61,132 bases of DNA from contig JAWCLB010000003.1 of NCBI GenBank assembly GCA_039091735.1, forward strand, positions 1,295 through 62,426, in the 5' to 3' direction. Numbering within the stretch: the first letter of the stretch is position 1; each line of letters starts with the position of its first letter. This stretch comes from Candidatus Aenigmatarchaeota archaeon. GTDB taxonomy: Archaea; Aenigmatarchaeota; Aenigmatarchaeia; GW2011-AR5; JAHLMP01. Under the pieces are notes generated by a model. It was given only the letters and a program-made list of their open reading frames with translations, was not told the DNA's origin and did not search any database. The translations under genes and the position numbers were made by a program. Shown here one piece after another: positions 1 to 61,132 of this stretch.

Positions 1-1095
1 CTCATCTTCTCCTGTCCTTGTTGTTGGAAGTCTCATCCACACATTGTTGTAATACCTACTCATTGAGATTGTATCGGGGTCTATTCCATTTTCAACTATC
101 CATGCCTTTGGTATCTTAAATCTTATGGTTGCTAGGGTGATGTCATCATTTGAAAATGTACAATCTATCTGGAAGTAGGCATAAACCAATCCATTAGACG
201 AGGTTATAACTCCGATTGGTGAGGTAGCATTTACAGGCAATTCGTCTAATCTTTCAATTGTAATCCTGGCATTTGTCACAGTATTTGCAAAAGTCACATC
301 TATAGATGATATGCCTAATTCACTCGCCTTTGAAAAATCAAATCTTTTTGTCTCTCCCCGATAAGCTATTCCCACAAACGATGTTGCCTTTTTTGGTGAA
401 TAAGCTGCACTGGAAGGCGTGGTTTGGTATCCCCCTCCCAAAATTGTAGTTGTAGTGATAGTAGTTGTGGTTGTTGATGTGGTCGTAGTAGTTGGGCTGA
501 CCTCAAGGGTTATAGTCTCGTTTCTTGATGAAAATGTGTATGTATTGTTACCACTAGCTGCAAGAGCATCTAAAGTAAGCGAGTAAGTGCCATTATCGTA
601 GCCTGTTGTATTCCATGTAATATTGCATGCTATTTCAGACCCATATGTCTCCTGATATCCGTAACCATAACCATAGCCGTAGCCATAACCATAGCCGAAT
701 GTCTGATTAAATGTTCCCCATCCTTGTGTTGGAGAATATCCATAACCATAGCCAAACTGATAACCATAGCCAAATCCGTATGGAACATGGGAATATGCCT
801 TTGTTATAGTAATTCCCTCACATGCTGTGAGATTCTGGCAGTTTGCATCAAAAACACATTCTGTTGAGTTTGTTGAGCCTGTTATGTTTAATGTAATATT
901 TTGTATTGGAACTCTTTCGCTTGTTTCGATATCAACATAAGCAATAAAGCTTACATCCTCTCCTTGGGTGACAGATTCTTGAGAAAGTATGAAGCCGACC
1001 CTGACAGCAGAAGCAGGACCTGCTAATAGAATGCCTAATATTATTACAATTGTTAAAAAGATAGAAATTAATCTTGTTCTCGTGCTTGTCTTCAT
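1..1095 (-). CDS. Secreted surface protein with PGF-pre-PGF-like domain; N-terminus complete, 3' end runs off the window
   Basis: Absent from the ORF track because it stays open to position 1. ATG at 1095-1093. The translation starts MKTSTRTRLISIFLTIVIILGILLAGPASA (signal peptide). It continues with a Gly-Tyr repeat (FGYGYGYGYGYGYGY) and a Thr-run linker (TTTTTSTTTTTITTTTT). It ends ...ITLATIRFKIPKAWIVENGIDPDTISMSRYYNNVWMRLPTTRTGEDE, which matches my memory of the archaeal PGF-pre-PGF domain. Confidence 0.7.
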   Translation of the reverse strand, partial: MKTSTRTRLISIFLTIVIILGILLAGPASAVRVGFILSQESVTQGEDVSFIAYVDIETSERVPIQNITLNITGSTNSTECVFDANCQNLTACEGITITKAYSHVPYGFGYGYQFGYGYGYSPTQGWGTFNQTFGYGYGYGYGYGYGYQETYGSEIACNITWNTTGYDNGTYSLTLDALAASGNNTYTFSSRNETITLEVSPTTTTTSTTTTTITTTTILGGGYQTTPSSAAYSPKKATSFVGIAYRGETKRFDFSKASELGISSIDVTFANTVTNARITIERLDELPVNATSPIGVITSSNGLVYAYFQIDCTFSNDDITLATIRFKIPKAWIVENGIDPDTISMSRYYNNVWMRLPTTRTGEDE

Positions 1096-1266
1096 TACCT
1101 ACACCTGTATTATCATATTATTTTTTTTCATATTTAAAGTTTTTTTCTTAAAAATTGTGGCTTTATGAAAGCAATTTATATACCTTACCTTTGCATATAA
1201 CATAACTTACTTATAATAACTTACCTTTGCGCCAATGCCTAGTATATGATATTTGAAAATTCAAAT

Positions 1267-2019
1267 TTAAACCTTTTGTGGCGTTTCTTCCTTGCTTATT
1301 TTCGGTTTGAATTCATATCTCTTGTGTCCAAATAACCTATTAGCAATTGCTCTTTTGTTAAATACTACAAAAATTATTCCCATGCCCAAAAGCAGTCCTA
1401 ACACAAAAATTATAGCAAACGAGGATGATGTTGCAATTGAAGAGCCTGTGGCAATGCTCTTTTGCTCTTTTGCAATCTCTTCTATGCTCTTGTTTAACTC
1501 TTGGAGATTACTTAAAACATCAGTACTTATATTTTCTCTTGTCGAGTTTATTATACTTTTGAGTTCAGCCTCAAGCTGCTCTATCCTATTAATCATGTTG
1601 ATTTCAATAGCCTCTATCTCCTTGCCTGCTGTTGCCATTGTTTGAAGCTCTTTTATCTCGCTTTGTGTGATTGTTGTTTCGATTAACAACTTTGCCAACA
1701 GCTTCTCATTAGCGAGCAATTCAATATTATAAGCTCTTATTCCAGACGGAACGGTAATTGTAACAGGAAGTAAAGAATAATAATATTGTGGGATTTCCCT
1801 TCTAATCCAATCAAGTTTTATTATATTACAATCTCCGCGACAGGTAATTTCTATTGTTCTTGTGGTTCCCTCGTCATTTATTATAAAGAACACATACTCA
1901 GTTTCTGTATTTTCGTTAAGGATGATTTTAACATTTTTTTGTGCCTGAGGCACTTGAAAAGCATAGGCAGACGGCAATGCTAAAAGGATTATAATAATTA
2001 AAGAAAGGGCTGTTCTCAT
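1267..2019 (-). CDS. Hypothetical secreted, C-terminally membrane-anchored coiled-coil protein
   Basis: 250-aa ORF with signal peptide MRTALSLIIIILLALPSAYA, a central heptad-like E/K/I-rich stretch, and a C-terminal TM segment FAIIFVLGLLLGMGIIFVVF. No family recognised. Confidence 0.55.
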   Translation of the reverse strand: MRTALSLIIIILLALPSAYAFQVPQAQKNVKIILNENTETEYVFFIINDEGTTRTIEITCRGDCNIIKLDWIRREIPQYYYSLLPVTITVPSGIRAYNIELLANEKLLAKLLIETTITQSEIKELQTMATAGKEIEAIEINMINRIEQLEAELKSIINSTRENISTDVLSNLQELNKSIEEIAKEQKSIATGSSIATSSSFAIIFVLGLLLGMGIIFVVFNKRAIANRLFGHKRYEFKPKISKEETPQKV

Positions 2020-2072
2020 ACTTTATAATTGTTCAGATAGGTATAAAAAAGTTTTTATATTGCTTATGTGCT

Positions 2073-3056
2073 CTAGAATGATCTCGAATACTCAAAAGCA
2101 AGGTCAAAATATCTTTTTGCTATTCTGGCTGCCTTGCTACTAAGCTCGCTAAGCCTGAAAGAAAAAACCTTGCCCCTCACCCATGCACGATAGCACTTAT
2201 AGAAATCTAGCAAAGGAATTAAGTCATAGTCTTTAGCATATTTTATATATTGCTTAATAAAATATTCTGAAAATTTTCTTTTATTGTAAAAATCTAGGTC
2301 CATTGAAAAAAAGGCTACCTCTGATGCTACATCACAGCACGAGATTCTCTTGTTAAACTCCACGCAATCAAATATGTAAATCTTGTCAGCAATGAAAATG
2401 TTGCCAGAATGCAGGTCACCATGACACCATCTTATTTTATTGCTTTCTATTCTCTGTTCAAATAGCTTTCTATTGCTTTTCATAAACATGTTCACTTTAT
2501 TGCTAACAGTATAGAAGATTCTTTTTGAGATTATGTTATTTATGAATTTTTTAGTCTGCTCAAAATTCTCATTCCAGTTGAATCTTATTGTATTTATAGA
2601 ACCATATTTATTTACCTCATTTCCTGTTTCTGCTGTGCTGTGAAAGTCTGCAACAATTTTTGCTATTCTGCTAATTATTCCTTTATCAATTTTGTCTCTT
2701 TTCAGTAGGCTGTTCATTAAGGTACTCTGTGGCATCTCTCTCATCTTTATTGCATATTCTATTATTTTTCCAGAACCATTCAGCTTTATTTTATTGCCCT
2801 CTCTTGTTATTGGTATCACACCATAGTATAGTTCTGGAGACAGCCTACTGTTCAAACGCACTTCCTCATAACAAAAAAATCTTCTTTTTCTGAGAGTTGA
2901 AAAATCTGCAAATCTGAAATTGACGGGTTTCTTTACCTTGTAAGCATATTTACCTGTCAAGAAAATCCAAGAGATATGAGTCTGCAATAATTTTATTTTC
3001 CTTACTTTTTCGTCATATGCATTCCTATTTAGCAAGGCATCTGGAAAGAGTTGCAT
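2073..3056 (-). CDS. Kinase-like phosphotransferase (APH/choline-kinase fold)
   Basis: 327 aa with the catalytic-loop-like motif WCHGDLHSGNIF followed by IFDCVEF, as in the aminoglycoside phosphotransferase family. Confidence 0.6.
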   Translation of the reverse strand: MQLFPDALLNRNAYDEKVRKIKLLQTHISWIFLTGKYAYKVKKPVNFRFADFSTLRKRRFFCYEEVRLNSRLSPELYYGVIPITREGNKIKLNGSGKIIEYAIKMREMPQSTLMNSLLKRDKIDKGIISRIAKIVADFHSTAETGNEVNKYGSINTIRFNWNENFEQTKKFINNIISKRIFYTVSNKVNMFMKSNRKLFEQRIESNKIRWCHGDLHSGNIFIADKIYIFDCVEFNKRISCCDVASEVAFFSMDLDFYNKRKFSEYFIKQYIKYAKDYDLIPLLDFYKCYRAWVRGKVFSFRLSELSSKAARIAKRYFDLAFEYSRSF

Positions 3057-3347
3057 AATTATTTATTGCTTTCATAAATGTTATAAAGTAATCAAAGAGT
3101 GGATGTGACTAATACCCCTTAAGATTTCTATAAAAATTTTAAAAATGCGTTCATGTAATCTGTAGGCTATCGCAGATTTTATGCACTTATACATTCAACT
3201 GAAGCCTATAACTTCTTGCTAATCTTTTTATAACTCATTTTATTCGTCAAGCTATCTATTGTGCAATTTCGCATCTATCATTAAAGATTTCGAGCAGAAG
3301 GAATTACAACGAAAAACTATATAAACTTCTCGGTACAAAGATATAGC

Positions 3348-3653
3348 ATGGTTGAAAAAGCAAAAAATGAAGAAATAATGTTAGATGCCTTCACAAGAGA
3401 AGCTGTTCTCATGATAATTGAAAAATTCAAGAAGCAGGATGCTACTCTATCTGACTTAAAAAGTAGGTTAGCTGTGCTTGAAAGGAAAATAGACTCTCTT
3501 GTAGTCAAAGGGTCTTTAAAACCACAAACAATAGATAATATATTGATAGAGAGGCTTAAGTGCCTTGAAGAAAAGGTCAACAAACTTGAGAATATCGTGA
3601 ACACATTGAAAATACCTAAGATGGACAGAAATATTTTAGATGAATTAAAATAA
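3348..3653 (+). CDS. Hypothetical small coiled-coil protein
   Basis: 101-aa charged, heptad-like ORF. The overlapping minus-strand ORF 3317-3604 is hydrophobic low-complexity, typical of an antisense shadow. Confidence 0.35.
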   Translation: MVEKAKNEEIMLDAFTREAVLMIIEKFKKQDATLSDLKSRLAVLERKIDSLVVKGSLKPQTIDNILIERLKCLEEKVNKLENIVNTLKIPKMDRNILDELK

Positions 3654-3663
3654 TTTTTGGTCT

Positions 3664-4071
3664 CTAAGCTTCTGATAAAATCCTTCCTCCGGCCTTCTCG
3701 ATTTTTTCTTTGGCTAATTTAGAAACTTGCTGAACCTTTACAGTTAATGGTTCTTCTATTTTGCCTCTGCCAAGAAGCTTGTTAAAGCCAAGCTTTTTTA
3801 GATCGATTTCATTCCCTTCTTTCTCTGCAATCCTTTTTAACTCGTCAAGATTAATAGTTTTTGCCCTTTTCCTTAATGATGAAAAACCACGCTTGCCAAA
3901 GTGTTCTGGCTCGTATTTTGTAATATATGTCCATTTATGCTTGTGTGCACCTGCATATCCCTTGCCTCCCCTGCTTCCTTTGCCTCTATGCTTCTTTTTA
4001 GAACCATATCCGCATGTCTTGCTACCACGCATTTTTCTTGTTTTTCTAAGTTTGGTTGGCATGGTATTCAC
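3664..4071 (-). CDS. rpl15: 50S ribosomal protein uL15 (L15P)
   Basis: KLRKTRKMRGSKTCGYGSKKKHRGKGSRGGKGYAGAHKHKW is the Gly/Lys-rich N-terminal signature of uL15. 135 aa. Confidence 0.9.
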   Translation of the reverse strand: MNTMPTKLRKTRKMRGSKTCGYGSKKKHRGKGSRGGKGYAGAHKHKWTYITKYEPEHFGKRGFSSLRKRAKTINLDELKRIAEKEGNEIDLKKLGFNKLLGRGKIEEPLTVKVQQVSKLAKEKIEKAGGRILSEA

Positions 4072-4095
4072 TTGATGTAATAAACATTTAATAAT

Positions 4096-5394
4096 TTATG
4101 GTGTCAGCCTTTCTGGATCCCTTGGCAATAAGGTAGCTTCTCTCACATTATCTAATTTCAGTATCTGCATAGTAAGCCTTTCCAATCCTATTGCAAATCC
4201 TCCGTGTGGGGGCATACCATATCTCCAAAATCTCAAGTGGTCATATTTTCTTGGGTCTAGTCCTTTTAATCTAAGATTCTCAACCCTTTTATCATATCTA
4301 TGCTCTCTTTGGCCACCTGATGTTATCTCAAGCCCTCTGAACAGCAAATCAAAAGAATAGCATAAATCAGAATTCTCTTTTCGCATTATGTAAAACGGCT
4401 TTTTCTTAAATGGGAACTCTGTAATAAAGACAAGGCCTGTTCCATACCTTTCTTCACAATATTTGCAGATCTCTTTCTCTCCTTCTTGGGACAGGTCATA
4501 ATCATCTATCCTAACGCTCAACTTGCTCAAAATCTCATTTGCTTCATTAAATGTTAATCTTGGAATCCTATTAGGCACTTCTAAATTAATTCCATACATA
4601 TCCAAAATTTCCTTGTTTTTTTCGTTTATTTTCCTGAACACGAATTTAATCATCGCTTGCTCCATATTTAAAATATCAAGTAAGGAATTGCAAACCATTT
4701 CAAGGTCAAATGAAACATATTCACACAAGTGTCTTGGTGTGTGATGAGGCTCTGCCCTATAAACAAAACCTATGTCATAAACCCTGTCAATCCCAGATGC
4801 AAGAATGCTTTCTTTATATAGTTGTGGTGATTGGGCCAAGAAGCCCTCTTTCTCAAAATACAATATAGGAAAATAATTAGCACCCCCCTCTGTTGCAGCG
4901 TTTGTTAGCCGTGAAGTGAATATTCTTATAAATCCGTTTTTATGCATAAAGTCGCTAATGTATTTTACAATGTCGCTTTGAAGTATAAAGACTGACATGT
5001 TCTTTGGATTTCGCATATCTATAAATCTCCAATCAATTCTCTTGTCAAGTGTTGATTCTATCTTGCCCGAAATGTCAAGTGGTAGTGGTGTTTCTGCCCT
5101 GCTCAATACATCTATCTTTTTTGGTATTATTTCACGACCGTTGGGGGCCTGTTTATTTAATTTGACCCTTCCATCAACAACTATAAATGATTCCTTTGTC
5201 AGAGAATTGATAACCCTTCCTATCTCCTCGTCTCTACTTGTTACCTGTATCTTGCCCTCTCTATCTCTCAGGACAAGGAATTTCAGCTTGCCTATGTCTC
5301 TTATCGCTTCTACAAACCCTGCGACTCTTACCTTTTTGCCATTTATGTTCGGAATGTCTTTAGTGTAACAATGCATAAAAAATATTAAACCCAA
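4096..5394 (-). CDS. aspS: Aspartyl-tRNA synthetase, archaeal type (class IIb)
   Basis: 432 aa. N-terminal OB fold (KVRVAGFVEAIRDIGKLKFLVLRD), QSPQLYK, YRAEPHHTPRHL, GGFAIGLERL, and C-terminal LLPRDPERLTP. The start may instead be the internal Met at 5376. Confidence 0.88.
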   Translation of the reverse strand: MGLIFFMHCYTKDIPNINGKKVRVAGFVEAIRDIGKLKFLVLRDREGKIQVTSRDEEIGRVINSLTKESFIVVDGRVKLNKQAPNGREIIPKKIDVLSRAETPLPLDISGKIESTLDKRIDWRFIDMRNPKNMSVFILQSDIVKYISDFMHKNGFIRIFTSRLTNAATEGGANYFPILYFEKEGFLAQSPQLYKESILASGIDRVYDIGFVYRAEPHHTPRHLCEYVSFDLEMVCNSLLDILNMEQAMIKFVFRKINEKNKEILDMYGINLEVPNRIPRLTFNEANEILSKLSVRIDDYDLSQEGEKEICKYCEERYGTGLVFITEFPFKKKPFYIMRKENSDLCYSFDLLFRGLEITSGGQREHRYDKRVENLRLKGLDPRKYDHLRFWRYGMPPHGGFAIGLERLTMQILKLDNVREATLLPRDPERLTP

Positions 5395-5617
5395 ATGCTT
5401 TTATATTATACAAAAGTAGCTTGTGCATTTTTATAGTAATATTTATTCTTGCTTATCAATGCAAAGCATGAATAACTTATAATGTTATAGTTTAGGTGCT
5501 TTATTACTAAAATTTATAGCATTTTGTTAATAACTTAATCATAGCTTAAGAGAAATAAGCTATAATCTGGTTTTATAAACCCACCAATCTATTTTTAGTT
5601 TAAAGATGATGTAAATG

Positions 5618-6028
5618 TCAAAAATCATTTTTTCTAAGAAAATCTAAATAATCCTCAAAATCTTTCTGTGCTTCCGCGATCTCATATTTAAGTTTTGAAA
5701 TCTCTAACTCTTCTAGGTTGGGTAAAATTTGTTTATATATCTCTAAGGCCTTTTCAAAACTCAAAAACTCTTTACATGTTTTAGAATAACTTTTGATAGT
5801 CTCTTCTATATAATTTTTTAGCGGTTGTTCAAAGCCTCTTGCTAATTCCCTAGCCTCTTTTATCTTTTCTTCATAGGCTTCTTTATACCAAGCTGGATAA
5901 TTGGGATGAAATTTATGATATGCGATAAATCCACCAACACTAATGCTACCAATTACAGAAGCTAGTGCTAAACCATAACCTATTCTTTTCTTATTTTTCT
6001 CTATCCAGTCTTTCATTTTATCTTGCAT
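5618..6028 (-). CDS. Hypothetical N-terminally membrane-anchored protein
   Basis: 136 aa with one TM segment (GYGLALASVIGSISVGGFIAY), then a charged helical region. Confidence 0.45.
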   Translation of the reverse strand: MQDKMKDWIEKNKKRIGYGLALASVIGSISVGGFIAYHKFHPNYPAWYKEAYEEKIKEARELARGFEQPLKNYIEETIKSYSKTCKEFLSFEKALEIYKQILPNLEELEISKLKYEIAEAQKDFEDYLDFLRKNDF

Positions 6029-6518
6029 AATAATCTAGTTGAAATTTTAATAATTAAAATTTTTTAAACACGCTTCTACTTCATTTGATGTCTCTTTATT
6101 GGTCATAATTTAATTTTTATGAGAAAGTTTTTAAAGTTGTCAGTAGTATCAGTGGAAGTTTAAAAATATATGTGCAACTTCTTTAAAAAAGATTTAACCG
6201 AAAAATTCATTCACAACACTTGGTATCTTAAGTAAAAAGTTTTAATCCTTTATTTGGTTGGTTTCTTTCTATACAATTATTTAAAGAATCTAAAAAGTTA
6301 TAGAAAATTTTAATAAATTTTTCGTCAGCCTATAAAATAACAGAAGAATATTATTATTCAAATCTACAAGCATTTATACAACTATCTGTTGACATTCCAC
6401 ATTACTTTTCCAATCTCCCTTTTTGTACTCCTCTTATCTGGAGGTTAATTGACCAAGCTTAACTATAAAACTATAGAATAATTTATTAAATAAATATAAC
6501 CACAACAATATATTTATT

Positions 6519-7388
6519 ATGTTAAAGAATATTGCTCTTAAATTATCATCCTTCGGACTAAAGCATTTTCCAGAATATTTCAAACCACTCAACGAGACTA
6601 TTAGGCTTGCGAATATTGGCATTTTGTTTGAGATTTATGTCGGTAGGATGATCCTCTTATCTCTGGTTTCTTTCATTGTTGTGTTTTTATCAATGTTTTT
6701 GGGATTGAGCATATTTTTAAATCTTCCGATGTGGTTTTCTATTCCGGGGTCTCTTCTTCTCTCAGCAATTATTGCATTAGTAATTCTTGTTTTTTTTCAT
6801 TCATATCCTTATCATGTGTTATCAAGCAAAAGGGCATCAATAGAGAATAACCTGCCTTTTGCTCTAAATCATATGTCAGCCATAGCAGCAAGTGGTGTCC
6901 CACCTACAGTAATATTCAGACTATTAGCCGAGGTTGAGGAATATGGAAAGGTTGCAGAGGAATCAGCAATGATAATAAGAAACATGAAAACCTTTGGAAT
7001 GGATATGATAACAGCAATAAGGCAGGTTGCTGATAGAACGCCGTCAACAACCTTCAGGGAGTTTTTGTACTCAATAATCTCTACAATAGAAACAGGTGGA
7101 GATATACACAAGTTTTTGGAGGGCATGGCAAGAGAAGCCATGTTTGAATACAGATTAAGAAGGGAAAAATACTTATCAACTTTAACCACATATGCTGACT
7201 TTTATACAGCAGTGCTAATAGCAGCACCGCTCTTTTTTATTTCAGTATTATCTATTATGTCTATGCTTGGAGGAACTATTGGAGGGTTGCCTATTTTAAC
7301 TGTGATGGAGATTGGCATATATGTGTTTATTCCATTGCTGAACATTGTATTTATAGCATTCGTTCATCTGACACAACCAACAATATGA
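6519..7388 (+). CDS. Type II secretion system F-domain protein (archaeal PilC/FlaJ/TadB-like), first half
   Basis: 289 aa, polytopic. The cytoplasmic T2SSF-like domain reads NLPFALNHMSAIAASGVPPTVIFRLLAEV...ITAIRQVADRTPSTTFREFLYSIISTIETGGDI. Confidence 0.75.
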   Translation: MLKNIALKLSSFGLKHFPEYFKPLNETIRLANIGILFEIYVGRMILLSLVSFIVVFLSMFLGLSIFLNLPMWFSIPGSLLLSAIIALVILVFFHSYPYHVLSSKRASIENNLPFALNHMSAIAASGVPPTVIFRLLAEVEEYGKVAEESAMIIRNMKTFGMDMITAIRQVADRTPSTTFREFLYSIISTIETGGDIHKFLEGMAREAMFEYRLRREKYLSTLTTYADFYTAVLIAAPLFFISVLSIMSMLGGTIGGLPILTVMEIGIYVFIPLLNIVFIAFVHLTQPTI

Positions 7389-7392
7389 TGAT

Positions 7393-8193
7393 GTGAAAAT
7401 GCTCAAAAAAGATAAAATATTATATCTAACTTGCATTGGAATTTGCTTTATAATAATTTATATTAATTTTACGTATTTCGCTAACCTCATACAGCTATTT
7501 GGGATGTTAAACTTCCTTGCTGCTTTTATAGGTCTTGGGATACCATTATTAATAAAATACAGGCAACTCAAGATAACAAGCGAGATAGAGAGCCAATTCC
7601 CAAACTTTCTGCGAGATGTCACAGCAAGCATAGAAACAGGTATGACCCTGCCACAGGCAATAAGATCTGTAAAGACAAACGACTATGGTCGTTTGTCACG
7701 CTATGTGAAAGATATCTCAGCAAAGCTTGAGTGGGGAATAGACTTTGAAAAGGTGTTAGAGGACTTTGCATCAAAGGTTGGATCCAAAACCATAAGAAGG
7801 TCTGTAAGGGCAATAAACGAGACCCATCGTTCAGGAGGCAAGATTGGAACTGTATTAAGCGCTGTGAGCGAATCACAAATAATTCTTGAGAGGGTAAAGA
7901 AGGAGAGGAGCTCATCTATATATACCCAAATGATTAATGGATATGTGATATTTTTTGTTTTTCTTGGTGTTATGTTTGCCCTTTCTAGATTTCTCATACC
8001 TGCATTTGAGTGGGAGGAGATAGGAACTGAAACAAAGGAAATCTACTCAGCAGTATTCAGAAACCTTGTAATTATCCAAGGTGCTTTTGCTGGTTTGGCT
8101 ATTGGAAAAATGGCTGAGGGTAGTGTGTTCGCGGGCATAAAGCACTCATTGGTCTTGGTTGCTATCGGCTATAGCGTTTTTACGATATTATAA
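7393..8193 (+). CDS. Type II secretion system F-domain protein (PilC/FlaJ/TadC-like), second half
   Basis: 266 aa, 4 nt after the previous gene. T2SSF-like domain FPNFLRDVTASIETGMTLPQAIRSV...RSVRAINETHRSGGKIGTVL with flanking TM segments. GTG at 7393 or ATG at 7399. Confidence 0.75.
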   Translation: MKMLKKDKILYLTCIGICFIIIYINFTYFANLIQLFGMLNFLAAFIGLGIPLLIKYRQLKITSEIESQFPNFLRDVTASIETGMTLPQAIRSVKTNDYGRLSRYVKDISAKLEWGIDFEKVLEDFASKVGSKTIRRSVRAINETHRSGGKIGTVLSAVSESQIILERVKKERSSSIYTQMINGYVIFFVFLGVMFALSRFLIPAFEWEEIGTETKEIYSAVFRNLVIIQGAFAGLAIGKMAEGSVFAGIKHSLVLVAIGYSVFTIL

Positions 8194-8317
8194 ATTACTG
8201 AATTTTAGGTAATTGAAAGAAAAATCGCTCTCAGAATTATTTTCTGGTAATTTGTTTTTTAGTTAGACAAATTAATTGAGCGACATAGATAATTATTGAT
8301 TTATCCTTTGACCAATA

Positions 8318-8414
8318 CTGCTAGCAATCCCGATGGTTATCGATGAAAAGCTTTAAATTTACTCGTTAAATATTTAAAATGAAGGAGAGATTTATGAATA
8401 ATAAAATCCTGATT
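8318..8414. repeat. Direct repeat copy 1 (97 nt) spanning upstream DNA plus the first 12 codons of ORF 8379-8936
   Basis: ctgctagcaatcccgatggttatcgatgaaaagctttaaatttactcgttaaatatttaaaatgaaggagagatttatgaataataaaatcctgatt. It equals 9301-9396 apart from one A in an A-run (A4 versus A3). Confidence 0.95.
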
Positions 8415-8936
8415 CTAGCTTTAGTTATAGTATTCATTATCATAACGGTTATTGCTTGTATCACTTTAAAGCAAGGTGAGAAAGTGGGAGACTTGGGGCA
8501 AGTAATCATGGTCAATAATGATGAGGATGCACCTTCTTCTCCGATGGATTTGATATTATTGTCAACACCTTTCTCGGTCGAAAAAGTTGCAACAATATCA
8601 GTGAAGATTGGCAAGAGAGAGGGTTATCCTACGGAAGGAGTGAATTGGCCTGGCACAAATGCGGAGCTTATATTACCAGAAGGTCTGAAGCTGATAGAAG
8701 GCAATCTGCATTGGCAAGGCGATATTATTGGAGACGAAGTGGCACAATTTCAGGTAAAAGTACAGGCAATTCAAAATGGCGAATGGAAGGTTGAGGCGTA
8801 TGCCAAATACCTTATAGATGAGACTAATTGGTTAGGAGATATGGAAAGGTTCTATATTCTAGTCACCGATGATACGGTGTTGATTAGTGAGCAACCGTTT
8901 ACACCGATAAGCCCCGGAGGGAAGGGCGAAAAGTAA
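8379..8936 (+). CDS. Membrane-anchored beta-sandwich-like protein, paralog A
   Basis: 185 aa with N-terminal anchor MKERFMNNKILILALVIVFIIITVIA. The body aligns with paralog B, for example LILPEGLKLIEGNLHWQGDIIGDEVAQFQVKVQAIQNGEW against IVLPEGLALESGSLTYQGNLTGEETHEVKAAIRAVQLGEW. This resembles a CARDB/DUF11-type pattern. Confidence 0.6.
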   Translation: MKERFMNNKILILALVIVFIIITVIACITLKQGEKVGDLGQVIMVNNDEDAPSSPMDLILLSTPFSVEKVATISVKIGKREGYPTEGVNWPGTNAELILPEGLKLIEGNLHWQGDIIGDEVAQFQVKVQAIQNGEWKVEAYAKYLIDETNWLGDMERFYILVTDDTVLISEQPFTPISPGGKGEK

Positions 8937-9032
8937 AGTTGCCTTTTCTGTTAAGTTCTGTTGGCTCATATTATTTAATTTATCTCTAATTTTTCTTTTG
9001 CACGCTCCTAATAAACTATCCAATTCGCCTAG

Positions 9033-9329
9033 ATCTCCTGCATAGGTAGTAATCCAGTAGATTGCGATGGCCAAGATATTTGTGCTAATATTTGCAATGG
9101 TAACTTAGTCGTCAGTTACAAGGACTATTATGTTCAAGCTAACACGGGGACTTGCACTTACACCTTCGGGCCAACGATAGAGGATCGCGATCAGAGGTAT
9201 CGCAATCATCGGCCTCGAAGCCGCTGTAGTCTTTATCACTCAAAGGAGGAGGTTGGTAAAGTGAAGAAACATGGAGAGGTGACAACTGGACTTAGAATTC
9301 TGCTAGCAATCCCGATGGTTATCGATGAA
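9033..9329 (+). pseudogene. Start-less Cys-rich ORF remnant
   Basis: Open frame from the stop at 9030-9032 to TGA at 9327-9329. It encodes ISCIGSNPVDCDGQDICANICNGNLVVSYKDYYVQANTGTCTYTFGP...RIPASNPDGYR. The only ATG/GTG/TTG codon is the GTG at 9261, 66 nt before the stop. Its last 27 nt (before the stop codon) lie inside repeat copy 2. Confidence 0.35.
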
Positions 9330-9396
9330 AAGCTTTAAATTTACTCGTTAAATATTTAAAATGAAGGAGAGATTTATGAATAATAAAATCCTGATT
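9301..9396. repeat. Direct repeat copy 2 (96 nt)
   Basis: See copy 1. Identity decays to about 75% over the next 55 nt or so, and afterwards is detectable only at protein level. Confidence 0.95.
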
Positions 9397-9960
9397 GTAG
9401 CTTTAGCTGCGGTATTTATTGCCATAGGGGTTACTGCTTGCATTATTTTAAAGCAGAGCAAGGAACTAACCGCCATTAAATCAAATAATGAGGAAACTTC
9501 TGCACGCGATGTCAACAAAGAACCTGCTGTGACTGTAGTCTCTCAGGCAAGTTCTGAGGGCCTCCCCCTTGCTCTGACGTTATCCGTGACCCCCTTTGAT
9601 CAACAAAAGGTAGCAGTGGTTAGTGCAAAAGTCGGGAAACTACAAGGGTATCGGGCAGACTGGTTCAAGGCTACTGATGTTGCTATTCAGATTGTTCTGC
9701 CGGAAGGGTTGGCTTTAGAAAGCGGGTCGTTGACGTACCAAGGTAATCTCACAGGTGAGGAAACCCATGAGGTCAAAGCAGCAATCCGCGCAGTCCAGCT
9801 AGGAGAATGGATTCTGCAAGCTATCGCTTCTGGAGATGTCCCTCCTTATGGTCGCATCCAGGTATCAGCATTGTTGTTCATCTTAGTGCGGGAAGATTCT
9901 GTTCTCGTCAGTACGGAAGCCTTCACGCCTGAAGGGCAGGAAACGGAACCGAGAAAGTGA
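9361..9960 (+). CDS. Membrane-anchored beta-sandwich-like protein, paralog B (G+C-rich)
   Basis: 199 aa. The first 12 codons are identical to paralog A and the rest is diverged but colinear. Hand counts give 45-58% G+C for lines 9541, 9661 and 9781. Confidence 0.6.
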   Translation: MKERFMNNKILIVALAAVFIAIGVTACIILKQSKELTAIKSNNEETSARDVNKEPAVTVVSQASSEGLPLALTLSVTPFDQQKVAVVSAKVGKLQGYRADWFKATDVAIQIVLPEGLALESGSLTYQGNLTGEETHEVKAAIRAVQLGEWILQAIASGDVPPYGRIQVSALLFILVREDSVLVSTEAFTPEGQETEPRK

Positions 9961-10037
9961 AAATGCTCGATATCGAGTTCGTGAGGAAAGAGGTGGAAAG
10001 TAACCTAATGTAATTTATGGTCAAAAAAAACAGATAA

Positions 10038-11141
10038 CTAGTCCGCCTTTTTCTTGAGCTTATCAAAATCAACAACCAACTTTACAAAGCCTGTGCCAAC
10101 AGGTATAGTCTTTCCAATCATCACATTCTCAACAATGCCTTTTAGATTGTCTTCAAGGCCATAAAATCCTGCTAAAGATAGGTGCTTCTTAGTTTCTTCA
10201 AAGTTTGCTCTTGCCAAAACGCTTGGCTTTGCACCGGCAACACCATACCTTCCTATTGGTTTGGGCTTGCCATCAAAGGCCATTACATCAGCAACAAGCA
10301 TTAAATGGCGAATATCTACATCCAAACCCTGTTCATCTAATGCAGATTTAGCTTCTCTTAAGATTGCATTTCTTGCTGCCTCGATCCCAAACACTTCATA
10401 AATCTGTTCTATGTCATCTGTTGTTGTCCTTCTTTCATCAATATACTCATTTTCAAGGATTTCCTTTAGATTAGATCCAGTGGTCTTAATAATCCAGTCA
10501 TTATCTACTTTTACGACCACAACCCTACTTATTCCAGAGGTTCCGCTTATCTTTGTGTTCAACACCCTATTTTTCATTTTTCTAAGCTCTTTTATACCAC
10601 CCTCTTTCACTTGAACCAATAGCATATTTTCTCTTTTTACTACCTCACAATACTTTGACAAAATATTCTTAACCTTCTCAGCGTCTTCACTGCTTCCAAA
10701 TTCAAGACCGAACTGCATATTTAGCAAATCAATCCAACTGCTTTTTATTATATCATTTACCGTCCTCTCTTCTATTTCCTTTGCAATTCTTGTTGCCCAT
10801 TCCTTTGAGTTATATTTATCTTTGAGAAATATTGTCATTGATTTTTCAAATGTCCTTCGCAGGTCAAAAATTTCTATAAGCCTCGGCAGACCTTGAACAA
10901 TTTTTGTTAGGCCACCAACTATTGTAGCCAATGTATAAGAGCGCATAGTCATCTGGGTGGCTGGCTCAGATATGCTCTGTGCTGCTATTATTCCGATAGC
11001 CTCTCCTGGAACATACATACTTTTCTCATAAAGCTCCTGAAGTTTATCTAACAATTCCTGCCTCTTTTTTTCGTCTATATTCCTTTCATGACAAAAATGC
11101 TCAAATTCTTCCATTACCCTTTTCGGTAGTTTGTCGTCCAT
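10038..11141 (-). CDS. rpoA2: DNA-directed RNA polymerase subunit A''
   Basis: 367 aa, immediately downstream of A'. Conserved GEAIGIIAAQSISEPATQMTMRSY. Confidence 0.93.
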   Translation of the reverse strand: MDDKLPKRVMEEFEHFCHERNIDEKKRQELLDKLQELYEKSMYVPGEAIGIIAAQSISEPATQMTMRSYTLATIVGGLTKIVQGLPRLIEIFDLRRTFEKSMTIFLKDKYNSKEWATRIAKEIEERTVNDIIKSSWIDLLNMQFGLEFGSSEDAEKVKNILSKYCEVVKRENMLLVQVKEGGIKELRKMKNRVLNTKISGTSGISRVVVVKVDNDWIIKTTGSNLKEILENEYIDERRTTTDDIEQIYEVFGIEAARNAILREAKSALDEQGLDVDIRHLMLVADVMAFDGKPKPIGRYGVAGAKPSVLARANFEETKKHLSLAGFYGLEDNLKGIVENVMIGKTIPVGTGFVKLVVDFDKLKKKAD

Positions 11142-11153
11142 TCTTATCAGCCT

Positions 11154-13583
11154 TTAATATAATATCTCCAGATTGAGTTTTCCCGCATCTGCTTTTCCGG
11201 GATCAACCCCGTCTTCACCTGGCAAAAATTGTATTACCATACCGTGAGAGTCTTTGACAGTAAGATTGTTATCTACATATAAATCCTGCAGGGTATTTAT
11301 CAGGCGCCTCTCCATATATCCACTGTGCTTTGTCTGCAGAGATTTATCCATAAGGTTCTCACGAGATGATGCAGCATCAAAGAAGAATTCTATTGGGTTT
11401 AGACCTGATTTATAATTACCAAAGATAAAACCATGCATCCTCAGATCTCTTTTGCCCTTTTCGAAGTGACTTGTTGTTCTACCTACAAAACCTCTTTCTA
11501 TTATTCTACCTTCCAATACCTTTTGACCTATTATGCCAGACATTTGGGTTACGGTTACATAGCTTCCCCTTGCACCACTCTTTGCCATTATGATAACATT
11601 ATTCTCCTCCATATCATTCTTAACAATCTTACTGACCATATTAACAATCTCGCTTCCAACCGACAATATAAATCTTTCGTCCTTTTCTTTAGCTCTTCTA
11701 AACTCGTCCAACTTTTCTTCATATATTTTTTTGATTTTATTTTTTGCTTGAATTGAAATGTCAGAATCGCTTAAAGAGACAGAGAACCCTCTCATAGATA
11801 AAAACTCTAAGCCAAGCTTAGAAATCGAATCGATGAATCTTCTCGCCTCTTCGCTGCCAAACTGGAGTTCTATCCTATTTAATAGCTTTCCTTTTTGTTC
11901 TCCAATTGCGTTTTCGTCTATTACACCACTTATTAGATTGCCATCTTTTATAACAACGTTTTCGTCTTTTGTTCCAACGCCAGCAGCAGACTTGAACTCG
12001 ATATTTAAACCCTTTGGCAAAAATAGAGAAAAGAGTTCTTTGCCTGACATTGGTCTAATCTCTTTAAGCTCAAAAACAAATTCCGGACCCAAAGAGGCAA
12101 GTAATAGCTGGACTACCTCTCTTTCTTCCAATTTTTTCTCTCTTGAGAGCAAATAGCACCCTGAGATGTGGTCATGCTTCAAAGCAATCACAGGCTTTCC
12201 ATATCTTGGCGAGCGAATATGGTCTTGGACTAACATCAACTGCTCTGCTTCGATCAATGCCTCTTCGCTCTGAGGAACATGCAGATTCATCTCATCACCA
12301 TCAAAATCAGCATTATATGGTATTGTTACTGGCAAGTTCAGGGTAAATGTTCTCCATGGAGTAACCCTAACCCTGTGTGCCATCATTGACATCCTATGCA
12401 AAGAGGGTTGCCTATTAAATATAACTAAATCTCCGTCCAAGAGATGGCGTTCAACAATATAACCATCGTCAATCTCCTTTGCAAGCTCTTCCTTGTTCTC
12501 TTCAGTAACCCTCTTCCTGAGTCCATCTGGTCTTATTATATAATTCGCTCCAGGATAGTTTTTTCCATTAAGTATATATTTCCTCATTTCATCGATATTA
12601 TTTTTGTTGACTATCTTTGGTACTGTCAATTCCTTTGCAATGCACAAAGGCACGCCAACCTCATTTATTGAAATCCTTGGGTCAGGAGAGATAACATCTC
12701 TTGCAGCAAAGTTCACCCTTTTCCCTGTTAGGTTTCCCCTAAAGCGTCCCTCTTTTTTCTCTAGTCTCTGGACAAGGGTTTTTAATGCCCTTCCACTCCT
12801 GTGTCTTGCAGGCGGTATTCCTGTGAGCTCGTTGTCTATGTAAGTAGAAACATGATATTGAAGTAATTCCCAAATATCATTTATTATAAAATCAGGAGCA
12901 CCAAGCTCCATGTTTTTCTTTAATCTATCATTAATTCGGACAATATCAACTAATTTGTGGGTTAAATCGTCTTCGCTTTTGCCACCTGTCTCAAATGTTA
13001 TAGAAGGTCTGACAGTTACTGGTGGTATTGGCAACACAGTTATTACAAGCCACTCCGGTCTCCCTCCTCTTATTTTAAGGGTTTCCAGATCTTCATCAGC
13101 AATCTTTTCCAGTCTTTCCCTTATCTCTTCAGGAGTAAGCCTTTTCTCGCCTTCGAGTATAGTTGTAGGTTTTTCAAACTTGAGCTCTTTTTGACTTTCT
13201 TTGCAGTATGGACACTTTTTTATTTTTGCTACAGACTTGAGAATTTCTTTTAAGCTCTTCTTTTCTTTGGTGTTATCCACAAGCAATCGCGAACACTTTC
13301 TGCATGTTAATTTCAAAAGGATAAAGATTTTCTTTGCATATAACGGATTGATCACAGGTTTAACTAGCTCTAAATAGCCAAAGTGTCCCAAGCATTGCCC
13401 TATTGTTCCATTGCATACCCTGCACCGCATTCCTGGATCAATCACACCCAATCTCAAATCTCTTAACCCAGACTCTACAGGAAAGCCATCGGCATCATAA
13501 AGTTCAGGGCTCGTGATTTCGCAGCTTGACATCTTTTTTATTATAGCGGGTGACAACAACCCGAATTCTATTGATTTTATCAC
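11154..13583 (-). CDS. rpoA1: DNA-directed RNA polymerase subunit A'
   Basis: 809 aa. N-terminal zinc motif CRVCNGTIGQCLGHFGYLEL and catalytic NADFDGDEMN. Confidence 0.95.
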   Translation of the reverse strand: MIKSIEFGLLSPAIIKKMSSCEITSPELYDADGFPVESGLRDLRLGVIDPGMRCRVCNGTIGQCLGHFGYLELVKPVINPLYAKKIFILLKLTCRKCSRLLVDNTKEKKSLKEILKSVAKIKKCPYCKESQKELKFEKPTTILEGEKRLTPEEIRERLEKIADEDLETLKIRGGRPEWLVITVLPIPPVTVRPSITFETGGKSEDDLTHKLVDIVRINDRLKKNMELGAPDFIINDIWELLQYHVSTYIDNELTGIPPARHRSGRALKTLVQRLEKKEGRFRGNLTGKRVNFAARDVISPDPRISINEVGVPLCIAKELTVPKIVNKNNIDEMRKYILNGKNYPGANYIIRPDGLRKRVTEENKEELAKEIDDGYIVERHLLDGDLVIFNRQPSLHRMSMMAHRVRVTPWRTFTLNLPVTIPYNADFDGDEMNLHVPQSEEALIEAEQLMLVQDHIRSPRYGKPVIALKHDHISGCYLLSREKKLEEREVVQLLLASLGPEFVFELKEIRPMSGKELFSLFLPKGLNIEFKSAAGVGTKDENVVIKDGNLISGVIDENAIGEQKGKLLNRIELQFGSEEARRFIDSISKLGLEFLSMRGFSVSLSDSDISIQAKNKIKKIYEEKLDEFRRAKEKDERFILSVGSEIVNMVSKIVKNDMEENNVIIMAKSGARGSYVTVTQMSGIIGQKVLEGRIIERGFVGRTTSHFEKGKRDLRMHGFIFGNYKSGLNPIEFFFDAASSRENLMDKSLQTKHSGYMERRLINTLQDLYVDNNLTVKDSHGMVIQFLPGEDGVDPGKADAGKLNLEILY

Positions 13584-13593
13584 TATATATCAC

Positions 13594-16500
13594 CTACCTA
13601 AATTTTATTTTTGGATAAATGCCCATACACTTTAACTCGTTGAGCATTAGGTTAAAGGCATAACTCATCTCAACATCTATTATCTTGCTCTTCTTACAAA
13701 CAGGACAATATTTTCTGCCTTTTGCAAAATCATGAATTGCAACTAGTCCGCATCTCTCACATATGGGTATTATTGCCTTGTCAGAAGAGAACCTCTCTTT
13801 AAGCAGGAGAGCAGCACCATGTGCAATCAAGCAGTCTTTTTCCATCTCGCCTAGTCTCAGTCCGCCCTGTTTTGACCTTCCTTCTGTCGGCTGCTTTGTC
13901 AATAGAGTTACAGGACCTCTTGCCCTAACTTGTAGCTTGTTTGCAACCATGTGATGAAGCTTTTGATAAAATAATGGCCCGATTAAAATCGGGCATTCAT
14001 ATGCCATTCCTGTAATCCCATTAAATAGAATCTCCCTTCCGTCATCTATGAAACCATTTTCTTTTAGTTTTGCCCTCATAATCTCCTCTGGAGTTTCATT
14101 AAATATGCTTCCATTTACTTTTTCACATGTTATGGCTGAAATCTTTGCTCCCAAAATCTCTAATAATTGTCCCAAGGTCATTCTCGAAGGGATTGCGTGT
14201 GGATTTATGATAATGTCAGGAATTATGCCATCAGCAGTAAAAGGCATATCCTCTTGTGGAACAATCAGAGAGATAACACCCTTTTGGCCATGCCTTGTTG
14301 CAAATTTGTCGCCGAGTTCGGGTATTCTCTGGTCCCTTACAGTAACCTTAACTAATTTATTTCCATCTATTGTTTCGGTCAACAAGACCTTATCAACTAC
14401 ACCTGACTCTTCATGCCTTATTGTTTCTGATGTCTCGTATCTGTTCTGGGTTTCTAGTAAAAAACTCTCTGCTGGACCAAAAAAGCGTAGGGGAGAGGTT
14501 TTGCCAATTAAAACATCGTCGCTTTCAACCCTTGACTCTGGGTGTATTATTCCGTCCTTATCAAGCCATTTATAGCTATCTTCTTGCCTGTAACCCCTAA
14601 TGCCTTTTGGTGGTATCCTAATCTCATCTCTTTCTATTGCCCAGTATTTTCTCTCTTCTGCCTCATATGTCCTGAAAAATAAACTTCTTCCAAGTCCTCG
14701 TTCTATAGAGGCTTTGTTCAATATTATGGCATCCTCCATGTTATAACCATAAAAGCTCATCATAGCTACAACCAGATTCTGACCCTGCGCATGTTCTTCC
14801 AGCCCAATCTCTCTGGAGACAGTGGTATCAACAAGAGGTGTCTGAGGATAGATAAGGATATCTGACTTCGTGTCTGCTCTCAATAAAAAGTTGGTTGAAT
14901 AGATTCCTAATGCTTGGCCACACATTTTTGCGCCTATGTTAACCCTGTCTCCTCGATTATGATTGGGGAACGGTATTATATTAGCTGAGATTCCAAGGAC
15001 AGACCCTGGGTTTATTTCAAGATGAGTGTGATTGCTTGTAATATCACTCTCAAACAAAGCGACAAGCGCATTATCCTCCTCTTCAGCATCTAAATACTCT
15101 ATTATACCTTGCTTAACCAAGTCATTCCACCTCAACTTATTTTCTTTCAATGCCTCTATGTGTTTTGGGGTTAGCCTCGGTTTCCCGTTTTCAATGATTA
15201 TTAATGGTCTTTCCAATCTTCCAGCATCACAATTGATCCTAACCTCATTAAGATCTTCGAGCCAAGAAATACCAATATATGGGCTCAGTAAACCCAACCT
15301 CCTTTTCTGCCTCAATTTCTCAACCAATTCTATTGGTTTGTCTGTTTTGCCAACTAACCGTCCGTTTAAGAATATTGGATATTTACCGTTCTCACTACCT
15401 ATTAACTCATAAATGGCCTTTATGTCTTCTTTATTAGCAGACTGAGAAATTATTCCAAAAATCGCAAGATATTTTCTCAAACCTATGTTTATACCCTCTG
15501 GTGTTTCTTCAGCACATAATCTTCCAAATTGCGTCGGATGAAGTGCCCTTGCCCTGAAATGCTCTTGTGTAGAAGATAATGGAGAAAGGACATTTCTTAG
15601 GTGTTCAATTGTCCTTACCCAATTTGTTCTTTCTAATCTCTGGCATATGCCTGTTAAGCCACCAATCCACTGACCAGTTGCCATATGAGACGATATCCTA
15701 TTTGTTAAGTATCCACCCTCTATAATAGATTGAAGAGATGGAAGTTTCCCTCTTTTAGACATTCTTTGATATCGATAGACAATTCTCGTCATTAAGCCAT
15801 ATTTTCCCATAAGCACAGACCTGAATAGTGTTTCTAGAAAGTCTCCAACACATCGTATTCTCTTGTTTCCATAATGGTCAATATCCTGCTCCTTAATCTC
15901 ACCTGCTCCAAGCATGATGAGCTTGCTTGCAATCAGGCAAAGATAAAGTGCCTTCTCTTTTCTGTTTTTCTTTTCTTGACCAATATGCGGAAGCAGATAT
16001 TTGTCCAAGATATCATTTACCCTGCTAATCTTTTCTTGAAAAATATGCAACTTCTTTGCAATATATACCTTTGCCTCCTCAGATGATTTTATCTCATATT
16101 CTCCCAAATTATAATACAAATCCTCTTCCATTCTTTGTGTTGGTGAGATGGCATCTATAATCTCTTTATCTGTTTCTAAACCCAATGCTCTCAATAAAAT
16201 AACTAATGGAAGTTTCTTCACATTTGCAAATGAGATGTAGAGTATTCCGTTTCTTCTTTCTATAAGGTGCATCTGGATAAATCCTGACGATTCTGAATTA
16301 ATTCTTGCTATCTCTATCCCTTTCCTGTTTTCTATAATAGGTAAATTTGATAGAATCTGCTCACTCATTACTATGACTCTCTCTGTCCCGTTTATAATGA
16401 AATATCCTCCAGGGTCATCTGGGTCTTCGCCGAGTTCTATCAGCTTTTCTCTGCTCAGTCCGCTCAATATGCATTTATCTGATTTAAGCATTATTGGAAG

Positions 16501-16854
16501 GTCGCCAATCTTTACATCCTGTTTCTCCTGCTCGATTCCATTTATTATAGGTATCATCTCCACCAAAATCGGAGCACTATAAGTCATGTTCCTAATCCTA
16601 GCTTCAGCTGGAGTAATAGAACGAATTGCGCCATCTGCTTCCTTAATGCATGGCTTTTCTACTCTAACCCTTCCTAATCTTATTCTGAATTCGCCAGTTT
16701 CTACCTCTAATGGTATCTCTTTTATCTCATCTATTATTTTCTGCAATCTAACATTTACAAACTCATTGAAAGAGTTTATTTGGTGGTTAATCCAACCTAC
16801 ATCTTTTATGAACGCTTTCAATAATACCTCATATGAGTCTGTGTTCCCGTTCAT
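13594..16854 (-). CDS. rpoB: DNA-directed RNA polymerase subunit B (unsplit)
   Basis: 1086 aa. GDKFATRHGQKGV, LRLGEMEKDC, and a C-terminal zinc ribbon CERCG...CPVCK. Confidence 0.95.
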   Translation of the reverse strand: MNGNTDSYEVLLKAFIKDVGWINHQINSFNEFVNVRLQKIIDEIKEIPLEVETGEFRIRLGRVRVEKPCIKEADGAIRSITPAEARIRNMTYSAPILVEMIPIINGIEQEKQDVKIGDLPIMLKSDKCILSGLSREKLIELGEDPDDPGGYFIINGTERVIVMSEQILSNLPIIENRKGIEIARINSESSGFIQMHLIERRNGILYISFANVKKLPLVILLRALGLETDKEIIDAISPTQRMEEDLYYNLGEYEIKSSEEAKVYIAKKLHIFQEKISRVNDILDKYLLPHIGQEKKNRKEKALYLCLIASKLIMLGAGEIKEQDIDHYGNKRIRCVGDFLETLFRSVLMGKYGLMTRIVYRYQRMSKRGKLPSLQSIIEGGYLTNRISSHMATGQWIGGLTGICQRLERTNWVRTIEHLRNVLSPLSSTQEHFRARALHPTQFGRLCAEETPEGINIGLRKYLAIFGIISQSANKEDIKAIYELIGSENGKYPIFLNGRLVGKTDKPIELVEKLRQKRRLGLLSPYIGISWLEDLNEVRINCDAGRLERPLIIIENGKPRLTPKHIEALKENKLRWNDLVKQGIIEYLDAEEEDNALVALFESDITSNHTHLEINPGSVLGISANIIPFPNHNRGDRVNIGAKMCGQALGIYSTNFLLRADTKSDILIYPQTPLVDTTVSREIGLEEHAQGQNLVVAMMSFYGYNMEDAIILNKASIERGLGRSLFFRTYEAEERKYWAIERDEIRIPPKGIRGYRQEDSYKWLDKDGIIHPESRVESDDVLIGKTSPLRFFGPAESFLLETQNRYETSETIRHEESGVVDKVLLTETIDGNKLVKVTVRDQRIPELGDKFATRHGQKGVISLIVPQEDMPFTADGIIPDIIINPHAIPSRMTLGQLLEILGAKISAITCEKVNGSIFNETPEEIMRAKLKENGFIDDGREILFNGITGMAYECPILIGPLFYQKLHHMVANKLQVRARGPVTLLTKQPTEGRSKQGGLRLGEMEKDCLIAHGAALLLKERFSSDKAIIPICERCGLVAIHDFAKGRKYCPVCKKSKIIDVEMSYAFNLMLNELKCMGIYPKIKFR

Positions 16855-16869
16855 AAAGCATCATATATT

Positions 16870-17103
16870 TTAGATAACTAATCGATAGTAATAATATTTG
16901 CCGGCTGTGGGAGATTTTCTTGTAATTCTAATTACATCACCCTTTTTTGCTCCTATTGCCTTAGCTGCTGGATCGCTCGAGAGAATCTTAGGCAGCTGCC
17001 TCTCAGTTATATTCAACCTTTTCAATAGCTCTTCCTTATCTTGATCACTAAGGATTTCATGCTTTGGTACGAGCTCGTTTTTAAAGATGTCTATACCAGC
17101 CAA
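16870..17103 (-). CDS. rpoH: DNA-directed RNA polymerase subunit H (Rpo5)
   Basis: 77 aa at the head of the rpoH-B-A'-A'' operon. [21 protein letters not shown]...LPKI...DP. Confidence 0.9.
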
Positions 17104-17508
17104 GCAAACACCTTCATAAGAATATCATTCAATATAATCAACACAATTTGGATAAACTAAATACTTCTATGCAAAAATATTTAAACTTTTTGGTAGCTAA
17201 AAAATGGGACATAACTTTTTGATAAGACTTATATTTCAAAAAATTTTTCTTTTCATTTTATTCGCAAGTTCTCTATTTGTGTGCAAACTCGATCAATAGA
17301 ATTTTTAATAATGCCTCTATTTGAACCACGAGCTAAAGCACAGAGATTTCACGTGCATGGAATATTGCAAAATAATTTCTGGTTGTTTCTTCTCTGTCAA
17401 AAGAATCATTAAAGCTGCTCCACAGATTTTTTGGTGCCTCATAAGAAGCTCTGTGTTTAAAAGAACAAAAAAATGTAACCATAATTAATAAATTAAGTCA
17501 CCTCCTAG

Positions 17509-18822
17509 CTAAGACTCACAGACCCTATAATATCCATTGTCATATATTCTATTCCAATCTTTGCAGTCATGTGTTGTAAATGCTAAATTAATGCCCCACT
17601 TTCTCGCAATAGATAGGTTACCTGTAAGTCCGAATTCTATTGCATCTCGTAACTTCTCTTCATCGGCATATTCGACATATAAATCTGCAAGAACCTTTTT
17701 TTGCGCAATAAATGTTATTGCATGGCCAAAAATCGGGTCTGCTATTATTTCTTCTTCACTTGTGTTTAATAAAGAGTTTATTGCCATAAAGGTTTCCTTT
17801 GACAAATAGCTACCTAGATTATCAGTATAACACAAAATGAAGACAGAGGAAGCAAAGTTAAGAAAGATTATTATCAACAAAAGCATTGCTGTCTTTTTAT
17901 TTTCTATTAACCTTGCTACTAGCAATGCGCTCAGAAAAGATATTATTATGTTGACCCTAAAGGATATCAGAGAATAAAATAACAAAAAGAACAATACGAG
18001 TGCTGAAAGCAATCTTGTTTCTTTTCTCAAAAATCCTATAAATAAACTACACACGATTATGGGGATTAAAAGAACGAACTCGTCCGACAATCTAAGACCG
18101 CCACTTAATAACCATCCCCACTCTTCAGGTAATGCAGCGCGAGGCAAGCTAAGGTTAAGAAGAATTGGCAAATAAATAATGAGAGCGATGATTAGAGGCA
18201 GAAGCAGCATCTCTGCATTAAAAGAATCTATTTTAAAAGTTGATAATATTCCAAGGAAAAATATTATAAATAAGAATAAGGAGAATGGATGAATGAGAGC
18301 AGATGCACCAAGCAGAATACCACTTAGAATTTGCTTTTTGCTATCATTCTTATCGATTGCAAATCCCAAAGAAAAAAATAGTAGTGCTAATGACGAAACA
18401 TGCAAAAGATGGGCACTTAGTAGTGTGAATACGAATAAAGATGATGAGAAGAAAAGGATTACCAAAAGTCTATTTACCATTCTTAATTTCAGCTTCCCTG
18501 TCAAAAACACCAATGAGATTACAAAAGCAATGTTGGAGAAAAGCTCAAACACAATATCTCCTATCAAATCATAGTTCAAAGATAGCAACCACAAAAATGT
18601 TGCCTTTAATGTGAAATATCCAGGTGGGTATGTCATTTTCCGACCAAGATAACTAAGGTTGTCCCATTCTGGAACATGCGCATTGTAAAAGGTTTCCCTT
18701 GCCTGTCTTTCATAGTACACGTTCCATAGCGTATTCTGAGTCACAGAAATAAACTTTGGAATATTTGCAAATACTAAAATTACAAATAGGCTTATTATTA
18801 GCAGTTTCATATCCTCAGACAT
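17509..18822 (-). CDS. Polytopic membrane protein, possible GT-C-type glycosyltransferase
   Basis: 437 aa with more than 10 predicted TM segments. The first loop, EWDNLSYLGRKMTYPPGYF, resembles the STT3/ArnT-type EL1 loop. No WWDYG motif seen. The functional call is weak. Confidence 0.45.
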   Translation of the reverse strand: MSEDMKLLIISLFVILVFANIPKFISVTQNTLWNVYYERQARETFYNAHVPEWDNLSYLGRKMTYPPGYFTLKATFLWLLSLNYDLIGDIVFELFSNIAFVISLVFLTGKLKLRMVNRLLVILFFSSSLFVFTLLSAHLLHVSSLALLFFSLGFAIDKNDSKKQILSGILLGASALIHPFSLFLFIIFFLGILSTFKIDSFNAEMLLLPLIIALIIYLPILLNLSLPRAALPEEWGWLLSGGLRLSDEFVLLIPIIVCSLFIGFLRKETRLLSALVLFFLLFYSLISFRVNIIISFLSALLVARLIENKKTAMLLLIIIFLNFASSVFILCYTDNLGSYLSKETFMAINSLLNTSEEEIIADPIFGHAITFIAQKKVLADLYVEYADEEKLRDAIEFGLTGNLSIARKWGINLAFTTHDCKDWNRIYDNGYYRVCES

Positions 18823-19622
18823 AAAATCACTATCAAAATTGAAGCTGCGAGGGTTGGAAAGAATATTTCTGTACCAAGCTTGTCAAACACGAAAGGTAGT
18901 ATGACTAAGAGAGCAAGTGAGGCTGCAAAGAGCAAAGACAGAAACTCTAAATTAAACCCTTTTCGAAAAAGTATGAATGCAAAAAAAGCGAATAAGATTA
19001 GACCTATCGGAAAATGTAATTCACGATTCCTAACAAAGATTTCTCTTTCAATAGATTCATTAGCTATCTCAGCCCTGAGATTATGAGTTCCATAATCAGT
19101 AATCCTCATTGCTTCTGAAAAGCTCTTGGTCTCTAAAGGTCCAACCTTTACTGGAATACTCTTCACGTGCTTTCCATCTACAAACAAATTCAAAAAATAT
19201 ACATGACCTTTGCAAACGCTATTTGTAAATGAAACATTAACATCGAATGATTCATATTGCTCAATTGTCTTCGGGATACTCAAAACGACTTCTTGTTTCT
19301 TGGTCTCACTGCATGGATAGTTCATCTTTCTAAAGACGAATGATAAAAACCTTTCATCTGAATTTATCCTTATTTTAGATTCTCCTATCGAAACATTATC
19401 TAAGCAGATTGATTTATTGGATGTATTAAACAGAAGGTTATCATTTAAGTAAATAGTTGATTCGTTGCCACCAGAATATTTGAAACACAAGCTTTGACCT
19501 TCAAAAATCAAATAATCCCTTTCTAGCAGACTCATCTCTGTTATATTAGCTGGTTTTCGAAACTCTATCAAATAAAGAGAACTCACACACATGAGAAGAG
19601 CAAACAAGATTACCTCTTTCAT
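18807..19622 (-). CDS. Hypothetical secreted/membrane protein (Ig-like domains, C-terminal TMs)
   Basis: 271 aa. Overlaps the downstream membrane protein by 16 nt, which implies an operon. Signal peptide, N-x-S/T-rich region, two C-terminal TM segments. Confidence 0.5.
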   Translation of the reverse strand: MKEVILFALLMCVSSLYLIEFRKPANITEMSLLERDYLIFEGQSLCFKYSGGNESTIYLNDNLLFNTSNKSICLDNVSIGESKIRINSDERFLSFVFRKMNYPCSETKKQEVVLSIPKTIEQYESFDVNVSFTNSVCKGHVYFLNLFVDGKHVKSIPVKVGPLETKSFSEAMRITDYGTHNLRAEIANESIEREIFVRNRELHFPIGLILFAFFAFILFRKGFNLEFLSLLFAASLALLVILPFVFDKLGTEIFFPTLAASILIVILCLRI

Positions 19623-19660
19623 AAAGTTTATTTAAAAGAAGAAAATATTAATCCTCTTTT

Positions 19661-21199
19661 TTATACTCTTTTCCACAAATCGTCTTCAATCCTCTTTCCT
19701 TCTCTCTTTTCCCATTCGCTTATGGGAATAGAATGCCTTCTTCTTATCTCCTCTCCAACACCCAAGCCATTATAGGCGCAGAAAGGAACAATCCCTTCAA
19801 AGGTTGCATAGTGAATCACGCACATCTTTAGTCTCTCAATGTTTATGTTCCACGGATCCTGAAACCACATCGAACCTATGTAAAGGGACTTATAATGAAA
19901 TTGTCTTAGCTCGTTGTACGTGCCTCCTATAATTGCCTTTATCAATATCTTTTTCAAATCAATTGGCGACTTTTCTTTGTCTATAAACTTGTCGATATTT
20001 CTTATGAAAGACAAAGCTATTCTGGGCTTTGTAAGCAAACCTCTAGTTTTTGATTGTTCTTTAATAAAAGTCATCAATCCTTCTACATCGACAAACCTTG
20101 TTATTGGTATTATTTTAGAATCTGAAATGAAAACATAAGTTGCGGCGCCACACATAGGGTTGGCTGTGAACTCAACCTGTTCCTTTCCTTTTAATACCTC
20201 GGCCAATTTTGATATAGGGTATACAAATGGCACAGGATAAAAATCGTCTTTCTTTATTTGGCCGTCCAATCCGTCTTCCAACACACCAAAAAGTTCAGCA
20301 TAGTCTACCCCTTCTTTTTCTATTATCTCTTCGGTTATATTCTGAAGCCTTCCACAAAATGAAACTGGTTGAAAGTTAACACCCCTTACAACGTCTATGT
20401 TCTCAACAGCATATTTAATTATCTCTGGCATCTCATGAAGATTTCTTTTCATGACAACGGGAACAAGCACAACACTTGAGAAGCCTATTTTCCTTAGATT
20501 GTCGATGGCCTTTTTATTTTCATTAATCCATGGGTTTGTATCTTCAGAGACACCATCAAAACTCATGTAAACAGTATTTACTCCTGCTCCAATTATTTTT
20601 TTGCAGTATTCCAAGGATTCTGACATTTTTATTGAGTTGGTATTTAGCTGGATATGGGTAAATCCCAATTCCTTTGAGATCTTTATAATATCAACCAAGT
20701 CATCTCTGATTGTTGGTTCTCCTCCTGTTATCTGAATGGCCTTTGATGGTACTGGCTTCTCATCTCTGGCCTGTCTCAGAATTTTTCTTATATCATCTAA
20801 ACTTGGTTCATAAACATATCCAGCAGCGCCTGCATTCATAAAGCAATAAGGACATCTAAGATTGCATCTATTGGTTACCAATAGGTTGGTCAAGACGGAT
20901 TGAGAGCAATGTTCCGGATAAAGCTTTTCTTTAGAATATGGTGTTGAATCAACACCCTTTGTTTCATTTTTAATCGATTTATATGTAGGCCCCTTTCCGA
21001 TTACCTTGTATTTCATCCATTTATAATATAATTTAGCGTCACTGAAAACAATAGACTTAAAATCGCCATGCTCAATGCATTTTTTCTTAAGCCATATTTT
21101 GTTATCTTCCTCAACAATATGTGCTTTTATTTTATGAATTCTGCCTTCTTTGAAGCATTTTGGACAAATGCTTTCCGTGTCTTCCAAAATCTTTTCCAT
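19661..21199 (-). CDS. Radical SAM enzyme with N-terminal zinc/iron-ribbon; tetraether lipid synthase (Tes/GDGT-MAS)-like architecture
   Basis: 512 aa. CX3CX2C motif NRCNLRCPYCF, followed by ITGGEPT. N-terminal CPKC...KKCIEHGDF, and a long C-terminal domain. The radical SAM call is firm. The Tes-like assignment is from memory of COG1964-type proteins. Confidence 0.7.
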   Translation of the reverse strand: MEKILEDTESICPKCFKEGRIHKIKAHIVEEDNKIWLKKKCIEHGDFKSIVFSDAKLYYKWMKYKVIGKGPTYKSIKNETKGVDSTPYSKEKLYPEHCSQSVLTNLLVTNRCNLRCPYCFMNAGAAGYVYEPSLDDIRKILRQARDEKPVPSKAIQITGGEPTIRDDLVDIIKISKELGFTHIQLNTNSIKMSESLEYCKKIIGAGVNTVYMSFDGVSEDTNPWINENKKAIDNLRKIGFSSVVLVPVVMKRNLHEMPEIIKYAVENIDVVRGVNFQPVSFCGRLQNITEEIIEKEGVDYAELFGVLEDGLDGQIKKDDFYPVPFVYPISKLAEVLKGKEQVEFTANPMCGAATYVFISDSKIIPITRFVDVEGLMTFIKEQSKTRGLLTKPRIALSFIRNIDKFIDKEKSPIDLKKILIKAIIGGTYNELRQFHYKSLYIGSMWFQDPWNINIERLKMCVIHYATFEGIVPFCAYNGLGVGEEIRRRHSIPISEWEKREGKRIEDDLWKRV

Positions 21200-21253
21200 A
21201 AACTTTTAATAGTTTTTAAAAGTTTAAAAAGTTTACATCATGATTTATTTATA

Positions 21254-21709
21254 ATGATCTCAAAAACAGAAAAGAGAATATATTCATTGTTTGCAAACAT
21301 AACATCTTCCATAGGATATTCTGACATCCATGGTAGGATAATAGCTCTGATGTTGGCTGAAAGGAAACCTTTATCCTTGCAGGAGTTGAGTAGAAAAACA
21401 AACTACTCTCTTGGGTCTATTTCGCTCTCATTAGACTTATTAGAATTTTTTGGGCTTATAAAAAAGTTCAAGAGGTTCGGTGATAGAAAGGTGTATGTAA
21501 AGCTTGATGGTGACCTATTGTCAGCTCTCAGAAACGCTGTCTTGCTAAAGGTCGAAAAAAATATAACTGAAGCCCTTAATGAATTTGAGAAATACAAAAA
21601 AATAAAAGATAGAAAGACTGTAAAAACAATAAGTGTATTGGAAAAAGAAATAAGGAGGCTTGAAAAATACATCAAAGAATTATCAAAGGTTAAGATACCA
21701 AAAAGATAG
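21254..21709 (+). CDS. Winged-helix transcriptional regulator (GbsR/MarR-like)
   Basis: ORF-track entry 21068-21709 trimmed to Met63 (MISKTEKRIYSLF...). wHTH core GRIIALMLAERKPLSLQELSRKTNYSLGSISLSLDLLEFFGLIKK. Divergent from the radical SAM gene. Confidence 0.6.
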   Translation: MISKTEKRIYSLFANITSSIGYSDIHGRIIALMLAERKPLSLQELSRKTNYSLGSISLSLDLLEFFGLIKKFKRFGDRKVYVKLDGDLLSALRNAVLLKVEKNITEALNEFEKYKKIKDRKTVKTISVLEKEIRRLEKYIKELSKVKIPKR

Positions 21710-21833
21710 AAAGTATTTTGCAAAATATAGAGCGATTGCCCTTCGCCGCATTAATTATTCTTTCATAGATGCTTTTCTCGAGCAACAATATTAACTATTT
21801 AAATCAGCACACAATATTTTATTTGTGGTTAAA

Positions 21834-22604
21834 ATGAATGAGATAAATTATCTTGAAACCCCAAAGCTAAAAAACCCTATACTTATAGAGGGGTTACCGG
21901 GCATAGGAAATGTGGGTCGTATTTCCGCTGGCTATATGATTGAACAACTCAAAGCAAAAAAGTTTGCAGAATTATATTCAGATGAGTTTCTTCCGTTTGT
22001 GGTTTTGCAGAAAAACGGCCTTGCCAAACTGCTTAAATCTGAATTCTATTATTACAAAGGCAAGCAAGACCTTATTATCTTGGTTGGAGACTCGCAGGCA
22101 ATTACACCACAAGGATACTACAAACTTTGTAACACTATTCTGGATTTGGCAGAAAAATTTAAAGTAAATGAGATAATAACACTTGGTGGTTTAGGCACAG
22201 ACAAACTTTCAAAAACGCCAAGAATTGTTGGTGCTGTAAATGATGAAAGATTAATAAAAAAATACAAAGACTTTGGAATTATATTTGATGGTACACTTGT
22301 CGGCACAATTGTAGGTGTTTCGGGATTATTAATAGGAATGTCAAAGACACGAAACATTGATGCAATTTGCCTATTGGTAGAAACCTCAGGATTCCCCGTA
22401 GTGGTTGCAGACCCTATCGGGGCTGAGGCTATTTTGAAAATGCTCATGAAAATCCTTGATCTTAAGATTGATTTGACGATGCTGGAAAGGGATGCAAAAG
22501 AGTTAGAGAAAAAAATCATAAAAACAGAGGAGATTCACAAGAAGATGATAAGTAGGCTAATGGCAATGGAAAAGGGCGAAGAAGAGGTTGGTTACATTAG
22601 ATAG
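21834..22604 (+). CDS. PAC2-family (proteasome assembly chaperone-like) protein
   Basis: LIEGLPGIGNVGRISAGYMIEQL near the N-terminus and a size of about 256 aa. GTG at 21825 is an alternative start. Confidence 0.7.
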   Translation: MNEINYLETPKLKNPILIEGLPGIGNVGRISAGYMIEQLKAKKFAELYSDEFLPFVVLQKNGLAKLLKSEFYYYKGKQDLIILVGDSQAITPQGYYKLCNTILDLAEKFKVNEIITLGGLGTDKLSKTPRIVGAVNDERLIKKYKDFGIIFDGTLVGTIVGVSGLLIGMSKTRNIDAICLLVETSGFPVVVADPIGAEAILKMLMKILDLKIDLTMLERDAKELEKKIIKTEEIHKKMISRLMAMEKGEEEVGYIR

Positions 22605-22605
22605 C

Positions 22606-22878
22606 CTACCAAAACATTATCCATACGATTTCTCTTACAATATTCATAAAGAATATTAGAGCCACAACCCAATATGTAATCAAATAATATCCTCTCGATT
22701 CCTTTTTTTCCTTTGGATAATGGTAAACAGACCCAAGAAATAAAAAGAAGACCGAAACATTAAATAAAATTTCTGTGGTATCTACCTTGCTTGTATAAAT
22801 CATCAAGTAAATATATCCAATAAAGCAAATTATAAAGATTATTGCTGGTAGATAAACTGCTGAAACACCTGCAGACAT
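22606..22878 (-). CDS. Small membrane protein, hypothetical
   Basis: 90 aa with three hydrophobic segments. Confidence 0.4.
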   Translation of the reverse strand: MSAGVSAVYLPAIIFIICFIGYIYLMIYTSKVDTTEILFNVSVFFLFLGSVYHYPKEKKESRGYYLITYWVVALIFFMNIVREIVWIMFW

Positions 22879-23018
22879 AAATATACTTATTTTTTCTTTT
22901 ATATAAAAATATTTTGATGGCTTTTAATAAATCTGATTAAAAAGCTTCTGAAGACTTTGAATTTCCTGATAATTTTGCTAAAAAATAAATTTATAAATCT
23001 TTTTTCAGTCTGATAATT

Positions 23019-23396
23019 ATGGAAACTATTTATGTGCACAAACATGAATGGGAACCTGATGAAATTGCGAAGGAATGGATAAAAAAGGCAAAAGAAACCT
23101 TGAAAAATAACCTCAAGATGGAGATAGTGAAGTCAATAAATTTAGATTTGCCAGGCGCAGAAATCTATTACCTAGAACCAAAAATAAGAGAAATGGCTCG
23201 TGCTTCTGGAAAATATGTTCCAAGCGTGCAAGTATATATCAATGACCCTCAAGACTTTGAAAACTTAGCAAAAACGCTTAAAAGAGAGATAATGAGAGGT
23301 GATATCACAGAGCCAGAATATTTTGATGATGGAGAAATAAGGTATATAAATAAGAGTGGTATATTCAGGGAAATTGCTAAGTCTATTGCTTGGTAG
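23019..23396 (+). CDS. Hypothetical protein
   Basis: 125-aa ORF in an otherwise empty interval. No motif recognised. Confidence 0.45.
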   Translation: METIYVHKHEWEPDEIAKEWIKKAKETLKNNLKMEIVKSINLDLPGAEIYYLEPKIREMARASGKYVPSVQVYINDPQDFENLAKTLKREIMRGDITEPEYFDDGEIRYINKSGIFREIAKSIAW

Positions 23397-23641
23397 TGAT
23401 TCATAAGAAATCTAAAATTTCATAGACCTTAAAACCCAAAAATATGAATTGTCTTAAATTTTTGATTTGTTGCAAAGCAGATGGTTGGTAGTTTGTATCT
23501 TCATTAACTAAGTAGCAAACCATAAAAAAGTCTTAAAGCAAATTGAATATACTACAAGGCATCACATTGACATATATTCTAAAGTTGAATACAAATCTAG
23601 GAGTATCGATTATAAAAAGAAATATCTTGAGACATAAATAC

Positions 23642-24520
23642 TCATATAGTTGTGATAATTGGATTATCTCTTACTATTACAGTATGTTCAAATTGGGAGA
23701 TTTTGCATCCTTCAGTATCAAACAAAACAGGGTATTTATGAATTATGTCTTTTATCTCCAACTCTTTCAAAGCTAATCTGAATCTTATATCAGTAAAATG
23801 GAACCATCTCTTTGCAAATGGTAATCCGTTTCTTTTGAGGCCAAGATCTATTATCCTTCTTGCATCAGGGCTCCTCACTAATTGTGGGTTGACTAAAGAA
23901 AAAATCATAATCTCGTCAGACTCCTTAACAAAACCAGAGCCAGTAGTTGCAAATGGTTCAATCGCAATTACTTGATCCTCTTTCAATTCATAATTTGAAT
24001 CTATTTTAGTATTAGGTATTTGCGGGTCTGCATGCAAATCATATCGGTCCAATCCGTGGCCTGTGAGATTAGTTATTGGTCTAAAACCATATTTTTTTAT
24101 TGTCTCTTCTATAACACCTCCTATCTCGCCTATATTTATGCCTGGTCTTATTATCTTTATTGCTTCGTCTAATGCCTCTTTGCTCGCCTTTAATAGCTCT
24201 TCGTTCCCTCCCAATGATATTGTTGTTGCTGTATCACCTATGTAGCCGTCTATGTGAACACCGATATCTATCTTAACAACATCGTTTTCCTTAAAAATAT
24301 TTTTATCATCCTTATTTGGCGTAAAATGGGCAGCGATGTTGTTGACAGAAATATTTACTGGAAACGCTATCTCAGCATTCAGCTCTTTTATTCTATTCTC
24401 AATCCATTCTGCCAGCTCAAAAAATTTGGCGCCAACTTTTACATGATCTTTGCACTCATCTCTTATCTGTGCTGCTATTTTTCCTGCCTTCAAATATTTA
24501 TCCAAAACCTCTTGTTCCAT
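23642..24520 (-). CDS. map: Methionine aminopeptidase, type 2
   Basis: 292 aa. AFPVNISVNNIAAHFTP, DIGVHIDGYIGDTA, GHGL..Y.LH, and the archaeal-type C-terminal insertion. Confidence 0.9.
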   Translation of the reverse strand: MEQEVLDKYLKAGKIAAQIRDECKDHVKVGAKFFELAEWIENRIKELNAEIAFPVNISVNNIAAHFTPNKDDKNIFKENDVVKIDIGVHIDGYIGDTATTISLGGNEELLKASKEALDEAIKIIRPGINIGEIGGVIEETIKKYGFRPITNLTGHGLDRYDLHADPQIPNTKIDSNYELKEDQVIAIEPFATTGSGFVKESDEIMIFSLVNPQLVRSPDARRIIDLGLKRNGLPFAKRWFHFTDIRFRLALKELEIKDIIHKYPVLFDTEGCKISQFEHTVIVRDNPIITTI

Positions 24521-24572
24521 CTTTTTTTACTATTCCTCTAAATTTTAATATCTTTGGATTTATTTTCTATAT

Positions 24573-24698
24573 ATGGCAACCAAAAAACAAATCAGAAAAG
24601 TTAGAGAGATGACACTTCTTGAGCAGGGTTTCATACCAAAACAAAGCAAGCTTGGAACAGAATTCAAGGGAAAAAATAGAATAATAATTGGAAGGTGA
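24573..24698 (+). CDS. Possible 41-aa basic small protein
   Basis: My own translation: MATKKQIRKVREMTLLEQGFIPKQSKLGTEFKGKNRIIIGR. It fills the gap between map and the HTH gene. Below the ORF-track size cutoff and unverified. Confidence 0.25.
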   Translation: MATKKQIRKVREMTLLEQGFIPKQSKLGTEFKGKNRIIIGR

Positions 24699-24977
24699 TT
24701 ATCTTATTATCAGCCTTTTACATAACATGCAAATCTCGTTTTCAAAATTGCTCCCATTAATGACATTCTTGCATAGCTCTCTAATAGCTGTCTTAGTCTC
24801 ATAATCGATTATTTCCTTGCCTCTCAGCCTTCTTATGTACTGTGATATAGCACCTTGGGTAACGCCAAGTATCCTTGCAGTCTCTGCTTGACTAAGATTA
24901 TAGCTACTCACAAGCTCCTTTGCTATCATCGCTCTTATTGATGGCATTCTTTTCGCAAATCTTTCACAAGCTAACAT
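24699..24977 (-). CDS. Small HTH transcriptional regulator (COG2522-like)
   Basis: 92 aa. HTH LSQAETARILGVTQGAISQYIRRLRG. Lies 16 nt downstream of the PP-loop gene. Confidence 0.65.
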   Translation of the reverse strand: MLACERFAKRMPSIRAMIAKELVSSYNLSQAETARILGVTQGAISQYIRRLRGKEIIDYETKTAIRELCKNVINGSNFENEICMLCKRLIIR

Positions 24978-24993
24978 ATCTATTATTACATTG

Positions 24994-25983
24994 TTATAAA
25001 TCTTTTATTCTTATTTTTTCTATCTCTTTTTCAGAAAGCGGAGAAGCAGTAATTATTCTTTCATTATATTTTACTTCAACGCATTTTCCTTTGGCATCAG
25101 AATATCTAATGGTCAATCCTGCAGCCTTTTTTATAGCCTCCCTTGTTTTTAAACCTCGCAAAATTGTTATTGGACTTCCACATCCAGGAACAACAAACAC
25201 ATAATCTGTTCTCCTTTTTAACCTAATCAAAGATTCGTTCTCTTCACGATTTCTACCAACAATAATCTTGCTTTCTTTAAATCTGAAATGCCTTCCTATT
25301 TTTAGAATTTCTATATCTTCTGGTGTAATTCTTTTTTCATGCTCGAATAGGTCTTTAAGTTTTGATGCAAATCCTTTATCACAAAGTATACAACCTCCAG
25401 CAGGCATTGGAAAATTTCTGAGTTTAAATCTTTTTGCCAAGTCCAGCTGTGGTTTTCTTCTCCTTCCGCTTATTGCAAGAAGCTTATTCGAATTAATCCA
25501 TCCCCTCTTCTCAGCTTCTGTCTTTGGCAATAATTTTGCAGAGAGTGGCCTCACAATTTTTCCAGATAATTTAGCCTCCTTTTCTATTAATTTCAGAGCC
25601 TGCATTGTCTGTGACATTGGCCTCTCATTCAGAACCTCTCCTGTAATGATAAATTTAGCACCAATCCTCTTTGCAAGCTGTTTGGCTTTTTTTAACATAA
25701 ATATCCTGCAGTCAATGCAGGGATTCATACCAGAACCATAACCAAATTTTGGCTTTCTTATAAGTTTGATGTATTCCTGAAACAATCTGCCGTTTGTTAA
25801 ATCATATATGTGAAGTGGTATTGCTTCTGTCTGTGCAAACTTAAAGGCACAGTCAGGCAAACAGCATCCTTCAAACGGTGTTTTGAAGTGCAGTGCCTCT
25901 ATATCTATCTCTGACATCAATTTTATTGCCAATCTGCTATCTAAACCTCCTGAAAGTAGTGCTAATGCCTTTATCCCTTTCAT
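24994..25983 (-). CDS. PP-loop ATP pyrophosphatase, ThiI-like tRNA sulfurtransferase domain protein
   Basis: 329 aa. PP-loop LALLSGGLDS, CIDCRIFMLKKAKQLAKRIGAKFIITGEVL..RPMSQT. Confidence 0.6.
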   Translation of the reverse strand: MKGIKALALLSGGLDSRLAIKLMSEIDIEALHFKTPFEGCCLPDCAFKFAQTEAIPLHIYDLTNGRLFQEYIKLIRKPKFGYGSGMNPCIDCRIFMLKKAKQLAKRIGAKFIITGEVLNERPMSQTMQALKLIEKEAKLSGKIVRPLSAKLLPKTEAEKRGWINSNKLLAISGRRRKPQLDLAKRFKLRNFPMPAGGCILCDKGFASKLKDLFEHEKRITPEDIEILKIGRHFRFKESKIIVGRNREENESLIRLKRRTDYVFVVPGCGSPITILRGLKTREAIKKAAGLTIRYSDAKGKCVEVKYNERIITASPLSEKEIEKIRIKDL

Positions 25984-26098
25984 CTATTTATCTATCTTAT
26001 GCAAACTTAAAATCTCTTTCAACAAAAAAGTATATTGAGTATTAGATTATTTTATTATCGAAATGGATATGCAGACAATTCTTTGTTAATAATAAAAA

Positions 26099-27106
26099 TC
26101 ATCTCAGCCATGCACTCAAGGATGACTGAGCAGGCAACTCCAATTTTTCTATAACCTGGTCAATTCTTTTCTCAGAAAAGTCATGCTCGTCGCACAATAT
26201 CCTTTTAATTCTCTCTGGGTCAACATGCTTAAACCTTATCTCATATTTGTTGTATGATGGATTCTTAAAAAACTCATAGATTTCCTTAGGATCTATATCA
26301 AAGCTCCACTCCACATGCTTTAGCACATTTTCGAGTGTTTTATGCTTTTTCACAATAGCTAATGCCTTTTTTGGTCCAAACCCCTTTACTCCACCTAGAT
26401 TATAGTCAGTTCCAACCAATATTCCAACTATTATAAGCTGCTCTCTAGTGATTTCCAGCCTGCTTAGGGCTTCGTCAAGCTCGATGATTTCAGGCAATAT
26501 TCTAATCTCCCTTCCTCTTATCTTTCTCTTGCCTGTTATGTTAAGGTTTCTTATCAGCCTTGGTGAACCAAACAAAAGCGAGTCAGCATCCTGACTTGCT
26601 GACGAATAAACATCCTTATTCTTGCACATTATTGCACATTGTGCTTCACCCTCGCTTTTTGCCTGAACAATTGGCACTCCCATACCATCTAAAAGCTCTT
26701 TGCTCTCTCTTATCATCTCGTCTGTCAATTCTGCTGTTCTCTGTGCCTGTTTTTTTGCCTCTACTATATCACCCCTTTCAAGCGCCTCCTCCCATTTCTC
26801 TCTTGCTATGTCTTTTGCCTCTCTCCTCTTCTTTATTGCCTCTACCTTGAATTTTGGCTGTTCCCCATCAAAAACATATACTGGCCTAATCCCATATTCT
26901 ATAAGCTTTGCTGTTCTATAAAACAATCCGGAAAGATGCGAAGTTATTCTTCCCTTTAAGTCTTTGAGGGGAGTGCCATCATATTGCCTTATAGATGAAA
27001 GGAATTGATAAAGCCAGTTAAATGCATCTATTGCTATTATCCTGCTATTTAAACTCTCCGGCTCTATACTCATGCCTTTTAATGATTCACCAAGCTGTAC
27101 TCCCAT
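26099..27106 (-). CDS. fen: Flap endonuclease 1
   Basis: 335 aa. MGVQLGE...IAIDAFNWLYQFLSSIRQYDGTPL, an H3TH region (GTDYN.GGVKGFGPKKA), and a C-terminal PIP-like SLSAWL. Confidence 0.92.
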   Translation of the reverse strand: MGVQLGESLKGMSIEPESLNSRIIAIDAFNWLYQFLSSIRQYDGTPLKDLKGRITSHLSGLFYRTAKLIEYGIRPVYVFDGEQPKFKVEAIKKRREAKDIAREKWEEALERGDIVEAKKQAQRTAELTDEMIRESKELLDGMGVPIVQAKSEGEAQCAIMCKNKDVYSSASQDADSLLFGSPRLIRNLNITGKRKIRGREIRILPEIIELDEALSRLEITREQLIIVGILVGTDYNLGGVKGFGPKKALAIVKKHKTLENVLKHVEWSFDIDPKEIYEFFKNPSYNKYEIRFKHVDPERIKRILCDEHDFSEKRIDQVIEKLELPAQSSLSAWLR

Positions 27107-27148
27107 CTAACATCTGATTTATATATATTTGTTGAAAAATAAATAAAC

Positions 27149-28870
27149 ATGGATTACGAGAAAATTGGACTAAAAATAGGGCTCGAGGTTCACCAACAAC
27201 TAAACACGAAAAAGCTATTTTGTAACTGCTCAACGCAGATGCTAGAACAAAACCTAAAATATGAGATTAGACGAAGGTTAAGACCTGTTGTTTCTGAATT
27301 GGGAAAGGTTGACAGAGCTGCATTATTTGAATTTTTCAGGAACCGAGAATTCATCTATCATGGCTATGAGAATGAGGCTTGTCTGGTTGATTTGGATGAA
27401 GAGCCACCTCACGAAATCAACAAAGAGGCATTGGATATAGCAATTGCCATAGCACTAAACCTTGGTTTGAATATACCAGACGAATTGTACATAATGCGCA
27501 AATTGGTCTTAGATGGCTCTGCTATCACAAGCTTCCAAAGGACAATACTAATTGGTTATGGTCCTGCAGATTTCAATGGTGTAAGAATAAAATCCTTATG
27601 TTTAGAAGAGGATGCAGCAAAAATAGAAAGTCAAAACAAAAATACGACAACGTATTCTCTCTCAAGATTAGGAGTTCCGCTTATAGAGGTTGGGACAGAG
27701 CCTGATATAAGAAGTCCAGAACAAGCAAAAATGATTGCAGAGGATTTAGGCTTATTGTTTCGCTCATTTAATGTAAAGCGTGGGATAGGAACAATCCGTC
27801 AGGATGTGAACATATCAATAGAGAAGGGTGCGCGGGTTGAGATAAAGGGGTGGCAGGATTTGAGGGCTCTACCAAAACTTATAGAAAATGAGGTTCTTAG
27901 ACAAATAAACCTTCTCAACATAAGAGATAAAATCAAGTCCATTGCAATAAAAGAGCCAGTAAATGTCTCAAAATTATTTGGCAAGAATGCATTTGCTCTT
28001 AGATTGCCTGAGTTTATGAAATATGCATCGATGGAATTGTGCAAAGGCAGAAGCTTTAAGACCGAACTGCTCGAATATGGTACTTTTTATGATTCTGAAA
28101 TTACTTCAAACAACAGCGAAATAAATAAATTAATAAAACCAGATAAGGATGAAATGGTTGTGGTTGCTCTTGGAGCAGATGCAGAGAAGGCTATTAATGC
28201 AATCTTTCAAAGGGCAAGATATTGCCTAATAGGAATTCCAGAAGAGACAAGGAAGCCAAACCAAGATGCAACCACATCTTATGCAAGGCCTTTGCCAGGC
28301 TCAGCAAGGATGTATCCTGAAACAGACCTCCTACCACTAAGAATCTCTAAGGTTATGCCCAAAATGCCAGAAACGATGTTAAGCAAGAGGAAAAAATTGG
28401 AGAAAATCTTGTCAAAAGATATTGCAAATCAGATTATTAAATCAAGATATTACCCATTGTTTGAAAAGATAGTTAATAGAAAAGAAAAAGACTCCAAATT
28501 CGTCTCATGCATTGGAGCCATGTTCACATCTGTTGTAAAAGACCTAAAGAGAAGGGGTATAGAAATAGAAAATATTAGTGATAACGATTACATAAAGATA
28601 TCAGAAGCCATTGAAAAAAATAGAATCTCAAAAAGAACAATCCCAAATATCTTAACCGAGGTCTCTAAAGGAAAGGATGTAAACTCTGTTATCAAGAAGT
28701 TTGAGCTTGTGGGTGAAGAGGAGTTGAAAAAAATAATTAAGGATGTAGTAAAGAAAAATAGGGATAAAGATATATCTGCACTCATGGGAATAATAATGAA
28801 TAAGATAGGTGGAAGGGCAGATGGCGAGCTTGTGATAAAAGAGTTAAAGAAGATGATGAAAGATGCATAA
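27149..28870 (+). CDS. gatE: Glu-tRNA(Gln) amidotransferase subunit E
   Basis: 573 aa. IGLEVHQQLNTKKLFCNC at the N-terminus, and a GatE-type insertion and tail domain. Confidence 0.85.
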   Translation: MDYEKIGLKIGLEVHQQLNTKKLFCNCSTQMLEQNLKYEIRRRLRPVVSELGKVDRAALFEFFRNREFIYHGYENEACLVDLDEEPPHEINKEALDIAIAIALNLGLNIPDELYIMRKLVLDGSAITSFQRTILIGYGPADFNGVRIKSLCLEEDAAKIESQNKNTTTYSLSRLGVPLIEVGTEPDIRSPEQAKMIAEDLGLLFRSFNVKRGIGTIRQDVNISIEKGARVEIKGWQDLRALPKLIENEVLRQINLLNIRDKIKSIAIKEPVNVSKLFGKNAFALRLPEFMKYASMELCKGRSFKTELLEYGTFYDSEITSNNSEINKLIKPDKDEMVVVALGADAEKAINAIFQRARYCLIGIPEETRKPNQDATTSYARPLPGSARMYPETDLLPLRISKVMPKMPETMLSKRKKLEKILSKDIANQIIKSRYYPLFEKIVNRKEKDSKFVSCIGAMFTSVVKDLKRRGIEIENISDNDYIKISEAIEKNRISKRTIPNILTEVSKGKDVNSVIKKFELVGEEELKKIIKDVVKKNRDKDISALMGIIMNKIGGRADGELVIKELKKMMKDA

Positions 28871-29345
28871 GTATTGGCTATGGACTAATAGAATGAAATG
28901 GGTTGGTAAAAGCCATAGTGGATGCACACTCTGCAAAATTGCAAAAGGTGAAAGTATCTCTAAGGTTTTGTTTAAGAATAAAAATATTATAGTCATAATG
29001 AATATCTTTCCCTACAATACTGGCCACCTTCAAGTTATGCCTATAAGGCATGTATCAACACTAGATGAACTGAGCGATGACGAAATCTTTGAATTATTTA
29101 GAATGGTCAAAAGGTGCGTAAGACTTATATCAAAGGTTCTGAAACCAGAAGGATTTAACATCGGGATGAATATTGGAGAATTCAGCGGAGCATCTATTGC
29201 TGACCATCTTCACATCCATATTGTTCCAAGGTACAAGACAGATTTTGGATTTATGGAAATCCTTGCAGAAACAAAGGTAATGCCTGAAAAGTTAGAAGAA
29301 ACATACAAAAGATTGATGAAACATGCCAAGATTTTAAGTGAATGA
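28863..29345 (+). CDS. HIT-family nucleotide hydrolase/transferase
   Basis: 160 aa. Histidine triad HLHIHIVPR. Overlaps gatE by 8 nt. Confidence 0.85.
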   Translation: MHKYWLWTNRMKWVGKSHSGCTLCKIAKGESISKVLFKNKNIIVIMNIFPYNTGHLQVMPIRHVSTLDELSDDEIFELFRMVKRCVRLISKVLKPEGFNIGMNIGEFSGASIADHLHIHIVPRYKTDFGFMEILAETKVMPEKLEETYKRLMKHAKILSE

Positions 29346-29366
29346 GGATGAAAAATTATTATAATA

Positions 29367-29469
29367 GGGTGTGGGATTAATGATATATAATGCATACGCT
29401 ATTAGAAAACCCAAAAAAAATTATGTTAATGAGGCTCTGGGTGTGTGATTAATGACATATAATGCATAC
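29367..29469. repeat. Two 31-nt direct repeats separated by 41 nt
   Basis: gggtgtgggattaatgatatataatgcatac (29367-29397) and gggtgtgtgattaatgacatataatgcatac (29439-29469), 29/31 identical. Intergenic, upstream of the sugar-kinase gene. Confidence 0.85.
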
Positions 29470-29579
29470 CTTCTCTCTGAAAAACACGTGTTGTGCATAA
29501 GCTCAGAATTACATAGAGGCATCGCTAAAAGCCTTTTGTTGATGGATATTACTACTTAATGTTTGTCTTGGGCGAGATT

Positions 29580-30447
29580 ATGTATTTTTTGGGTGTTGAT
29601 GGGGGCGCTACCAAAACAAGGATTGCAATAGCTGATGAGAACGAAAAATTATTTCTTGAGGCAGTTGGAAAAGGAAGCAATTACAGGGTTTTGGGACTTG
29701 ATGAAATGGAGAAGAACCTTTATTCACTAATCTCTCTAAACAGAAAAAGGATATCATATGCGTGCTTTGGTTTGGCTTCAATAGACTCTGACAAGGATAA
29801 GGAGATAGTATACTCAAAAATAAAGAATGGCAAGATAGGAAAACTGCTCAAATGCCCAATAATGGTAGTTAACGACGTAGAAATTATTTTGCCTGCGATA
29901 AAAGCAGAAAATGGTGTGGCTGTTATTGGTGGAACAGGCTCAAACTTCTTTGCAAAGAATGGAAATAAAAGGGCTTTTGCAGGTGGTTTGGATTATATTC
30001 TCGCAGACGAAGGTAGTGCATTTGATATAGGCCAAAAGATTCTAAAAGCAGCTGTTCGCTCAGCTGATGGAAGAGGTGAAAAGACTATACTTGAAAAAAT
30101 GGTATTGAAAAAGGCAGGAATAAAGAATATAAGGCAACTAAAAGACATAATACATGCTAAAAATATGAAATCAATAGTTGCTGGCTTTGCTCCATTAGCA
30201 GAGGCTGCAATGAAAATGGGAGATAAGACAGCTGAGGGTATACTGAAATCAGCAATAAAGGAATATGCTGCTGGAATAAATGCAGTCGCAAATCGTGTTG
30301 GATTAAAAGGCAAATACAAAATAGCAATCGTTGGCAGCGTTTTCAACTCTAAGTTTTTGTTAGATGCTTTAAAAAGAAAAATAAAAAAAGAAATAACGAT
30401 TGTTAAGAATCCTGTGTTAGGAGCTGTTAGACTTGCGATAAAGGCAT

Positions 30448-30458
<11 letters not shown>
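29580..30458 (+). CDS. BadF/BadG/BcrA/BcrD-type ATPase; N-acetylglucosamine/glucose kinase-like
   Basis: MYFLGVDGGATKTRIAI..., GGTGSN. ATG at 29559 is an alternative start. Confidence 0.65.
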
Positions 30459-32494
<2,036 letters not shown>

Positions 32495-32551
32495 CTTTCA
32501 TTTTTATAAAATATTTAAAGTTTCATGACTATTTAATCGATTAACCAACTG

Positions 32552-33196
32552 GTGATTAAAATTAAGGTAAGCATTATTGGACCTAGAACTATTACAAGAA
32601 CCTGTGAATTTGCTAGGATAAAACAAGACAACTTGATGAGGCTTATAGATGGTGTTGGAAGGGTTCTTGCAAAGCACGGATTTGAGATTGTGATAATACC
32701 TAATGCAGGTGTTTCTTATCTCGTTTCCAAAACTTACAAGGCTCATAAAGGAAAGAAGGTTATAGGTTTAATGCCAAAAAATCCAGAGCCATTTGGCATA
32801 GAGCATCAAAAACTTCATTTAGATATTGTAGATGAGATAAAAGAATTGCCAGATTGGTATCATGTTGCAGGAAGACTTGTTATAGAAAGCGATTTCACAA
32901 TTTGTATTGGATTGTCAGGAGGAACAATGATGACACTATGTTGGGCCAAGTGGTATAGCACATGCTTAAATCAAGAAAGAAAGATTGTGATTTTTGAAAA
33001 CACTATATCAAGAAGACTACACCCAGAACTAGAGGCTATTATAAGGGCTGTGTATGTTAATAGCATAGATGAGCTCGATTATCTCATAGACTCTACATTT
33101 TGGTTAAGTCCAATGGACTTTGTAAGAAGCCTGCAGCTACAATTTGAAAGAAACAAGGAATATAGAGATTTAAAAATGGTCAAAAAAAGGAAGTAA
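32552..33196 (+). CDS. Rossmann-like protein, TIGR00725/LOG-like (weak call)
   Basis: 214 aa with a GTG start. IGLSGGTMMTLCWA and overall small-Rossmann layout. Low certainty on family. Confidence 0.4.
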   Translation: MIKIKVSIIGPRTITRTCEFARIKQDNLMRLIDGVGRVLAKHGFEIVIIPNAGVSYLVSKTYKAHKGKKVIGLMPKNPEPFGIEHQKLHLDIVDEIKELPDWYHVAGRLVIESDFTICIGLSGGTMMTLCWAKWYSTCLNQERKIVIFENTISRRLHPELEAIIRAVYVNSIDELDYLIDSTFWLSPMDFVRSLQLQFERNKEYRDLKMVKKRK

Positions 33197-33222
33197 ACAT
33201 ACCAGAAAAAAGGTAAGTAAAA

Positions 33223-33424
33223 TTAGGGCAATATTGAATCAAGAGCTTTGACAAGGATCTGCAGATGTGCAGGAATAAAGCAAGGGAGTTTAATGAATAT
33301 TGTAGATGGTACAGGAAAGCTTCTGACTGAGAAGGGATTTGAGATTGTTTTAGTGCCTGACATGATTAAACTTGAAACGCTTATTGTGCACGCTTTGGTT
33401 AAGACCATGGCATCAAAACATTGA
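33223..33424 (+). pseudogene. Degenerate N-terminal fragment duplicated from the preceding gene
   Basis: 33293-33424 translates MNIVDGTGKLLTEKGFEIVLVPDM..., compared with LMRLIDGVGRVLAKHGFEIVIIPNA in 32552-33196. Upstream similarity requires a frameshift. Only 43 codons are open. Confidence 0.45.
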
Positions 33425-33471
33425 TAAAAAAATTTAAATAGAAGCTGAAACATAGATAGAGATGATAAAGA

Positions 33472-34206
33472 ATGACAATCGAAAGGATAAAATCTGGAAT
33501 ACATGGTTTGGATAAGTTAATAGAGGGCGGTTACCCAAAAGGCTCAGTAATCCTTGTTTCAGGCGGGCCAGGAACAGGAAAGACTATCTTTGCTTTGCAG
33601 TACATTTACAATGGGGCAAAAGAGGGAGAGGCTGGATTATACATAACCTTTGAAGAAGACCCAAAAAGCCTTAAAGAAAGTGTTAAAAATCTCGGAATGG
33701 ATTTTGACGAGCTTGAAGATAAAAAGAAGGCTGCTATAATAAAATTGGATCAGGTTTCTGATCTTCCGGACTTTTTAAAGATAGTAGAGAGTAACATCAA
33801 AAGGCTAAAGGCTAAGAGGCTGGTTATAGATTCTTTGTCGTCTCTTGAAGTCTTGTCATCAACCTTTCAATCTATTGCAAGAGATGTTTCTCCGATAACG
33901 CTGAGAGAAGGCTATAAGATGATGCCAGAAAAAGAGGCCATCATAAGAAGATTTCTTTATAAAATCATCAACTACTTAAAGGGATTAGATGTGACAACTT
34001 TGCTAACCTCTGAGTCACAGGATACGCAGTATTCAAGATATGGTGTTGCTGAGTTTGTGGTTGATGGAATAATAAAATTAGAATATGAGATTGTTGGCAA
34101 GATTATCCAGAGAAACATCCTTGTCGTTAAACTAAGAAAAAGTAAGATAGAGGGAGGAAGAAGGAGCATAGAAATTGGAAAGGGAGGAATTAAGGTTGTT
34201 GATTGA
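33472..34206 (+). CDS. KaiC/RadA-like (RAD55 family) ATPase
   Basis: 244 aa. GIHGLDKLIEGGYPKGSVILVSGGPGTGKT (Walker A), RLVIDSLS (Walker B). Confidence 0.8.
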   Translation: MTIERIKSGIHGLDKLIEGGYPKGSVILVSGGPGTGKTIFALQYIYNGAKEGEAGLYITFEEDPKSLKESVKNLGMDFDELEDKKKAAIIKLDQVSDLPDFLKIVESNIKRLKAKRLVIDSLSSLEVLSSTFQSIARDVSPITLREGYKMMPEKEAIIRRFLYKIINYLKGLDVTTLLTSESQDTQYSRYGVAEFVVDGIIKLEYEIVGKIIQRNILVVKLRKSKIEGGRRSIEIGKGGIKVVD

Positions 34207-34277
34207 AATTAATTGTTGGCTGATGTATAAAGAAAAGTAGCATTTATATCTCCAGCTTATATATTCCCAGCATCTAA

Positions 34278-35405
34278 TTATTGAGTAATATATAAAGAAA
34301 AGTAACCTGCTGTTGTGTCTCTTTTAATCTTTTTCAATTCTATTTTTCTTCCAATAAATCCAGAAATAACACCAGAGAGCAAACCTCTAAACATTGTGAA
34401 ATCTATTTCATCAGCCCATTGCGTCCAAGGGAAGTAATTTACAAATATCTCATACTTTCCTTTTTTCTCCAAAGCCAAAATGTCACCAAAGCCTAAGGCT
34501 GGGAAAAAGTCTGTTATGAATTTGCAAGGCTCTTGCTTTCCTGACAACTCAGCTAATCTTTTCCCAAAATCAAAGCTGCAATCCCAAAGAATTTTTAAAC
34601 CATTTTTAATCTTTTTCAATTCTTTCTCGAGAATGTACATAAAGCTTGCTTCACATAGAAAGAATCGCTCGCCGCGATAAGTAACTTGCCCATGCTTATA
34701 ATCAAAAAAGCCAGCATCTATCAAAGACTTTAAGCTATTTCTTGCCCAGCTTGTTTCTCTAATTTCATTAAAGATTTTATAATCTTGAGATAGCTCAGCC
34801 TTCTCCAATTTTCTACATCTTATTGGCTTATAACCCATTTTTACTAAAGTTTCGTAAGGGGCTGCGATTACCTCGCATTCCTTATCTCCTCTACCTTGGC
34901 ACTTGATTTGAATTGCTTCTATGCCTGGATTTTCGCAGGCATAGGCCCAAATGCCTGCTATGCTTCCTCCTGAGAAAATATAACCGAGACCGTTTTTTGA
35001 GCAGATTATATAGTCTCGCATTCTTATTTCTAAGACCTTGCTATCATAGTCTATATGATGAGAAAGTCTTCCATAAGATGAAATTGTTTCAATATATCTA
35101 ATTAGAAAGTACACGTAGTTCAAAAATTCTTTTTTTGTTGTTGAGAGCATTGTTGGAAATTTAGAATATGAAGAATATGAAAAAGTAAATTTCTTTCCAA
35201 TTGTGTACAATTCTTTTTTAAATTTTTTCAATTTTCTCTCTAAATTTTCTAATAAATTTTCTGAAAGCGTTATTTCTCTTATTTTTATTTCCTTTTGCTT
35301 TCCAACATTTTCGCAAATAAATCCAGGAAAGTCTATAATTTCTAATTTAGAAGAGTATATATTTCTTATATACCAACTTACTATCGCGTCTTTTATTGAA
35401 ACCAT
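34278..35405 (-). CDS. V4R-domain protein (two V4R-like halves)
   Basis: 375 aa. The first half contains the V4R hallmark C-x-G-x-GD-x-x-C (IKCQGRGDKECEVIA). Overlaps the UbiA-1 stop by 13 nt. Confidence 0.55.
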   Translation of the reverse strand: MVSIKDAIVSWYIRNIYSSKLEIIDFPGFICENVGKQKEIKIREITLSENLLENLERKLKKFKKELYTIGKKFTFSYSSYSKFPTMLSTTKKEFLNYVYFLIRYIETISSYGRLSHHIDYDSKVLEIRMRDYIICSKNGLGYIFSGGSIAGIWAYACENPGIEAIQIKCQGRGDKECEVIAAPYETLVKMGYKPIRCRKLEKAELSQDYKIFNEIRETSWARNSLKSLIDAGFFDYKHGQVTYRGERFFLCEASFMYILEKELKKIKNGLKILWDCSFDFGKRLAELSGKQEPCKFITDFFPALGFGDILALEKKGKYEIFVNYFPWTQWADEIDFTMFRGLLSGVISGFIGRKIELKKIKRDTTAGYFSLYITQ

Positions 35406-36235
35406 ATTCCACTCAATATTATTAAAAAGAATGCAAAATATATCTCTGAGTCTGCTATAATATCATATAACCAAAATTTGTCGATTCCACTTATTTTAAA
35501 TAAATAGTAATATATTAAATTGAACCCAACCAAACCTAATAGAAAGATAGCTCTTAGAGGCAAAAGTTTAAGATAAATTAAGAAGAGTAATATCAATCCA
35601 CTCCCTATATTCATAAAATTCAGTAATTTCATAGTTTTTTCTACTCCTATTTTTACAGGAATTGTGTTTACACCCTCCTTTTTATCTCCTTTAATGTCTC
35701 GAAGATCAAAAAAGATAGTATTTATAAAATCCCTTAAAAATACAAAAATTGCAAAACTAAATACCACGGAGTTTAAAATTCCTATAGAAATCCCAGCTAT
35801 AAAGACTGGGAGTGACCAAAAAATTCCCAACAATATATTTTTCATTAGAAATGTTTTTTTGAAAAATTTATAAACTAAGAATAAGAGAGGAGTTAAAAGA
35901 ACTATAAAAAATATTTTAATGTTGTCCAATAGAAAAAGAGAAATTAACAATGAGAATAAGGAGAAAAGAATAGAAATTGGAATAAAAAATTTTCTATATT
36001 TTCTCGAGAAACTTACGCGTTCAGGATAATTTATTATGTCTTCTTTCTCTCCTCCTAATCTATTGAGTGTGTAAGTAAAGAAAGTAAGAAAGAATATTAC
36101 AACAAGAGAAAGATTCATACTTTCATTTAGTAAAATAAAAGTTATTGCACCCCACAAAGCTGCAGCTATTGATATATGAACTGAAGAGAAGACAAAAAAC
36201 TCAAAAAACTTTCTTATGAGTTTATAGCAGTTCAT
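35393..36235 (-). CDS. UbiA-superfamily prenyltransferase, paralog 1 (first Asp-rich motif degenerate)
   Basis: 280 aa, about 8-9 TM segments. First motif NRLGGEKED, where paralog 2 has NRITDVKED. Second motif FDLRDIKGDKKEG. Confidence 0.7.
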   Translation of the reverse strand: MNCYKLIRKFFEFFVFSSVHISIAAALWGAITFILLNESMNLSLVVIFFLTFFTYTLNRLGGEKEDIINYPERVSFSRKYRKFFIPISILFSLFSLLISLFLLDNIKIFFIVLLTPLLFLVYKFFKKTFLMKNILLGIFWSLPVFIAGISIGILNSVVFSFAIFVFLRDFINTIFFDLRDIKGDKKEGVNTIPVKIGVEKTMKLLNFMNIGSGLILLFLIYLKLLPLRAIFLLGLVGFNLIYYYLFKISGIDKFWLYDIIADSEIYFAFFLIILSGIWFQ

Positions 36236-36271
36236 AATTTAATTTATAAAACTGATGATTTTAAATAATTA

Positions 36272-37327
36272 TTAAATTCTTTTGACAGTTTTCCACTTAA
36301 CTAAGTAGAAGGGAAAGACAAGATTTACAAACTTTGGCACTCGCTTTACTTCTTCTTCATTTTCCTTTGTAATTCTCCCTTCTAAAATATCTTTCTCAAA
36401 ATCTTCATTTGTCTTTCCTTGATAGATAATTCTTCTCTTGAAATAGTAAACCAAATCATCTAATAATTCTTTTTTCCATAAAACATCGTAATTTTCATTG
36501 TTGATTATTGATTTTGCAGCTAAATAACCTGAAAGGATTGCAAATTTTACACCGAAGCCTTTAGAGGCATCTTGAAATTCTGCTGCCTCTCCAACATAAA
36601 GCTTTCCGTGATTTAAGGCAGAAAAAGGTATATTAAAGTTACCATAGCCGCTAACTTCGCATACCTTTGTAGCTCCTTTAATAGCATCGCTTATTATTTC
36701 ATTTTCTTTTATTAGCTTCGTAAAATATTCTCTAATTTTACCATAATCTGGAGAAGAGCAAAATATCGTTGTGACTACATCTCCTGAATTTTTAGTATAA
36801 GGAAGTATGTAAGCATATCCATGGGGTGCATATCTATTATCATAAAAGAGGTATATCGCATCTTCTATGTTTAAATCACAATAATGATAACCAAAGGCAA
36901 TACCATCAATTCTCTTTGCTCCCGTAGCTATTATATTTGCTTCTTTTTCTGGTATAGTTTTATTGAAATGAAACTCAGCTCCTAATTTTTTCGCTTCGTC
37001 TAGAAGAACACTCTCCAAACTTCTTTTATCATTTCCACGAAGAAAAGTATAAAATATTGGCTTTTTTGAAATTATTTCACTCATTCTTAAAGAAGGTGAG
37101 AATTTAAATACTTTATAGATTTTTTTCATTTCAGGTAATTTTACTATCTTCTCTAATTTTTCAGCAGTATTATATTCTCTCCCATAATTTCTGAAGGAGT
37201 GGACAGCAATTTGAAAATTTGGTTTTGGTCTATTTCCTCTCTCGTATACAACTACATTCTCATTTGCCTTTGCAAGAGTTATTGCTGCTGTTAATCCTGC
37301 GGGACCAGCTCCTAATACCTTAATCAT
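36272..37327 (-). CDS. FAD-dependent oxidoreductase, geranylgeranyl-reductase-like
   Basis: 351 aa. N-terminal dinucleotide fold MIKVLGAGPAGLTAAITLAK...VVVYER. Size and context fit the GGR family. Confidence 0.6.
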   Translation of the reverse strand: MIKVLGAGPAGLTAAITLAKANENVVVYERGNRPKPNFQIAVHSFRNYGREYNTAEKLEKIVKLPEMKKIYKVFKFSPSLRMSEIISKKPIFYTFLRGNDKRSLESVLLDEAKKLGAEFHFNKTIPEKEANIIATGAKRIDGIAFGYHYCDLNIEDAIYLFYDNRYAPHGYAYILPYTKNSGDVVTTIFCSSPDYGKIREYFTKLIKENEIISDAIKGATKVCEVSGYGNFNIPFSALNHGKLYVGEAAEFQDASKGFGVKFAILSGYLAAKSIINNENYDVLWKKELLDDLVYYFKRRIIYQGKTNEDFEKDILEGRITKENEEEVKRVPKFVNLVFPFYLVKWKTVKRI

Positions 37328-37421
37328 ACTTTATTGAATTCATTCAGAAACTTAAAAAGGCATGTATGCAAAATTTCGTATAAGATATTTAGCCAATATA
37401 ATGAATCATTAAGATAAATAT

Positions 37422-38243
37422 TCACCCTAACAAACAATTCCCTATAAATGCAAGTAATCCTATTACTATAAACTCTCCATCAGCAAGGATATCTGTTAAA
37501 AACTTTAGGTCTGTTTTGTGTATCAAATAAATATATGCAAATGTATAGAATATTACTAAACTTATAGCATAGCCGATTGGCGAAATAAAACCTAAAAACG
37601 TGACTATAAATAATAAAATAAAAGAAAGTAAATTAATAACTGAAAGTAAAATCTTTGTTTTACTTAAGCCTAGTCTCATAGGCAATGTTTCTATCTTACA
37701 CTTCTTATCTCCTTCAATATCTCTAATATCAAAGGTGATTGTATTTCCAATTCCTTTTAGAAAAATAAACAAAAAAAGAGAAAAAGATGTAAAAGATATC
37801 AATAATTCAAATTTCTCAAAATAAATTAATGGTAAAATGGTTACAGAAATAGACCATAATAATGAGACCCATATATTTTTTATTCCTAATAGCCTCTTTA
37901 ATCTTATTGGTGCAACGCTATAAATAACTACACTAATCAATGGTATAAAAGCAAATATACCTACCAAAATACTTCTAAAAAATGCTATGAATAAGGCAAA
38001 AACGTAACTAATTATAGAGGAGATTAAAATTTTTGTTTTATGTTTTTGTATAAATGAAACCCTTTCTGGATAATTTATCTTATCTTCCTTTACGTCAGTT
38101 ATTCTATTAAGATTATAAACAGAAAAAACTGATAAGAATACTATTAATAAAAGCTCTAGAGAAATTGGCAATTTAAATAATAATGAACTTGTATAAGTTA
38201 AACTAACGCCTGTAAGTGCTACAAATATTGAAGTTATACCCAA
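37422..38243 (-). CDS. UbiA-superfamily prenyltransferase, paralog 2 (DGGGP-synthase-like)
   Basis: 273 aa. NRITDVKEDKINYPERVSF (N-x3-D-x3-D) and FDIRDIEGDKK (D-x2-D-x3-D). Confidence 0.75.
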   Translation of the reverse strand: MGITSIFVALTGVSLTYTSSLLFKLPISLELLLIVFLSVFSVYNLNRITDVKEDKINYPERVSFIQKHKTKILISSIISYVFALFIAFFRSILVGIFAFIPLISVVIYSVAPIRLKRLLGIKNIWVSLLWSISVTILPLIYFEKFELLISFTSFSLFLFIFLKGIGNTITFDIRDIEGDKKCKIETLPMRLGLSKTKILLSVINLLSFILLFIVTFLGFISPIGYAISLVIFYTFAYIYLIHKTDLKFLTDILADGEFIVIGLLAFIGNCLLG

Positions 38244-38317
38244 GTGTAGTTAGGAATTTATTGAGAAATGTTTTCATAATTATTATTTTATAGATTTTTA
38301 ATTTTTAAATAAATCTA

Positions 38318-38473
38318 AATGAATTTGCAAGGCTCTTGCTTTCCACTAAGCTTTGCAAGCCTTTTCCCAAAATCAAAGCTGCAGTCCCAAAGAATTTTTA
38401 AACCATTTTTAATCTTTTTCAATTCTTTCTCGAGAATGTACATAAAGCTTGCTTCACATAGAAAGAATCGCTC
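38318..38473 (-). pseudogene. 156-nt duplicated internal fragment of the V4R gene
   Basis: Matches 34516-34670, except for a 17-nt replaced patch, one substitution and one A-run indel. No open frame. Followed at 38485-38503 by about 19 nt resembling UbiA-2 at 37837-37855. Confidence 0.8.
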
Positions 38474-38900
38474 TCCTTTGTAAGATGGTTACAGACATAG
38501 CCCAAAACAAATATAAATGTCTCAGCCGTTTTCTTGAGTCTAAAACCCTTTTTATTTATTGTTCAATAATTAGAAGGTTTTCTGCAAAGCTCTAAACACA
38601 TCGTAATTTGTATCAGCGATTTAAGTCTTTTTAAAATGCATTTGTGCGATCTTCATGTTTTTAGCAGCAAATTTTATGCATATACTATTTATAGCGATTC
38701 AAAATAAACTGACGATAATGATACTATTCACTCTAGCCTAAAACGATTTCTTGCCAATCTTTAATTAAAATCAAGAAATTAAAGCAAACGACAATAATTG
38801 ACACGATGATTATTTTTATTGAGCAGCGTTTTTAGTGTCAACTTTTAAATAAGACATACCTCTCAGCAATACTTTTTATTAATTGCACCAAAATATCATT

Positions 38901-39629
38901 ATGCTTTATCTCATATCTATCGGCCTATCAGATGAAAAGGACATGAGCATCCGTGCAATAGAATCAGCAAAGAGGTGTGATATACTATTTGTAGAATTTT
39001 ATACCACACAATTAAATACAACTGTTGAAAGGCTGAGCAAGCTTATAGGAAAAGAGATTAAAGAATTAAAAAGGGAAGACCTGGAGGAAGGGAGCGAAAA
39101 GATCCTAACTCTAGCAGAAAATAAAAATGTAGGAATTTTAGTTGGTGGGGATGCGCTAATAGCCACAACACACTCTTCTTTGTTAATAGACGCAAAGAAA
39201 AGAGGGATAAGAACAAAGATTGTTCATGGGTCGTCAATCTATACTGCTGTTTGTAGCACGGGTCTGCAGATATATAAATTTGGTAGGACTGTTACTCTTC
39301 CGGATTTTAAGGCTGCCTCGGTCGTAGATGCAATAAAGCGGAATAAAAGAGCGGGATTGCATACGCTTGTTCTTTTGGATGTGAAAATGAATGCAAAAGA
39401 GGGATTGAAAAAATTACTTGATGAAAAGGCGATTACAAAAGAGGACAAAATTATTGCATGTTGTAGATTAGGAAGTAGGGAAGAGATTATAAAATATGAT
39501 AAAACAGAAAATTTGTTAAAGAACAAAGAGATAGAGAAAATGCCAGGGGTGTTAATAATTCCTGGTAGATTGCATTTCAAAGAAGAGGAGGCATTATCCT
39601 TTTTTAGATATCCAAAAAGCAACAAATAA
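38901..39629 (+). CDS. dph5: Diphthine synthase
   Basis: MLYLISIGLSDEKDMSIRAIESAKRCDILFVEFYT, LVGGDALIATTH. Trimmed from the TTG at 38883 to the ATG at 38901. Confidence 0.88.
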   Translation: MLYLISIGLSDEKDMSIRAIESAKRCDILFVEFYTTQLNTTVERLSKLIGKEIKELKREDLEEGSEKILTLAENKNVGILVGGDALIATTHSSLLIDAKKRGIRTKIVHGSSIYTAVCSTGLQIYKFGRTVTLPDFKAASVVDAIKRNKRAGLHTLVLLDVKMNAKEGLKKLLDEKAITKEDKIIACCRLGSREEIIKYDKTENLLKNKEIEKMPGVLIIPGRLHFKEEEALSFFRYPKSNK

Positions 39630-39747
39630 TTTCTAATATGTTGGACATTCATATAATTCAGGATAAAAAAGAAATTTTCAATGCAATGAAGCCTAATATA
39701 ATCTTCAAAGGAGTAATTTTAATAATAAACACAAGCAAATATCTTTT

Positions 39748-40590
39748 ATGAGCAAGGTTTTTGATACGTCTTTTCTCAATTACGATGAGAGTGTTGCTAG
39801 AATTTTCAATGCAATGAAACCTAAGATAGAGAAAAGGAAGATTGTCATAAAGCCAAACCTTACAACTAATCTAAATCCTCCTGTTACAACAGATGTAAAT
39901 TGCGTGCGAGCGATATTAAAGTGCCTCCAAAATTTTAATGGAGAAATAATTATTGCAGAGGGTAGTGGCGGATGTGATACATTAAAGGCATTTAATGCCT
40001 TGGGTTATGAAGAGCTTTGTGAAGAGTTTGGAATAAGGCTTATAGATTTGAACAGAGAAGAGAGGGTCGAAATAGAAAATCACTCTGCACTCAGGCTGAA
40101 AAGCATGCTCTATCCTAAGATACTTCTAGACTCTTATCTGATAAGCGTTCCTGTGCCAAAGGAGCACAGCTCTGCAATAATAACCAATAGCTTAAAAAAC
40201 ATGTTCGGGGTTTATCTCTCAAAAAAATATTTAGCCAAATATAGCGGACTGAGAAAAATCGGTGTAATAGTTGCAAGGAGCATATTTGCACGCGGATGGA
40301 GCAAGGCTGATCTTCATGTATTTGGTGTCCATGAAAGCATTTATGACCTAAATCTGTACAAAAAACCTGATCTCACAATCTGCGATGCCAGAATCGGACA
40401 AAAAGGAAATGAAATAGATGGGGTAGCATGCAAACCACCTCTTAACAGAATTATTGGAGCGTTTGACCCAGTTGCATGCGATAGTTATGTATCAAAAATC
40501 TTTGGATATGATTGGAAAGAAATAAAATATTTGAGATATTGTCATGAAAAAATAGGAGATGCGGAAAATGTGGAGGTTGTAAGAATATAG
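39748..40590 (+). CDS. DUF362-domain protein
   Basis: 280 aa. KIVIKPNLTT... and IIAEGSGG, as in DUF362. Confidence 0.55.
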   Translation: MSKVFDTSFLNYDESVARIFNAMKPKIEKRKIVIKPNLTTNLNPPVTTDVNCVRAILKCLQNFNGEIIIAEGSGGCDTLKAFNALGYEELCEEFGIRLIDLNREERVEIENHSALRLKSMLYPKILLDSYLISVPVPKEHSSAIITNSLKNMFGVYLSKKYLAKYSGLRKIGVIVARSIFARGWSKADLHVFGVHESIYDLNLYKKPDLTICDARIGQKGNEIDGVACKPPLNRIIGAFDPVACDSYVSKIFGYDWKEIKYLRYCHEKIGDAENVEVVRI

Positions 40591-40689
40591 ACATTACTGA
40601 AATAGTTTTGAATAAATACCCATAAAAATTTTCAATTTCCGCTAAACCGCAATGATATGCTAAGAAGTATACAAATCTATTTAAAAAAA

Positions 40690-41019
40690 TTATGCCTCTC
40701 TTGTTGTGGAAAGAACCTTGCTCATGATGATTATAACCAAAACTGCTATAGCTGAAACCACTAATGCTACCAGATATTTGAAAATAACTGCACTGCTGCC
40801 AGCACTAATTAATGGCTGTAATGATTCCTGGATTGCATCTTTCCAGAGCAAAGCTGCCACAAATGAGAAGGCTCCTGTAATCAGAGTTATTAGATTTTTT
40901 CTAAATTCCTCTCGAAACTCACTTAAGCTTTTCTCAATCTCCAAAAACTTTTCAATATTTGCCTTTTGTTTTTTGGTAACACGCTTCACAAGACCACCAG
41001 AATAGATATTGAAACACAA
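40690..41019 (-). CDS. Small membrane protein, hypothetical
   Basis: 109 aa. Charged N-terminus and two TM segments. The opposite-strand ORF is judged a shadow. Confidence 0.45.
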   Translation of the reverse strand: MCFNIYSGGLVKRVTKKQKANIEKFLEIEKSLSEFREEFRKNLITLITGAFSFVAALLWKDAIQESLQPLISAGSSAVIFKYLVALVVSAIAVLVIIIMSKVLSTTREA

Positions 41020-41119
41020 AAATAAAAAGATATTTCTCTTTTAAAGTTTAATTCAATCTATCATACAATGGTTTTACAATAAGTAATAACTTTTTAAGCT
41101 TTTCCGCTAACACCTCATT

Positions 41120-41392
41120 ATGAAATGGATACCTAGAAAGAGAGAAGAATATAAAGAAGAGGCACCCAAGAAAAAAACTTATTTGGAAGAGCTCTGTGAA
41201 AGTAATGAACATCTACTCAGAGACTTGCAATTTAGTCTGCTTATCAGTCCCGAAAGAATTGCTGAAACCCCAGAGGATTTCGCATCGAAGGGAAAAGAGC
41301 TGGAAACTCAGGGAAACCTCTCAGAAGCATTGCAAAAATACGCCATGGCTGGAAGAAAGGCTCTTGCAGAATTAAATCCAAAAGATGTGTAA
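41120..41392 (+). CDS. Hypothetical protein
   Basis: 90-aa charged ORF. Confidence 0.4.
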   Translation: MKWIPRKREEYKEEAPKKKTYLEELCESNEHLLRDLQFSLLISPERIAETPEDFASKGKELETQGNLSEALQKYAMAGRKALAELNPKDV

Positions 41393-41404
41393 AGGTATTT
41401 TAAG

Positions 41405-41551
41405 ATGTATAGAGAGCTCGTATCAAGGATACAAAAAGATAACACGCTTTTTGAATATATAGCTGAACATCCAGAAGAGGCTGTTGAAATAGCCAAGAAA
41501 TACTACAAGTTTAGAGCATTGGAAGAAAGGGAAAAAGGCACAGCGCAATAA
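41405..41551 (+). CDS. Possible 48-aa small protein
   Basis: My own translation: MYRELVSRIQKDNTLFEYIAEHPEEAVEIAKKYYKFRALEEREKGTAQ. It sits 12 nt after the previous ORF. Confidence 0.25.
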   Translation: MYRELVSRIQKDNTLFEYIAEHPEEAVEIAKKYYKFRALEEREKGTAQ

Positions 41552-41610
41552 AAAACCCTTCTACAAGAAATAGGGTTAAACTAAAAAGCTTTTCCTTATA
41601 ATTCTAAATT

Positions 41611-43599
41611 ATGATAGCACAGAAATGCGAAGACTTCTTGAGAAAGGATGAAAACTTGAAGTTGTTAGTAGAGGCGTGCGAATCAGGGTCATTGGTTATA
41701 GACTTCAATAATATAGACAGATTTGATCCATTGCTTGCTGATCATTTGCTTGAAAATCCTGATGAAGTAATAAATGAATTTGAGTCTGTTATTGAAAACA
41801 TAGATTTGCCAGAACACGAAAAAATAAGGGTAAGGATTAGAAATCTTCCAAACCACAAAAAAATAAGAATAAGAAACTTGAGGGCAATTCATCTGAATAA
41901 ATTAATGGAAATAGAAGGTATTGTGAAAGCAGCTGGAGAAGTGAAGCCGCAGATTTATGAGGCAATTTTTCAGTGTCCAGAATGTGGAAATAAGATTAAG
42001 GTGGAGCAAAAGGGGGTAACACTTAAATCCCCAACTACTTGTGAATGTGGCAGAAGAGGAATCTTCAAGCTATTGGAAACTAAGAAGTATGACATAAGGT
42101 GGATAACTGTTGAAGAACCATATGAAATCACAACTGGCGAGAGACCTGGAAAGATTAATGTTTTGCTGAAAGAAGATTTGACAACCCCCGAATTTCAAAA
42201 GAGGTCTGACCCCGGAAACCAGCTTAGAATAACAGGAATACTAAGAGAGATTCCAAAGAGGATACAGGGAAGGCTATCAACCAGAGTAGAGACCTTCTTT
42301 GAGGCAAATTACCTAGAGCCAAAAGAGGAGGAGTTTGAAGAAGTCAAAATTACAGAGGAGGACAAAAGAAAAATAGAGGAATTGTCAAGGGATCCAAACA
42401 TATATGATAGGCTTGTTGCATCTATAGCACCTGGAATATATGGCTGGAACGAGATAAAAGAGGCTATATTGTTACAACTGTTTGGCGGGGTAAGACACGA
42501 ATTCGAGGACGGAACTTATGTCAGAGGAAATATTCACATTCTCATTACAGGCGACCCATCAACAGCAAAATCTGTTTTGATTTCTAATGTAGTTAAGGCT
42601 TTGCCACGTGGAAGGTATGTTTCTGGTAAGGGTGTTACTGGTTCTGGGCTGACTACAACTGTAACGAAGAATGAACTGCTTGGTGGCTGGGTTTTGGAAG
42701 CAGGCGCATTGGTTTTGTCTAACAAGTCTATTCTGTCCATAGATGAATTTGACAAGATGAATAAAGATGACCAGATAGCAATGCACGAGGCAATGAGTTT
42801 GGAAACGATAAGCATAGCTAAAGCCAGCATAGTAGCTACATTGCCTGCTCAGACATCTGTATTGGCAGCAGCTAATCCAAAACTTGGAAGATTTGACCCA
42901 TATGAATCCATAGTTGACCAGGTAATGGTGCCAGAAACCCTACTAAGCCGTTTTGACCTGAAGTTTGCCGTAAGAGATGTACCTGACAGAACCAAAGACG
43001 AAGCGCTTGTTGACCACATAACGAAATCAAGAATGATACCTGAGATAACAAGACCACTAATTGACCTGCGCCTATTAAGAAAATACATAAGTTATGCAAG
43101 AAAAACATGCACTGATATAAAATTGACGCAGGAAGCAGCAGAGATGTTAAAAAAGTTTTATGTTGATATGAGAAACGAATATACAGGAGAAAAGACAAAA
43201 ACCGTACCTATAACACTAAGGCAGTTTGAAGCGCTGATTAGGTTGGCAGAGGCATCAGCAAAGGTCAGATTAGATTCTTATGTAAGAAAAGAGGATGCAG
43301 AACGTGCAATAAGGCTGATGAAATTCTCTTTGCAACAATTGGGCTTTGACATTGAAGCAGAAAGGTTTGACATAGACAAATTAGAAACAGGGATAACAAC
43401 AAGTCAAAGAAATAAGATGAGAATTATTTTAGATATAATCGCTGAGTTAGAAGCAAAACTTGGAAAAAACGTTCCAATAGAAGATGTAGAGGCAGAAGCA
43501 GAAGAGCAGGGAATAAGCGATGCTGAAGAGTTAATAGAAAGACTAAAGCACGATGGCCTTGTCTTCCAACCAAGGGCTGGATATATAAGAAGGGTATAA
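41611..43599 (+). CDS. mcm: MCM replicative helicase
   Basis: 662 aa. Zinc motif CPECGNK...CECGR, Walker A ILITGDPSTAKS, Walker B LSIDEFDKM, arginine finger SRFDL. Confidence 0.95.
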   Translation: MIAQKCEDFLRKDENLKLLVEACESGSLVIDFNNIDRFDPLLADHLLENPDEVINEFESVIENIDLPEHEKIRVRIRNLPNHKKIRIRNLRAIHLNKLMEIEGIVKAAGEVKPQIYEAIFQCPECGNKIKVEQKGVTLKSPTTCECGRRGIFKLLETKKYDIRWITVEEPYEITTGERPGKINVLLKEDLTTPEFQKRSDPGNQLRITGILREIPKRIQGRLSTRVETFFEANYLEPKEEEFEEVKITEEDKRKIEELSRDPNIYDRLVASIAPGIYGWNEIKEAILLQLFGGVRHEFEDGTYVRGNIHILITGDPSTAKSVLISNVVKALPRGRYVSGKGVTGSGLTTTVTKNELLGGWVLEAGALVLSNKSILSIDEFDKMNKDDQIAMHEAMSLETISIAKASIVATLPAQTSVLAAANPKLGRFDPYESIVDQVMVPETLLSRFDLKFAVRDVPDRTKDEALVDHITKSRMIPEITRPLIDLRLLRKYISYARKTCTDIKLTQEAAEMLKKFYVDMRNEYTGEKTKTVPITLRQFEALIRLAEASAKVRLDSYVRKEDAERAIRLMKFSLQQLGFDIEAERFDIDKLETGITTSQRNKMRIILDIIAELEAKLGKNVPIEDVEAEAEEQGISDAEELIERLKHDGLVFQPRAGYIRRV

Positions 43600-44040
43600 T
43601 TTTTTGCTTTCAAGAATTACTGAATCTTATGCTTCCTTTAGAAGGGCTTCAATACTTTCATTTATGTATCAAGCTCCTGATTTTATATGGCTTTTAGCAG
43701 TTTAATACTGATATCAACTCATCACACTTAAATTAGTGGCTATAAATAGCATTATATCTGTGGTATTGCACAACTTGGCTTAGAGCAATACCACCCCGTA
43801 GAAACTATTAATAAAACTCTTTTTACTTACATCATCGACGAAATAGTCTTGCAATAGTTTGTTTCAGTAGATTAATCTCTATGAATAAGAAAAAATCAAA
43901 ATTATCTTCTGGGTTTGACTGGCTTTTCATACCTGCCTTAGACAATGAAGAATATTGCTGTATCATCTGGGTTTATCGGCCTTTTCGCCTAATTTAAAAA
44001 TACAAATGAAAGTGCTGAGATTTTAAGAATTTACATATGC

Positions 44041-45405
44041 TCATCTTTCACTTAACCTTTTTGTTTTTATGAGGGTTTTTCGGATTTTGGAGATGAAATT
44101 TGTAGTATGCTCTCTTATTTCATTTGTAAATCCTTTAAAAGGATAAATCGTAAGAATACAAATAATAAGCTCTATAGTGCTTCTTTTGCTAGGCGGATTT
44201 TTTACTTCTCGAGTATATGCATTTATTATAAGCGCAGAAATTATGCGCAATAAGGCTGTAAGCAAAAAGAGCACATAAAATGAAAAGATAGATTGAGAGC
44301 CAAAATAGGAAAGAGTAAAGCCTCCTATGAATGTGCCGAAAAATGTGCCCGCACCTGAAAGAAGATATGCATGACCGCTTGCTTTTATGCGCTCATCTGG
44401 TTGAGTAATATCGTAAAGATAATTGAAAGAAGAACCCACTATTCCTGCCCACAAAATACCTGCAAACGAATAAGCTGCTATTGCGCTTATTGGATCATGG
44501 ACTAAAAGAATAATGAAGGAAGATAGCGAGTTAAGAGCAACTGATGCAACAAGAACTTTTTTCGTTCCATATTTTTCTATAAGTCGACCCCAATGCGGTG
44601 CAGCAATCGTGAAAAATAAAGTAGAGGCAATTAATGCAGATGAAAAAGAGACGTAATCGAATTTCAACATGCTTAGAAGATAAACAGGCAAAAAATTTAC
44701 ACTCATATTTATGGTGAAAAAAAGAAGGAAAAGCAGTAACGAATAATTTGCTGCTTCGTTGCTTGGTTCACGCTCTTTTTTTGGTTCTTGATTCGGATCC
44801 CAATGCAGTGCAAGAAAATATGCACTTCCAAGCCGAGCAATAAAGGAAATTGCAAACAAGATAGCAAAACCGACCAAAATACTTGGTTTCATCCAATTGA
44901 GAAACCACCCTGCTAAGAGCAATGTAATAAGGCCCACAAAAGAAGTTATCCTGTATCTATAACCAAACCAACTTGCTCTTTTGTGCTCGGGTACTATATC
45001 ACCCATGAGTGCGATCCATGAGGGATTTACTATACCACCAAAAAAGAAAATAAGAGTTGCGATAATTACAAGTCCAATATTAGCAAACTGCGGACCGAGT
45101 AGCTGGAAATGAAGGGCAAGAAGAGCGAGTAAAAACCACATAAACGCTTGTGCTATAGCTCCATATATGATGATTTTCTTCCGCTCGATTCTATAATCAG
45201 GAAAATAAGACCCTATTTTCTGAGAGATTCCATCCAACAAAGGAGGGAATGCATTAAGCGCGCTAATTATAGAAAGGGGTGCATTGATTACAAGAGCAAA
45301 AGGAGTAAGAAAAGAGATGCCGGCCTGAAACATCACGAACCACAAACTACCATCGATTATTGAGTAGTGCATACTGGCTTCTTGTCGCTTTTTTTCATTT
45401 TCCAT
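44041..45405 (-). CDS. MFS-type transporter
   Basis: 454 aa with about 12 TM segments in a 6+6 arrangement and a central charged loop. Confidence 0.75.
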   Translation of the reverse strand: MENEKKRQEASMHYSIIDGSLWFVMFQAGISFLTPFALVINAPLSIISALNAFPPLLDGISQKIGSYFPDYRIERKKIIIYGAIAQAFMWFLLALLALHFQLLGPQFANIGLVIIATLIFFFGGIVNPSWIALMGDIVPEHKRASWFGYRYRITSFVGLITLLLAGWFLNWMKPSILVGFAILFAISFIARLGSAYFLALHWDPNQEPKKEREPSNEAANYSLLLFLLFFTINMSVNFLPVYLLSMLKFDYVSFSSALIASTLFFTIAAPHWGRLIEKYGTKKVLVASVALNSLSSFIILLVHDPISAIAAYSFAGILWAGIVGSSFNYLYDITQPDERIKASGHAYLLSGAGTFFGTFIGGFTLSYFGSQSIFSFYVLFLLTALLRIISALIINAYTREVKNPPSKRSTIELIICILTIYPFKGFTNEIREHTTNFISKIRKTLIKTKRLSER

Positions 45406-45524
45406 GGTTTAATCTCTATTAATGATAAAAATAAATCTGTTCAGCAGAGTTGTGCAACGCCCCTTATATCTTTTTTTGCCACTAGAACAGCAGTAATGCA
45501 ATTCAACAAGATTTGGCATCTTTC

Positions 45525-45668
45525 GTCTTTACAAATCTTGCTTTATGGGTTTTAGTTGGTTTATTTCATAGTATGCCGATTTACGTATTTACAAATCTTG
45601 CTTTATTATTGTTTGGCTCTTTGCAATTTATATTGCAGTGTTTCTTGTCTTTACAAATCTGTTTTATG
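45525..45668. repeat. Three 22-23-nt direct repeats at 60-62-nt period (CRISPR-like architecture, unproven)
   Basis: gtctttacaaatcttgctttatg (45525-45547), gtatttacaaatcttgctttatt (45585-45607), gtctttacaaatctgttttatg (45647-45668). The intervening 37 and 39 nt are dissimilar. Confidence 0.8.
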
Positions 45669-45789
45669 AGGCAGCACACCAAAGGCTGATGTTCTGCAAC
45701 CTTAGGGTTTTCATAATTCATTTGTAACTTTATCGTAATACATTAATCCTTAAAAACTTTAAATATGCCTTTTGATATATTTAAAGATT

Positions 45790-46188
45790 ATGACAAGAAA
45801 AGGAATAAGCCCTATAATTGCAATAGTATTATTGCTTATGATAACTATATCAATGGTGGGATTTGCTTATGTATGGTTTACAAGGATAACGGGCTCTGCC
45901 TTCAACCAGTCACGAACAGAGCAGGAGAATATACAAAAGCAACAAGGCCAAAGGGTTATAATAGATAATATATTAGGAAATCAGCTGACACTAAGGCATG
46001 TTGGTACATACCCTGTAACAAAGGATGAGCTTGGGGTTTTCATCAATGGTGTGGCAACAAGCATAACATCTGGGTGTGACACAATAAATCCAGGCGAGTA
46101 CAAGACATGCACATTGGCAACATCGTGTACATCAGGGAGTAGAATAAGGGTCACGTCTCCTGGAATGACAGATGAGCAATACTGCTAG
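45790..46188 (+). CDS. Archaeal type IV pilin-like protein (class III signal peptide)
   Basis: MTRKGISPIIAIVLLLMITISMVGFAYVWF is a classic KG/ISPIIA prepilin-peptidase site plus hydrophobic helix. Trimmed from 45772. Confidence 0.75.
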   Translation: MTRKGISPIIAIVLLLMITISMVGFAYVWFTRITGSAFNQSRTEQENIQKQQGQRVIIDNILGNQLTLRHVGTYPVTKDELGVFINGVATSITSGCDTINPGEYKTCTLATSCTSGSRIRVTSPGMTDEQYC

Positions 46189-46198
46189 GTTGATAAAA

Positions 46199-46420
46199 AT
46201 GGCAAAAACTATTAAAAAGCACGAGGGAAGGATTTATATTGAAACCATTGGAATATTTATTCTGTTTTTATTGACAGTGCTCTGCTTTGTTCTTGCTGGC
46301 TTTGGTTTCATGCTTCCAGACAATTTTGTCATCCCATTGCTCACAAACCTACTATTAATATTTCTAATTGCTGAAGGTATCATTATAATAATGCTATTAT
46401 ATAGGATATCACAGAAATAA
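46199..46420 (+). CDS. Small two-TM membrane protein, hypothetical
   Basis: MAKTIKKHEGRIYIETIGIFILFLLTVLCFVLAGF... The ORF-track start at 46172 would overlap the pilin gene. Confidence 0.4.
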   Translation: MAKTIKKHEGRIYIETIGIFILFLLTVLCFVLAGFGFMLPDNFVIPLLTNLLLIFLIAEGIIIIMLLYRISQK

Positions 46421-46555
46421 TATTTCTAATCTTTTTGTTTATAAAAAGAATCTTTTGAACAATCTATAAGCTTCTTCTAACATTTAACTATTTGCGTTAA
46501 TTCCAAAATGCTTATAAATAAAAACATATAAAACCAATTGAATAATTATAATTAG

Positions 46556-47872
46556 ATGAAATCAATCCTAGAGTCTGTTCCAGGGTCTCTCTATGTTATA
46601 ATAGCATTTGCTGCTGGAGCAATCATGCTAATATTTATCTTAAGATTTCTGCCTGCTGAGAGCGAGATGACTATCAAACACGAGATACCACGAAGGCTTG
46701 CAGATTTTGCAGAAGATTGCTGGAGAGCACATAGATATGGAATGGACCCTGTGTCAGAGGTCTGCAAGACATTGAGAATAACTAATAAGACAAACGAGAG
46801 CGAGATCACGAAATTCTTGGATTGCAAAAACCTGCCAAACTATGAATGCTATCCTGACAATTGTACTTATTGTAAGTCTGATTTCCACGAAGATAATGAT
46901 AAGCTAATAGCATTCATAGAAGATGCTGGAGAGATAAGGATAAGCTATGTAGACAGGAAGATAAGGATATCTCTAATAGAATGCGATTCCGTTTGCCAAT
47001 GCAAGAGGCTTTGCATAGAGAAGAGCGCTGAAATGAACAAGGAGTGTATGAAGGCCTTATTTTATGCAGATTGCAAAAATGATGTAGATAAATTTTATGA
47101 GGATTGCCTAATTGGCTGTGAGATAACGAGTACAAGCACAACAACTACTACGACATCTACTACAACAACTACTATAAAGCCTGATATATTGATATATATG
47201 GTCAAGGAGTATGCTAGCCCAGACAAGATAAAACAGCTTCTCGAAGGAGCTGGATATGTTACTGATGTCCTAAAAAGGGAAGATGGACATTACATAACAG
47301 AATCGTTACTCTCAAAATACAAGCAGGTGTGGATACTTGATACTACTGAAAACATCGCCATTCCTGAATCAGAGGTTATGGCAGTAGTCAATTACTATAA
47401 TAAGGGTGGCAATCTATTATTATCAGGAGAATGCTGCGGTAATATTAGCAATCCGTTAAGATGTCATGTAGATATTATAGATGCTATATCTGAGAATTTT
47501 GGAGTCAGGTTAAGCACTACAAAAGAGATATGCATTTTCATAGATCGAGAAGAGAATAGTAGCTGTACCATGCCATCATTAGTCAACTTTTATCCACATC
47601 CAATAACAGAAGGCATAACCAAACTAAGCACATCAAAAACCGACATAGACATTACTATAACAAACCCGAATGTTGTTCCTGTTTCTACTGTAAATGAAAA
47701 GATATATATAGCGGTTTTAGATTCTGCTGATGAAAGGGGAAGGATAGTATTTGACTCATCGTTTTTTAGGTTTCTTCCTATTCCAAAAGAGGGATACGTG
47801 GGTGGTCCTGAATACTGTGACAATTCCCAATATGCATTAAACATAGCAAATTGGTTGAATAAAAGTGATTGA
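46556..47872 (+). CDS. Membrane-anchored Cys-rich extracellular protein with Thr-run linker
   Basis: 438 aa. N-terminal TM, a Cys-rich module, a TSTSTTTTTTSTTTTT linker, and a C-terminal alpha/beta-like domain (VWILDTTEN, GGNLLLSGE). Confidence 0.55.
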   Translation: MKSILESVPGSLYVIIAFAAGAIMLIFILRFLPAESEMTIKHEIPRRLADFAEDCWRAHRYGMDPVSEVCKTLRITNKTNESEITKFLDCKNLPNYECYPDNCTYCKSDFHEDNDKLIAFIEDAGEIRISYVDRKIRISLIECDSVCQCKRLCIEKSAEMNKECMKALFYADCKNDVDKFYEDCLIGCEITSTSTTTTTTSTTTTTIKPDILIYMVKEYASPDKIKQLLEGAGYVTDVLKREDGHYITESLLSKYKQVWILDTTENIAIPESEVMAVVNYYNKGGNLLLSGECCGNISNPLRCHVDIIDAISENFGVRLSTTKEICIFIDREENSSCTMPSLVNFYPHPITEGITKLSTSKTDIDITITNPNVVPVSTVNEKIYIAVLDSADERGRIVFDSSFFRFLPIPKEGYVGGPEYCDNSQYALNIANWLNKSD

Positions 47873-47949
47873 ATAACTTTTTATGCATGTGTGCTAAATC
47901 TACACACTTTTTAAGTTTTCGGTATCCATAAATATTGATAGTGGTTACG

Positions 47950-48126
47950 ATGGTCTCAAGATATGGAAAGAAGATAAGAGAGAGAAAGCTTAAAACGAAG
48001 CCGAAGAAGAGGTATATGTGTCCCGTATGCTCAAGAAAGGCTGTAAGCAGGGTAGCAAGTGGTATTTGGGCCTGCAAGAAGTGCAAGACGAAGTTTGCAT
48101 CAGACTCTTATGAATTTAAATTGTAG
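47950..48126 (+). CDS. rpl37ae: 50S ribosomal protein eL43 (L37Ae)
   Basis: Zinc ribbon YMCPVCSRKAVSRVASGIWACKKCKTKFA. Confidence 0.85.
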   Translation: MVSRYGKKIRERKLKTKPKKRYMCPVCSRKAVSRVASGIWACKKCKTKFASDSYEFKL

Positions 48127-48149
48127 GATTAATAATTACTTGTGGTATT

Positions 48150-48281
48150 ATGACAACTTATGAATGCTTGTATTGCAAAGAAAGATTCAAATTAAAAGAC
48201 AAGGTGCAGTGTCCTTTCTGCGGGTCAAGAATAGTGAAAAAACCAAGGCAAAGCATAGTCAAGCACATCAAAGCAGAATGA
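48150..48281 (+). CDS. rpoP: RNA polymerase subunit P (Rpo12)
   Basis: My own translation: MTTYECLYCKERFKLKDKVQCPFCGSRIVKKPRQSIVKHIKAE, 43 aa with a CxxC...CxxC zinc ribbon. Below the ORF-track cutoff. Confidence 0.8.
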   Translation: MTTYECLYCKERFKLKDKVQCPFCGSRIVKKPRQSIVKHIKAE

Positions 48282-48291
48282 GGTGAAAAAA

Positions 48292-48645
48292 ATGGAAAAG
48301 ATAAGCAAGAATGTAGAAGAGCTCTTAATGCGGTTTCAGATTCAGAATCAACAGCTTGAAAATCTAATTGTCCAAAAGCAAAACCTTATTGCTAAAAAAA
48401 CTGAATTAGATAATGCCTATAAGGAATTGAATAATACTTCTGACCAGGAGGTATATAAAATTGCTGGACCAATAATTATAAAATCAGATAAGGAGAAACT
48501 AAAGACAGGGCTTGAACAAGAAAGAGAAGAAACAGAATTAAAGCTCAAGATGCTTGAAAAAAACGAGAAAAAACTAAGAGAGAGTATTGAAAAGAGCAGA
48601 GAAGAACTACAACAAATTCTGCCAACTTTGGAGAAAGAAGAGTGA
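48292..48645 (+). CDS. pfdB: Prefoldin beta subunit
   Basis: About 117 aa. Two coiled-coil arms around a central hairpin (EVYKIAGPIIIKSDKEK). Confidence 0.8.
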   Translation: MEKISKNVEELLMRFQIQNQQLENLIVQKQNLIAKKTELDNAYKELNNTSDQEVYKIAGPIIIKSDKEKLKTGLEQEREETELKLKMLEKNEKKLRESIEKSREELQQILPTLEKEE

Positions 48646-48650
48646 TTACT

Positions 48651-48926
48651 ATGGTAAGAAAATCTTATGGCTTTAGAAGGAGGACGCGAAATAAGTTAAA
48701 GCAAAATGATATTATGAAGCCAAACATGTTTTTGCAGAGATTTGACATAGGCAATAGAGTTCACATTGATATTCAGTCAAGCTCGCAGAAAATTCCTCAT
48801 CCAAAGTTTCAGGGAAGAACCGGTGTTGTGATCGGTAAACGAGGCAATGCTTACATTGTAGAAGTAAAGGACTTAAATACAAAAAAGCAGATTATAGTTA
48901 ATCCAGAACATCTCAAGAGGTGTTAA
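48651..48926 (+). CDS. rpl21e: 50S ribosomal protein eL21
   Basis: MVRKSYGFRRRTRNKL...FQGRTGVVIGKRGNAYIVEV. Confidence 0.88.
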   Translation: MVRKSYGFRRRTRNKLKQNDIMKPNMFLQRFDIGNRVHIDIQSSSQKIPHPKFQGRTGVVIGKRGNAYIVEVKDLNTKKQIIVNPEHLKRC

Positions 48927-48929
48927 AAT

Positions 48930-49265
48930 ATGGTTATGGAAGTGATAAAAGAAGAAATCATAACTTCAAGTGAGGCCAAAAGAATAATGAATGAGAGATC
49001 AAAGGAAAAGGGGCTTGCATATGAACAGAAGATATGTTTGGAATACCTCCAAAAGATACCTGTACTCCCAAAGGCCAAAGCAGAAAAGTTAGCAGAAGAG
49101 CTCGCACAGCTTAAGCTGCTAAATAAAAAACAAATCATAAATATGATTGATATAATTCCTGATACAGAGGAAGAGCTTAACATCCTTTTCAGCAAAGAAA
49201 AATTCAAGAAGGATGAGATTAAAAAGATAATTGAGATAATGAAAATGTATAAAATTGAGAAATGA
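48930..49265 (+). CDS. rpoF: RNA polymerase subunit F (Rpo4)
   Basis: 111 aa in the conserved L21e-RpoF-DUF655 order. Rpb4-like helical pattern (LAYEQKICLEYLQK...IINMIDIIPDTEEEL). Confidence 0.75.
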   Translation: MVMEVIKEEIITSSEAKRIMNERSKEKGLAYEQKICLEYLQKIPVLPKAKAEKLAEELAQLKLLNKKQIINMIDIIPDTEEELNILFSKEKFKKDEIKKIIEIMKMYKIEK

Positions 49266-49281
49266 GCAGATATGATCATGG

Positions 49282-49842
49282 ATGATCTATATGAATATGA
49301 AAGAAGAATATGCAATAGTCTTAGATTTTTTGGCAACAGGCTATCCTGGAAGGCGCTATGGAGAGCCATTAGCCCAGGCTATTGGCAAGGATTACTTCTC
49401 TCTTCTAGAGCTTGTATCAAAGGAGAATATTATATTAAAACAGGGTGAAGAGGTTTATATTGGAGATGAAAAAAGAGATAAAATAAAGCTCGTGAAAAGA
49501 AGGTTAAGGTTAAGTGACTTGACAAATATTGCATTGTCAAATCTTAAAGAGTTTCTGGATCAGCTTATTGAGAAAAACGAAAAAAGGTTTGTGGACTTTT
49601 TTAATACTGCATCAAGCATAACTCCGAGGCTTCACAAGTTTGAGCTTTTGCCAGGGATCGGAAAAAAGTATGCGCAGGCATTAATAAATCATAGGCCATT
49701 TACCTCTTTTGAAGACATCAAAAATAAGACAGGTATTTCTGACCTTGTAAAGATTATAAAAAAGAGAATATTGGATGAATTAAGTGGAAACGAAAAATAT
49801 TACATATTTGTTGTTCCTGTCAGAACATTTCATGGGCGGTAG
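49282..49842 (+). CDS. DUF655-family protein with helix-hairpin-helix
   Basis: EEYAIVLDFL..GYPG at the N-terminus and LLPGIGKKYAQALINHRPF (HhH) at the C-terminus. Confidence 0.7.
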   Translation: MIYMNMKEEYAIVLDFLATGYPGRRYGEPLAQAIGKDYFSLLELVSKENIILKQGEEVYIGDEKRDKIKLVKRRLRLSDLTNIALSNLKEFLDQLIEKNEKRFVDFFNTASSITPRLHKFELLPGIGKKYAQALINHRPFTSFEDIKNKTGISDLVKIIKKRILDELSGNEKYYIFVVPVRTFHGR

Positions 49843-49993
49843 CTTAATGATTCAGTTGGTTTGCATGAATTCATAACCACTTTTTGTTTTATGCTCACCT
49901 TGTCAGGTTGACAATTGCCAGTGCTTTGTTGGGAACTGCCAGATTGGAAGCTTTGATGTTTATACAAAGCAAGAGTGCACAGGTACTTCGGTC

Positions 49994-50503
49994 ATGATTT
50001 ATGATTTTTTTGATAACGTAGCAACATGGTATCCCACAGAGCCTGGGACTTATTACATAAAAATCTTGTGCGATGATGAAAGAAGCTCTTATTGCACAGC
50101 TGTGAGTGTTGCTAATGCAATCGTAAATCCAAACGTCTTTGTCTCTTGTCCTTTTTGCCAGGCAAGTAAATGCGATTGCTATATTTCAGGATGTCAAGAA
50201 GGCGTGCTTAACATATATGCAAAATCTGATTGCATTGCTACGCCTTCTCTTGCCTATGACTTTTACAATGGAAAGATATCATGGAGCGCTCCTAAAGGAG
50301 GTGATTATTTTATAAAGGTTTTGTGTGATGACAAAGCCAAGTCTGGCTGCATTCCATTGCATGTTGCTGAAAATTTGGAAAGTTGCATAGGAAGATGCAA
50401 TGAATATACAAAGGGTGCTGCATGCCAGTGTGACATAGGCTGCATAAAGAATAATGATTGCTGCAAAGACTTTTGTGAAGCATGCTCAAAGCTTTGTGCT
50501 TAA
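49994..50503 (+). CDS. Cys-rich protein: tandem ~75-aa repeats plus C-terminal somatomedin-B-like module
   Basis: 169 aa. The C-terminus is SCIGRCNEYTKGAACQCDIGCIKNNDCCKDFCEAC. The repeat homology continues upstream of the ATG in frame, to the stop at about 49876-49878. Confidence 0.6.
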   Translation: MIYDFFDNVATWYPTEPGTYYIKILCDDERSSYCTAVSVANAIVNPNVFVSCPFCQASKCDCYISGCQEGVLNIYAKSDCIATPSLAYDFYNGKISWSAPKGGDYFIKVLCDDKAKSGCIPLHVAENLESCIGRCNEYTKGAACQCDIGCIKNNDCCKDFCEACSKLCA

Positions 50504-50563
50504 TAAATTAATGAGCAAAATAGAAAAAAATCTATATAAGCCAACGGAATAATAACTATTAAT

Positions 50564-52501
50564 ATGCCAAGGCAGCCAACATCAATGGAATATAAGGTTT
50601 TCAAGGAAGAGGATATTTTGGCAAAGAGGCCAACATCACTCTATGAAAGATTGTGTAATGTAGCTGAAAAAATTATAAAAATTGAACCTGACCAAAAAAC
50701 CAAAGAAAAAATAGAGCGAGCAATAAAGATAACACATCTGAATGTCTCCCCAGAGGGCGTTGGCTCTCTTACTGTTCTTTCATGCCTTATAATATGCTTT
50801 CTTGGTTTTCTAGGAATTTTGCTAAGTTTTTATCATAATATCCCAGTTTTCTATGGAATCTTCATATTTCTTCTCTCACTTCCTGTAGGTTATTATCTCT
50901 ATAATTATCCTATGAGATATGAAAAGAGGTTTTTAACAGCTATTGGCTCTGAGATAACCTTCTTGATTTTATACATGATTGTCTATTTGAGAGAATCCCC
51001 AAATCTTGAGGGTGCGCTTCGCTTTGCATCGAAAAATTTGTCAGGTCCATTAGCATTGGATATAAGAAAGCTTATGTGGGATATCGAAGTTGGCAAGTAT
51101 AAGACAGTTGATGAGGCATTGATAGATTATACGAGTTTATGGACTGAAGATAGATACTTCATAGAGGCAATCCAGATGCTGAGATCAAGCTTAAAATATA
51201 CAGAGGAGAAAAGGATAGCAACACTTGAAGAGGCAATAAGCATTGTCTTAGAGGGAGCAGAGGAAAAGACAAAACATTATTCTCAAGAGTTGAAGACCCC
51301 TATTCTGCTTTTGCATGCCCTTGGAATTCTCTTGCCTGTTATGGGCTTGGTTATGTTTCCAATTGTTGGGATATTCATGAAAATAAAAGTAGAGGTATTG
51401 TTTCTCGGATACGACGTGATATTACCTCTAGTACTTTATTTCTTCATAACAGATATAATGCAAAGAAGACCACCAACATCGTCACCTATTGCTGAGCACC
51501 CACATATGGCATCAAAAAATAGATTTATCATAAACATCAAAGGCAAACCGCACTCTATTCCATCAATTTTAATAGCTCTTATTATTTCTATTCCAGTTAT
51601 TGTATTTGGTGTTTATACATATCTCTCTAATACTGGTGATAAACTGATAGAGTCAATAATCATAACAACAGGGATTATGATAGGCTTTGTGATGTATTAT
51701 TTCCTCTCTTCATTTCAAAAGGTAAAACTAAGAGAAGAGTTGAGAAAAATTGAATTAGAATTCACAGAAGCGCTGTTCCAACTTGGTAACCAGGTATCAA
51801 CTGGTGTTCCTATTGAGGTTGCAATAGAACGCTCAACAAAAGCCATAGGCGAAATGAATATAAAGAAATTCTTCGCTGTAATTCTAAGAAATATGCAAAG
51901 ATTGGGTATGACATTCTCTCAGGCAATATTTGACCGTGAATATGGGGCAGCCTCATTGTATCCTTCAGTACTAATAAAGTCTATAATGAAAATAGTTGTA
52001 GATTCTGCAAAAAAGGGTGTACAAACCGCCTCTGTGACAATGCTGAACATCTCCAAATATCTGAGAAATGTTCATCAAACCCAAGAAAGGATTCATGATA
52101 TGCTAGAAGATGTCTTGTCATCATTAAGATTTCAAGGGTTTTTGCTAACGCCTTTGGTATCTGGTATAATTGTGACCATGGCAACTATTATGATAGGCAT
52201 ATTACAACAGATTACAGCATCTGTCTCTGGCATTGATGTTCAGACATACATGGCCGGTATTCCGTTTCTACTTAGCAAAATCGGCATTACACCTGGTGCA
52301 TTTCAACTTATCTGCTCGATCTACTTTATTGAAGCCTCTATCCTAACAGGAATGTTTATCAATCGAATAGAAAATGGCGAGGATGAGATAGGAAAGCAGA
52401 ATTTGACATTGAGAATTCTAGTAATAGGTGGCTTTATCTATGCAATCTCGCTGTTTGGCTCTTTGTTTATATTCGGGCCTTTAACAAAAGTGCCTGTCTA
52501 A
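50564..52501 (+). CDS. Large polytopic membrane protein with two T2SSF-like cytoplasmic domains (FlaJ/PilC-like)
   Basis: 645 aa. LRFASKNLSGPLALDIRKLMWDIEVGKYKTVDEAL and LGNQVSTGVPIEVAIERSTKAIGE...RLGMTFSQAI resemble T2SSF domains. Many TM segments. Confidence 0.5.
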   Translation: MPRQPTSMEYKVFKEEDILAKRPTSLYERLCNVAEKIIKIEPDQKTKEKIERAIKITHLNVSPEGVGSLTVLSCLIICFLGFLGILLSFYHNIPVFYGIFIFLLSLPVGYYLYNYPMRYEKRFLTAIGSEITFLILYMIVYLRESPNLEGALRFASKNLSGPLALDIRKLMWDIEVGKYKTVDEALIDYTSLWTEDRYFIEAIQMLRSSLKYTEEKRIATLEEAISIVLEGAEEKTKHYSQELKTPILLLHALGILLPVMGLVMFPIVGIFMKIKVEVLFLGYDVILPLVLYFFITDIMQRRPPTSSPIAEHPHMASKNRFIINIKGKPHSIPSILIALIISIPVIVFGVYTYLSNTGDKLIESIIITTGIMIGFVMYYFLSSFQKVKLREELRKIELEFTEALFQLGNQVSTGVPIEVAIERSTKAIGEMNIKKFFAVILRNMQRLGMTFSQAIFDREYGAASLYPSVLIKSIMKIVVDSAKKGVQTASVTMLNISKYLRNVHQTQERIHDMLEDVLSSLRFQGFLLTPLVSGIIVTMATIMIGILQQITASVSGIDVQTYMAGIPFLLSKIGITPGAFQLICSIYFIEASILTGMFINRIENGEDEIGKQNLTLRILVIGGFIYAISLFGSLFIFGPLTKVPV

Positions 52502-52504
52502 GTT

Positions 52505-52601
52505 GCCCCGTCCGGGATTTGAACCCGGGTCTCAGCCTTTCTCCTTTTTGAGAGGGCTGTATCCTTATCCGTCAAATGTGACCGGACTAGACTAACGGGG
52601 C
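52505..52601 (-). tRNA. tRNA-Glu(CUC) with 10-nt canonical-position intron and an oversized D-arm
   Basis: Minus-strand sequence GCCCCGT TA GTCT [24-nt D-loop] GGAT A CAGCC CTCT-CAA-AAA-GGAG-AAA GGCTG AGAC CCGGG TTCAAAT CCCGG ACGGGGC. The BHB is CTCT/GGAG with bulges CAA and AAA. Removing 52539-52548 leaves the loop CTCTCAA. The D-loop is about 13 nt too long. Confidence 0.6.
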
Positions 52602-52665
52602 TTTTTTGGTCTTTAAACCTATTTAAATATGTAAATATAAATAAAAGTATTAAGAGGTAGATAAA

Positions 52666-52842
52666 ATGGCTGAATTGCTTGTTGTGCGCTCTAAAGTGAA
52701 AGAGTTCGCAAAAAAGAAGAAAATGAGATTCAGCGAGGGTGCAGTAGTTGCACTGAGCAAGGAGGTTGAAGGAATTATAAATAAAGCGATTGAAAGGGCA
52801 AAGGCTTCAAAGCGTGGAACTGTTCAGGACAGGGACATATAA
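52666..52842 (+). CDS. 58-aa histone-fold protein of the alpha3-truncated (DUF1931 / Bd0055-like) type
   Basis: My own translation: MAELLVVRSKVKEFAKKKKMRFSEGAVVALSKEVEGIINKAIERAKASKRGTVQDRDI. The RFSEGAVVALSKEVEG...AKASKRGTVQDRDI stretch parallels histone alpha2-L2-alpha3. Confidence 0.55.
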   Translation: MAELLVVRSKVKEFAKKKKMRFSEGAVVALSKEVEGIINKAIERAKASKRGTVQDRDI

Positions 52843-53553
52843 TAAATTTTTCTTCTTTTTAATTTTTACTTTTTAAAGATTAGTTTTATTTCTAATATAT
52901 TTTGGAAGCGCTTATTTAACGAATTGCTGCAAAGATAGATTAAAGATATCGGTTTTCATAAAGAAATATTAGAAGAGAGGTATGAAGACTGGTTGAAAAA
53001 AGGAATATTAGCAGAGATGATTTTCTCTTCAAACCTTTTCAGAATTTGATGCAAATATCAAAGACGTGAAAAATTTTATTCAAAAAGTCAATAAAATTCT
53101 TGAATGTTTGCTTTGATGAAGCAATTGAAAAGAAACTATTAATGAACATTAAAGGCAAGAATTTAGGATTAAGAGATCTCATTTAGATAATCTTTGAAAA
53201 GCTCTTATCTTTTTGTAAATAGAAAAAATAAGCGTAAGATTTTATAATTTAATTACTCAAAGATTAGATATAAGGCCAGAGGATTACTATTTATTGACAA
53301 TTAAGAATCTAGCACTAAATCTGCAGAATTAATTGACATAGAAATTCTTTCAAGAATCTGAATCAACTAAAATTAAAGAGGAATTTTTTGAGGGACAATT
53401 TCTTGAAATAATTTGTATTTTAGGTTTTGTTGTAGTCTTACAAAAAAATGGTTGTAGAAATCATATTTTATAAGTTCTCTTTTGTTAGAAAGCTAATCTT
53501 TGCATAATACCCGCAATGGTTAAATACTTAAAAAACAATTTTTATTTGATTTA

Positions 53554-53673
53554 GCGAGAGTAGCCAAGTGGTCAAAGGCGCTAGGCTTAGGAGCTAAGGG
53601 CGAAGTTCAGGAGCTTGGCGTTGAGTCACCTAGTCCCTTAGTGGGTTCGTCGGTTCGAATCCGACCTCTCGCA
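53554..53673 (+). tRNA. tRNA-Leu(UAG), class II, 36-nt canonical intron (53592-53627)
   Basis: GCGAGAG TA GCC AAGTGGTCAAA GGC G CTAGG CTTAGG|intron|A CCTAG, variable arm TCCCTTAGTGGGTTC, GTCGG TTCGAAT CCGAC CTCTCGC A. BHB helix is CTTA/TGAG with bulges GGA and TCA. Confidence 0.88.
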
Positions 53674-53710
53674 TCTTTGTAAGTTGCATTATAACCTGCA
53701 CAGCGACGAA

Positions 53711-53826
53711 GCTGATAACCGGAAGGTCGGGAGTTCAAACAGGTTAACGCACCATAGCGTTTGTTGAGAAAATCTCCCCTGGCCCATGCTTAAAGGGCCG
53801 GTAGCTTAGTCTGGTTGGAGCGTCCG
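53711..53826 (+). tRNA. Circularly permuted tRNA-Ile(GAU) gene (nt 31-73 upstream of nt 1-30) with an additional 33-nt T-loop intron
   Basis: 53711-53739 = G31 CTGATAA CCGGA AGGTC GGGAG TTCAAA. 53740-53772 is the insert. 53773-53786 = T CTCCC CTGGCCC A. 53787-53794 is an 8-nt linker. 53795-53826 = GGGCCGG TA GCTT AGTCTGGTTG GAGC G TCCG. All four cloverleaf stems pair. Leader and trailer form hBHBh' (see findings). Confidence 0.8.
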
Positions 53827-53908
53827 GGCTGTGCAAGTTATCTATTCAATATTATCTAACTCTAATAACGAGAAATAGTTCAAAACTGAGAAAATAAAAA
53901 ATAAATAA

Positions 53909-54721
53909 TTAAGCCCCATAAAGCGTTTGTAAACCTGTTACATCCGGTTGTTCAAGTGTTCTCTTTTGAGTTTCTTCGTAGTCAGAATAACCATACATAG
54001 TTATTGCTGAACAAGCTGAATCATATACATCTGCTAAGCCAATTCCATGTCCTAATTCGTGGGTTGCTATGTTTTGTAGGTCCATTACTGCTGTTGGGTC
54101 TTCTGGGTCAGTAGTGGGAGTTGTATCAGCATCCCCCCATCTCCAGTCTGTATCAAACATCATATCGAACTCAACTATTGCTTTCGTTGCTGGATTATAC
54201 CATACTGTGGTTACTGCAATCACTCCTTCAGTTGGATAGTCTCCAAATGTTATAGCATTCTGGTAATCTCGAACGCCATAAGTTGCTTCATAATTGATTG
54301 GGCAAATATCATAATTTTGGAAAAGTTCTTTACTTGTGTTTGCATCCCAGGTCTCAGCTGATGTAATTACAGCACTACAAACAAAACTTTCAGAGAGGCT
54401 TTGTGGATTTGTTGGATTTATTACATAATTTACTGGCAGGGTTTTCCATTTCACTTTACCTGTTAAAAACTTGTAGCAAGAGGGTGCTTTGGGTGCTTTT
54501 GCTGCTTCTGGTTTTCCGTATCCCTTCTTATAGTGGATAAATTCTATTTTCTCTAAACCATGTGGGTTTAATACCCAATCATTGTTTATGGTTGGTGATT
54601 TATCTACAGCTACTCCTGCACTTTCTTTCGCTTTATCTGCTAATGGAATCACAATAGCTGCTGAAGCTGCTACTGCCAAGAAAAGTACTGATATTGCAAA
54701 AATGGAAAGCAGTTCTTTCAT
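53909..54721 (-). CDS. Secreted metzincin-type zinc metalloprotease (matrixin/snapalysin-like)
   Basis: 270 aa. Signal peptide MKELLSIFAISVLFLAVAASAA, zinc motif HELGHGIGLAD, and a downstream Met-turn-like SAITMYGY. Confidence 0.75.
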   Translation of the reverse strand: MKELLSIFAISVLFLAVAASAAIVIPLADKAKESAGVAVDKSPTINNDWVLNPHGLEKIEFIHYKKGYGKPEAAKAPKAPSCYKFLTGKVKWKTLPVNYVINPTNPQSLSESFVCSAVITSAETWDANTSKELFQNYDICPINYEATYGVRDYQNAITFGDYPTEGVIAVTTVWYNPATKAIVEFDMMFDTDWRWGDADTTPTTDPEDPTAVMDLQNIATHELGHGIGLADVYDSACSAITMYGYSDYEETQKRTLEQPDVTGLQTLYGA

Positions 54722-54824
54722 TTACTCACCAGTAATATTATAAACCGAAAAGTATTTAAAGTCTCTCAAGTATTTTTGATACTTTTCAGCAGTCAGTAGG
54801 TAGATATTATCATATCGTGTTGCA

Positions 54825-54895
54825 TGGACCCAGCGAGACTCGAACTCGCGTCTCCGCGCTGCGAACGCGGTGTCCTGCCACTAGACTATGGGCCC
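54825..54895 (-). tRNA. tRNA-Ala(CGC), uninterrupted
   Basis: Minus-strand sequence GGGCCCA TA GTCT AGTGGCA GGAC A CCGCG TTCGCAG CGCGG AGAC GCGAG TTCGAGT CTCGC TGGGTCC A. The G3:U70 Ala identity pair is present. Confidence 0.92.
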
Positions 54896-54906
54896 ATTTT
54901 ATTGAG

Positions 54907-56931
54907 TTATTTCTTATTTATTTGGGAAATGCCCAAAACTTTATTAACTTGAAATATTGTATCTACAAATGATTCAAGCTCTTTCTCATGAGAAACTATA
55001 ATTACTTGATCGCTTTTAATCTCGTCAAGTATATCTCTTAACTTAAATATTTGCTCTTTTGAAAATCCGTCAGTTGGCTCATCTAGAATTAATAGATTTT
55101 CCTTCATGCTTGTGCATACCCTTTTTACCATTAGATTTAGGGCGATTCTATAAGCTAAGGCAACAGATGTCTTCTCCCCTCCACTAAGAGAATTAACATC
55201 AATTTCATAACCATCCTGCTCTATTATAGGAGAGAAGTTCTCATCGACCCTCGCTAATATATCATTTTCCATGAGCATGTAAAAGTATTTTTTGAATGTC
55301 TCATTAAATTCACGGTTTATTTCTTTCATTACAATAGTTTCTATCTCATCCAAGGAAGATGAGAAATAATCTCGAGTGAAGATCATTTTCTCTTCTAGAT
55401 CTTCGCGCATCATTTTCTTTTTCATCTTATCTTCTATTTCCTTTTCTATTCTATTTTTAAGATCTTCAAGAGTTTTTATCTCACCCTCTAGCAAACTAAT
55501 CTTAGAGGTCAGATCGTAAATAGAATTTTCCAAATCTCTTTTCTTTGTCTTCAATCTCGAAACCTCTTCAGCCACATGCTTATTTTCCTCCAGCACTCTC
55601 TTTTTTTGTTTTATTTCGCTTTCTATTTTTGCTATCTCCATCTCAACCTTTTTTATCTTCTCTTCATTCATCTCAAACCTCTTTAAGTTTTCTTCGACCC
55701 TTTTTTCAATCTCTTCCAATTTTCTTACTTGCTCCCTAAATTTTCTAACCCTTTCCAATATTTCACTTGCTTCCTTTTCCTCTGTTCTTGAGCTTTCGAT
55801 CTCTTTTTGTATAATCTCTAATCTATTTTTCATCTCAGCAAGCTTTGCGTCAAATTCCCTCGAAGTTATCTCTCTCAAACAAGTTGGGCATACGCCTTTA
55901 TCTATTATGCTTTCCAAATTTCTTATGTGCAATCTTATTTCAGATTGCTCAGCTATCCTCTCTTCTCTTTTCTTTATTACGCTTCTTATCTTTTCAAATA
56001 ATTCTTCCTCATTAGCCTCTATTTTTTCTAAAACAACGCTTTCCCTTTCCTTTATCATTTTTTCATTTTCCTTCTTCAACAAATCGTTTTCATAAATGAG
56101 ATCAGAAATAATTTTTTCATTATCTTTTTCAATTCTCTCTAGTGCTGGTAGTTCTCCAGAGATTTTATTTATCTCAATCATAATTTGTTCATAATTTTCT
56201 ATTTTCTTCGAAATCTCGTTTAGTTTGCTTTCAAGACTCGATCTCTCAATCTTAAGAGAATTCATATTTGCAATATTATTTTCTATTATCCTTTTTTTCT
56301 CTTCCCTTTCTTTTAATAGGTCATCCAAATTTCTTATTTCCCCGTCAATAAAGCTTATCGTATTTCTTATCTCATCATGTAAAAGCTTGGCATTGTCTTT
56401 TGCAATCTTATAATCCTCAATACCAAAAACCTTTCTAAGGGTCTGCAACCTATCTTCTATTTTCATTTTGAGAATTTCTTTCATCTCTTCTTGTGGGGTA
56501 AATATAGCATAGCGATAAATAAAGGAAGAGCTTCTTGTTCTCACGCTTTCCTTAAAGTTAAGTATCTCCAATATCTTTTCCCTTTGCTCAGAAGAGGTTA
56601 ATCTCAGTTTTCTTCCATTAACAATAATATAACCTTCATCCTGAGAAATTCCCTTTTCTCTTTTCTTAAGCAATCGATATACAATGTAATTCTTTCCATT
56701 TGCCTCAAACTCTAATTCCACTGAGCAATTGTTTTCACCGGCCCTCATAAGAGTTTCTCCGCGCATCTCTCCTAAACCAAATAACGCAAACTCTATTGCA
56801 TAAAGCAAAGAAGACTTTCCTGAACCTACGTCACCCTCAAAAAGAATAACACCCTTAGGAAATTCTATTTCCTCGTCTTTATAAGACCTAAAGTTTCTTA
56901 ATTTCAATCTTCTTATTATCATAGTAAACAC
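54907..56931 (-). CDS. rad50: Rad50 DNA double-strand-break repair ATPase
   Basis: 674 aa. Walker A GDVGSGKSS, coiled coils with zinc hook CPTC, signature LSGGEK, Walker B LLILDEPT. The start may be Met4 (MIIRRLKLRNFRSY). Confidence 0.9.
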   Translation of the reverse strand: MFTMIIRRLKLRNFRSYKDEEIEFPKGVILFEGDVGSGKSSLLYAIEFALFGLGEMRGETLMRAGENNCSVELEFEANGKNYIVYRLLKKREKGISQDEGYIIVNGRKLRLTSSEQREKILEILNFKESVRTRSSSFIYRYAIFTPQEEMKEILKMKIEDRLQTLRKVFGIEDYKIAKDNAKLLHDEIRNTISFIDGEIRNLDDLLKEREEKKRIIENNIANMNSLKIERSSLESKLNEISKKIENYEQIMIEINKISGELPALERIEKDNEKIISDLIYENDLLKKENEKMIKERESVVLEKIEANEEELFEKIRSVIKKREERIAEQSEIRLHIRNLESIIDKGVCPTCLREITSREFDAKLAEMKNRLEIIQKEIESSRTEEKEASEILERVRKFREQVRKLEEIEKRVEENLKRFEMNEEKIKKVEMEIAKIESEIKQKKRVLEENKHVAEEVSRLKTKKRDLENSIYDLTSKISLLEGEIKTLEDLKNRIEKEIEDKMKKKMMREDLEEKMIFTRDYFSSSLDEIETIVMKEINREFNETFKKYFYMLMENDILARVDENFSPIIEQDGYEIDVNSLSGGEKTSVALAYRIALNLMVKRVCTSMKENLLILDEPTDGFSKEQIFKLRDILDEIKSDQVIIVSHEKELESFVDTIFQVNKVLGISQINKK

Positions 56932-56945
56932 CTTCTACTTAATCT

Positions 56946-58118
56946 TTAGCTGAGAATCTTTAGTCCAATCTCTTTTATTCTCTTTTCATAATCAGCTTTT
57001 GTCTCTCCTTTATTTTCCTCTCTCAGGGCATTCAAGAGGTTTAACGAGGTTTTAACATCTTGCAACCTTTTATTCTTGAAATTAAACTTTTTCAAATACT
57101 CCTCAAATAACCTTTTTTCTGTCTCTTCTCTAGTCTCTTCTATTATTTCTATCTCCTCTTCTTCTTTACCCAGCAACTGATTTCTATTTATATAAATTAC
57201 TTTAGCACCTCTCTCTAGAAAATTTTCTTTTATCAAAGAAAAATCTATGTCATAGGGTTTTCCGCTTCTAAGCCTTCCAAATACTTTTATTAAAATTACT
57301 TTATCCTTCACATCAGAAAGGATATCTTTTATTTCCTCCATAACGCTATTTGGATTCTTTCCTGTGACATCGTATTCTAATATGCTTACTTCAGCCTCCT
57401 TTATTTCTATGAATTTGTAATCTATTTTACTATCATCTACGGAAACGATGAAGAAGCCCCTGTCTTCACCTCTTGCTGTATTTTCTAGATCTTGGTACGA
57501 ATAACCGAACAAAGAGCCAGAATAGGCAACTAATGTGTTGCCGATTTTATTAATAGCTCGCTGATGCACATGACCACAAGCTAAATAGTTTACCTCTCCC
57601 TTGAACCTTTTCAAGCTTATTGGCTCTAATCTTGGATCCGGAAAAACCTCTTCTATAGCTGCGTGCAAAACAAATATCTTAAAGGAATTATTATCTAAAA
57701 AGCTTATTTGCGAGATATCTTCCTCGATCTCACCCCTCTTCAATGCCGAGACCCCTGCAATCTTTGCTCTCGTTTTCTTATCTTCAATAAAATTCTTAGT
57801 TAATTTTACAAAAAGGCCAGCAGAGTGCAAAACATCTATTATTGAGGCTTGAATTGGCGAATAATCGTGTGAGCCATAAATCACATAAATCTCTATTCCT
57901 CTGTCCTTCACTTCTCGCATCTTCTTTACAGCTTTACTCAATATCTTAGCGTCTGGCATGTGATTGTCGAATAAGTCACCAGCAACAATAATAAAATCAA
58001 CATCCTCTTCTATGCATTTATCCATTGCTTTTAAGAATGCATTTAGATTCATTTCTCTTAGTGTTAAATCTCTAAAAGCACCGAGATGAACATCTGCGAT
58101 ATGAGCAAATTTTATCAT
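56946..58118 (-). CDS. mre11: Mre11 nuclease
   Basis: MIKFAHIADVHLG, AGDLFD, GSHD, HAAIE, GHVH phosphoesterase motifs. The ORF-track N-terminal extension to 58268 is rejected because it overlaps tRNA-Leu(CAA). Confidence 0.9.
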   Translation of the reverse strand: MIKFAHIADVHLGAFRDLTLREMNLNAFLKAMDKCIEEDVDFIIVAGDLFDNHMPDAKILSKAVKKMREVKDRGIEIYVIYGSHDYSPIQASIIDVLHSAGLFVKLTKNFIEDKKTRAKIAGVSALKRGEIEEDISQISFLDNNSFKIFVLHAAIEEVFPDPRLEPISLKRFKGEVNYLACGHVHQRAINKIGNTLVAYSGSLFGYSYQDLENTARGEDRGFFIVSVDDSKIDYKFIEIKEAEVSILEYDVTGKNPNSVMEEIKDILSDVKDKVILIKVFGRLRSGKPYDIDFSLIKENFLERGAKVIYINRNQLLGKEEEEIEIIEETREETEKRLFEEYLKKFNFKNKRLQDVKTSLNLLNALREENKGETKADYEKRIKEIGLKILS

Positions 58119-58170
58119 GAATAGATTTTGAAAATAAAAATTAAAAATGTTAAATCTAAGTTGAAATAAT

Positions 58171-58267
58171 GCGAGGGTAGCCAAGCGGTCAAAGGCGGTA
58201 GGCTCAAGACCTACTGGCTTAGTGCCTTCGCAGGTTCGAATTTTTTGCGAGAATCCTGCCCCTCGCA
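58171..58267 (+). tRNA. tRNA-Leu(CAA), class II, with 13-nt intron at T-loop position 59/60 (58241-58253)
   Basis: GCGAGGG TA GCC AAGCGGTCAAA GGC G GTAGG CTCAAGA CCTAC TGGCTTAGTGCCTTC GCAGG TTCGAA|ttttttgcgagaa|T CCTGC CCCTCGC A. BHB helix is TTCG/CGAG with bulges AAT and AAT. Confidence 0.85.
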
Positions 58268-58269
58268 TT

Positions 58270-58788
58270 TAATAAATGAGCTATTTTAGATGGCTTTGCT
58301 TGCCCAAGTACATCATGCAGTATGGCTCTTACTTCTCTCAGTCTTTTCTCTTCAAACTCAAGATGCTTCTTGAGCCGTTTTTTGTTTGTTGATGAAGAAG
58401 AACAAATAGGCAGCATTCAATAATTTTTGGTCTGTGAATACGAGCCCTTCTAGATTCTTGTTAGAAAAATTTGGGTGCATGCCTATAATAAAAAAGAGTT
58501 TTGGATTCAAGTATGAGAACTCTTTCCAAAACCAATGATTAGCGCACTCAATTAGTGGAGGAATATCTCCCTTCCTATTTTTGCCAGGAAAGGCAATGAC
58601 CAATTGCTTTGATGTAAATCAGTTGGATTGTAAAAAATTTCCTTTAGAAGATTGTACCACTTTAACAATTGCTTACTACTTGTATCAGGCTCATCTCTGC
58701 TTTTTGATAATGATTTGCGAAACATACTTGCATGCAAAGATGTTGCCTGACCTACTTGAAGAATTTTTTGCATTTTGATTTCCTCCAA
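58270..58788 (-). pseudogene. Frameshifted gene remnant, weakly uracil-DNA-glycosylase (family 4)-like
   Basis: Three successive overlapping minus-strand ORFs in different frames (58552-58788, 58358-58603, 58219-58416). The segment IECANHWFWKEFSYLNPKLFFIIG resembles the UDG4 C..(F/W)L....I...NP..IV.LG block. Confidence 0.35.
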
Positions 58789-58878
58789 AAAGGTTTGATC
58801 GGATTTAAGCCTTAATACCTCTTTCCAATATCTTCATTTTCTTAACTTATTTTGAAATTCTTCAAATTCCATTAATCT

Positions 58879-59373
58879 CTACAAATAATGCACCTTACTC
58901 TCATCAAATTCATTCTCGCTGTGCTTCTCCTTCTTTTCTGCAGGATATCCTATTGGCATCATGCAAAGAATTCTCAAATCCCTCGGAATCTTCGTAATAT
59001 TTTTAACATACTCTTCCCTTTCAGTATTTTCATCCATCACTTGACAGAAGCATGTGCCCAGGCCTTGATTAGTAGCTTCAAGGTAAATGTTCTCAGCAGC
59101 AATAGCACAATCTTCTACCCAGCGCTTCGTTGGCTTTGCAGCAATTATTATAACTACAGGAGCATCCTTAACAAAGCTACACCAAGGTGTTGTTCTTGAG
59201 AGCTTTTCTTTAATCCCTTTATCCCTTACAATAAAGAATTCCCATGGTCTCAGATGCATTGCTGAAGGAGAATACATAGCAGCCTTCAGAATTTCTTTAA
59301 TCTTTTTCTCTTCCACCTCTCTAATCTCAAACTTTCTTATGCTTCTTCTTTTTTCTATCACATCGAGAACCAA
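58879..59373 (-). CDS. Nitroreductase-family protein
   Basis: 164 aa. RRSIRKF near the N-terminus and the usual small NADH-oxidase/nitroreductase layout. Confidence 0.85.
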   Translation of the reverse strand: MVLDVIEKRRSIRKFEIREVEEKKIKEILKAAMYSPSAMHLRPWEFFIVRDKGIKEKLSRTTPWCSFVKDAPVVIIIAAKPTKRWVEDCAIAAENIYLEATNQGLGTCFCQVMDENTEREEYVKNITKIPRDLRILCMMPIGYPAEKKEKHSENEFDESKVHYL

Positions 59374-59379
59374 GCTTTA

Positions 59380-59610
59380 TCACCTCTTCTCGAAGTTTAT
59401 CTCATACAATGCCCATGCCCAAATCACAGCCTCAAACGCCCTTATCAAGTCCCCTCTCTTTAAAAAATATTCAGAATCTTTAATATAAGCGTTGATATTA
59501 GCAAGCGTTTTCTTTTCCTCCTCACTTAATGATTTAATCTCTTTGATTTTAGCCTCTATTCTATTTTTCCATTTATTTGTTTCCTCTATTAATTGTTTTT
59601 CTATTGACAT
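59380..59610 (-). CDS. DUF357-like small protein
   Basis: 76 aa. YIKDSEYFLKRGDLIRAFEAVIWAWALYEI. Overlaps the serS stop. Confidence 0.5.
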   Translation of the reverse strand: MSIEKQLIEETNKWKNRIEAKIKEIKSLSEEEKKTLANINAYIKDSEYFLKRGDLIRAFEAVIWAWALYEINFEKR

Positions 59611-60875
59611 CTTATTTCAATTTTCTTTATCCCATTCATGTAAGGATGCAAAACCTTTGGTATTAATACAGAGCCGTCCTTTTGCTGGTATTGCTCTATT
59701 ATGGCAAGCATTGTCCTGCTTGTTGCAAGTGCTGTATTGTTCAGCGTGTGCACAAAGCCTTTGGGTGCTTGCCCATCTTTTTCTCTATATCTTATATTTA
59801 GCCTTCTTGCCTGATAATCTGTGCAGTTAGAATTAGAGCCTATCTCCCTAAATTCGCCGTCTGCCATCCATACTTCTATATCATATTTCTTGGCTGCAAA
59901 GTCTCCAATATCGCTTGTACAAACATTAACAACTCTATAGTGCAATCCTAAATCTTGATATATCTCTTCAGCATTTTTTTGAAGCTCTTCGTGCAACTCC
60001 CAGCTCTGGTTAGGTAAGCAGAAAATAAACTGTTCTACTTTATGGAATTGGTGCATCCTAAAAAGCCCTTTTGTGTATTTTCCGTGAGCACCTACTTCTC
60101 TTCTGAAACATGGGCTCACACCAACAAATTTTATTGGCAGTTTCGATGCAAGTAAAACCTCATCCATGAACATCGCTGCTATTGGATGTTCTGCTGTTGC
60201 TATCATATATAAATCTTCATTATCTATTTTATAAAGTTGCTCCTCAAAGAATGTAATATCAGTTGCTCCTTCGTGTGCTTTTCTGTTCATCATATATGGT
60301 GGTATAATCAAAGAATATCCCTTCCTCATCAACTTATCTACAGCGAATCTTATCAGTGCCATATCAAGCAGGGCAAGCTCGCCTCTTATGTAAAAAAACC
60401 CCCTTCCTGCTACTTTTGCACCACGTTCCCCATCTATTAAATTTTGCATTATTTCTAAATGATTCTTTGGTTGAAAATCAAACTTTGGCGCAGAACCAAA
60501 TCTTCTTATTTCAACGTTCTCATCTCCGACTGGTACGCTGTCATCAAGCATGTTTGGTAAAAGCATCAAAATATTGTCGCATCTATTATTCATTTTTTTA
60601 AGCTTCTCGTCAAGTTTTTTTATCATTTCTGTAATTTTTTCAACTTCCCTTATTTCTCTCTTTATATCTTTTTTGCTTTCCTTAAGTTCAGCGATTTTAT
60701 TTGTTAGAATATTCTTGTTGTGTTTCAGGTTTTCAACATCCCTCTTAATTTCCCTTCTTTCTTTGTCTAATGAAATTAGCTCATGAAGCAACTTTATCTT
60801 TTCACTAACTCCACGTTTTTCTAAATTCCTTTCTACAACATCTGGATTTTCTCTTATGAGTTTTATGTCAAGCAT
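59601..60875 (-). CDS. serS: Seryl-tRNA synthetase
   Basis: 424 aa. N-terminal coiled-coil arm (MLDIKLIRENPDVVERNLEKRG), class II motifs, SNCTDYQARRLNIRY. Confidence 0.93.
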   Translation of the reverse strand: MLDIKLIRENPDVVERNLEKRGVSEKIKLLHELISLDKERREIKRDVENLKHNKNILTNKIAELKESKKDIKREIREVEKITEMIKKLDEKLKKMNNRCDNILMLLPNMLDDSVPVGDENVEIRRFGSAPKFDFQPKNHLEIMQNLIDGERGAKVAGRGFFYIRGELALLDMALIRFAVDKLMRKGYSLIIPPYMMNRKAHEGATDITFFEEQLYKIDNEDLYMIATAEHPIAAMFMDEVLLASKLPIKFVGVSPCFRREVGAHGKYTKGLFRMHQFHKVEQFIFCLPNQSWELHEELQKNAEEIYQDLGLHYRVVNVCTSDIGDFAAKKYDIEVWMADGEFREIGSNSNCTDYQARRLNIRYREKDGQAPKGFVHTLNNTALATSRTMLAIIEQYQQKDGSVLIPKVLHPYMNGIKKIEIRCQ

Positions 60876-61045
60876 GTTTTTGTCACTTAATCCTATTTAA
60901 TTAAAATGTTTTTTAAGCTTTTGTGTCTTGATTGAGAATACTTCGCCATGACTTACAATATTTATTGCATATAGTGAAAAAGTATTTTTTAGTTTGTTTT
61001 CCAATCTTCAGAACTTTTTTTGGTATGCAAATGAAATTTATTACA

Positions 61046-61132
61046 TTAGTAATATCTTATCCAAGTCTCTGGTATGCCATCTCCGTTCAAATCATCACAA
61101 AAGCCTTTTTTCAAGTCCCTGCACCAGCCAGA
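61046..61132 (-). CDS. C-terminal 28 codons of a gene that starts beyond the window
   Basis: Open from the window edge to the TAA at 61048-61046. Encodes ...SGWCRDLKKGFCDDLNGDGIPETWIRYY. Too short to classify. Confidence 0.3.
   Translation of the reverse strand, partial: SGWCRDLKKGFCDDLNGDGIPETWIRYY

Follow-up and report, generated by a model that had tools for sequence, protein, structure and literature searches.

Why does the genome of an aenigmatarchaeon carry, side by side and on one strand, genes for a V4R protein, two UbiA-type prenyltransferases and a GGR-like flavoprotein? The earlier note on this DNA had suggested an isoprenoid-handling module with a ligand-binding partner. In the window, i.e., the whole analysed stretch of 61,132 nucleotides (contig JAWCLB010000003.1, assembly GCA_039091735.1), an ORF check located all four co-oriented minus-strand ORFs (Table 1), and because of their coordinates the order UbiA-2, GGR-like flavoprotein, UbiA-1 and V4R protein was borne out, together with gaps of 94 nt and 36 nt and a 13-nt overlap between UbiA-1 and the V4R gene. 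A hydrophobic-segment scan identified the UbiAs as polytopic, and the V4R, GGR-like and KaiC-like proteins are without a hydrophobic segment. As judged from dN/dS ratios of 0.10–0.23 for all four genes, the module genes are under purifying selection. The KaiC-like ATPase gene was absent from the earlier note, though it is part of the conserved set.

Table 1. Features of the cluster and of its lipid context (positions in the window)
Feature	Position	Strand	Basis and remarks
Tetraether lipid synthase Tes	19661-21199		score above equivalog cut-off
KaiC-like ATPase	33472..34206	+	PF06745; convergent with V4R gene
Tandem V4R protein, 375 aa	34278..35405	-	family profile, AlphaFold2 fold
UbiA-1, 280 aa	35393..36235	-	PF01040
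GGR-like flavoprotein, 351 aa	36272..37327	-	AlphaFold2 fold, family profile
UbiA-2, 273 aa, TTG start	37422..38243	-	PF01040
V4R gene remnant, 56 codons	38318..38485	-	tblastn, blastn

That these genes belong together is indicated by their neighbourhoods in other archaea. The 375-aa V4R family is encoded at 58 genome loci. Linkage was counted at those 28 related loci where the V4R gene is flanked by 3.5 kb or more in either direction, which come from Aenigmat-, Micr-, Alti- and Iainarchaeota and from Thermoplasmatota MAGs: 27 have a KaiC-like gene no more than 4.5 kb away from the V4R gene, a UbiA gene is present in 24 and a degenerate UbiA-like membrane protein in three more (27 together), and the flavoprotein occurs in 13; no further recurrent family was found near the V4R gene in more than 5 of the 28 loci. 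The linkage is far beyond chance, and the V4R gene is tied to the KaiC-like gene just as closely as to UbiA. The adjacency persists while gene order and orientation differ among lineages, and the reading frames often overlap, with median junctions of 0 nt (UbiA>V4R), 12 nt (KaiC>V4R) and −10 nt (V4R>UbiA and FADox>V4R each). Even the set of two UbiAs plus flavoprotein recurs in MAGs labelled Thermoplasmatota/Thermoplasmatales. The gene set is shared by several archaeal phyla, and the V4R–UbiA adjacency is kept in five or more archaeal lineages; the suggested functionally linked isoprenoid-handling module with a ligand-binding-type partner is supported. A linkage of V4R with UbiA or other prenyltransferases was not found in the literature searched, in agreement with the earlier view that the arrangement is not known to be characterised, and no description of the partnership of a DGGGP-synthase-related prenyltransferase, a tandem V4R protein and a KaiC-like ATPase was found in that literature.

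The family assignments tell what kind of module this may be. Both UbiA proteins exceed the PF01040 gathering score of 34 (71 bits for UbiA-1, 82 bits for UbiA-2), as had been expected. UbiA-2 has the motifs NRITDVKED and FDIRDIEGD, and UbiA-1 has NRLGGEKED and an intact FDLRDIKGD. The previously noticed exchange of the central Asp of motif 1 for Gly in UbiA-1 is real; a Glu follows the replaced Asp in UbiA-1, in the orthologue of strain L070 and in the L007 orthologue, and the central Asp is also replaced in the Thermoplasmatota copies. Because the motif is conserved in L070 (orthologue 89.6% identical, strain 89% identical at the nucleotide level) and the dN/dS of UbiA-1 is 0.225 (0.17 for UbiA-2), UbiA-1 is maintained and not decaying, though its chemistry may be altered. 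The INYPERVSF stretch, identical in both proteins, had been regarded as an unusual extension, but it aligns to the D-R-INKPSRPLP segment of the Methanocaldococcus jannaschii DGGGP synthase, and IN-x-PER is the consensus of the V4R-linked UbiA family; it is the canonical INKPxRP segment in degenerate form. Among solved structures, the subfamily has its best relative in this DGGGP synthase (6M31): the enzyme is the best PDB match of UbiA-1 (E 9e-6), and the profile of the V4R-linked UbiAs aligns to it over the full length (E 2.6e-16, 63 bits), as compared to 1.7e-8 (37 bits) for chlorophyll synthase and 1.9e-5 for AfUbiA, with no further UbiA among the solved structures reaching E 1. Polytopic topology, the second Asp-rich motif and D-x-IN-x-P-x-R after motif 1 are common to both. 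However, the module UbiAs score below all NCBIfam equivalog cut-offs, including, by far, every one for DGGGP synthase (26–73 bits versus cut-offs of 278–353), and in NCBIfam they match best PRK13591 and PRK12884, two "prenyltransferase" models of uncharacterised proteins. Their motif 1 is N-R/H-x-x-D/E/G-x-x-x-D, without the second-position Asp of the canonical NDxxDxxxD, and they nearly always come with V4R and KaiC-like partners, for which we saw no description in the case of DGGGP synthases. A canonical DGGGP synthase-like motif, N..TD...D.INKPHRP, adjoins the V4R gene in some loci (L053, L054, L063). The subfamily is best explained as a probable derivative of DGGGP synthase.

The 375-aa protein reaches 16.6 bits with PF02830 and misses the curated Pfam gathering score of 31, but its assignment as V4R is upheld by the family profile, which matches MopR (E 2e-4) with the zinc-site segment within the alignment, and by an AlphaFold2 model (pLDDT 93) in which the secondary-structure order occurs twice and whose top Foldseek folds are the sensor domains of PoxR, MopR and DmpR, Bet3/TRAPPC3 and the V4R protein MJ1460. 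The model indicates a soluble tandem of two XylR_N/V4R (MopR/PoxR-like) sensor-type modules, which could form an intramolecular pseudo-dimer. The zinc-site residues C135, E163, C169 and C177 are kept in the N-terminal module, the C-terminal module is without them, and the family is conserved over its full length (37–70% identity). The KaiC-like protein is a single-domain RecA-superfamily ATPase, with 207 bits for PF06745 and a Walker A motif GGPGTGKT followed by an acidic FEE stretch. It shares the Pfam family and Walker A with ArlH and other KaiC_arch proteins, but scores below the cut-offs of ArlH, of circadian KaiC and of named archaeal KaiC subfamilies such as KaiC_arch_3, and differs from them in having the tandem V4R protein as its conserved partner. 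With XylR, DmpR, MopR and PoxR, the module has in common the fold and the Cys/Glu/Cys/Cys zinc-site pattern of the N-terminal V4R module, as well as the combination of a ligand-binding V4R module with a P-loop ATPase partner. In contrast to these sensors, two modules are arranged in tandem without an AAA+ sigma-54 domain and without an HTH, a separately encoded RecA/KaiC-type protein provides the ATPase, the V4R/KaiC pair has no DNA-binding domain, and the gene partners are membrane lipid enzymes instead of catabolic operons.

The flavoprotein likewise misses the curated cut-offs (60 bits versus 158.8 for the GGR superfamily model TIGR02032, 21 versus 27 for GGR_cat), but its description as GGR-like holds on the level of profile and structure: the AlphaFold2 model is confident (pLDDT 96.5), Foldseek ranks the two GGR structures from archaea highest (E 1e-20 to 1e-17), namely the Ta0516 DGGGPL reductase 3OZ2 (E 1e-20, TM 0.72) and the Sulfolobus GGR (3ATQ), and 3OZ2 is also the best PDB match of the family profile (E 1.5e-12). 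The FAD-binding GxGxxG and a G-D/E-A-A motif are shared with these enzymes, GEAA here replacing GDAA. However, the protein is about 50–100 residues shorter, scores below the TIGR02032 and equivalog cut-offs, has YAY(I/L)LP (GYAYILP in the window) in place of YxWxFP, and no counterpart was seen in it of the Ta0516 Cys within SPVRCGEG, taken here to be catalytic. Its dN/dS is 0.095, and the wider family takes in bacterial members in unrelated contexts. The module's three families V4R, UbiA and GGR are also combined in bacteriochlorophyll synthesis, as BchJ, the UbiA-type synthase BchG and the GGR-type reductase BchP. Unlike there, no tetrapyrrole genes are found near the module, and the UbiA profile favours DGGGP synthase over chlorophyll synthase; the resemblance may only reflect that a V4R carrier was paired with a prenyltransferase in parallel in both cases.

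As to the lipid context, Tes scores 548 bits against an equivalog cut-off of 450 and is encoded 13 kb from the cluster, and the genome therefore processes diether lipids; in the relative L066, a gene with the two Pfam domains of Tes lies about 6 kb from the module. From the genes present, their folds and family relationships, the conserved linkage, the purifying selection and a Tes gene in the same genome, we propose, with roughly even odds of being correct, that the module makes or tailors membrane isoprenoid ether lipids and that the V4R/KaiC pair feeds or gates prenylation and saturation. One or two membrane UbiAs would prenylate a putative glycerol-phosphate-type lipid acceptor with a polyprenyl chain that is most likely geranylgeranyl, and in about half of the loci the GGR-family flavoprotein would act on the double bonds of this chain, with reduction as the most likely reaction. 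Hydrophobic-ligand binding and signalling in cis or in trans have been ascribed to V4R domains (PMC2253512), and the tandem V4R protein would bind a hydrophobic ligand, most plausibly the isoprenoid substrate or product, and pass it to the prenyltransferase or report its level, any physical contact between the proteins being putative. The KaiC-like ATPase would tie the ligand state of the V4R protein to ATP turnover, be it for regulation or for chaperoning. The pair may in this respect be analogous to the V4R-sensor-plus-ATPase logic of XylR/DmpR/MopR, split over two proteins.

The ligands of the nearest characterised V4R sensors are phenolics and not lipids, and since these phenol sensors are the closest solved V4R structures, the module could instead make a prenylated aromatic (a pigment, for example, or a compound resembling a quinone, tocopherol or phenazine), with V4R holding the aromatic acceptor much as MopR, PoxR and DmpR hold phenols, UbiA prenylating it and the GGR-like protein saturating the side chain. 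BchJ, BchG and BchP would be the parallel to such a pathway. Models of chlorophyll synthase and homogentisate phytyltransferase score the UbiAs about as the DGGGP synthase models do, and in five loci UbiA is replaced by a UbiA-like protein plus a SAM methyltransferase matching Ubie_methyltran and CMAS, which might methylate the product. We nevertheless consider this unlikely, as the UbiA profile clearly favours DGGGP synthase, genes for ring biosynthesis, quinones or tetrapyrroles are not recurrent in its surroundings, and the hosts of the module are small-genome, mostly fermentative DPANN.

We give a similarly low probability to KaiC and V4R being partners in signalling without any action on the enzymes, e.g., in hydrophobic stress sensing with the output elsewhere, in which case UbiA and GGR would be the organism's ordinary DGGGP synthase and GGR that merely share an operon or neighbourhood. 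Makarova et al. are said to have proposed in 2017 that KaiC-like ATPases are general archaeal signalling hubs, and fusions of V4R with UbiA or KaiC were found in none of 367 representatives, all of which have at most 391 aa. However, the adjacency outlasts many rearrangements with overlapping frames in several orders, which is the usual mark of proteins that work together, and the neighbouring genes include no recurrent output domain, DNA-binding or other.

The suggestion that a DPANN organism scavenges or remodels host lipids, with V4R taking up the host lipid and UbiA and GGR re-tailoring it, found no specific support, and we regard it as rather improbable. Most carriers are DPANN MAGs, DPANN lipid pathways are widely reported to be incomplete (PMC8975820; PMC11868695), and V4R/Bet3-fold proteins can hold lipid, as seen in palmitoylated TRAPPC3 (6AQ3), which is among the fold matches of the V4R model. 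Against this, the module is not confined to DPANN but also occurs in the Thermoplasmatota-labelled MAGs, UbiA requires a polyprenyl diphosphate donor and therefore indicates synthesis rather than uptake, the gene neighbourhood has no recurrent transporter or surface protein, and with Tes encoded in the window, scavenging is neither required nor specifically indicated.

UbiA-2 has a history of its own. With the UbiA next to V4R in GCA_044343345.1 it shares 91.6% identity, the values for GAPDH, KaiC and V4R in the same comparison being 77%, 61% and 64%, and homology between the window and strain L070 ends at 37418. The V4R remnant upstream of UbiA-2 corresponds to V4R residues 242–297 and forms a direct repeat with 34515–34682 (92.4% identity over 158 bp in blastn), with stop codons in the flanking frames; in tblastn it has 94.6% amino-acid identity with the window's own V4R protein and 83.6% with a 300-aa paralogue in L066. 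By these comparisons, UbiA-2 was inserted recently and in this strain only, with the V4R gene remnant at its flank. Both are best explained as a gain by recent recombination with a related Aenigmatarchaeon, and the remnant is probably left over from the truncated V4R paralogue found ahead of UbiA in L066. The core in the present strain is KaiC, V4R, UbiA-1 and the GGR-like gene. That the arrangement is an assembly chimera at the 158-bp repeat and the cluster not real is highly improbable: the Logan contigs are fragmented, with strain variants over 34.5–38.4 kb and breaks at the repeat, and the best relative of UbiA-2 is not that of the neighbouring genes, but GGR>UbiA-1>V4R recurs with identical spacing in an independent run, contigs of run X1 span the GGR/UbiA-2 junction (37070–37591) and the UbiA-2 5' end into the remnant (37858–38344) without mismatch, the V4R ORF shows no break and is collinear with its homologues, and L066 has a natural V4R'>UbiA>V4R arrangement. 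The ATG used by the orthologues of UbiA-2, at 38277, is out of frame by +1, and UbiA-2 therefore starts at TTG or has a frameshifted N-terminus.

The four co-oriented minus-strand genes described in the earlier note were reproduced as ORFs with gaps of 94 and 36 nt and a 13-nt overlap of UbiA-1 and the V4R gene, and a gene for a KaiC-like ATPase converges on them. The cluster region has a G+C content of 0.29-0.31, compared with ~0.35 in the flanks.

Features of the prenyltransferase cluster and of the remaining window
Feature	Position	Strand	Evidence or remark
UbiA-2	37422-38243	-	ORF
Flavoprotein (GGR-like)	36272-37327	-	ORF
UbiA-1	35393-36235	-	ORF
V4R protein, 375 aa	34278-35405	-	ORF
KaiC-like ATPase	33472-34206	+	PF06745, 207 bits; convergent with V4R gene
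V4R remnant, 56 codons (residues 242-297)	38318-38485	-	direct repeat with 34515-34682 (-)
ATG of UbiA-2 orthologues (MKKLLKKFLNI-LGYTS...)	38241-38277	-	34 nt upstream of TTG, +1 out of frame
214-aa protein	32552-33196	+	borderline SLOG cluster4 (LOG-like) match; between GAPDH and KaiC-like genes
Tetraether lipid synthase Tes	19661-21199	-	NF045702, 548.2 bits (cut-off 450)
ORF directly downstream of Tes	17509-19622	-	no match in Pfam and NCBIfam
ORF	1267-3056	-	no match in Pfam (Pfam only)
ORF	46556-47872	+	no match in NCBIfam (NCBIfam only)
ORF	50564-52501	+	no match in NCBIfam (NCBIfam only)
Two neighbouring T2SSF-domain membrane proteins	6519-8193	+	resemble type IV pilus or archaellum-type platform proteins
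tRNA match, 98 nt	52504-52601	-	Rfam, no ARAGORN call
tRNA match, 120 nt	53554-53673	+	Rfam, no ARAGORN call
tRNA match, weak	58171-58232	+	Rfam, 36 bits, no ARAGORN call; within Mre11-like ORF

The V4R protein belongs to a family that is conserved at full length with 37-70% identity, and the first three loci found in other genomes (Altiarchaeota, Micrarchaeota and a 475-kb JGI contig) each carried a UbiA, a flavoprotein and a KaiC-like ATPase beside it. A scan of species-representative genomes gave 58 loci, from Aenigmatarchaeota, Micrarchaeota, Altiarchaeota, Iainarchaeota and Pacearchaeota and from MAGs labelled Thermoplasmatota or Thermoplasmatales. ORFs were called in these neighbourhoods and searched with the window proteins, and the neighbours were clustered; where both flanks extended for 3.5 kb or more (28 loci), a KaiC-like gene lies near the V4R gene in 27, a UbiA gene in 24, the flavoprotein gene in 13, and every other family in at most five. 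The order of the genes varies, being UbiA>FADox>UbiA>V4R> <KaiC in the window (FADox is the flavoprotein), KaiC>V4R> <FADox<UbiA<UbiA in Thermoplasmatota and KaiC>UbiA>V4R>FADox in Micrarchaeota, and the junctions are tight, with medians of 0 nt for UbiA>V4R, 12 nt for KaiC>V4R, and -10 nt for both V4R>UbiA and FADox>V4R. That the genes stay together while their order changes argues strongly for a functional link within the module, and the V4R-UbiA pairing noticed in the window is thus a conserved one. The wider flavoprotein family includes bacterial proteins in unrelated contexts, where UbiA or V4R neighbours were not found, and next to a methanogen-type UbiA relative (P0145) stands a TPR gene, V4R being absent; therefore, the linkage is specific to the subfamily. 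PADLOC returned no meaningful defence-system matches, and the single metatranscriptome from the same study matched only spuriously, over 19 nt. Three of the four full-flank loci that lack UbiA have instead a membrane protein of 274-290 aa beside a SAM methyltransferase, and this protein keeps only the second Asp-rich motif of UbiA (GDIRDxxxDK; hhalign E 3.7e-5). A variant module, with the UbiA-like membrane protein and the methyltransferase (~350 aa, matching Ubie_methyltran and CMAS) in place of the ordinary UbiA, was seen at loci L001, L043, L048, L049 and L056.

Both prenyltransferase assignments were upheld, as UbiA-1 (71.1 bits) and UbiA-2 (82 bits) exceed the PF01040 gathering score of 34.2, and a crude hydropathy scan, made without a topology predictor, marked both as polytopic, with multiple 19-residue hydrophobic segments; the same scan found no hydrophobic segments in the other cluster proteins. 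Enzymes of the UbiA superfamily have two Asp-rich motifs, NDxxDxxxD and DxxDxxxD, which hold Mg2+ and diphosphate. All motif strings quoted in the earlier note were found in the two sequences, namely NRITDVKED and FDIRDIEGD in UbiA-2, NRLGGEKED and FDLRDIKGD in UbiA-1, and INYPERVSF in both. The second motif is intact in both proteins. The first reads N-R-x-x-D-x-x-x-D in UbiA-2, where the second-position Asp is missing, and N-R-L-G-G-E-K-E-D in UbiA-1, where the central Asp is gone and a Glu is displaced by one position. INYPERVSF had been regarded as an unusual extension, but it lies opposite the canonical INKPSRPLP in an alignment to the Methanocaldococcus jannaschii DGGGP synthase (PDB 6M31), and is therefore the normal post-motif segment in a degenerate form; IN-x-PER is the consensus of the V4R-linked subfamily. 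Within this subfamily, motif 1 is N-R-x-T-D-x-x-E-D in the DPANN consensus, N/D-H-x-x-E-x-x-x-D in the Thermoplasmatota copies, near-canonical and DGGGPS-like in the V4R-adjoining copies of loci L053, L054 and L063, and NRMGIEESD in the L007 orthologue of UbiA-1, which shares with UbiA-1 the absent central Asp and the Glu one position later. A neighbour-joining tree, rough and read only for these two points, groups UbiA-1 with the L007 orthologue and has the Thermoplasmatota copies duplicated separately. The proposed replacement of the central Asp of UbiA-1 by Gly is thus present, but a catalytically altered gene, if it is one, is still maintained: NRLGGEKED is preserved exactly in L070, a Logan contig from an independent run and a strain with 89% nucleotide identity to the window, and dN/dS between the two is 0.23 for UbiA-1, compared with 0.10 for the flavoprotein and 0.12 for the N-terminus of the V4R protein.

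No module UbiA reached an NCBIfam equivalog cut-off. Against the DGGGPS equivalogs PRK12882, PRK12883 and PRK12872.1-1 (cut-offs 278-353 bits), the window proteins scored 26-46 bits and those of related loci 25-73 bits; the best matches were to the uncharacterised models PRK13591 and PRK12884, and models for DGGGPS, chlorophyll synthase and homogentisate phytyltransferase gave low scores throughout. A profile of 24 V4R-linked UbiAs matched the DGGGP synthase 6M31 over its full length (E 2.6e-16, 63 bits), followed by chlorophyll synthase with 37 bits and AfUbiA with 27 bits, and other solved UbiAs never reached E 1. By similarity only, through this profile match, the module UbiAs may transfer a geranylgeranyl group from GGPP to GGGP.

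The assignment of the V4R protein stood at the level of fold and not of the domain model. PF02830 (V4R) scored 16.6 bits (gathering score 31), over residues 162-181 only, and an NCBIfam scan gave no match; a few homologues have precomputed PF02830 or PF06505 matches. However, the AlphaFold2 model (pLDDT 93, pTM 0.92) has the sensor domains of PoxR, MopR and DmpR, TRAPPC3/Bet3 and the V4R protein MJ1460 as its top Foldseek matches, with probabilities of ~1 but E-values of 2e-3 to 5e-2 and target TM-scores of 0.45-0.59. A profile of 43 family members matched the phenol-sensor domain of MopR (E 2e-4) in two segments, residues 227-294 with the N-terminal (XylR_N) part and residues 150-193 with the zinc-site segment, an E..C..C segment aligning to MopR 159-201. 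E163 and C177 are invariant in the family, conservation of C135 and C169 is 90% or higher, and the Cys-Glu-Cys-Cys zinc-site residues of the MopR and PoxR sensors all fall in the N-terminal half, none in the C-terminal module. Y209, N213 and S224 in the linker are invariant as well. Because the secondary-structure order of the model occurs twice and there are two MopR-like segments, we conclude that the protein is, as modelled, a tandem of two MopR-type V4R modules with zinc-site residues in the first only; in direct sequence comparison the repeat is weakly supported (hhalign E 0.016). An exhaustive HMMER search gave 367 family representatives, all of at most 391 aa and matched over the whole protein, and there are therefore no domain fusions among them; sigma-54 AAA+ and HTH Pfam domains were not found in the window's protein, for which a look-up of encoding contigs returned no records. 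Binding of hydrophobic molecules and signalling, in cis or in trans, have been ascribed to V4R domains (PMC2253512). In XylR, DmpR and MopR the sensor controls an attached ATPase, whereas here a tandem sensor and an ATPase of the RecA/KaiC type are distinct proteins. The latter is well above the PF06745 gathering score (207.3 bits against 26.6) and has an intact Walker A motif (GGPGTGKT), and it missed the equivalogs for circadian KaiC (PRK09302, 152 bits against 408) and ArlH (53 against 215). At locus L066 (GCA_044343345.1), the SLOG cluster4-like protein is not at the GAPDH/KaiC-like position that it has in the window.

For the flavoprotein, too, the GGR-like label held by structure while the curated cut-offs were missed (TIGR02032, 60.1 bits against 158.8; NF041080, 35.8 against 580; PF22578 GGR_cat, 21.2 against 27). 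Its AlphaFold2 model (pLDDT 96.5) is nearest to archaeal GGR structures (E 1e-20 to 1e-17, TM 0.72), with 3OZ2 and 3ATQ/4OP* on Foldseek ranks 1-7 and halogenases and monooxygenases behind them, and the best PDB match of the family profile is the DGGGPL reductase Ta0516 (3OZ2; E 1.5e-12). The family has GYAY(I/L)LP aligned to GYIWVFP of Ta0516, a change in the YxWxFP motif, which we take to be the lipid-binding motif of GGRs, and GEAA for GDAA. The Cys of SPVRCGEG in Ta0516, presumably the active-site Cys conserved in GGRs, was not seen in the aligned region of the family. The protein is thus, as judged from model and alignments, a divergent GGR relative.

DPANN archaea are usually described as being without lipid biosynthesis, and Tes is a notable enzyme for such a genome. 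It is a radical SAM protein with an N-terminal zinc ribbon (PDB 7TOL GDGT-MAS, E 1.6e-121), is encoded 13 kb from the cluster, and at L066 a gene sharing its two Pfam domains lies ~6 kb from the module. With Tes present, the organism should therefore process diether lipids into tetraethers, and tetraether making offers an obvious place for enzymes of the DGGGPS and GGR types. No further lipid genes were seen among the window ORFs scanned, a set that leaves several ORFs at 46-53 kb outside the Pfam scan. The best-supported reading of the module is ether-lipid prenylation and saturation, in which a membrane enzyme would work alongside a KaiC-like ATPase and a soluble protein that binds hydrophobic ligands, and the V4R/KaiC pair would regulate the prenyltransferase, deliver its substrate or remove its product. 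A further-reaching claim, which we consider possible but unlikely, is that the pair serves a DGGGP-synthase-type prenyltransferase as its dedicated partner, sensing lipid and depending on ATP, and acts as a gate or in substrate delivery. If this is true, the committed membrane-embedded step of ether-lipid synthesis in archaea would have a control or chaperone system, the first to be described for it and one conserved from DPANN to Thermoplasmatota, and the V4R/Bet3 fold would have a lipid-linked role in prokaryotes. The pair might instead be a signalling pair merely co-located with the enzyme genes, a reading to be set beside the adjacency in rearranged loci, or the module might serve a prenylated-aromatic pathway parallel to BchJ/BchG/BchP, to be set beside the 37 bits of chlorophyll synthase against the 63 of DGGGP synthase. 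Scavenging or remodelling of host lipids by DPANN, as suggested in the earlier note, is weakened by the occurrence of the module in Thermoplasmatota MAGs and by Tes in the same genome.

How ether-lipid synthesis is controlled and organised at the archaeal membrane is poorly understood, and we know of no described accessory proteins of DGGGP synthase. The module combines a DGGGPS-like enzyme with a ligand-binding-type protein and an ATPase; it has persisted in DPANN genomes of very small size, too, and is a testable candidate for such control. It bears on the true role of the 'DGGGPS' homologues counted in DPANN genomes, on the possibility that some DPANN complete or modify lipids of their own, Tes being present here, and on roles of the V4R/Bet3 fold before its use in eukaryotic vesicle tethering. 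The component families are known, and the new element of this putative operon of isoprenoid-lipid enzymes is the accessory pair. Searches that paired V4R with prenyltransferases including UbiA, with KaiC, or with the term 'hydrocarbon binding protein' gave nothing relevant, and no KaiC-like/tandem-V4R/UbiA partnership was found in the literature searched, which did not extend to the KaiC-hub paper (Makarova 2017).

UbiA-2 has a history of its own. It is 91.6% identical to the sole V4R-adjacent UbiA of L066, and the corresponding values for GAPDH, KaiC and V4R are 77, 61 and 64%. L070 is collinear with window positions 34983-37418, from inside the V4R gene onward, with GGR-like>UbiA-1>V4R at equal spacing and without UbiA-2; similarity stops 3 nt past the UbiA-2 stop codon and the sequence beyond is unrelated, so that GGR-like>UbiA-1>V4R is the core of the lineage. 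A V4R remnant lies 75-240 bp upstream of UbiA-2 in a 640-bp non-coding stretch, its 158 bp being 92% identical in nucleotides to the window's V4R gene, with stop codons all around. On these sequence comparisons, UbiA-2 and the remnant are probably a recent acquisition by recombination via V4R sequence. The uneven dS of these three core genes between the window and L070 (values of 0.64, 0.23 and 0.39) suggests a mosaic history. The cluster could in principle be an assembly artefact, but Logan contigs of one source run (X1) cross both UbiA-2 junctions with no mismatches, though the region is fragmented with strain variants, and L070 comes from an independent run. Since the ATG of the UbiA-2 orthologues is out of frame in the window, UbiA-2 has either a TTG start (11 residues shorter) or an N-terminal frameshift, and an independent Logan contig has the ATG/TTG sequence unchanged. 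The X1 contigs also have joints at 35239/36464 and 35986/38294, which leap over 1224 and 2307 bases, each with a shorter side of just 23 letters. Several of their ends hang loose at 35815-35874 and 38283-38358, and either strain variants with other cluster content or k-mer artefacts could account for all this. L066 has the order V4R'>UbiA>V4R> <KaiC, where V4R' (9080-9982, plus strand) is a shortened 300-aa paralogue directly upstream of the UbiA gene. The last ~55 residues of V4R' are far closer to full-length V4R genes than its remainder is, which suggests gene conversion.

Elsewhere in the window, the ORFs without match encode 250-645 aa, and the context genes, which together with the relatives found point to an Aenigmatarchaeon from a hot spring, include a split RNA polymerase A, MCM and intron-type tRNAs; the 98-nt and 120-nt tRNA matches probably contain introns.

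Follow-up and report, generated by a model that had tools for sequence, protein, structure and literature searches.

A somatomedin-B domain on an archaeal contig, in a gene that is probably the 5'-truncated remnant of a secreted Cys-rich protein

The C-terminal tail of a Cys-rich protein encoded in the window (the whole 61,132-nucleotide stretch of DNA analyzed here) is a true member of the somatomedin-B (SMB) family (PF01033, PROSITE SMB_1, SCOP g.64). We consider it likely that this domain sits in a two-sandwich protein of a DPANN-type archaeal family, a label that derives from the relatives (one of them named, “Ca. Pacearchaeota”) and not from the window contig, that it was inherited within that family, and that the copy in the window is a 5'-truncated remnant. 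The following features of the gene were recognized.

49874..49876, forward strand: in-frame TAA at the signal-peptide position of homologues (translation; Logan contigs of three runs)
49877..49993, forward strand: 39 in-frame codons 5' of the annotated ATG, covering strands 1 to 3 of the first sandwich (homology, AlphaFold)
49994..50503, forward strand: mechanically listed 169-aa ORF (P0001), its ATG lying inside repeat 1 (ORF list, homology, model)
49883..50116, forward strand: repeat 1, a Cys-capped Ig/FN3-like beta-sandwich, approximately residues 3 to 80 (internal repeat, homologues, model)
50138..50368, forward strand: repeat 2, a Cys-capped Ig/FN3-like beta-sandwich, approximately residues 88 to 164 (internal repeat, homologues, model)
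50378..50500, forward strand: 10-Cys somatomedin-B-type domain (Pfam PF01033, PDB sequence matches, AlphaFold model, Cys pattern)

The product of 50378-50500 is the peptide ESCIGRCNEYTKGAACQCDIGCIKNNDCCKDFCEACSKLCA, followed by the stop codon at 50501-50503; the C-terminal sequence of the 169-aa ORF is ...ENLESCIGRCNEYTKGAACQCDIGCIKNNDCCKDFCEACSKLCA, and the SMB stops one residue short of the stop codon. In a Pfam-A search the 169-aa ORF matched PF01033 (Somatomedin_B) with 32.0 bits (E 1.5e-7), and the tail by itself scored 37.2 bits (E 3.6e-9), against a curated gathering cutoff of 23.1 bits, so that the HMMER comparison proposed by the sequence-only reading came out in its favor. The alignment spans positions 1 to 39 of the 40 in the Pfam model, while the N-terminal repeats, which are equally Cys-rich, gave no SMB match in Pfam. 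Among all PDB sequences, phmmer returned SMB1 of a uridylate-specific endoribonuclease of the ENDOU type (9ftw_A) as the best match (E 4.8e-9), with vitronectin and ENPP1 at ~0.01 and SMB-bearing proteins forming the majority of the matches. The window SMB and ENDOU SMB1 are identical at 18 of 38 aligned positions, and their non-Cys identities lie within E-S-C, R-C-N-E, A-A-C-Q-C-D, and C-C-x-D. Taken together, the Pfam score, the PDB matches, and these non-Cys identities place the SMB observation well beyond chance.

The PROSITE-style SMB signature, C-x-C-x(3)-C-x(5)-C-C-x-[DN]-[FY]-x(3)-C, can be read directly in the window SMB as C-Q-C-DIG-C-IKNND-C-C-K-D-F-CEA-C, a match that is letter for letter, as first claimed. 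The cysteine spacing of vitronectin, claimed at the same time, holds as a pattern and passes PF01033, except that cysteines 2 and 3 are separated by 8 residues and not 9, a loop one residue short of that in vitronectin, and that the domain has 10 cysteines, not 8. The canonical eight, C170, C174, C183, C185, C189, C195, C196, and C203 (208-aa numbering), are invariant in a 50-sequence SMB alignment; the additional ones are C200, directly after D-F, and C207, near the C terminus (reported as three residues before it). The window SMB represents a 10-Cys variant with the pattern CC-x-D-[FI]-C-x2-C-x3-5-C (CC-x-D-F-C-x2-C-x3-C in the window), and the two additional cysteines occur together in 45 of the 49 domains having the first (Fisher p 3e-13). 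The alignment and this co-occurrence suggest a fifth disulfide, C200-C207. The disulfides of vitronectin, in crystal numbering, are C5-C21, C9-C39, C19-C32, and C25-C31; carried onto the window SMB, this connectivity would presumably give C170-C185, C174-C203, C183-C196, and C189-C195.

An AlphaFold2 model of residues 160 to 208, built with 49 SMB rows, had a mean pLDDT of 86.3, with 34 of the 49 residues at 90 or above. The SMB and the N-terminal repeats were modeled apart, since a joint MAFFT alignment stacked rows of the repeats on the SMB cysteines. The best 50 Foldseek matches of the SMB model in the PDB were, without exception, SMBs of enzymes of the ENPP family (ENPP1, autotaxin/ENPP2, ENPP3, and snake-venom phosphodiesterase), and the best superpositions, on the ENPP1 SMB, had an RMSD of 0.9 to 1.1 Å over 33 to 35 aligned columns with a probability of 0.99 to 1.00. 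TM scores normalized to the query were 0.56 to 0.66; the E-values, 3e-3 and weaker, reflect the small size of the domain. The compact SMB disulfide-knot fold with one short helix is thus predicted for the window tail, and structure prediction, the second check that had been proposed, places it on the ENPP1 SMB at ~1 Å.

N-terminal to the SMB lie two repeats of ~80 residues each with 38% mutual identity (E 1e-21) and the consensus I.C..C....C.C.I..C..G...VY....C.G.P.Y...F..G...W.P...G.YY....CDDG..S.C....V. They were matched by ~100 among the 150 representative proteins listed. The AlphaFold model of residues 1 to 166 (mean pLDDT 91.6) consists of two seven-stranded beta-sandwiches in tandem, for which Foldseek found tandem FN3/Ig-like pairs (probability 1.0, E down to 5e-6). 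The predicted arrangement resembles the tandem sandwiches of fibronectin (FN7-10 and FN12-14), GPVI, OSCAR, and the Aureispira grappling-hook protein GhpA, but identity with these arrays is only 5 to 16%, and each window repeat, unlike them, has a Cys-rich start, C-x2-C-x4-C-x-C-x4-C, plus a CDD...C motif. No Pfam family matched the repeats above cutoff; Y_Y_Y, PPC, and Filamin, of the same fold class, appeared below threshold only. Neither a second SMB domain nor a further copy of the repeat was found elsewhere in the window.

The 169-aa ORF, which had been taken for the whole protein, does not cover the full homologous frame. The coding frame is open from 49877, giving 208 codons, 39 more than the ORF, and 49877-49993 is homologous to relatives with the pattern CSPCQ.NCQCF..GC..G..D.YT. 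The alignments with P0002, P0003, and ~100 representative proteins begin at query residue 3, and strands E3-10, E13-19, and E23-29 of sandwich 1 precede the annotated ATG in a block with a pLDDT of 91 to 97. The closest homologue of the window protein is P0002 (42% identity), from the JGI contig L001; P0002, P0003, and the product of L028 6499-7077, the only close full-length homologues, consist of two repeats without the SMB tail.

A classical signal peptide stands directly before the I-x-C-x-x-C of repeat 1 in nine of nine homologues examined. At this position the window has the TAA (...MIQLVCMNS-TAA-PLFVLCSPCQ...), preceded by a short upstream frame that starts at ATG 49848; the TAA is only 34 nt beyond the end of the upstream DUF655 gene at 49842. 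No signal peptide was found upstream of 49877 in any of the three frames that a frameshift or an alternative frame could bring into use. The window copy lacks both the signal peptide and the Thr-rich linkers of related archaeal proteins. In Logan contigs from runs of one hot-spring metagenome study, the TAA is covered at 49560-49912 (X1), 49614-50529 (X2), and 49701-49956 (X4) without a differing letter, a form of support that comes from assembled contigs, which drop rare variants, and not from raw reads. The junction between the repeats and the SMB is crossed by contigs from the same three runs, and three or four independent runs provide contigs that reach across the TAA and both domain junctions; neither the TAA nor the repeat-SMB junction is an artifact of a single assembly. 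Within the frame we found two variants, 50138 T>C (F88L) and 50253 C>T (A126V), both non-synonymous and too few for any interpretation. The single metatranscriptome that the study includes contained nothing from the region, the neighboring ribosomal-protein genes being missing as well.

Since the TAA falls where homologues have their signal peptide, the window copy is most likely a 5'-truncated, non-secreted remnant, that is, probably a pseudogene or a recently inactivated gene of a secreted protein. The 208-codon frame is intact and all cysteines are kept, so that either inactivation was recent or an unrecognized start or read-through is in use. An extracellular location, judged from the missing export signal, would not apply to the window copy; location depends on the carrier protein, not on the domain fold.

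The genes just 5' encode prefoldin beta, ribosomal protein L21e, RpoF/Rpb4, and the DUF655 protein. On the 3' side lies a gene for a polytopic membrane protein of 645 aa that is assigned to no family, and further on are two intron-bearing tRNAs, an M10 (matrixin-type) peptidase, and Rad50- and Mre11-like genes. Judged from the neighboring genes and the intron-bearing tRNAs, the contig DNA is archaeal, and the proposal of a C-terminal module in a Cys-rich protein on an archaeal contig agrees with the prefoldin beta, L21e, RpoF/Rpb4, and DUF655 genes nearby.

A HMMER scan of 1.84 billion representative proteins with the window protein returned 164 proteins at E<=1e-3, which fall into an N-repeat population and an SMB population, and PF01033 was present in 49 of the 50 SMB-type proteins among the matches listed. 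The six best per-domain SMB matches are C-terminal 10-Cys SMBs ending in CC[QK]DFC[QE][AV]C...C-end (L023, L024, L026, P0049, P0143), and they come from contigs with a GC content of 0.31 to 0.33 or from similar representative proteins. The low-GC contigs with the nearest SMB relatives appear to be archaeal by three indications: the LeuRS of L024 scored 1016 bits on the archaeal equivalog TIGR00395 vs 197 bits on the bacterial model, L028 encodes an archaeal-type signal peptidase I, and P0152 is an NCBI hypothetical protein of a “Candidatus Pacearchaeota” MAG (GCA_038895635.1), in which a signal peptide is followed directly by a 10-Cys SMB. A word-indexed homology search with the 46-aa tail as query gave no candidate, and the same kind of search with a 14-sequence SMB profile gave one protein, P0152. 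The whole window protein had no match among viral contigs, and an Rfam scan of the related archaeal loci found no RNA genes informative for taxonomy.

The signature of the window SMB is common to all members of the 10-Cys archaeal set (L023, L024, L026, L027, L028, and L031; P0009, P0049, P0067, P0074, P0143, and P0152), with 43 to 60% SMB identity to the window, and most of them also end in an SMB. The window-type N-repeat recurs in L027, where an open frame of 722 codons (1458-3626) encodes a signal peptide, one such repeat, two 10-Cys SMBs, and more N-repeats, and in L028, where the gene for an SMB protein is followed by an adjacent gene for a two-repeat protein without an SMB (E 1.3e-29). 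Because L027 and L028 share its modules, the domain combination of the window is a recurring theme of one archaeal family, and the domain is not an isolated archaeal copy. SMB genes stand side by side, several per locus, in L023, L024, and L028. Complete archaeal 10-Cys proteins have signal peptides, Thr-rich linkers, and usually at least two SMB copies, none of which is found in the window copy. By its N-repeats and its 10-Cys SMB, the window protein appears to belong to this unnamed archaeal family of secreted “Cys-capped Ig-like repeat/10-Cys SMB” proteins, while the missing signal peptide and Thr-rich linkers would fit a truncated, compact derivative. We envisage a lineage-specific secreted Cys-rich family in low-GC, DPANN-type archaea in which both modules are shuffled and multiplied.

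SMB domains are usually regarded as modules of animal extracellular-matrix and plasma proteins. A fold survey lists SCOP g.64 (SMB) as a Holozoa-specific fold and a synapomorphy of Holozoa (PMC9541633). Our full-text literature search on SMB in prokaryotes found no paper describing prokaryotic SMB domains, although automated Pfam annotation already labels archaeal proteins as SMB. We scanned one genome per GTDB species (185,579 species) with two narrow peptide patterns and confirmed the matches by tblastn; at least 20 SMB loci (L003 to L022), a lower bound, were recovered, all in bacterial MAGs or SAGs. Most of these 20 are labeled Myxococcales, Myxococcota, or Deltaproteobacteria, the other labels including several “Proteobacteria,” three “uncultured Enterobacteriaceae,” and one Marinimicrobia. 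The pattern scan returned no archaeal genome, and the window genome is evidently not among the GTDB-species representatives. The bacterial loci carry one to four SMBs, of both the 8-Cys and the 10-Cys kinds, in mostly large proteins, nearly all of high GC and several with lipoprotein-type N termini. SMBs of Myxococcota and other bacteria, the 10-Cys form included, show 41 to 58% tblastn identity to that of the window, but their high-GC, multidomain carriers are without the archaeal N-repeat. Among the SMB matches of the HMMER scan, many show bacterial lipoprotein-like N termini, some have animal-type partners (CUB, hemopexin, XendoU, astacin, ZP, TSP1), and one carries a T9SS Por_Secre_tail, a sign of Bacteroidota origin. 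The view of SMB as an essentially eukaryotic domain fails because current sequence collections contain archaeal and bacterial SMBs, on archaeal contigs, in the Pacearchaeota MAG, and in bacterial MAGs that are mainly of Myxococcota. With archaeal contigs and 20 bacterial loci carrying the domain, it is the restriction to Holozoa that does not hold, not the membership of these sequences in the family.

The window SMB shares with those of animals (ENDOU, 9ftw; vitronectin, 1oc0, 1s4g, and 3bt1; ENPP1/2/3, 6wet, 5l0b, and 6c01) the eight canonical cysteines, G-R-C, Q-C-D, D-C-C-x-D-[FY], a length of ~40 residues, and a passing Pfam score. It differs from them in two more cysteines (C200 and C207) and in its archaeal host. 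Its position is at the extreme C terminus, whereas the SMBs of vitronectin, ENPP, and ENDOU are N-terminal, and its partners are Cys-capped Ig/FN3-like repeats in place of hemopexin, phosphodiesterase, and XendoU. The PAI-1, uPAR, and integrin ligands of animal SMBs are without a counterpart in the archaeal setting.

From the tail, the sequence-only reading had left two options, convergent knot chemistry or a remarkable transfer; neither describes the domain, which is homologous to animal SMBs and has relatives in other archaea. That an unrelated archaeal Cys-rich tail would share the SMB spacing by chance is a thought invited by the shortness of the domain, in which cysteines dominate and make up much of any alignment score, and by the two cysteines that the canonical SMB lacks. 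The Pfam cutoff is nevertheless exceeded by 9 to 14 bits across the whole model, non-Cys positions are common to ENDOU, vitronectin, and ENPP (G-R-C, Y/F, Q-C-D, D-C-C-x-D-F/Y), the predicted backbone lies on the ENPP1 SMB at ~1 Å, and the equally Cys-rich repeats of the same protein draw no SMB match. In addition, the 177,635 PDB sequences were searched with a 14-sequence profile that combines the window SMB with 13 others taken from low-GC archaeal-type contigs or from similar representative proteins; all 41 matches were SMB proteins (E 5.9e-13 for ENDOU, 5.5e-6 for vitronectin, 2e-5 for autotaxin, and 5e-3 for SUSD2). The profile matches, the Pfam score, and the fold rule out convergence for practical purposes, and we give it almost no weight; as far as sequence statistics and predicted fold allow, the window SMB is homologous to the animal SMB. 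A recent one-off capture of an SMB exon from an animal or other eukaryote, or else a chimeric assembly or contamination, is only slightly less improbable. The best solved relative is ENDOU SMB1, of an animal-type protein, and the family has gained or lost the tail, given its absence from P0002, P0003, and L028 6499-7077. Against this, contigs of several runs extend across the repeat-SMB junction and the entire gene, and other archaeal contigs have the domain in several genes per locus, with the same N-repeat pairing in L027. A compositional anomaly of the SMB segment was looked for and rejected, GC and GC3 being the same as in the rest of the gene (0.405 and 0.357 in the SMB-coding part, 0.398 and 0.337 in the N-terminal part) and near the genome mean, that is, within ~1.6 SD of the means of the window genes (0.356 ± 0.030 and 0.319 ± 0.043; GC content of the window, 35%). 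The nearest SMB sequences are archaeal. A neighbor-joining tree of 77 SMB cores gave no resolved branching, and mean BLOSUM62 distances from the window core, used instead, were 0.434 for archaeal, 0.498 for bacterial, and 0.54 to 0.56 for eukaryotic SMBs; the smallest mean distance being to archaeal SMBs, the domain was inherited within the archaeal family and is not a recent capture from an animal.

A different question is whether the gene works as it stands, starting at ATG 49994 or at an unrecognized start and yielding a Cys-rich protein that is not secreted and forms its disulfides within the cell. Intracellular disulfide formation has been reported for some thermophilic archaea, and the sample is from a hot spring; moreover, the 208 codons are open, every structural cysteine is intact, and a weak AGGT lies 11 to 14 nt upstream of ATG 49994. 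A start at this ATG, however, would cost the first sandwich three of its seven strands, and the homologues examined carry a signal peptide without exception. The in-frame variants, both non-synonymous, fit relaxed constraint, although two sites are too few to weigh. We regard a functional gene as unlikely and retain the truncated remnant as the preferred reading.

The clear archaeal and bacterial homologues move the question of SMB origin out of animals. It is tempting to speculate, as a possibility to which we assign rather low probability, that the SMB knot is an old prokaryotic extracellular module (Myxococcota, DPANN-type archaea) and not a holozoan invention, that an ancestor of animals acquired it, and that the C-terminal 10-Cys form of archaea serves attachment between cells or to a host. 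Small-genome archaea are generally predicted to have a lifestyle for which they must attach to other cells, and the gene directs attention to surface proteins of these organisms that form a disulfide-rich family. Since the window gene is probably damaged, it is valuable as a pointer to this family and not as a functional example.

Tandem Ig/FN3 arrays and the SMB domains of vitronectin and the ENPPs are known protein-binding modules. In view of these roles, the signal peptides, the Thr-rich linkers in many members, and the numerous disulfides, intact family members are most likely extracellular, disulfide-stabilized binding or adhesion proteins in which the SMB knot would act as a terminal protein-binding module; the function of the window copy itself is doubtful because the export signal is lost. 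The terminal position of the SMB suggests a defined interaction or capping module at the end of the protein. In the window and its closest relatives the domain ends at, or one residue past, its last cysteine, the window protein closing with ...SKLCA and the archaeal 10-Cys relatives with ...MPGC or ...PWC.

On two of the low-GC archaeal contigs that carry relatives of the window's somatomedin-B (SMB) domain, L023 and L028, SMB genes and genes for the N-repeat, a Cys-capped Ig/FN3-like beta-sandwich repeat, adjoin one another in runs of two or three, which suggests local duplication and domain shuffling:

L023 42-1268 and 1327-2352, tandem SMB/N-repeat genes
L028 2436-4214, 4339-6471 and 6499-7077, tandem SMB/N-repeat genes

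An orthologue of the 409-aa SMB protein of L023, 93 to 97% identical to it, is encoded on a third such contig (L024 4946-6132), where a frameshift within the first SMB domain, apparently the loss of one base, splits the gene. This is a second disrupted gene of the SMB protein family; the gene may have genuinely decayed or be subject to on/off variation, or the frameshift may be a sequencing error.

A single SMB domain of the 10-Cys form (CC-x-D-[FI]-C-x2-C-x3-5-C, with two cysteines beyond the canonical eight) is found in a 1204-aa bacterial protein encoded at L019 1983-5597, in a low-GC (0.31) single-cell genome of Marinimicrobia. Thus, the 10-Cys form is not confined to archaea.

Other features of the window are:

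9033-9335 (+), open frame of 101 codons with 6 Cys, starting ISCIGSNPVDCDGQDICANIC
46556-47872 (+), 438-aa protein containing 20 cysteines, with a membrane anchor at its N-terminus
50564-52501 (+), 645-aa polytopic membrane protein, directly 3' of the SMB gene
52504-52601 (-), over-long tRNA, 98 nt (Rfam)
53554-53673 (+), over-long tRNA, 120 nt (Rfam)
53909-54721 (-), 270-aa ORF matching Peptidase_M10 (matrixin; 45 bits, cut-off 24; E 1.2e-11)
58171-58232 (+), weak tRNA-like match, 62 nt (Rfam)

Neither the 438-aa nor the 645-aa protein has a family in Pfam or NCBIfam; the former is possibly a further disulfide-rich surface protein specific to the lineage. The 101-codon frame matches neither the SMB nor the N-repeat profile. 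Matrixins, like SMB domains, are best known from the animal extracellular matrix. The Peptidase_M10 ORF lies ~3.4 kb from the SMB gene.

Both over-long tRNAs, which were not detected by ARAGORN, presumably bear introns. The 62-nt match falls within the 5' end of an Mre11-like ORF (56946-58268, -), the start of which may be over-extended.

Follow-up and report, generated by a model that had tools for sequence, protein, structure and literature searches.

How can a tRNA be made from a gene whose 3' part precedes its 5' part? This question is raised by a locus at positions 53,691-53,841 on the + strand of a 61,132-nt stretch of archaeal DNA, termed here the window, which an initial annotation had described as a circularly permuted tRNA-Ile(GAU) gene. 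We conclude, with a probability of roughly 0.85, that the locus represents a circularly permuted but functional tRNA-Ile(GAU) gene from a member of the Aenigmatarchaeota (DPANN), with its junction between nucleotides 30 and 31 in the anticodon stem, and with a proposed processing pathway that leads through an RNA circle. The DPANN-like context suggested by the initial annotation is supported by the neighbouring T2SS-F protein, the closest named homologues of which are from Candidatus Aenigmatarchaeota.

The two halves of the tRNA lie on the + strand in inverted order, and all elements that the initial annotation had assigned to the gene were found at the expected coordinates. Nucleotides 31-73 (53,711-53,786) come first and are followed by an 8-nt linker, tgcttaaa (53,787-53,794), that leads from A73 to G1 (at the RNA level A73-UGCUUAAA-G1), and then by nucleotides 1-30 (53,795-53,826). 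The upstream half is interrupted by a 33-nt T-loop intron (53,740-53,772), nominally located at 59/60, and thus falls into two parts. The first (53,711-53,739, nt 31-59) comprises the anticodon loop CTGATAA, the 3' strand of the anticodon stem, the variable loop, the 5' strand of the T-stem and the T-loop sequence TTCAAA; the second (53,773-53,786, nt 60-73) contains T60, the T-stem 3' strand CTCCC, the acceptor 3' strand CTGGCCC and the discriminator base A73, while CCA is not encoded. The 5' exon harbours the acceptor 5' strand GGGCCGG, the D-arm, nt 26 and the anticodon-stem nt 27-30, and it measures 32 nt owing to two extra D-loop bases. The gene is framed by a leader (ATAACCTGCACAGC, 53,691-53,704) and a trailer (GCTGTGCAAGTTAT, 53,828-53,841), which represent the two strands of an outer helix h and are both predicted to be discarded after cleavage. 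A public gene call (P0121) translates one tRNA half as the 23-residue tail of a protein.

Joining 53,795-53,826 to 53,711-53,786 in silico and removing the T-loop insert yields a product of 75 nt, which ARAGORN calls tRNA-Ile(gat). The product adopts a perfect cloverleaf, where all four stems are paired throughout, and it features the T-loop TTCAAAT, G18 and G19, U8, U33 and A73. The ARAGORN call needs the removal of the 33-nt insert. In native order, neither ARAGORN nor the Rfam tRNA model calls the locus, even at E<=5, as is predicted for a permuted gene. Within the 61-kb window ARAGORN, the Rfam tRNA model and a custom scan recovered no other tRNA-Ile. The custom scan covered both strands of the window and looked for a T-arm, an acceptor 3' strand, a short linker and a complementary acceptor 5' strand in succession. 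This search for permuted tRNAs returned the locus described here and a single AT-rich match (19,948-20,033), but no further permuted tRNA; the AT-rich match was rejected by eye, as it is without tRNA features.

The sequences flanking the two halves form the signal expected at a splice junction. Leader and trailer are complementary at 13 of 14 positions, interrupted by a single C.A mismatch. Adjoining this outer helix, a 4-bp central helix H is formed by GACG (53,705-53,708) and CGTC (53,821-53,824), the latter of which lies inside the 5' exon and corresponds to C25 G26 U27 C28 of the tRNA. Helix H is flanked by two 3-nt bulges, AAG (53,709-53,711) and CGG (53,825-53,827), which are located on opposite strands and each 3' of their own helix H strand, i.e., in the canonical geometry of a bulge-helix-bulge (BHB) motif. 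Cleavage after the second nucleotide of each bulge is predicted to occur at 53,710/53,711, where G53711 becomes tRNA nt 31, and at 53,826/53,827, where C29 and G30 remain in the tRNA and G53827 is lost. At the RNA level the sequence ...GCGUCCG of the 5' part would then meet GCUGAUAA... of the 3' part, which defines the 30/31 junction. The initial annotation had termed this arrangement a "textbook" hBHBh' motif; the term is slightly generous with regard to the inner helix h', which consists of 2 bp only (C32-G24 and U33-A23).

In the minimum free energy fold of the precursor, the leader/trailer helix, the acceptor hairpin (with the linker as its loop) and the T-arm all form (z = -3.7), and the corresponding values for two permuted relatives introduced below are -4.5 (L125) and -5.65 (L152). 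The 4-bp helix H is absent from this fold, and its support is therefore taken from comparative evidence. As it engages C25-C28, helix H is in competition with G10-C25 of the D-stem and with two pairs of the anticodon stem.

A sister lineage, represented by six sequence records (L125/L126, L138, L144, L150 and L151) that come from ENA, NCBI and four JGI metagenomes, carries the same permuted gene at the syntenic locus. The gene order in this lineage is T2SS-F, tRNA-Glu, tRNA-Leu(UAG), permuted tRNA-Ile ... tRNA-Ala, Rad50, Mre11, and its T2SS-F protein is approximately 60% identical to that encoded in the window. Between the window and the L125 group, the exons differ at 4 of 75 positions, namely two in the D-loop and a compensatory pair in the acceptor stem (C4:G69 to G4:C69), where the change is compensated across both halves of the gene. 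The non-exon segments, on the other hand, have all drifted. The linker has 8 nt in the window but 4-5 nt in the L125 group, the T-loop intron has 33 nt as opposed to 11 nt, and the outer leader and trailer as well as the discarded bulge base differ too. Near-unchanged exons amid drifted surroundings are the signature of selection on the mature tRNA. A second permuted lineage (L152/L153/L147, from three sources) possesses a 13-bp leader/trailer helix, which carries three consecutive compensatory pairs relative to the window. A leader/trailer core (ACCU...CAGC / GCUG...AGGU) is shared among the permuted genes and may reflect common descent. Genome assemblies of the two relatives are GCA_964608845.1 for the L125 lineage and GCA_023256115.1 for the L152 lineage. 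Neither length nor sequence of the linker is conserved: in the L125 group it reads TTAA or TTAAG, and that of L152 consists of AT.

Synteny walks from the T2SS-F homologues were informative only for P0010 (L125) and P0008 (L128), and those starting from P0005, P0006, P0009 and P0021 revealed no tRNA-Ile near the T2SS-F gene. A contig search for the acceptor-3'/linker/acceptor-5' junction yielded no archaeal permuted gene among the matches listed; chance matches in GC-rich bacteria predominated, and a bacterial oddity (L077) was among the matches listed.

Further relatives of the gene retain the normal exon order. Eleven loci on other archaeal contigs, which fall into five sequence groups (L128, L137/139/149, L140/141/146, L142 and L145/148), encode a colinear tRNA-Ile(GAU) with a cis-intron exactly at 30/31, a known non-canonical intron position (Yoshihisa 2014, PMC4090602). 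These genes share with the permuted gene near-identical exons, the central helix G[AG]CG/CGUC, the positions of the bulges and the cut rule, but here the BHB closes an intron of 13-48 nt, and neither a linker nor circularisation is needed. In colinear genes with introns of at least 19 nt an outer helix of different sequence is the counterpart of the permuted leader/trailer helix, and the three groups with introns of 13-14 nt (L140/141, L146 and L142) are without an outer helix.

Comparison of permuted and colinear genes fixes the position of the junction. The third base of the downstream bulge is G in the window; the L125 group and L128 have T at this place, and L152 and the majority of the colinear-intron genes have A. 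Since it varies, this base is not part of the tRNA. Given the T in the L125 group, the base must be discarded and G31 must stem from the upstream half, which places the junction at 30/31. The upstream bulge reads AA|G, AG|G or TG|A in the relatives, and its third base always pairs with nt 39. The proposal of the initial annotation that each bulge is cut after its second nucleotide, and that an otherwise extra G is thereby lost, is thus borne out by the relatives, as the colinear genes obey the same rule.

Helix H is represented on the leader strand by G[AG]CG in 13/13 distinct permuted and 30/31-intron sequences tabulated, a constancy that is partly imposed, because GRCG was required in the metagenome search pattern; its variation (A-U to G.U) affects a single strand. 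Covariation is seen in the outer helix h, both across the permuted lineages and with the intron ends of the colinear relatives (introns of at least 19 nt). In an alignment of the BHB core of eight sequences, comprising three permuted genes and five colinear genes with introns of at least 19 nt, 92% of the cells pair and 6/7 outer-helix pairs change on both sides. The covariation score was reached by none of 500 shuffles, and slid controls pair at 28-50%, although alignments assembled by hand around structural landmarks, as these were, lean towards structure.

These comparisons bear on a reading in which the locus is a non-functional pseudogene, left over from a tandem duplication, and the working tRNA-Ile(GAU) is encoded by a colinear gene elsewhere. 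Among models for the origin of permuted genes, tandem duplication is favoured (Soma 2014, PMC3978253), and related lineages commonly hold a colinear gene at a site outside the window: the slot after an rpL30-NTPase pair contains a colinear, intronless tRNA-Ile(GAU) in 4/5 sampled lineages with a related NTPase, and NCBI names three of these Aenigmatarchaeota. Moreover, in L154 two Ile tRNA genes are separated by 1 nt only. However, in the L152 lineage it is the permuted gene itself that follows the rpL30-NTPase pair, at the slot that holds the colinear gene in four related lineages, and hence the colinear gene was replaced at that slot in that lineage. The permuted arrangement has also been kept in a lineage with a neighbouring protein of only 60% identity, with exons nearly constant, an acceptor change matched across the two halves and a leader/trailer helix maintained by compensatory changes, and a BHB of such precision would not persist in a pseudogene. 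Taken together, we regard a pseudogene as improbable, and the pattern of substitutions argues for a permuted gene maintained by selection.

Regarding its origin, an ancestral colinear tRNA-Ile(GAU) gene with a cis-intron at 30/31, a state encountered on several other archaeal contigs, is the most likely source of the permuted gene. Such a descent fits the tandem-duplication-and-loss model for permuted tRNA genes.

If the locus is a working permuted gene, its RNA most likely has to be cut, circularised and reopened, by analogy with Cyanidioschyzon merolae, the only system examined by experiment, in which circular intermediates have been observed (Soma 2014, PMC3978253). A probable co-transcription partner is tRNA-Leu(UAG) (53,554-53,673, + strand; Rfam tRNA model, 52.4 bits), which contains a canonical 36-nt intron at 37/38 and ends 17 nt upstream of the leader. 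The adjacency of Leu and Ile is kept in the L125 group, where 3 nt separate A73 of tRNA-Leu from the leader helix. A TATA-like box, TTAAATAC (53,520-53,527, + strand), is located approximately 30 nt upstream of tRNA-Leu, and a similar element, TTTAAAT, lies at a comparable distance before tRNA-Leu in L125, while no TATA-like element was seen in the 17-nt Leu-Ile spacer. Judged from its sequence and position, TTAAATAC is a candidate promoter for a single transcript of tRNA-Leu and the permuted tRNA-Ile. The 8-nt linker contains no promoter or terminator, and in the other permuted lineages it measures 4-5 nt and 2 nt.

In the pathway that we propose, a single RNA would be transcribed, probably along with the upstream tRNA-Leu(UAG). 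Leader and trailer would pair and, together with the GACG/C25-C28 helix and the two 3-nt bulges, adopt the BHB fold. An archaeal splicing endonuclease is assumed to cut each bulge after the second nucleotide, upon which a ligase of the RtcB type, likewise assumed, would join G30 to G31, complete the anticodon stem and produce a circular pre-tRNA. The T-loop intron of 33 nt would be spliced out by the same enzymes, RNase P and tRNase Z would cut away the 8-nt linker and thereby reopen the RNA at the acceptor stem, and finally CCA would be added. Since no splicing endonuclease, RtcB or RNase P protein was found among the 38 window ORFs scanned with Pfam, the presence of this machinery is assumed.

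Three other tRNAs in the window would already need a broad-specificity splicing system, given that their BHB introns occupy the D-loop, position 37/38 and position 59/60. Among these, tRNA-Leu(CAA) (58,171-58,267) features a T-loop intron of the same style at 59/60. The second intron that had been noted in the permuted gene is the 33-nt T-loop insert; its registers from 56/57 to 59/60 all give the same product due to an A-run, and it contains an internal hairpin, AACGC/GCGTT. The insert offers either three of the four central-helix pairs or else a bulge of 5 nt, and as it thereby departs from a strict BHB, we call it relaxed. The orthologous intron in L125/L138 is 11 nt long and shares the sequence ...TTGAGAA, and the T-loop introns of L125 and of tRNA-Leu(CAA) in the window fit a strict BHB well.

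The order of these steps could be different, such that the tRNA is functional but no circle is formed: the linker would be cut first, and the two pieces, still paired, would then be trans-spliced at the BHB. Nothing in the sequence fixes the order, and the two pieces could be kept in contact by a leader/trailer helix of 13-14 bp and by the acceptor stem of 7 bp. Furthermore, 30/31 is also the position at which the halves of the split tRNA-Lys(CUU) are joined in Nanoarchaeum equitans and Staphylothermus (Yoshihisa 2014, PMC4090602). Yet the circular intermediates of C. merolae speak for ligation before opening, and the small hairpin loop formed by a linker of 2-8 nt might not be cut well until the rest of the tRNA body is in place. 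This order of events therefore seems unlikely to us; it differs from the circular route solely in the sequence of steps and leads to the same end product. A split tRNA proper, with separate transcription units, was considered as well and rejected, as the halves share a strand and the 8 nt between them are too few for a promoter. In a metagenome-type contig one might suspect an artefact of assembly, or two partial tRNA copies that came to lie together by chance, and the public collection searched has no record of the exact product of the neighbouring 270-aa ORF. This reading, however, is effectively refuted by the same arrangement in separate ENA, NCBI and four JGI metagenome assemblies and in a second lineage from three sources, by halves that fit to the nucleotide with covarying stems, and by a whole-window scan without a comparable chance case.

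The circularly permuted, functional gene thus preferred may be part of a larger picture. Somewhat more tentatively, we lean towards the view that the permuted 30/31 tRNA-Ile(GAU) is the working, and possibly sole, isoacceptor gene across an Aenigmatarchaeota clade that preserves three stages of its evolution: the intronless colinear gene, the colinear gene with a 30/31 intron, and the permuted gene, which in L152 resides in the ancestral slot. If this view holds true, the clade would provide the first natural series for a direct test of the duplication-and-loss origin, and some tRNAs "missing" from DPANN genomes may be hidden permuted genes. Because relatives with a cis-intron at the very same nucleotide and syntenic colinear genes are available, an origin from an intron-containing gene is testable by comparison. 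As the gene escapes ARAGORN and the Rfam tRNA model, tRNA-Ile(GAU) would be counted as missing in surveys of DPANN genomes, a point of relevance to claims that the reduced genomes of these archaea have incomplete tRNA sets.

Permuted tRNA genes are very rare. A review from 2014 counts 34, only two of which are archaeal, both from one crenarchaeon, and lists no tRNA-Ile (PMC3978253). The listed junction types are 15/16, 20/21, 37/38, 50/51 and 59/60, and none is 30/31 (PMC3978253). The statement of the initial annotation that such genes are known only from C. merolae, a few algae and nucleomorphs, and Thermofilum pendens is accurate for the literature searched, which reports them from C. merolae, green algae, a nucleomorph and T. 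pendens. In this literature T. pendens (junction 59/60) is the only archaeal source, no later archaeal case was found and a 30/31 junction is given for none of the permuted genes. The present gene accordingly adds a second archaeal group (DPANN), a junction absent from the published list of types and a new isoacceptor.

A close parallel is provided by the genes of T. pendens (Chan 2011, PMC3218864), which are likewise archaeal, possess very short linkers, a BHB at the junction and an additional cis-intron, and are overlooked or given low scores by standard tRNA finders. For T. pendens it has been argued that the permuted genes are essential and present in single copy. Their linkers measure 7 and 1 nt, compared to 8, 4-5 and 2 nt in the permuted tRNA-Ile lineages, and all of these fall within the known range of 1-85 nt (PMC3218864, PMC3978253). 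The two systems differ in the junction, which is located in the T-loop (59/60) in T. pendens and in the anticodon stem (30/31) in the window, in the CCA end, which is encoded in T. pendens but not in the window, in the isoacceptor, and in the host, a crenarchaeon as opposed to a DPANN archaeon. The clues to their origin are also distinct: lateral acquisition has been suggested for T. pendens (PMC3218864), whereas the gene in the window has relatives with a 30/31 intron as well as syntenic colinear relatives.

In the split tRNA-Lys(CUU) of N. equitans, which is itself a DPANN archaeon, and Staphylothermus, the break is at 30/31 too and the BHB arises from complementary flanks (PMC4090602), but the halves are separate genes with separate transcripts, while those in the window lie 8 nt apart in inverted order. 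Finally, the permuted genes of C. merolae, prasinophyte green algae and the Bigelowiella nucleomorph (Soma 2007; Maruyama 2010; PMC3978253) have the same architecture. Their processing is presumably the same, i.e., BHB cleavage and ligation of a circle, followed by RNase P and tRNase Z. These genes also encode no CCA and some contain an intron, and they differ from the archaeal gene by virtue of their eukaryotic nuclear or nucleomorph location.

The permuted tRNA-Ile(GAU) gene occupies 53691-53841 (+), and each element of the arrangement described in the initial annotation lies exactly where that reading had placed it. In order of occurrence, these are the leader ATAACCTGCACAGC (53691-53704), the leader strand of the central helix, GACG (53705-53708), a bulge AAG (53709-53711), tRNA nt 31-73 (53711-53786) with a 33-nt T-loop insert at 53740-53772, an 8-nt linker, tgcttaaa (53787-53794), tRNA nt 1-30 (53795-53826) with the exon strand of the central helix, CGTC (53821-53824), a bulge CGG (53825-53827) and the trailer GCTGTGCAAGTTAT (53828-53841). 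Leader and trailer are complementary at 13 of 14 nt, and both bulges lie 3' of their own central-helix strand, which is the canonical archaeal bulge-helix-bulge (BHB) geometry. A cut after the second bulge base on both strands links ...UCCG with GCUGAUAA..., by which the anticodon stem is completed, as had been proposed: the joined exons, minus the T-loop insert, are read by ARAGORN as a 75-nt tRNA-Ile(gat) with a perfect cloverleaf. In the predicted fold of the precursor (z = -3.7), leader pairs with trailer, the acceptor strands form a hairpin with the linker as its loop, and the T-arm is present. In its native order the locus goes unseen by ARAGORN and by the Rfam tRNA model, even at E<=5, and no ORF of at least 60 aa overlaps it. 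When both strands of the window were scanned for the signature of a permuted gene, only this locus and one AT-rich match emerged, and the latter was judged by eye to be devoid of tRNA features.

We consider it roughly 85% probable that the permuted gene is functional and that its processing follows the route of the C. merolae and T. pendens genes. Maturation would start from a single transcript, probably shared with tRNA-Leu(UAG) (53554-53673 (+), with a 37/38 intron), which ends 17 nt before the leader. No TATA-like box was seen in the Leu-Ile spacer; a TATA-like TTAAATAC is found ~30 nt upstream of tRNA-Leu(UAG), and both this box and the Leu-Ile adjacency recur in a related contig (L125). 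Leader and trailer would then form the BHB, a splicing endonuclease would cut at 53710/53711 and 53826/53827, and ligation of G30 to G31 would yield a circle, from which the T-loop intron would be taken out and the 8-nt linker excised, presumably by RNase P and tRNase Z. CCA would be added last, because the gene encodes none. The sequences establish the gene's anatomy, its junction and a signature of selection; that there is one transcript, which enzymes act, in what order and through a circle, is inferred. There is a slim chance that a functional gene matures in another order, the linker being cut first and the halves joined in a trans-splicing-like step.

The same permuted gene is present in a sister lineage, L125 (ENA ERZ27289263) and L126 (NCBI GCA_964608845.1), whose T2SS-F protein is 60% identical to that of the window, and in four JGI metagenome contigs (L138, L144, L150 and L151). 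Window, L125 and L126 have a common gene order, with T2SS-F, tRNA-Glu, tRNA-Leu(UAG) and the permuted gene followed further on by tRNA-Ala, Rad50 and Mre11. Between window and sister lineage only 4 of 75 exon positions differ: two in the D-loop, and two that form a compensatory pair, C4:G69 to G4:C69, and thereby tie the 5' half, which lies downstream, to the 3' half ahead of it. All parts that the model discards have drifted, while the exons are nearly unchanged: the linker measures 8 nt in the window versus 4-5 nt in the sister lineage, the T-loop intron 33 versus 11 nt, and the outer leader/trailer sequences differ. The central helix has A-U in the window versus G.U, and in the 5'-half bulge the window has G as third base where the sister lineage has T. 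Taken as nt 31, this T would mispair with C39 in L125; nt 31 therefore comes from the upstream half, which fixes the junction at 30/31, in agreement with the initial annotation. A pseudogene, with a colinear copy elsewhere, is improbable in view of this conservation pattern, and an artefact or chance arrangement is for practical purposes excluded by the independent assemblies.

The breakpoint itself recurs as an intron site. A metagenome scan and one synteny walk yielded colinear tRNA-Ile(GAU) genes whose cis-intron falls exactly at 30/31; it measures 48 nt in L128, 31 nt in L137, L139 and L149, 19-20 nt in L145 and L148, 14 nt in L142, and 13 nt in L140, L141 and L146. These genes have the central helix (GRCG with C25 G26 U27 C28), the bulges and the cut rule in common with the permuted ones, and all spliced products are tRNA-Ile(gat). 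Introns of at least 19 nt carry outer helices of different sequence (CCAGG/CCUGG, CGC.GCC/GGC.GCG, CCAC/GUGG); those of 13-14 nt have none, and their 5' bulge lies inside the hairpin loop closing the central helix. In a BHB-core alignment of eight genes (permuted: window, L125, L138; colinear, introns >=19 nt: L128, L137, L139, L149, L145), which was built around structural landmarks after a search pattern that required GRCG, pairing is seen in 92% of cells, both partners vary in 6 of the 7 outer-helix pairs, and the observed covariation score was reached by none of 500 shuffles; when the partner is shifted by 1-3 columns, pairing falls to 28-50%. In L145 (3811-4170 (-)), L148 and L143, the 30/31 intron (19-20 nt) is accompanied by a 17-nt T-arm intron at 53/54, a position other than the 59/60 of the window gene's intron.

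A second permuted lineage came from following a 3' half at a contig end (L147) to L152 (NCBI GCA_023256115.1) and L153 (JGI). The L152 gene consists of the leader AGACCUAUCCAGC, GACG, AA/G (slash, cut site), nt 31-73, the linker AU, nt 1-30, CG/A and the trailer GCUGGAUAGGUCU; its outer helix is a perfect 13 bp (fold z = -5.65), and it is devoid of a T-loop intron. The leader/trailer core is common with the window at 8 of 12 leader bases, and three consecutive compensatory pairs distinguish the two. The gene directly follows rpL30 and a THEP1-like NTPase, a slot occupied in four related lineages (L154, L156, L158, L161) by a colinear, intronless tRNA-Ile(GAU); in mature sequence, L156 differs from L152 only by a compensatory 4:69 pair and one D-loop base. 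An in-place rearrangement that kept the position of the 5' half would fit these sequences, since the AU linker equals the AU that is conserved directly before G1 in colinear genes, and past the trailer the 3' flank picks up again.

The public NTPase call in L152 (P0121, 187 aa, 2816-3379) runs through leader, tRNA 3' half and linker to a TAG formed by tRNA nt 8-10, and colinear relatives have a 164-aa NTPase ended by the same TAG. Because the 23-residue tail of P0121 is translated tRNA, overlong calls of 187-190 aa may flag such overlaps. L154 (3490-3652) holds two Ile tRNA genes 1 nt apart, a tandem layout of the kind invoked as precursor for permuted genes: the colinear tRNA-Ile(GAU) comes first, and the second, labelled 'tRNA-???' by ARAGORN, has the anticodon UAU and is interrupted at 37/38 by a 16-nt intron. 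It is an instance of a UAU tRNA serving AUA codons in a DPANN-like archaeon.

Genes of the archaeal core in the window (G+C ~35%) encode RNA polymerase A', A'' and B, SerRS, FEN1, GAPDH, Rad50/Mre11, a class II Asp/Asn/Lys-type tRNA synthetase, a GatB/GatE-family protein and a PAC2-family protein. For the 645-aa T2SS-F/FlaJ-like protein next to the locus, the nearest homologues with a named source belong to Candidatus Aenigmatarchaeota (62% identity). A Cys-rich 169-aa ORF (49994-50503 (+)) matches the Pfam Somatomedin B domain (E = 1.5e-7), which is known mainly from extracellular proteins of animals and would not usually be expected in archaea. The locus is surrounded by a small tRNA cluster, three of whose tRNAs contain introns. 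Besides tRNA-Leu(UAG), these are tRNA-Glu(CUC) (52601-52504 (-)) and tRNA-Leu(CAA) (58171-58267 (+)); tRNA-Ala(CGC) (54824-54896 (-)) is intronless. tRNA-Glu(CUC) is interrupted twice, by 18 nt in the D-loop and by 12 nt at or close to 37/38. In tRNA-Leu(CAA), whose variable arm is long, the T-loop holds a 13-nt intron at 59/60, with TTCG/CGAG as central helix and AA/T bulges on either side. With non-canonical BHB introns in these neighbours, the cell must already process such introns; genes for the endonuclease, RtcB or RNase P were not found among the 38 ORFs scanned in the window. Orthologues of tRNA-Glu(CUC) directly follow the T2SS-F gene in L120 and L125, and the L120 copy has bigger inserts and is missed by Rfam at the gathering threshold. 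The Rfam alignment of tRNA-Leu(CAA) spans only 58171-58232 and skips the T-arm. As the 440-aa Mre11 ORF (56946-58268 (-)) overlaps this tRNA, translation of Mre11 probably begins at the internal Met in MIKFAHIADVHLG.

A permuted-looking tRNA-Ile(GAU) was also recovered from a bacterial or phage-like contig of a 'Blastocatellia bacterium' MAG (L077, JAIBAN010000092.1, 480-670 (-)), by a search that demanded an acceptor junction and thus carries ascertainment bias. It lies ~1.7 kb past a 28-tRNA array on the same strand that covers all amino acids except Ile, and comprises nt 27-73 with the complete anticodon arm, a 9-nt linker and nt 1-26. Long complementary leader/trailer helices enclose the tRNA, which in the MFE structure adopts a clean permuted cloverleaf (z = -3.7). 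To our knowledge, BHB splicing is not expected in bacteria, and the gene could therefore specify a tRNA in two pieces or be of another kind. In a phage database, the only matches were short (51 nt) and fell on tRNA-Lys genes from Mycobacterium phages.

The review by Soma (2014) counts 34 permuted genes, whose junctions fall at 15/16, 20/21, 37/38, 50/51 and 59/60 (PMC3978253). Its sole archaeal entries are iMet and Tyr of T. pendens, which have 59/60 junctions, a CCA in the gene and linkers 7 and 1 nt long (PMC3978253, PMC3218864), and in the literature searched papers up to 2025 still cite T. pendens as the only archaeal case, which bears out the initial annotation on this point. A full-text literature search retrieved no report of a permuted tRNA in DPANN, nor did queries on Aenigmarchaeota tRNAs and introns. 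Non-canonical introns are known at position 30/31, where tRNA-Lys(CUU) of N. equitans and Staphylothermus is also split (PMC4090602). The series of permuted, intron-bearing and colinear relatives is unusually informative. Compared with known permuted genes, the architecture is the same and the chemistry presumably so, whereas junction type, isoacceptor and phylum are all new.
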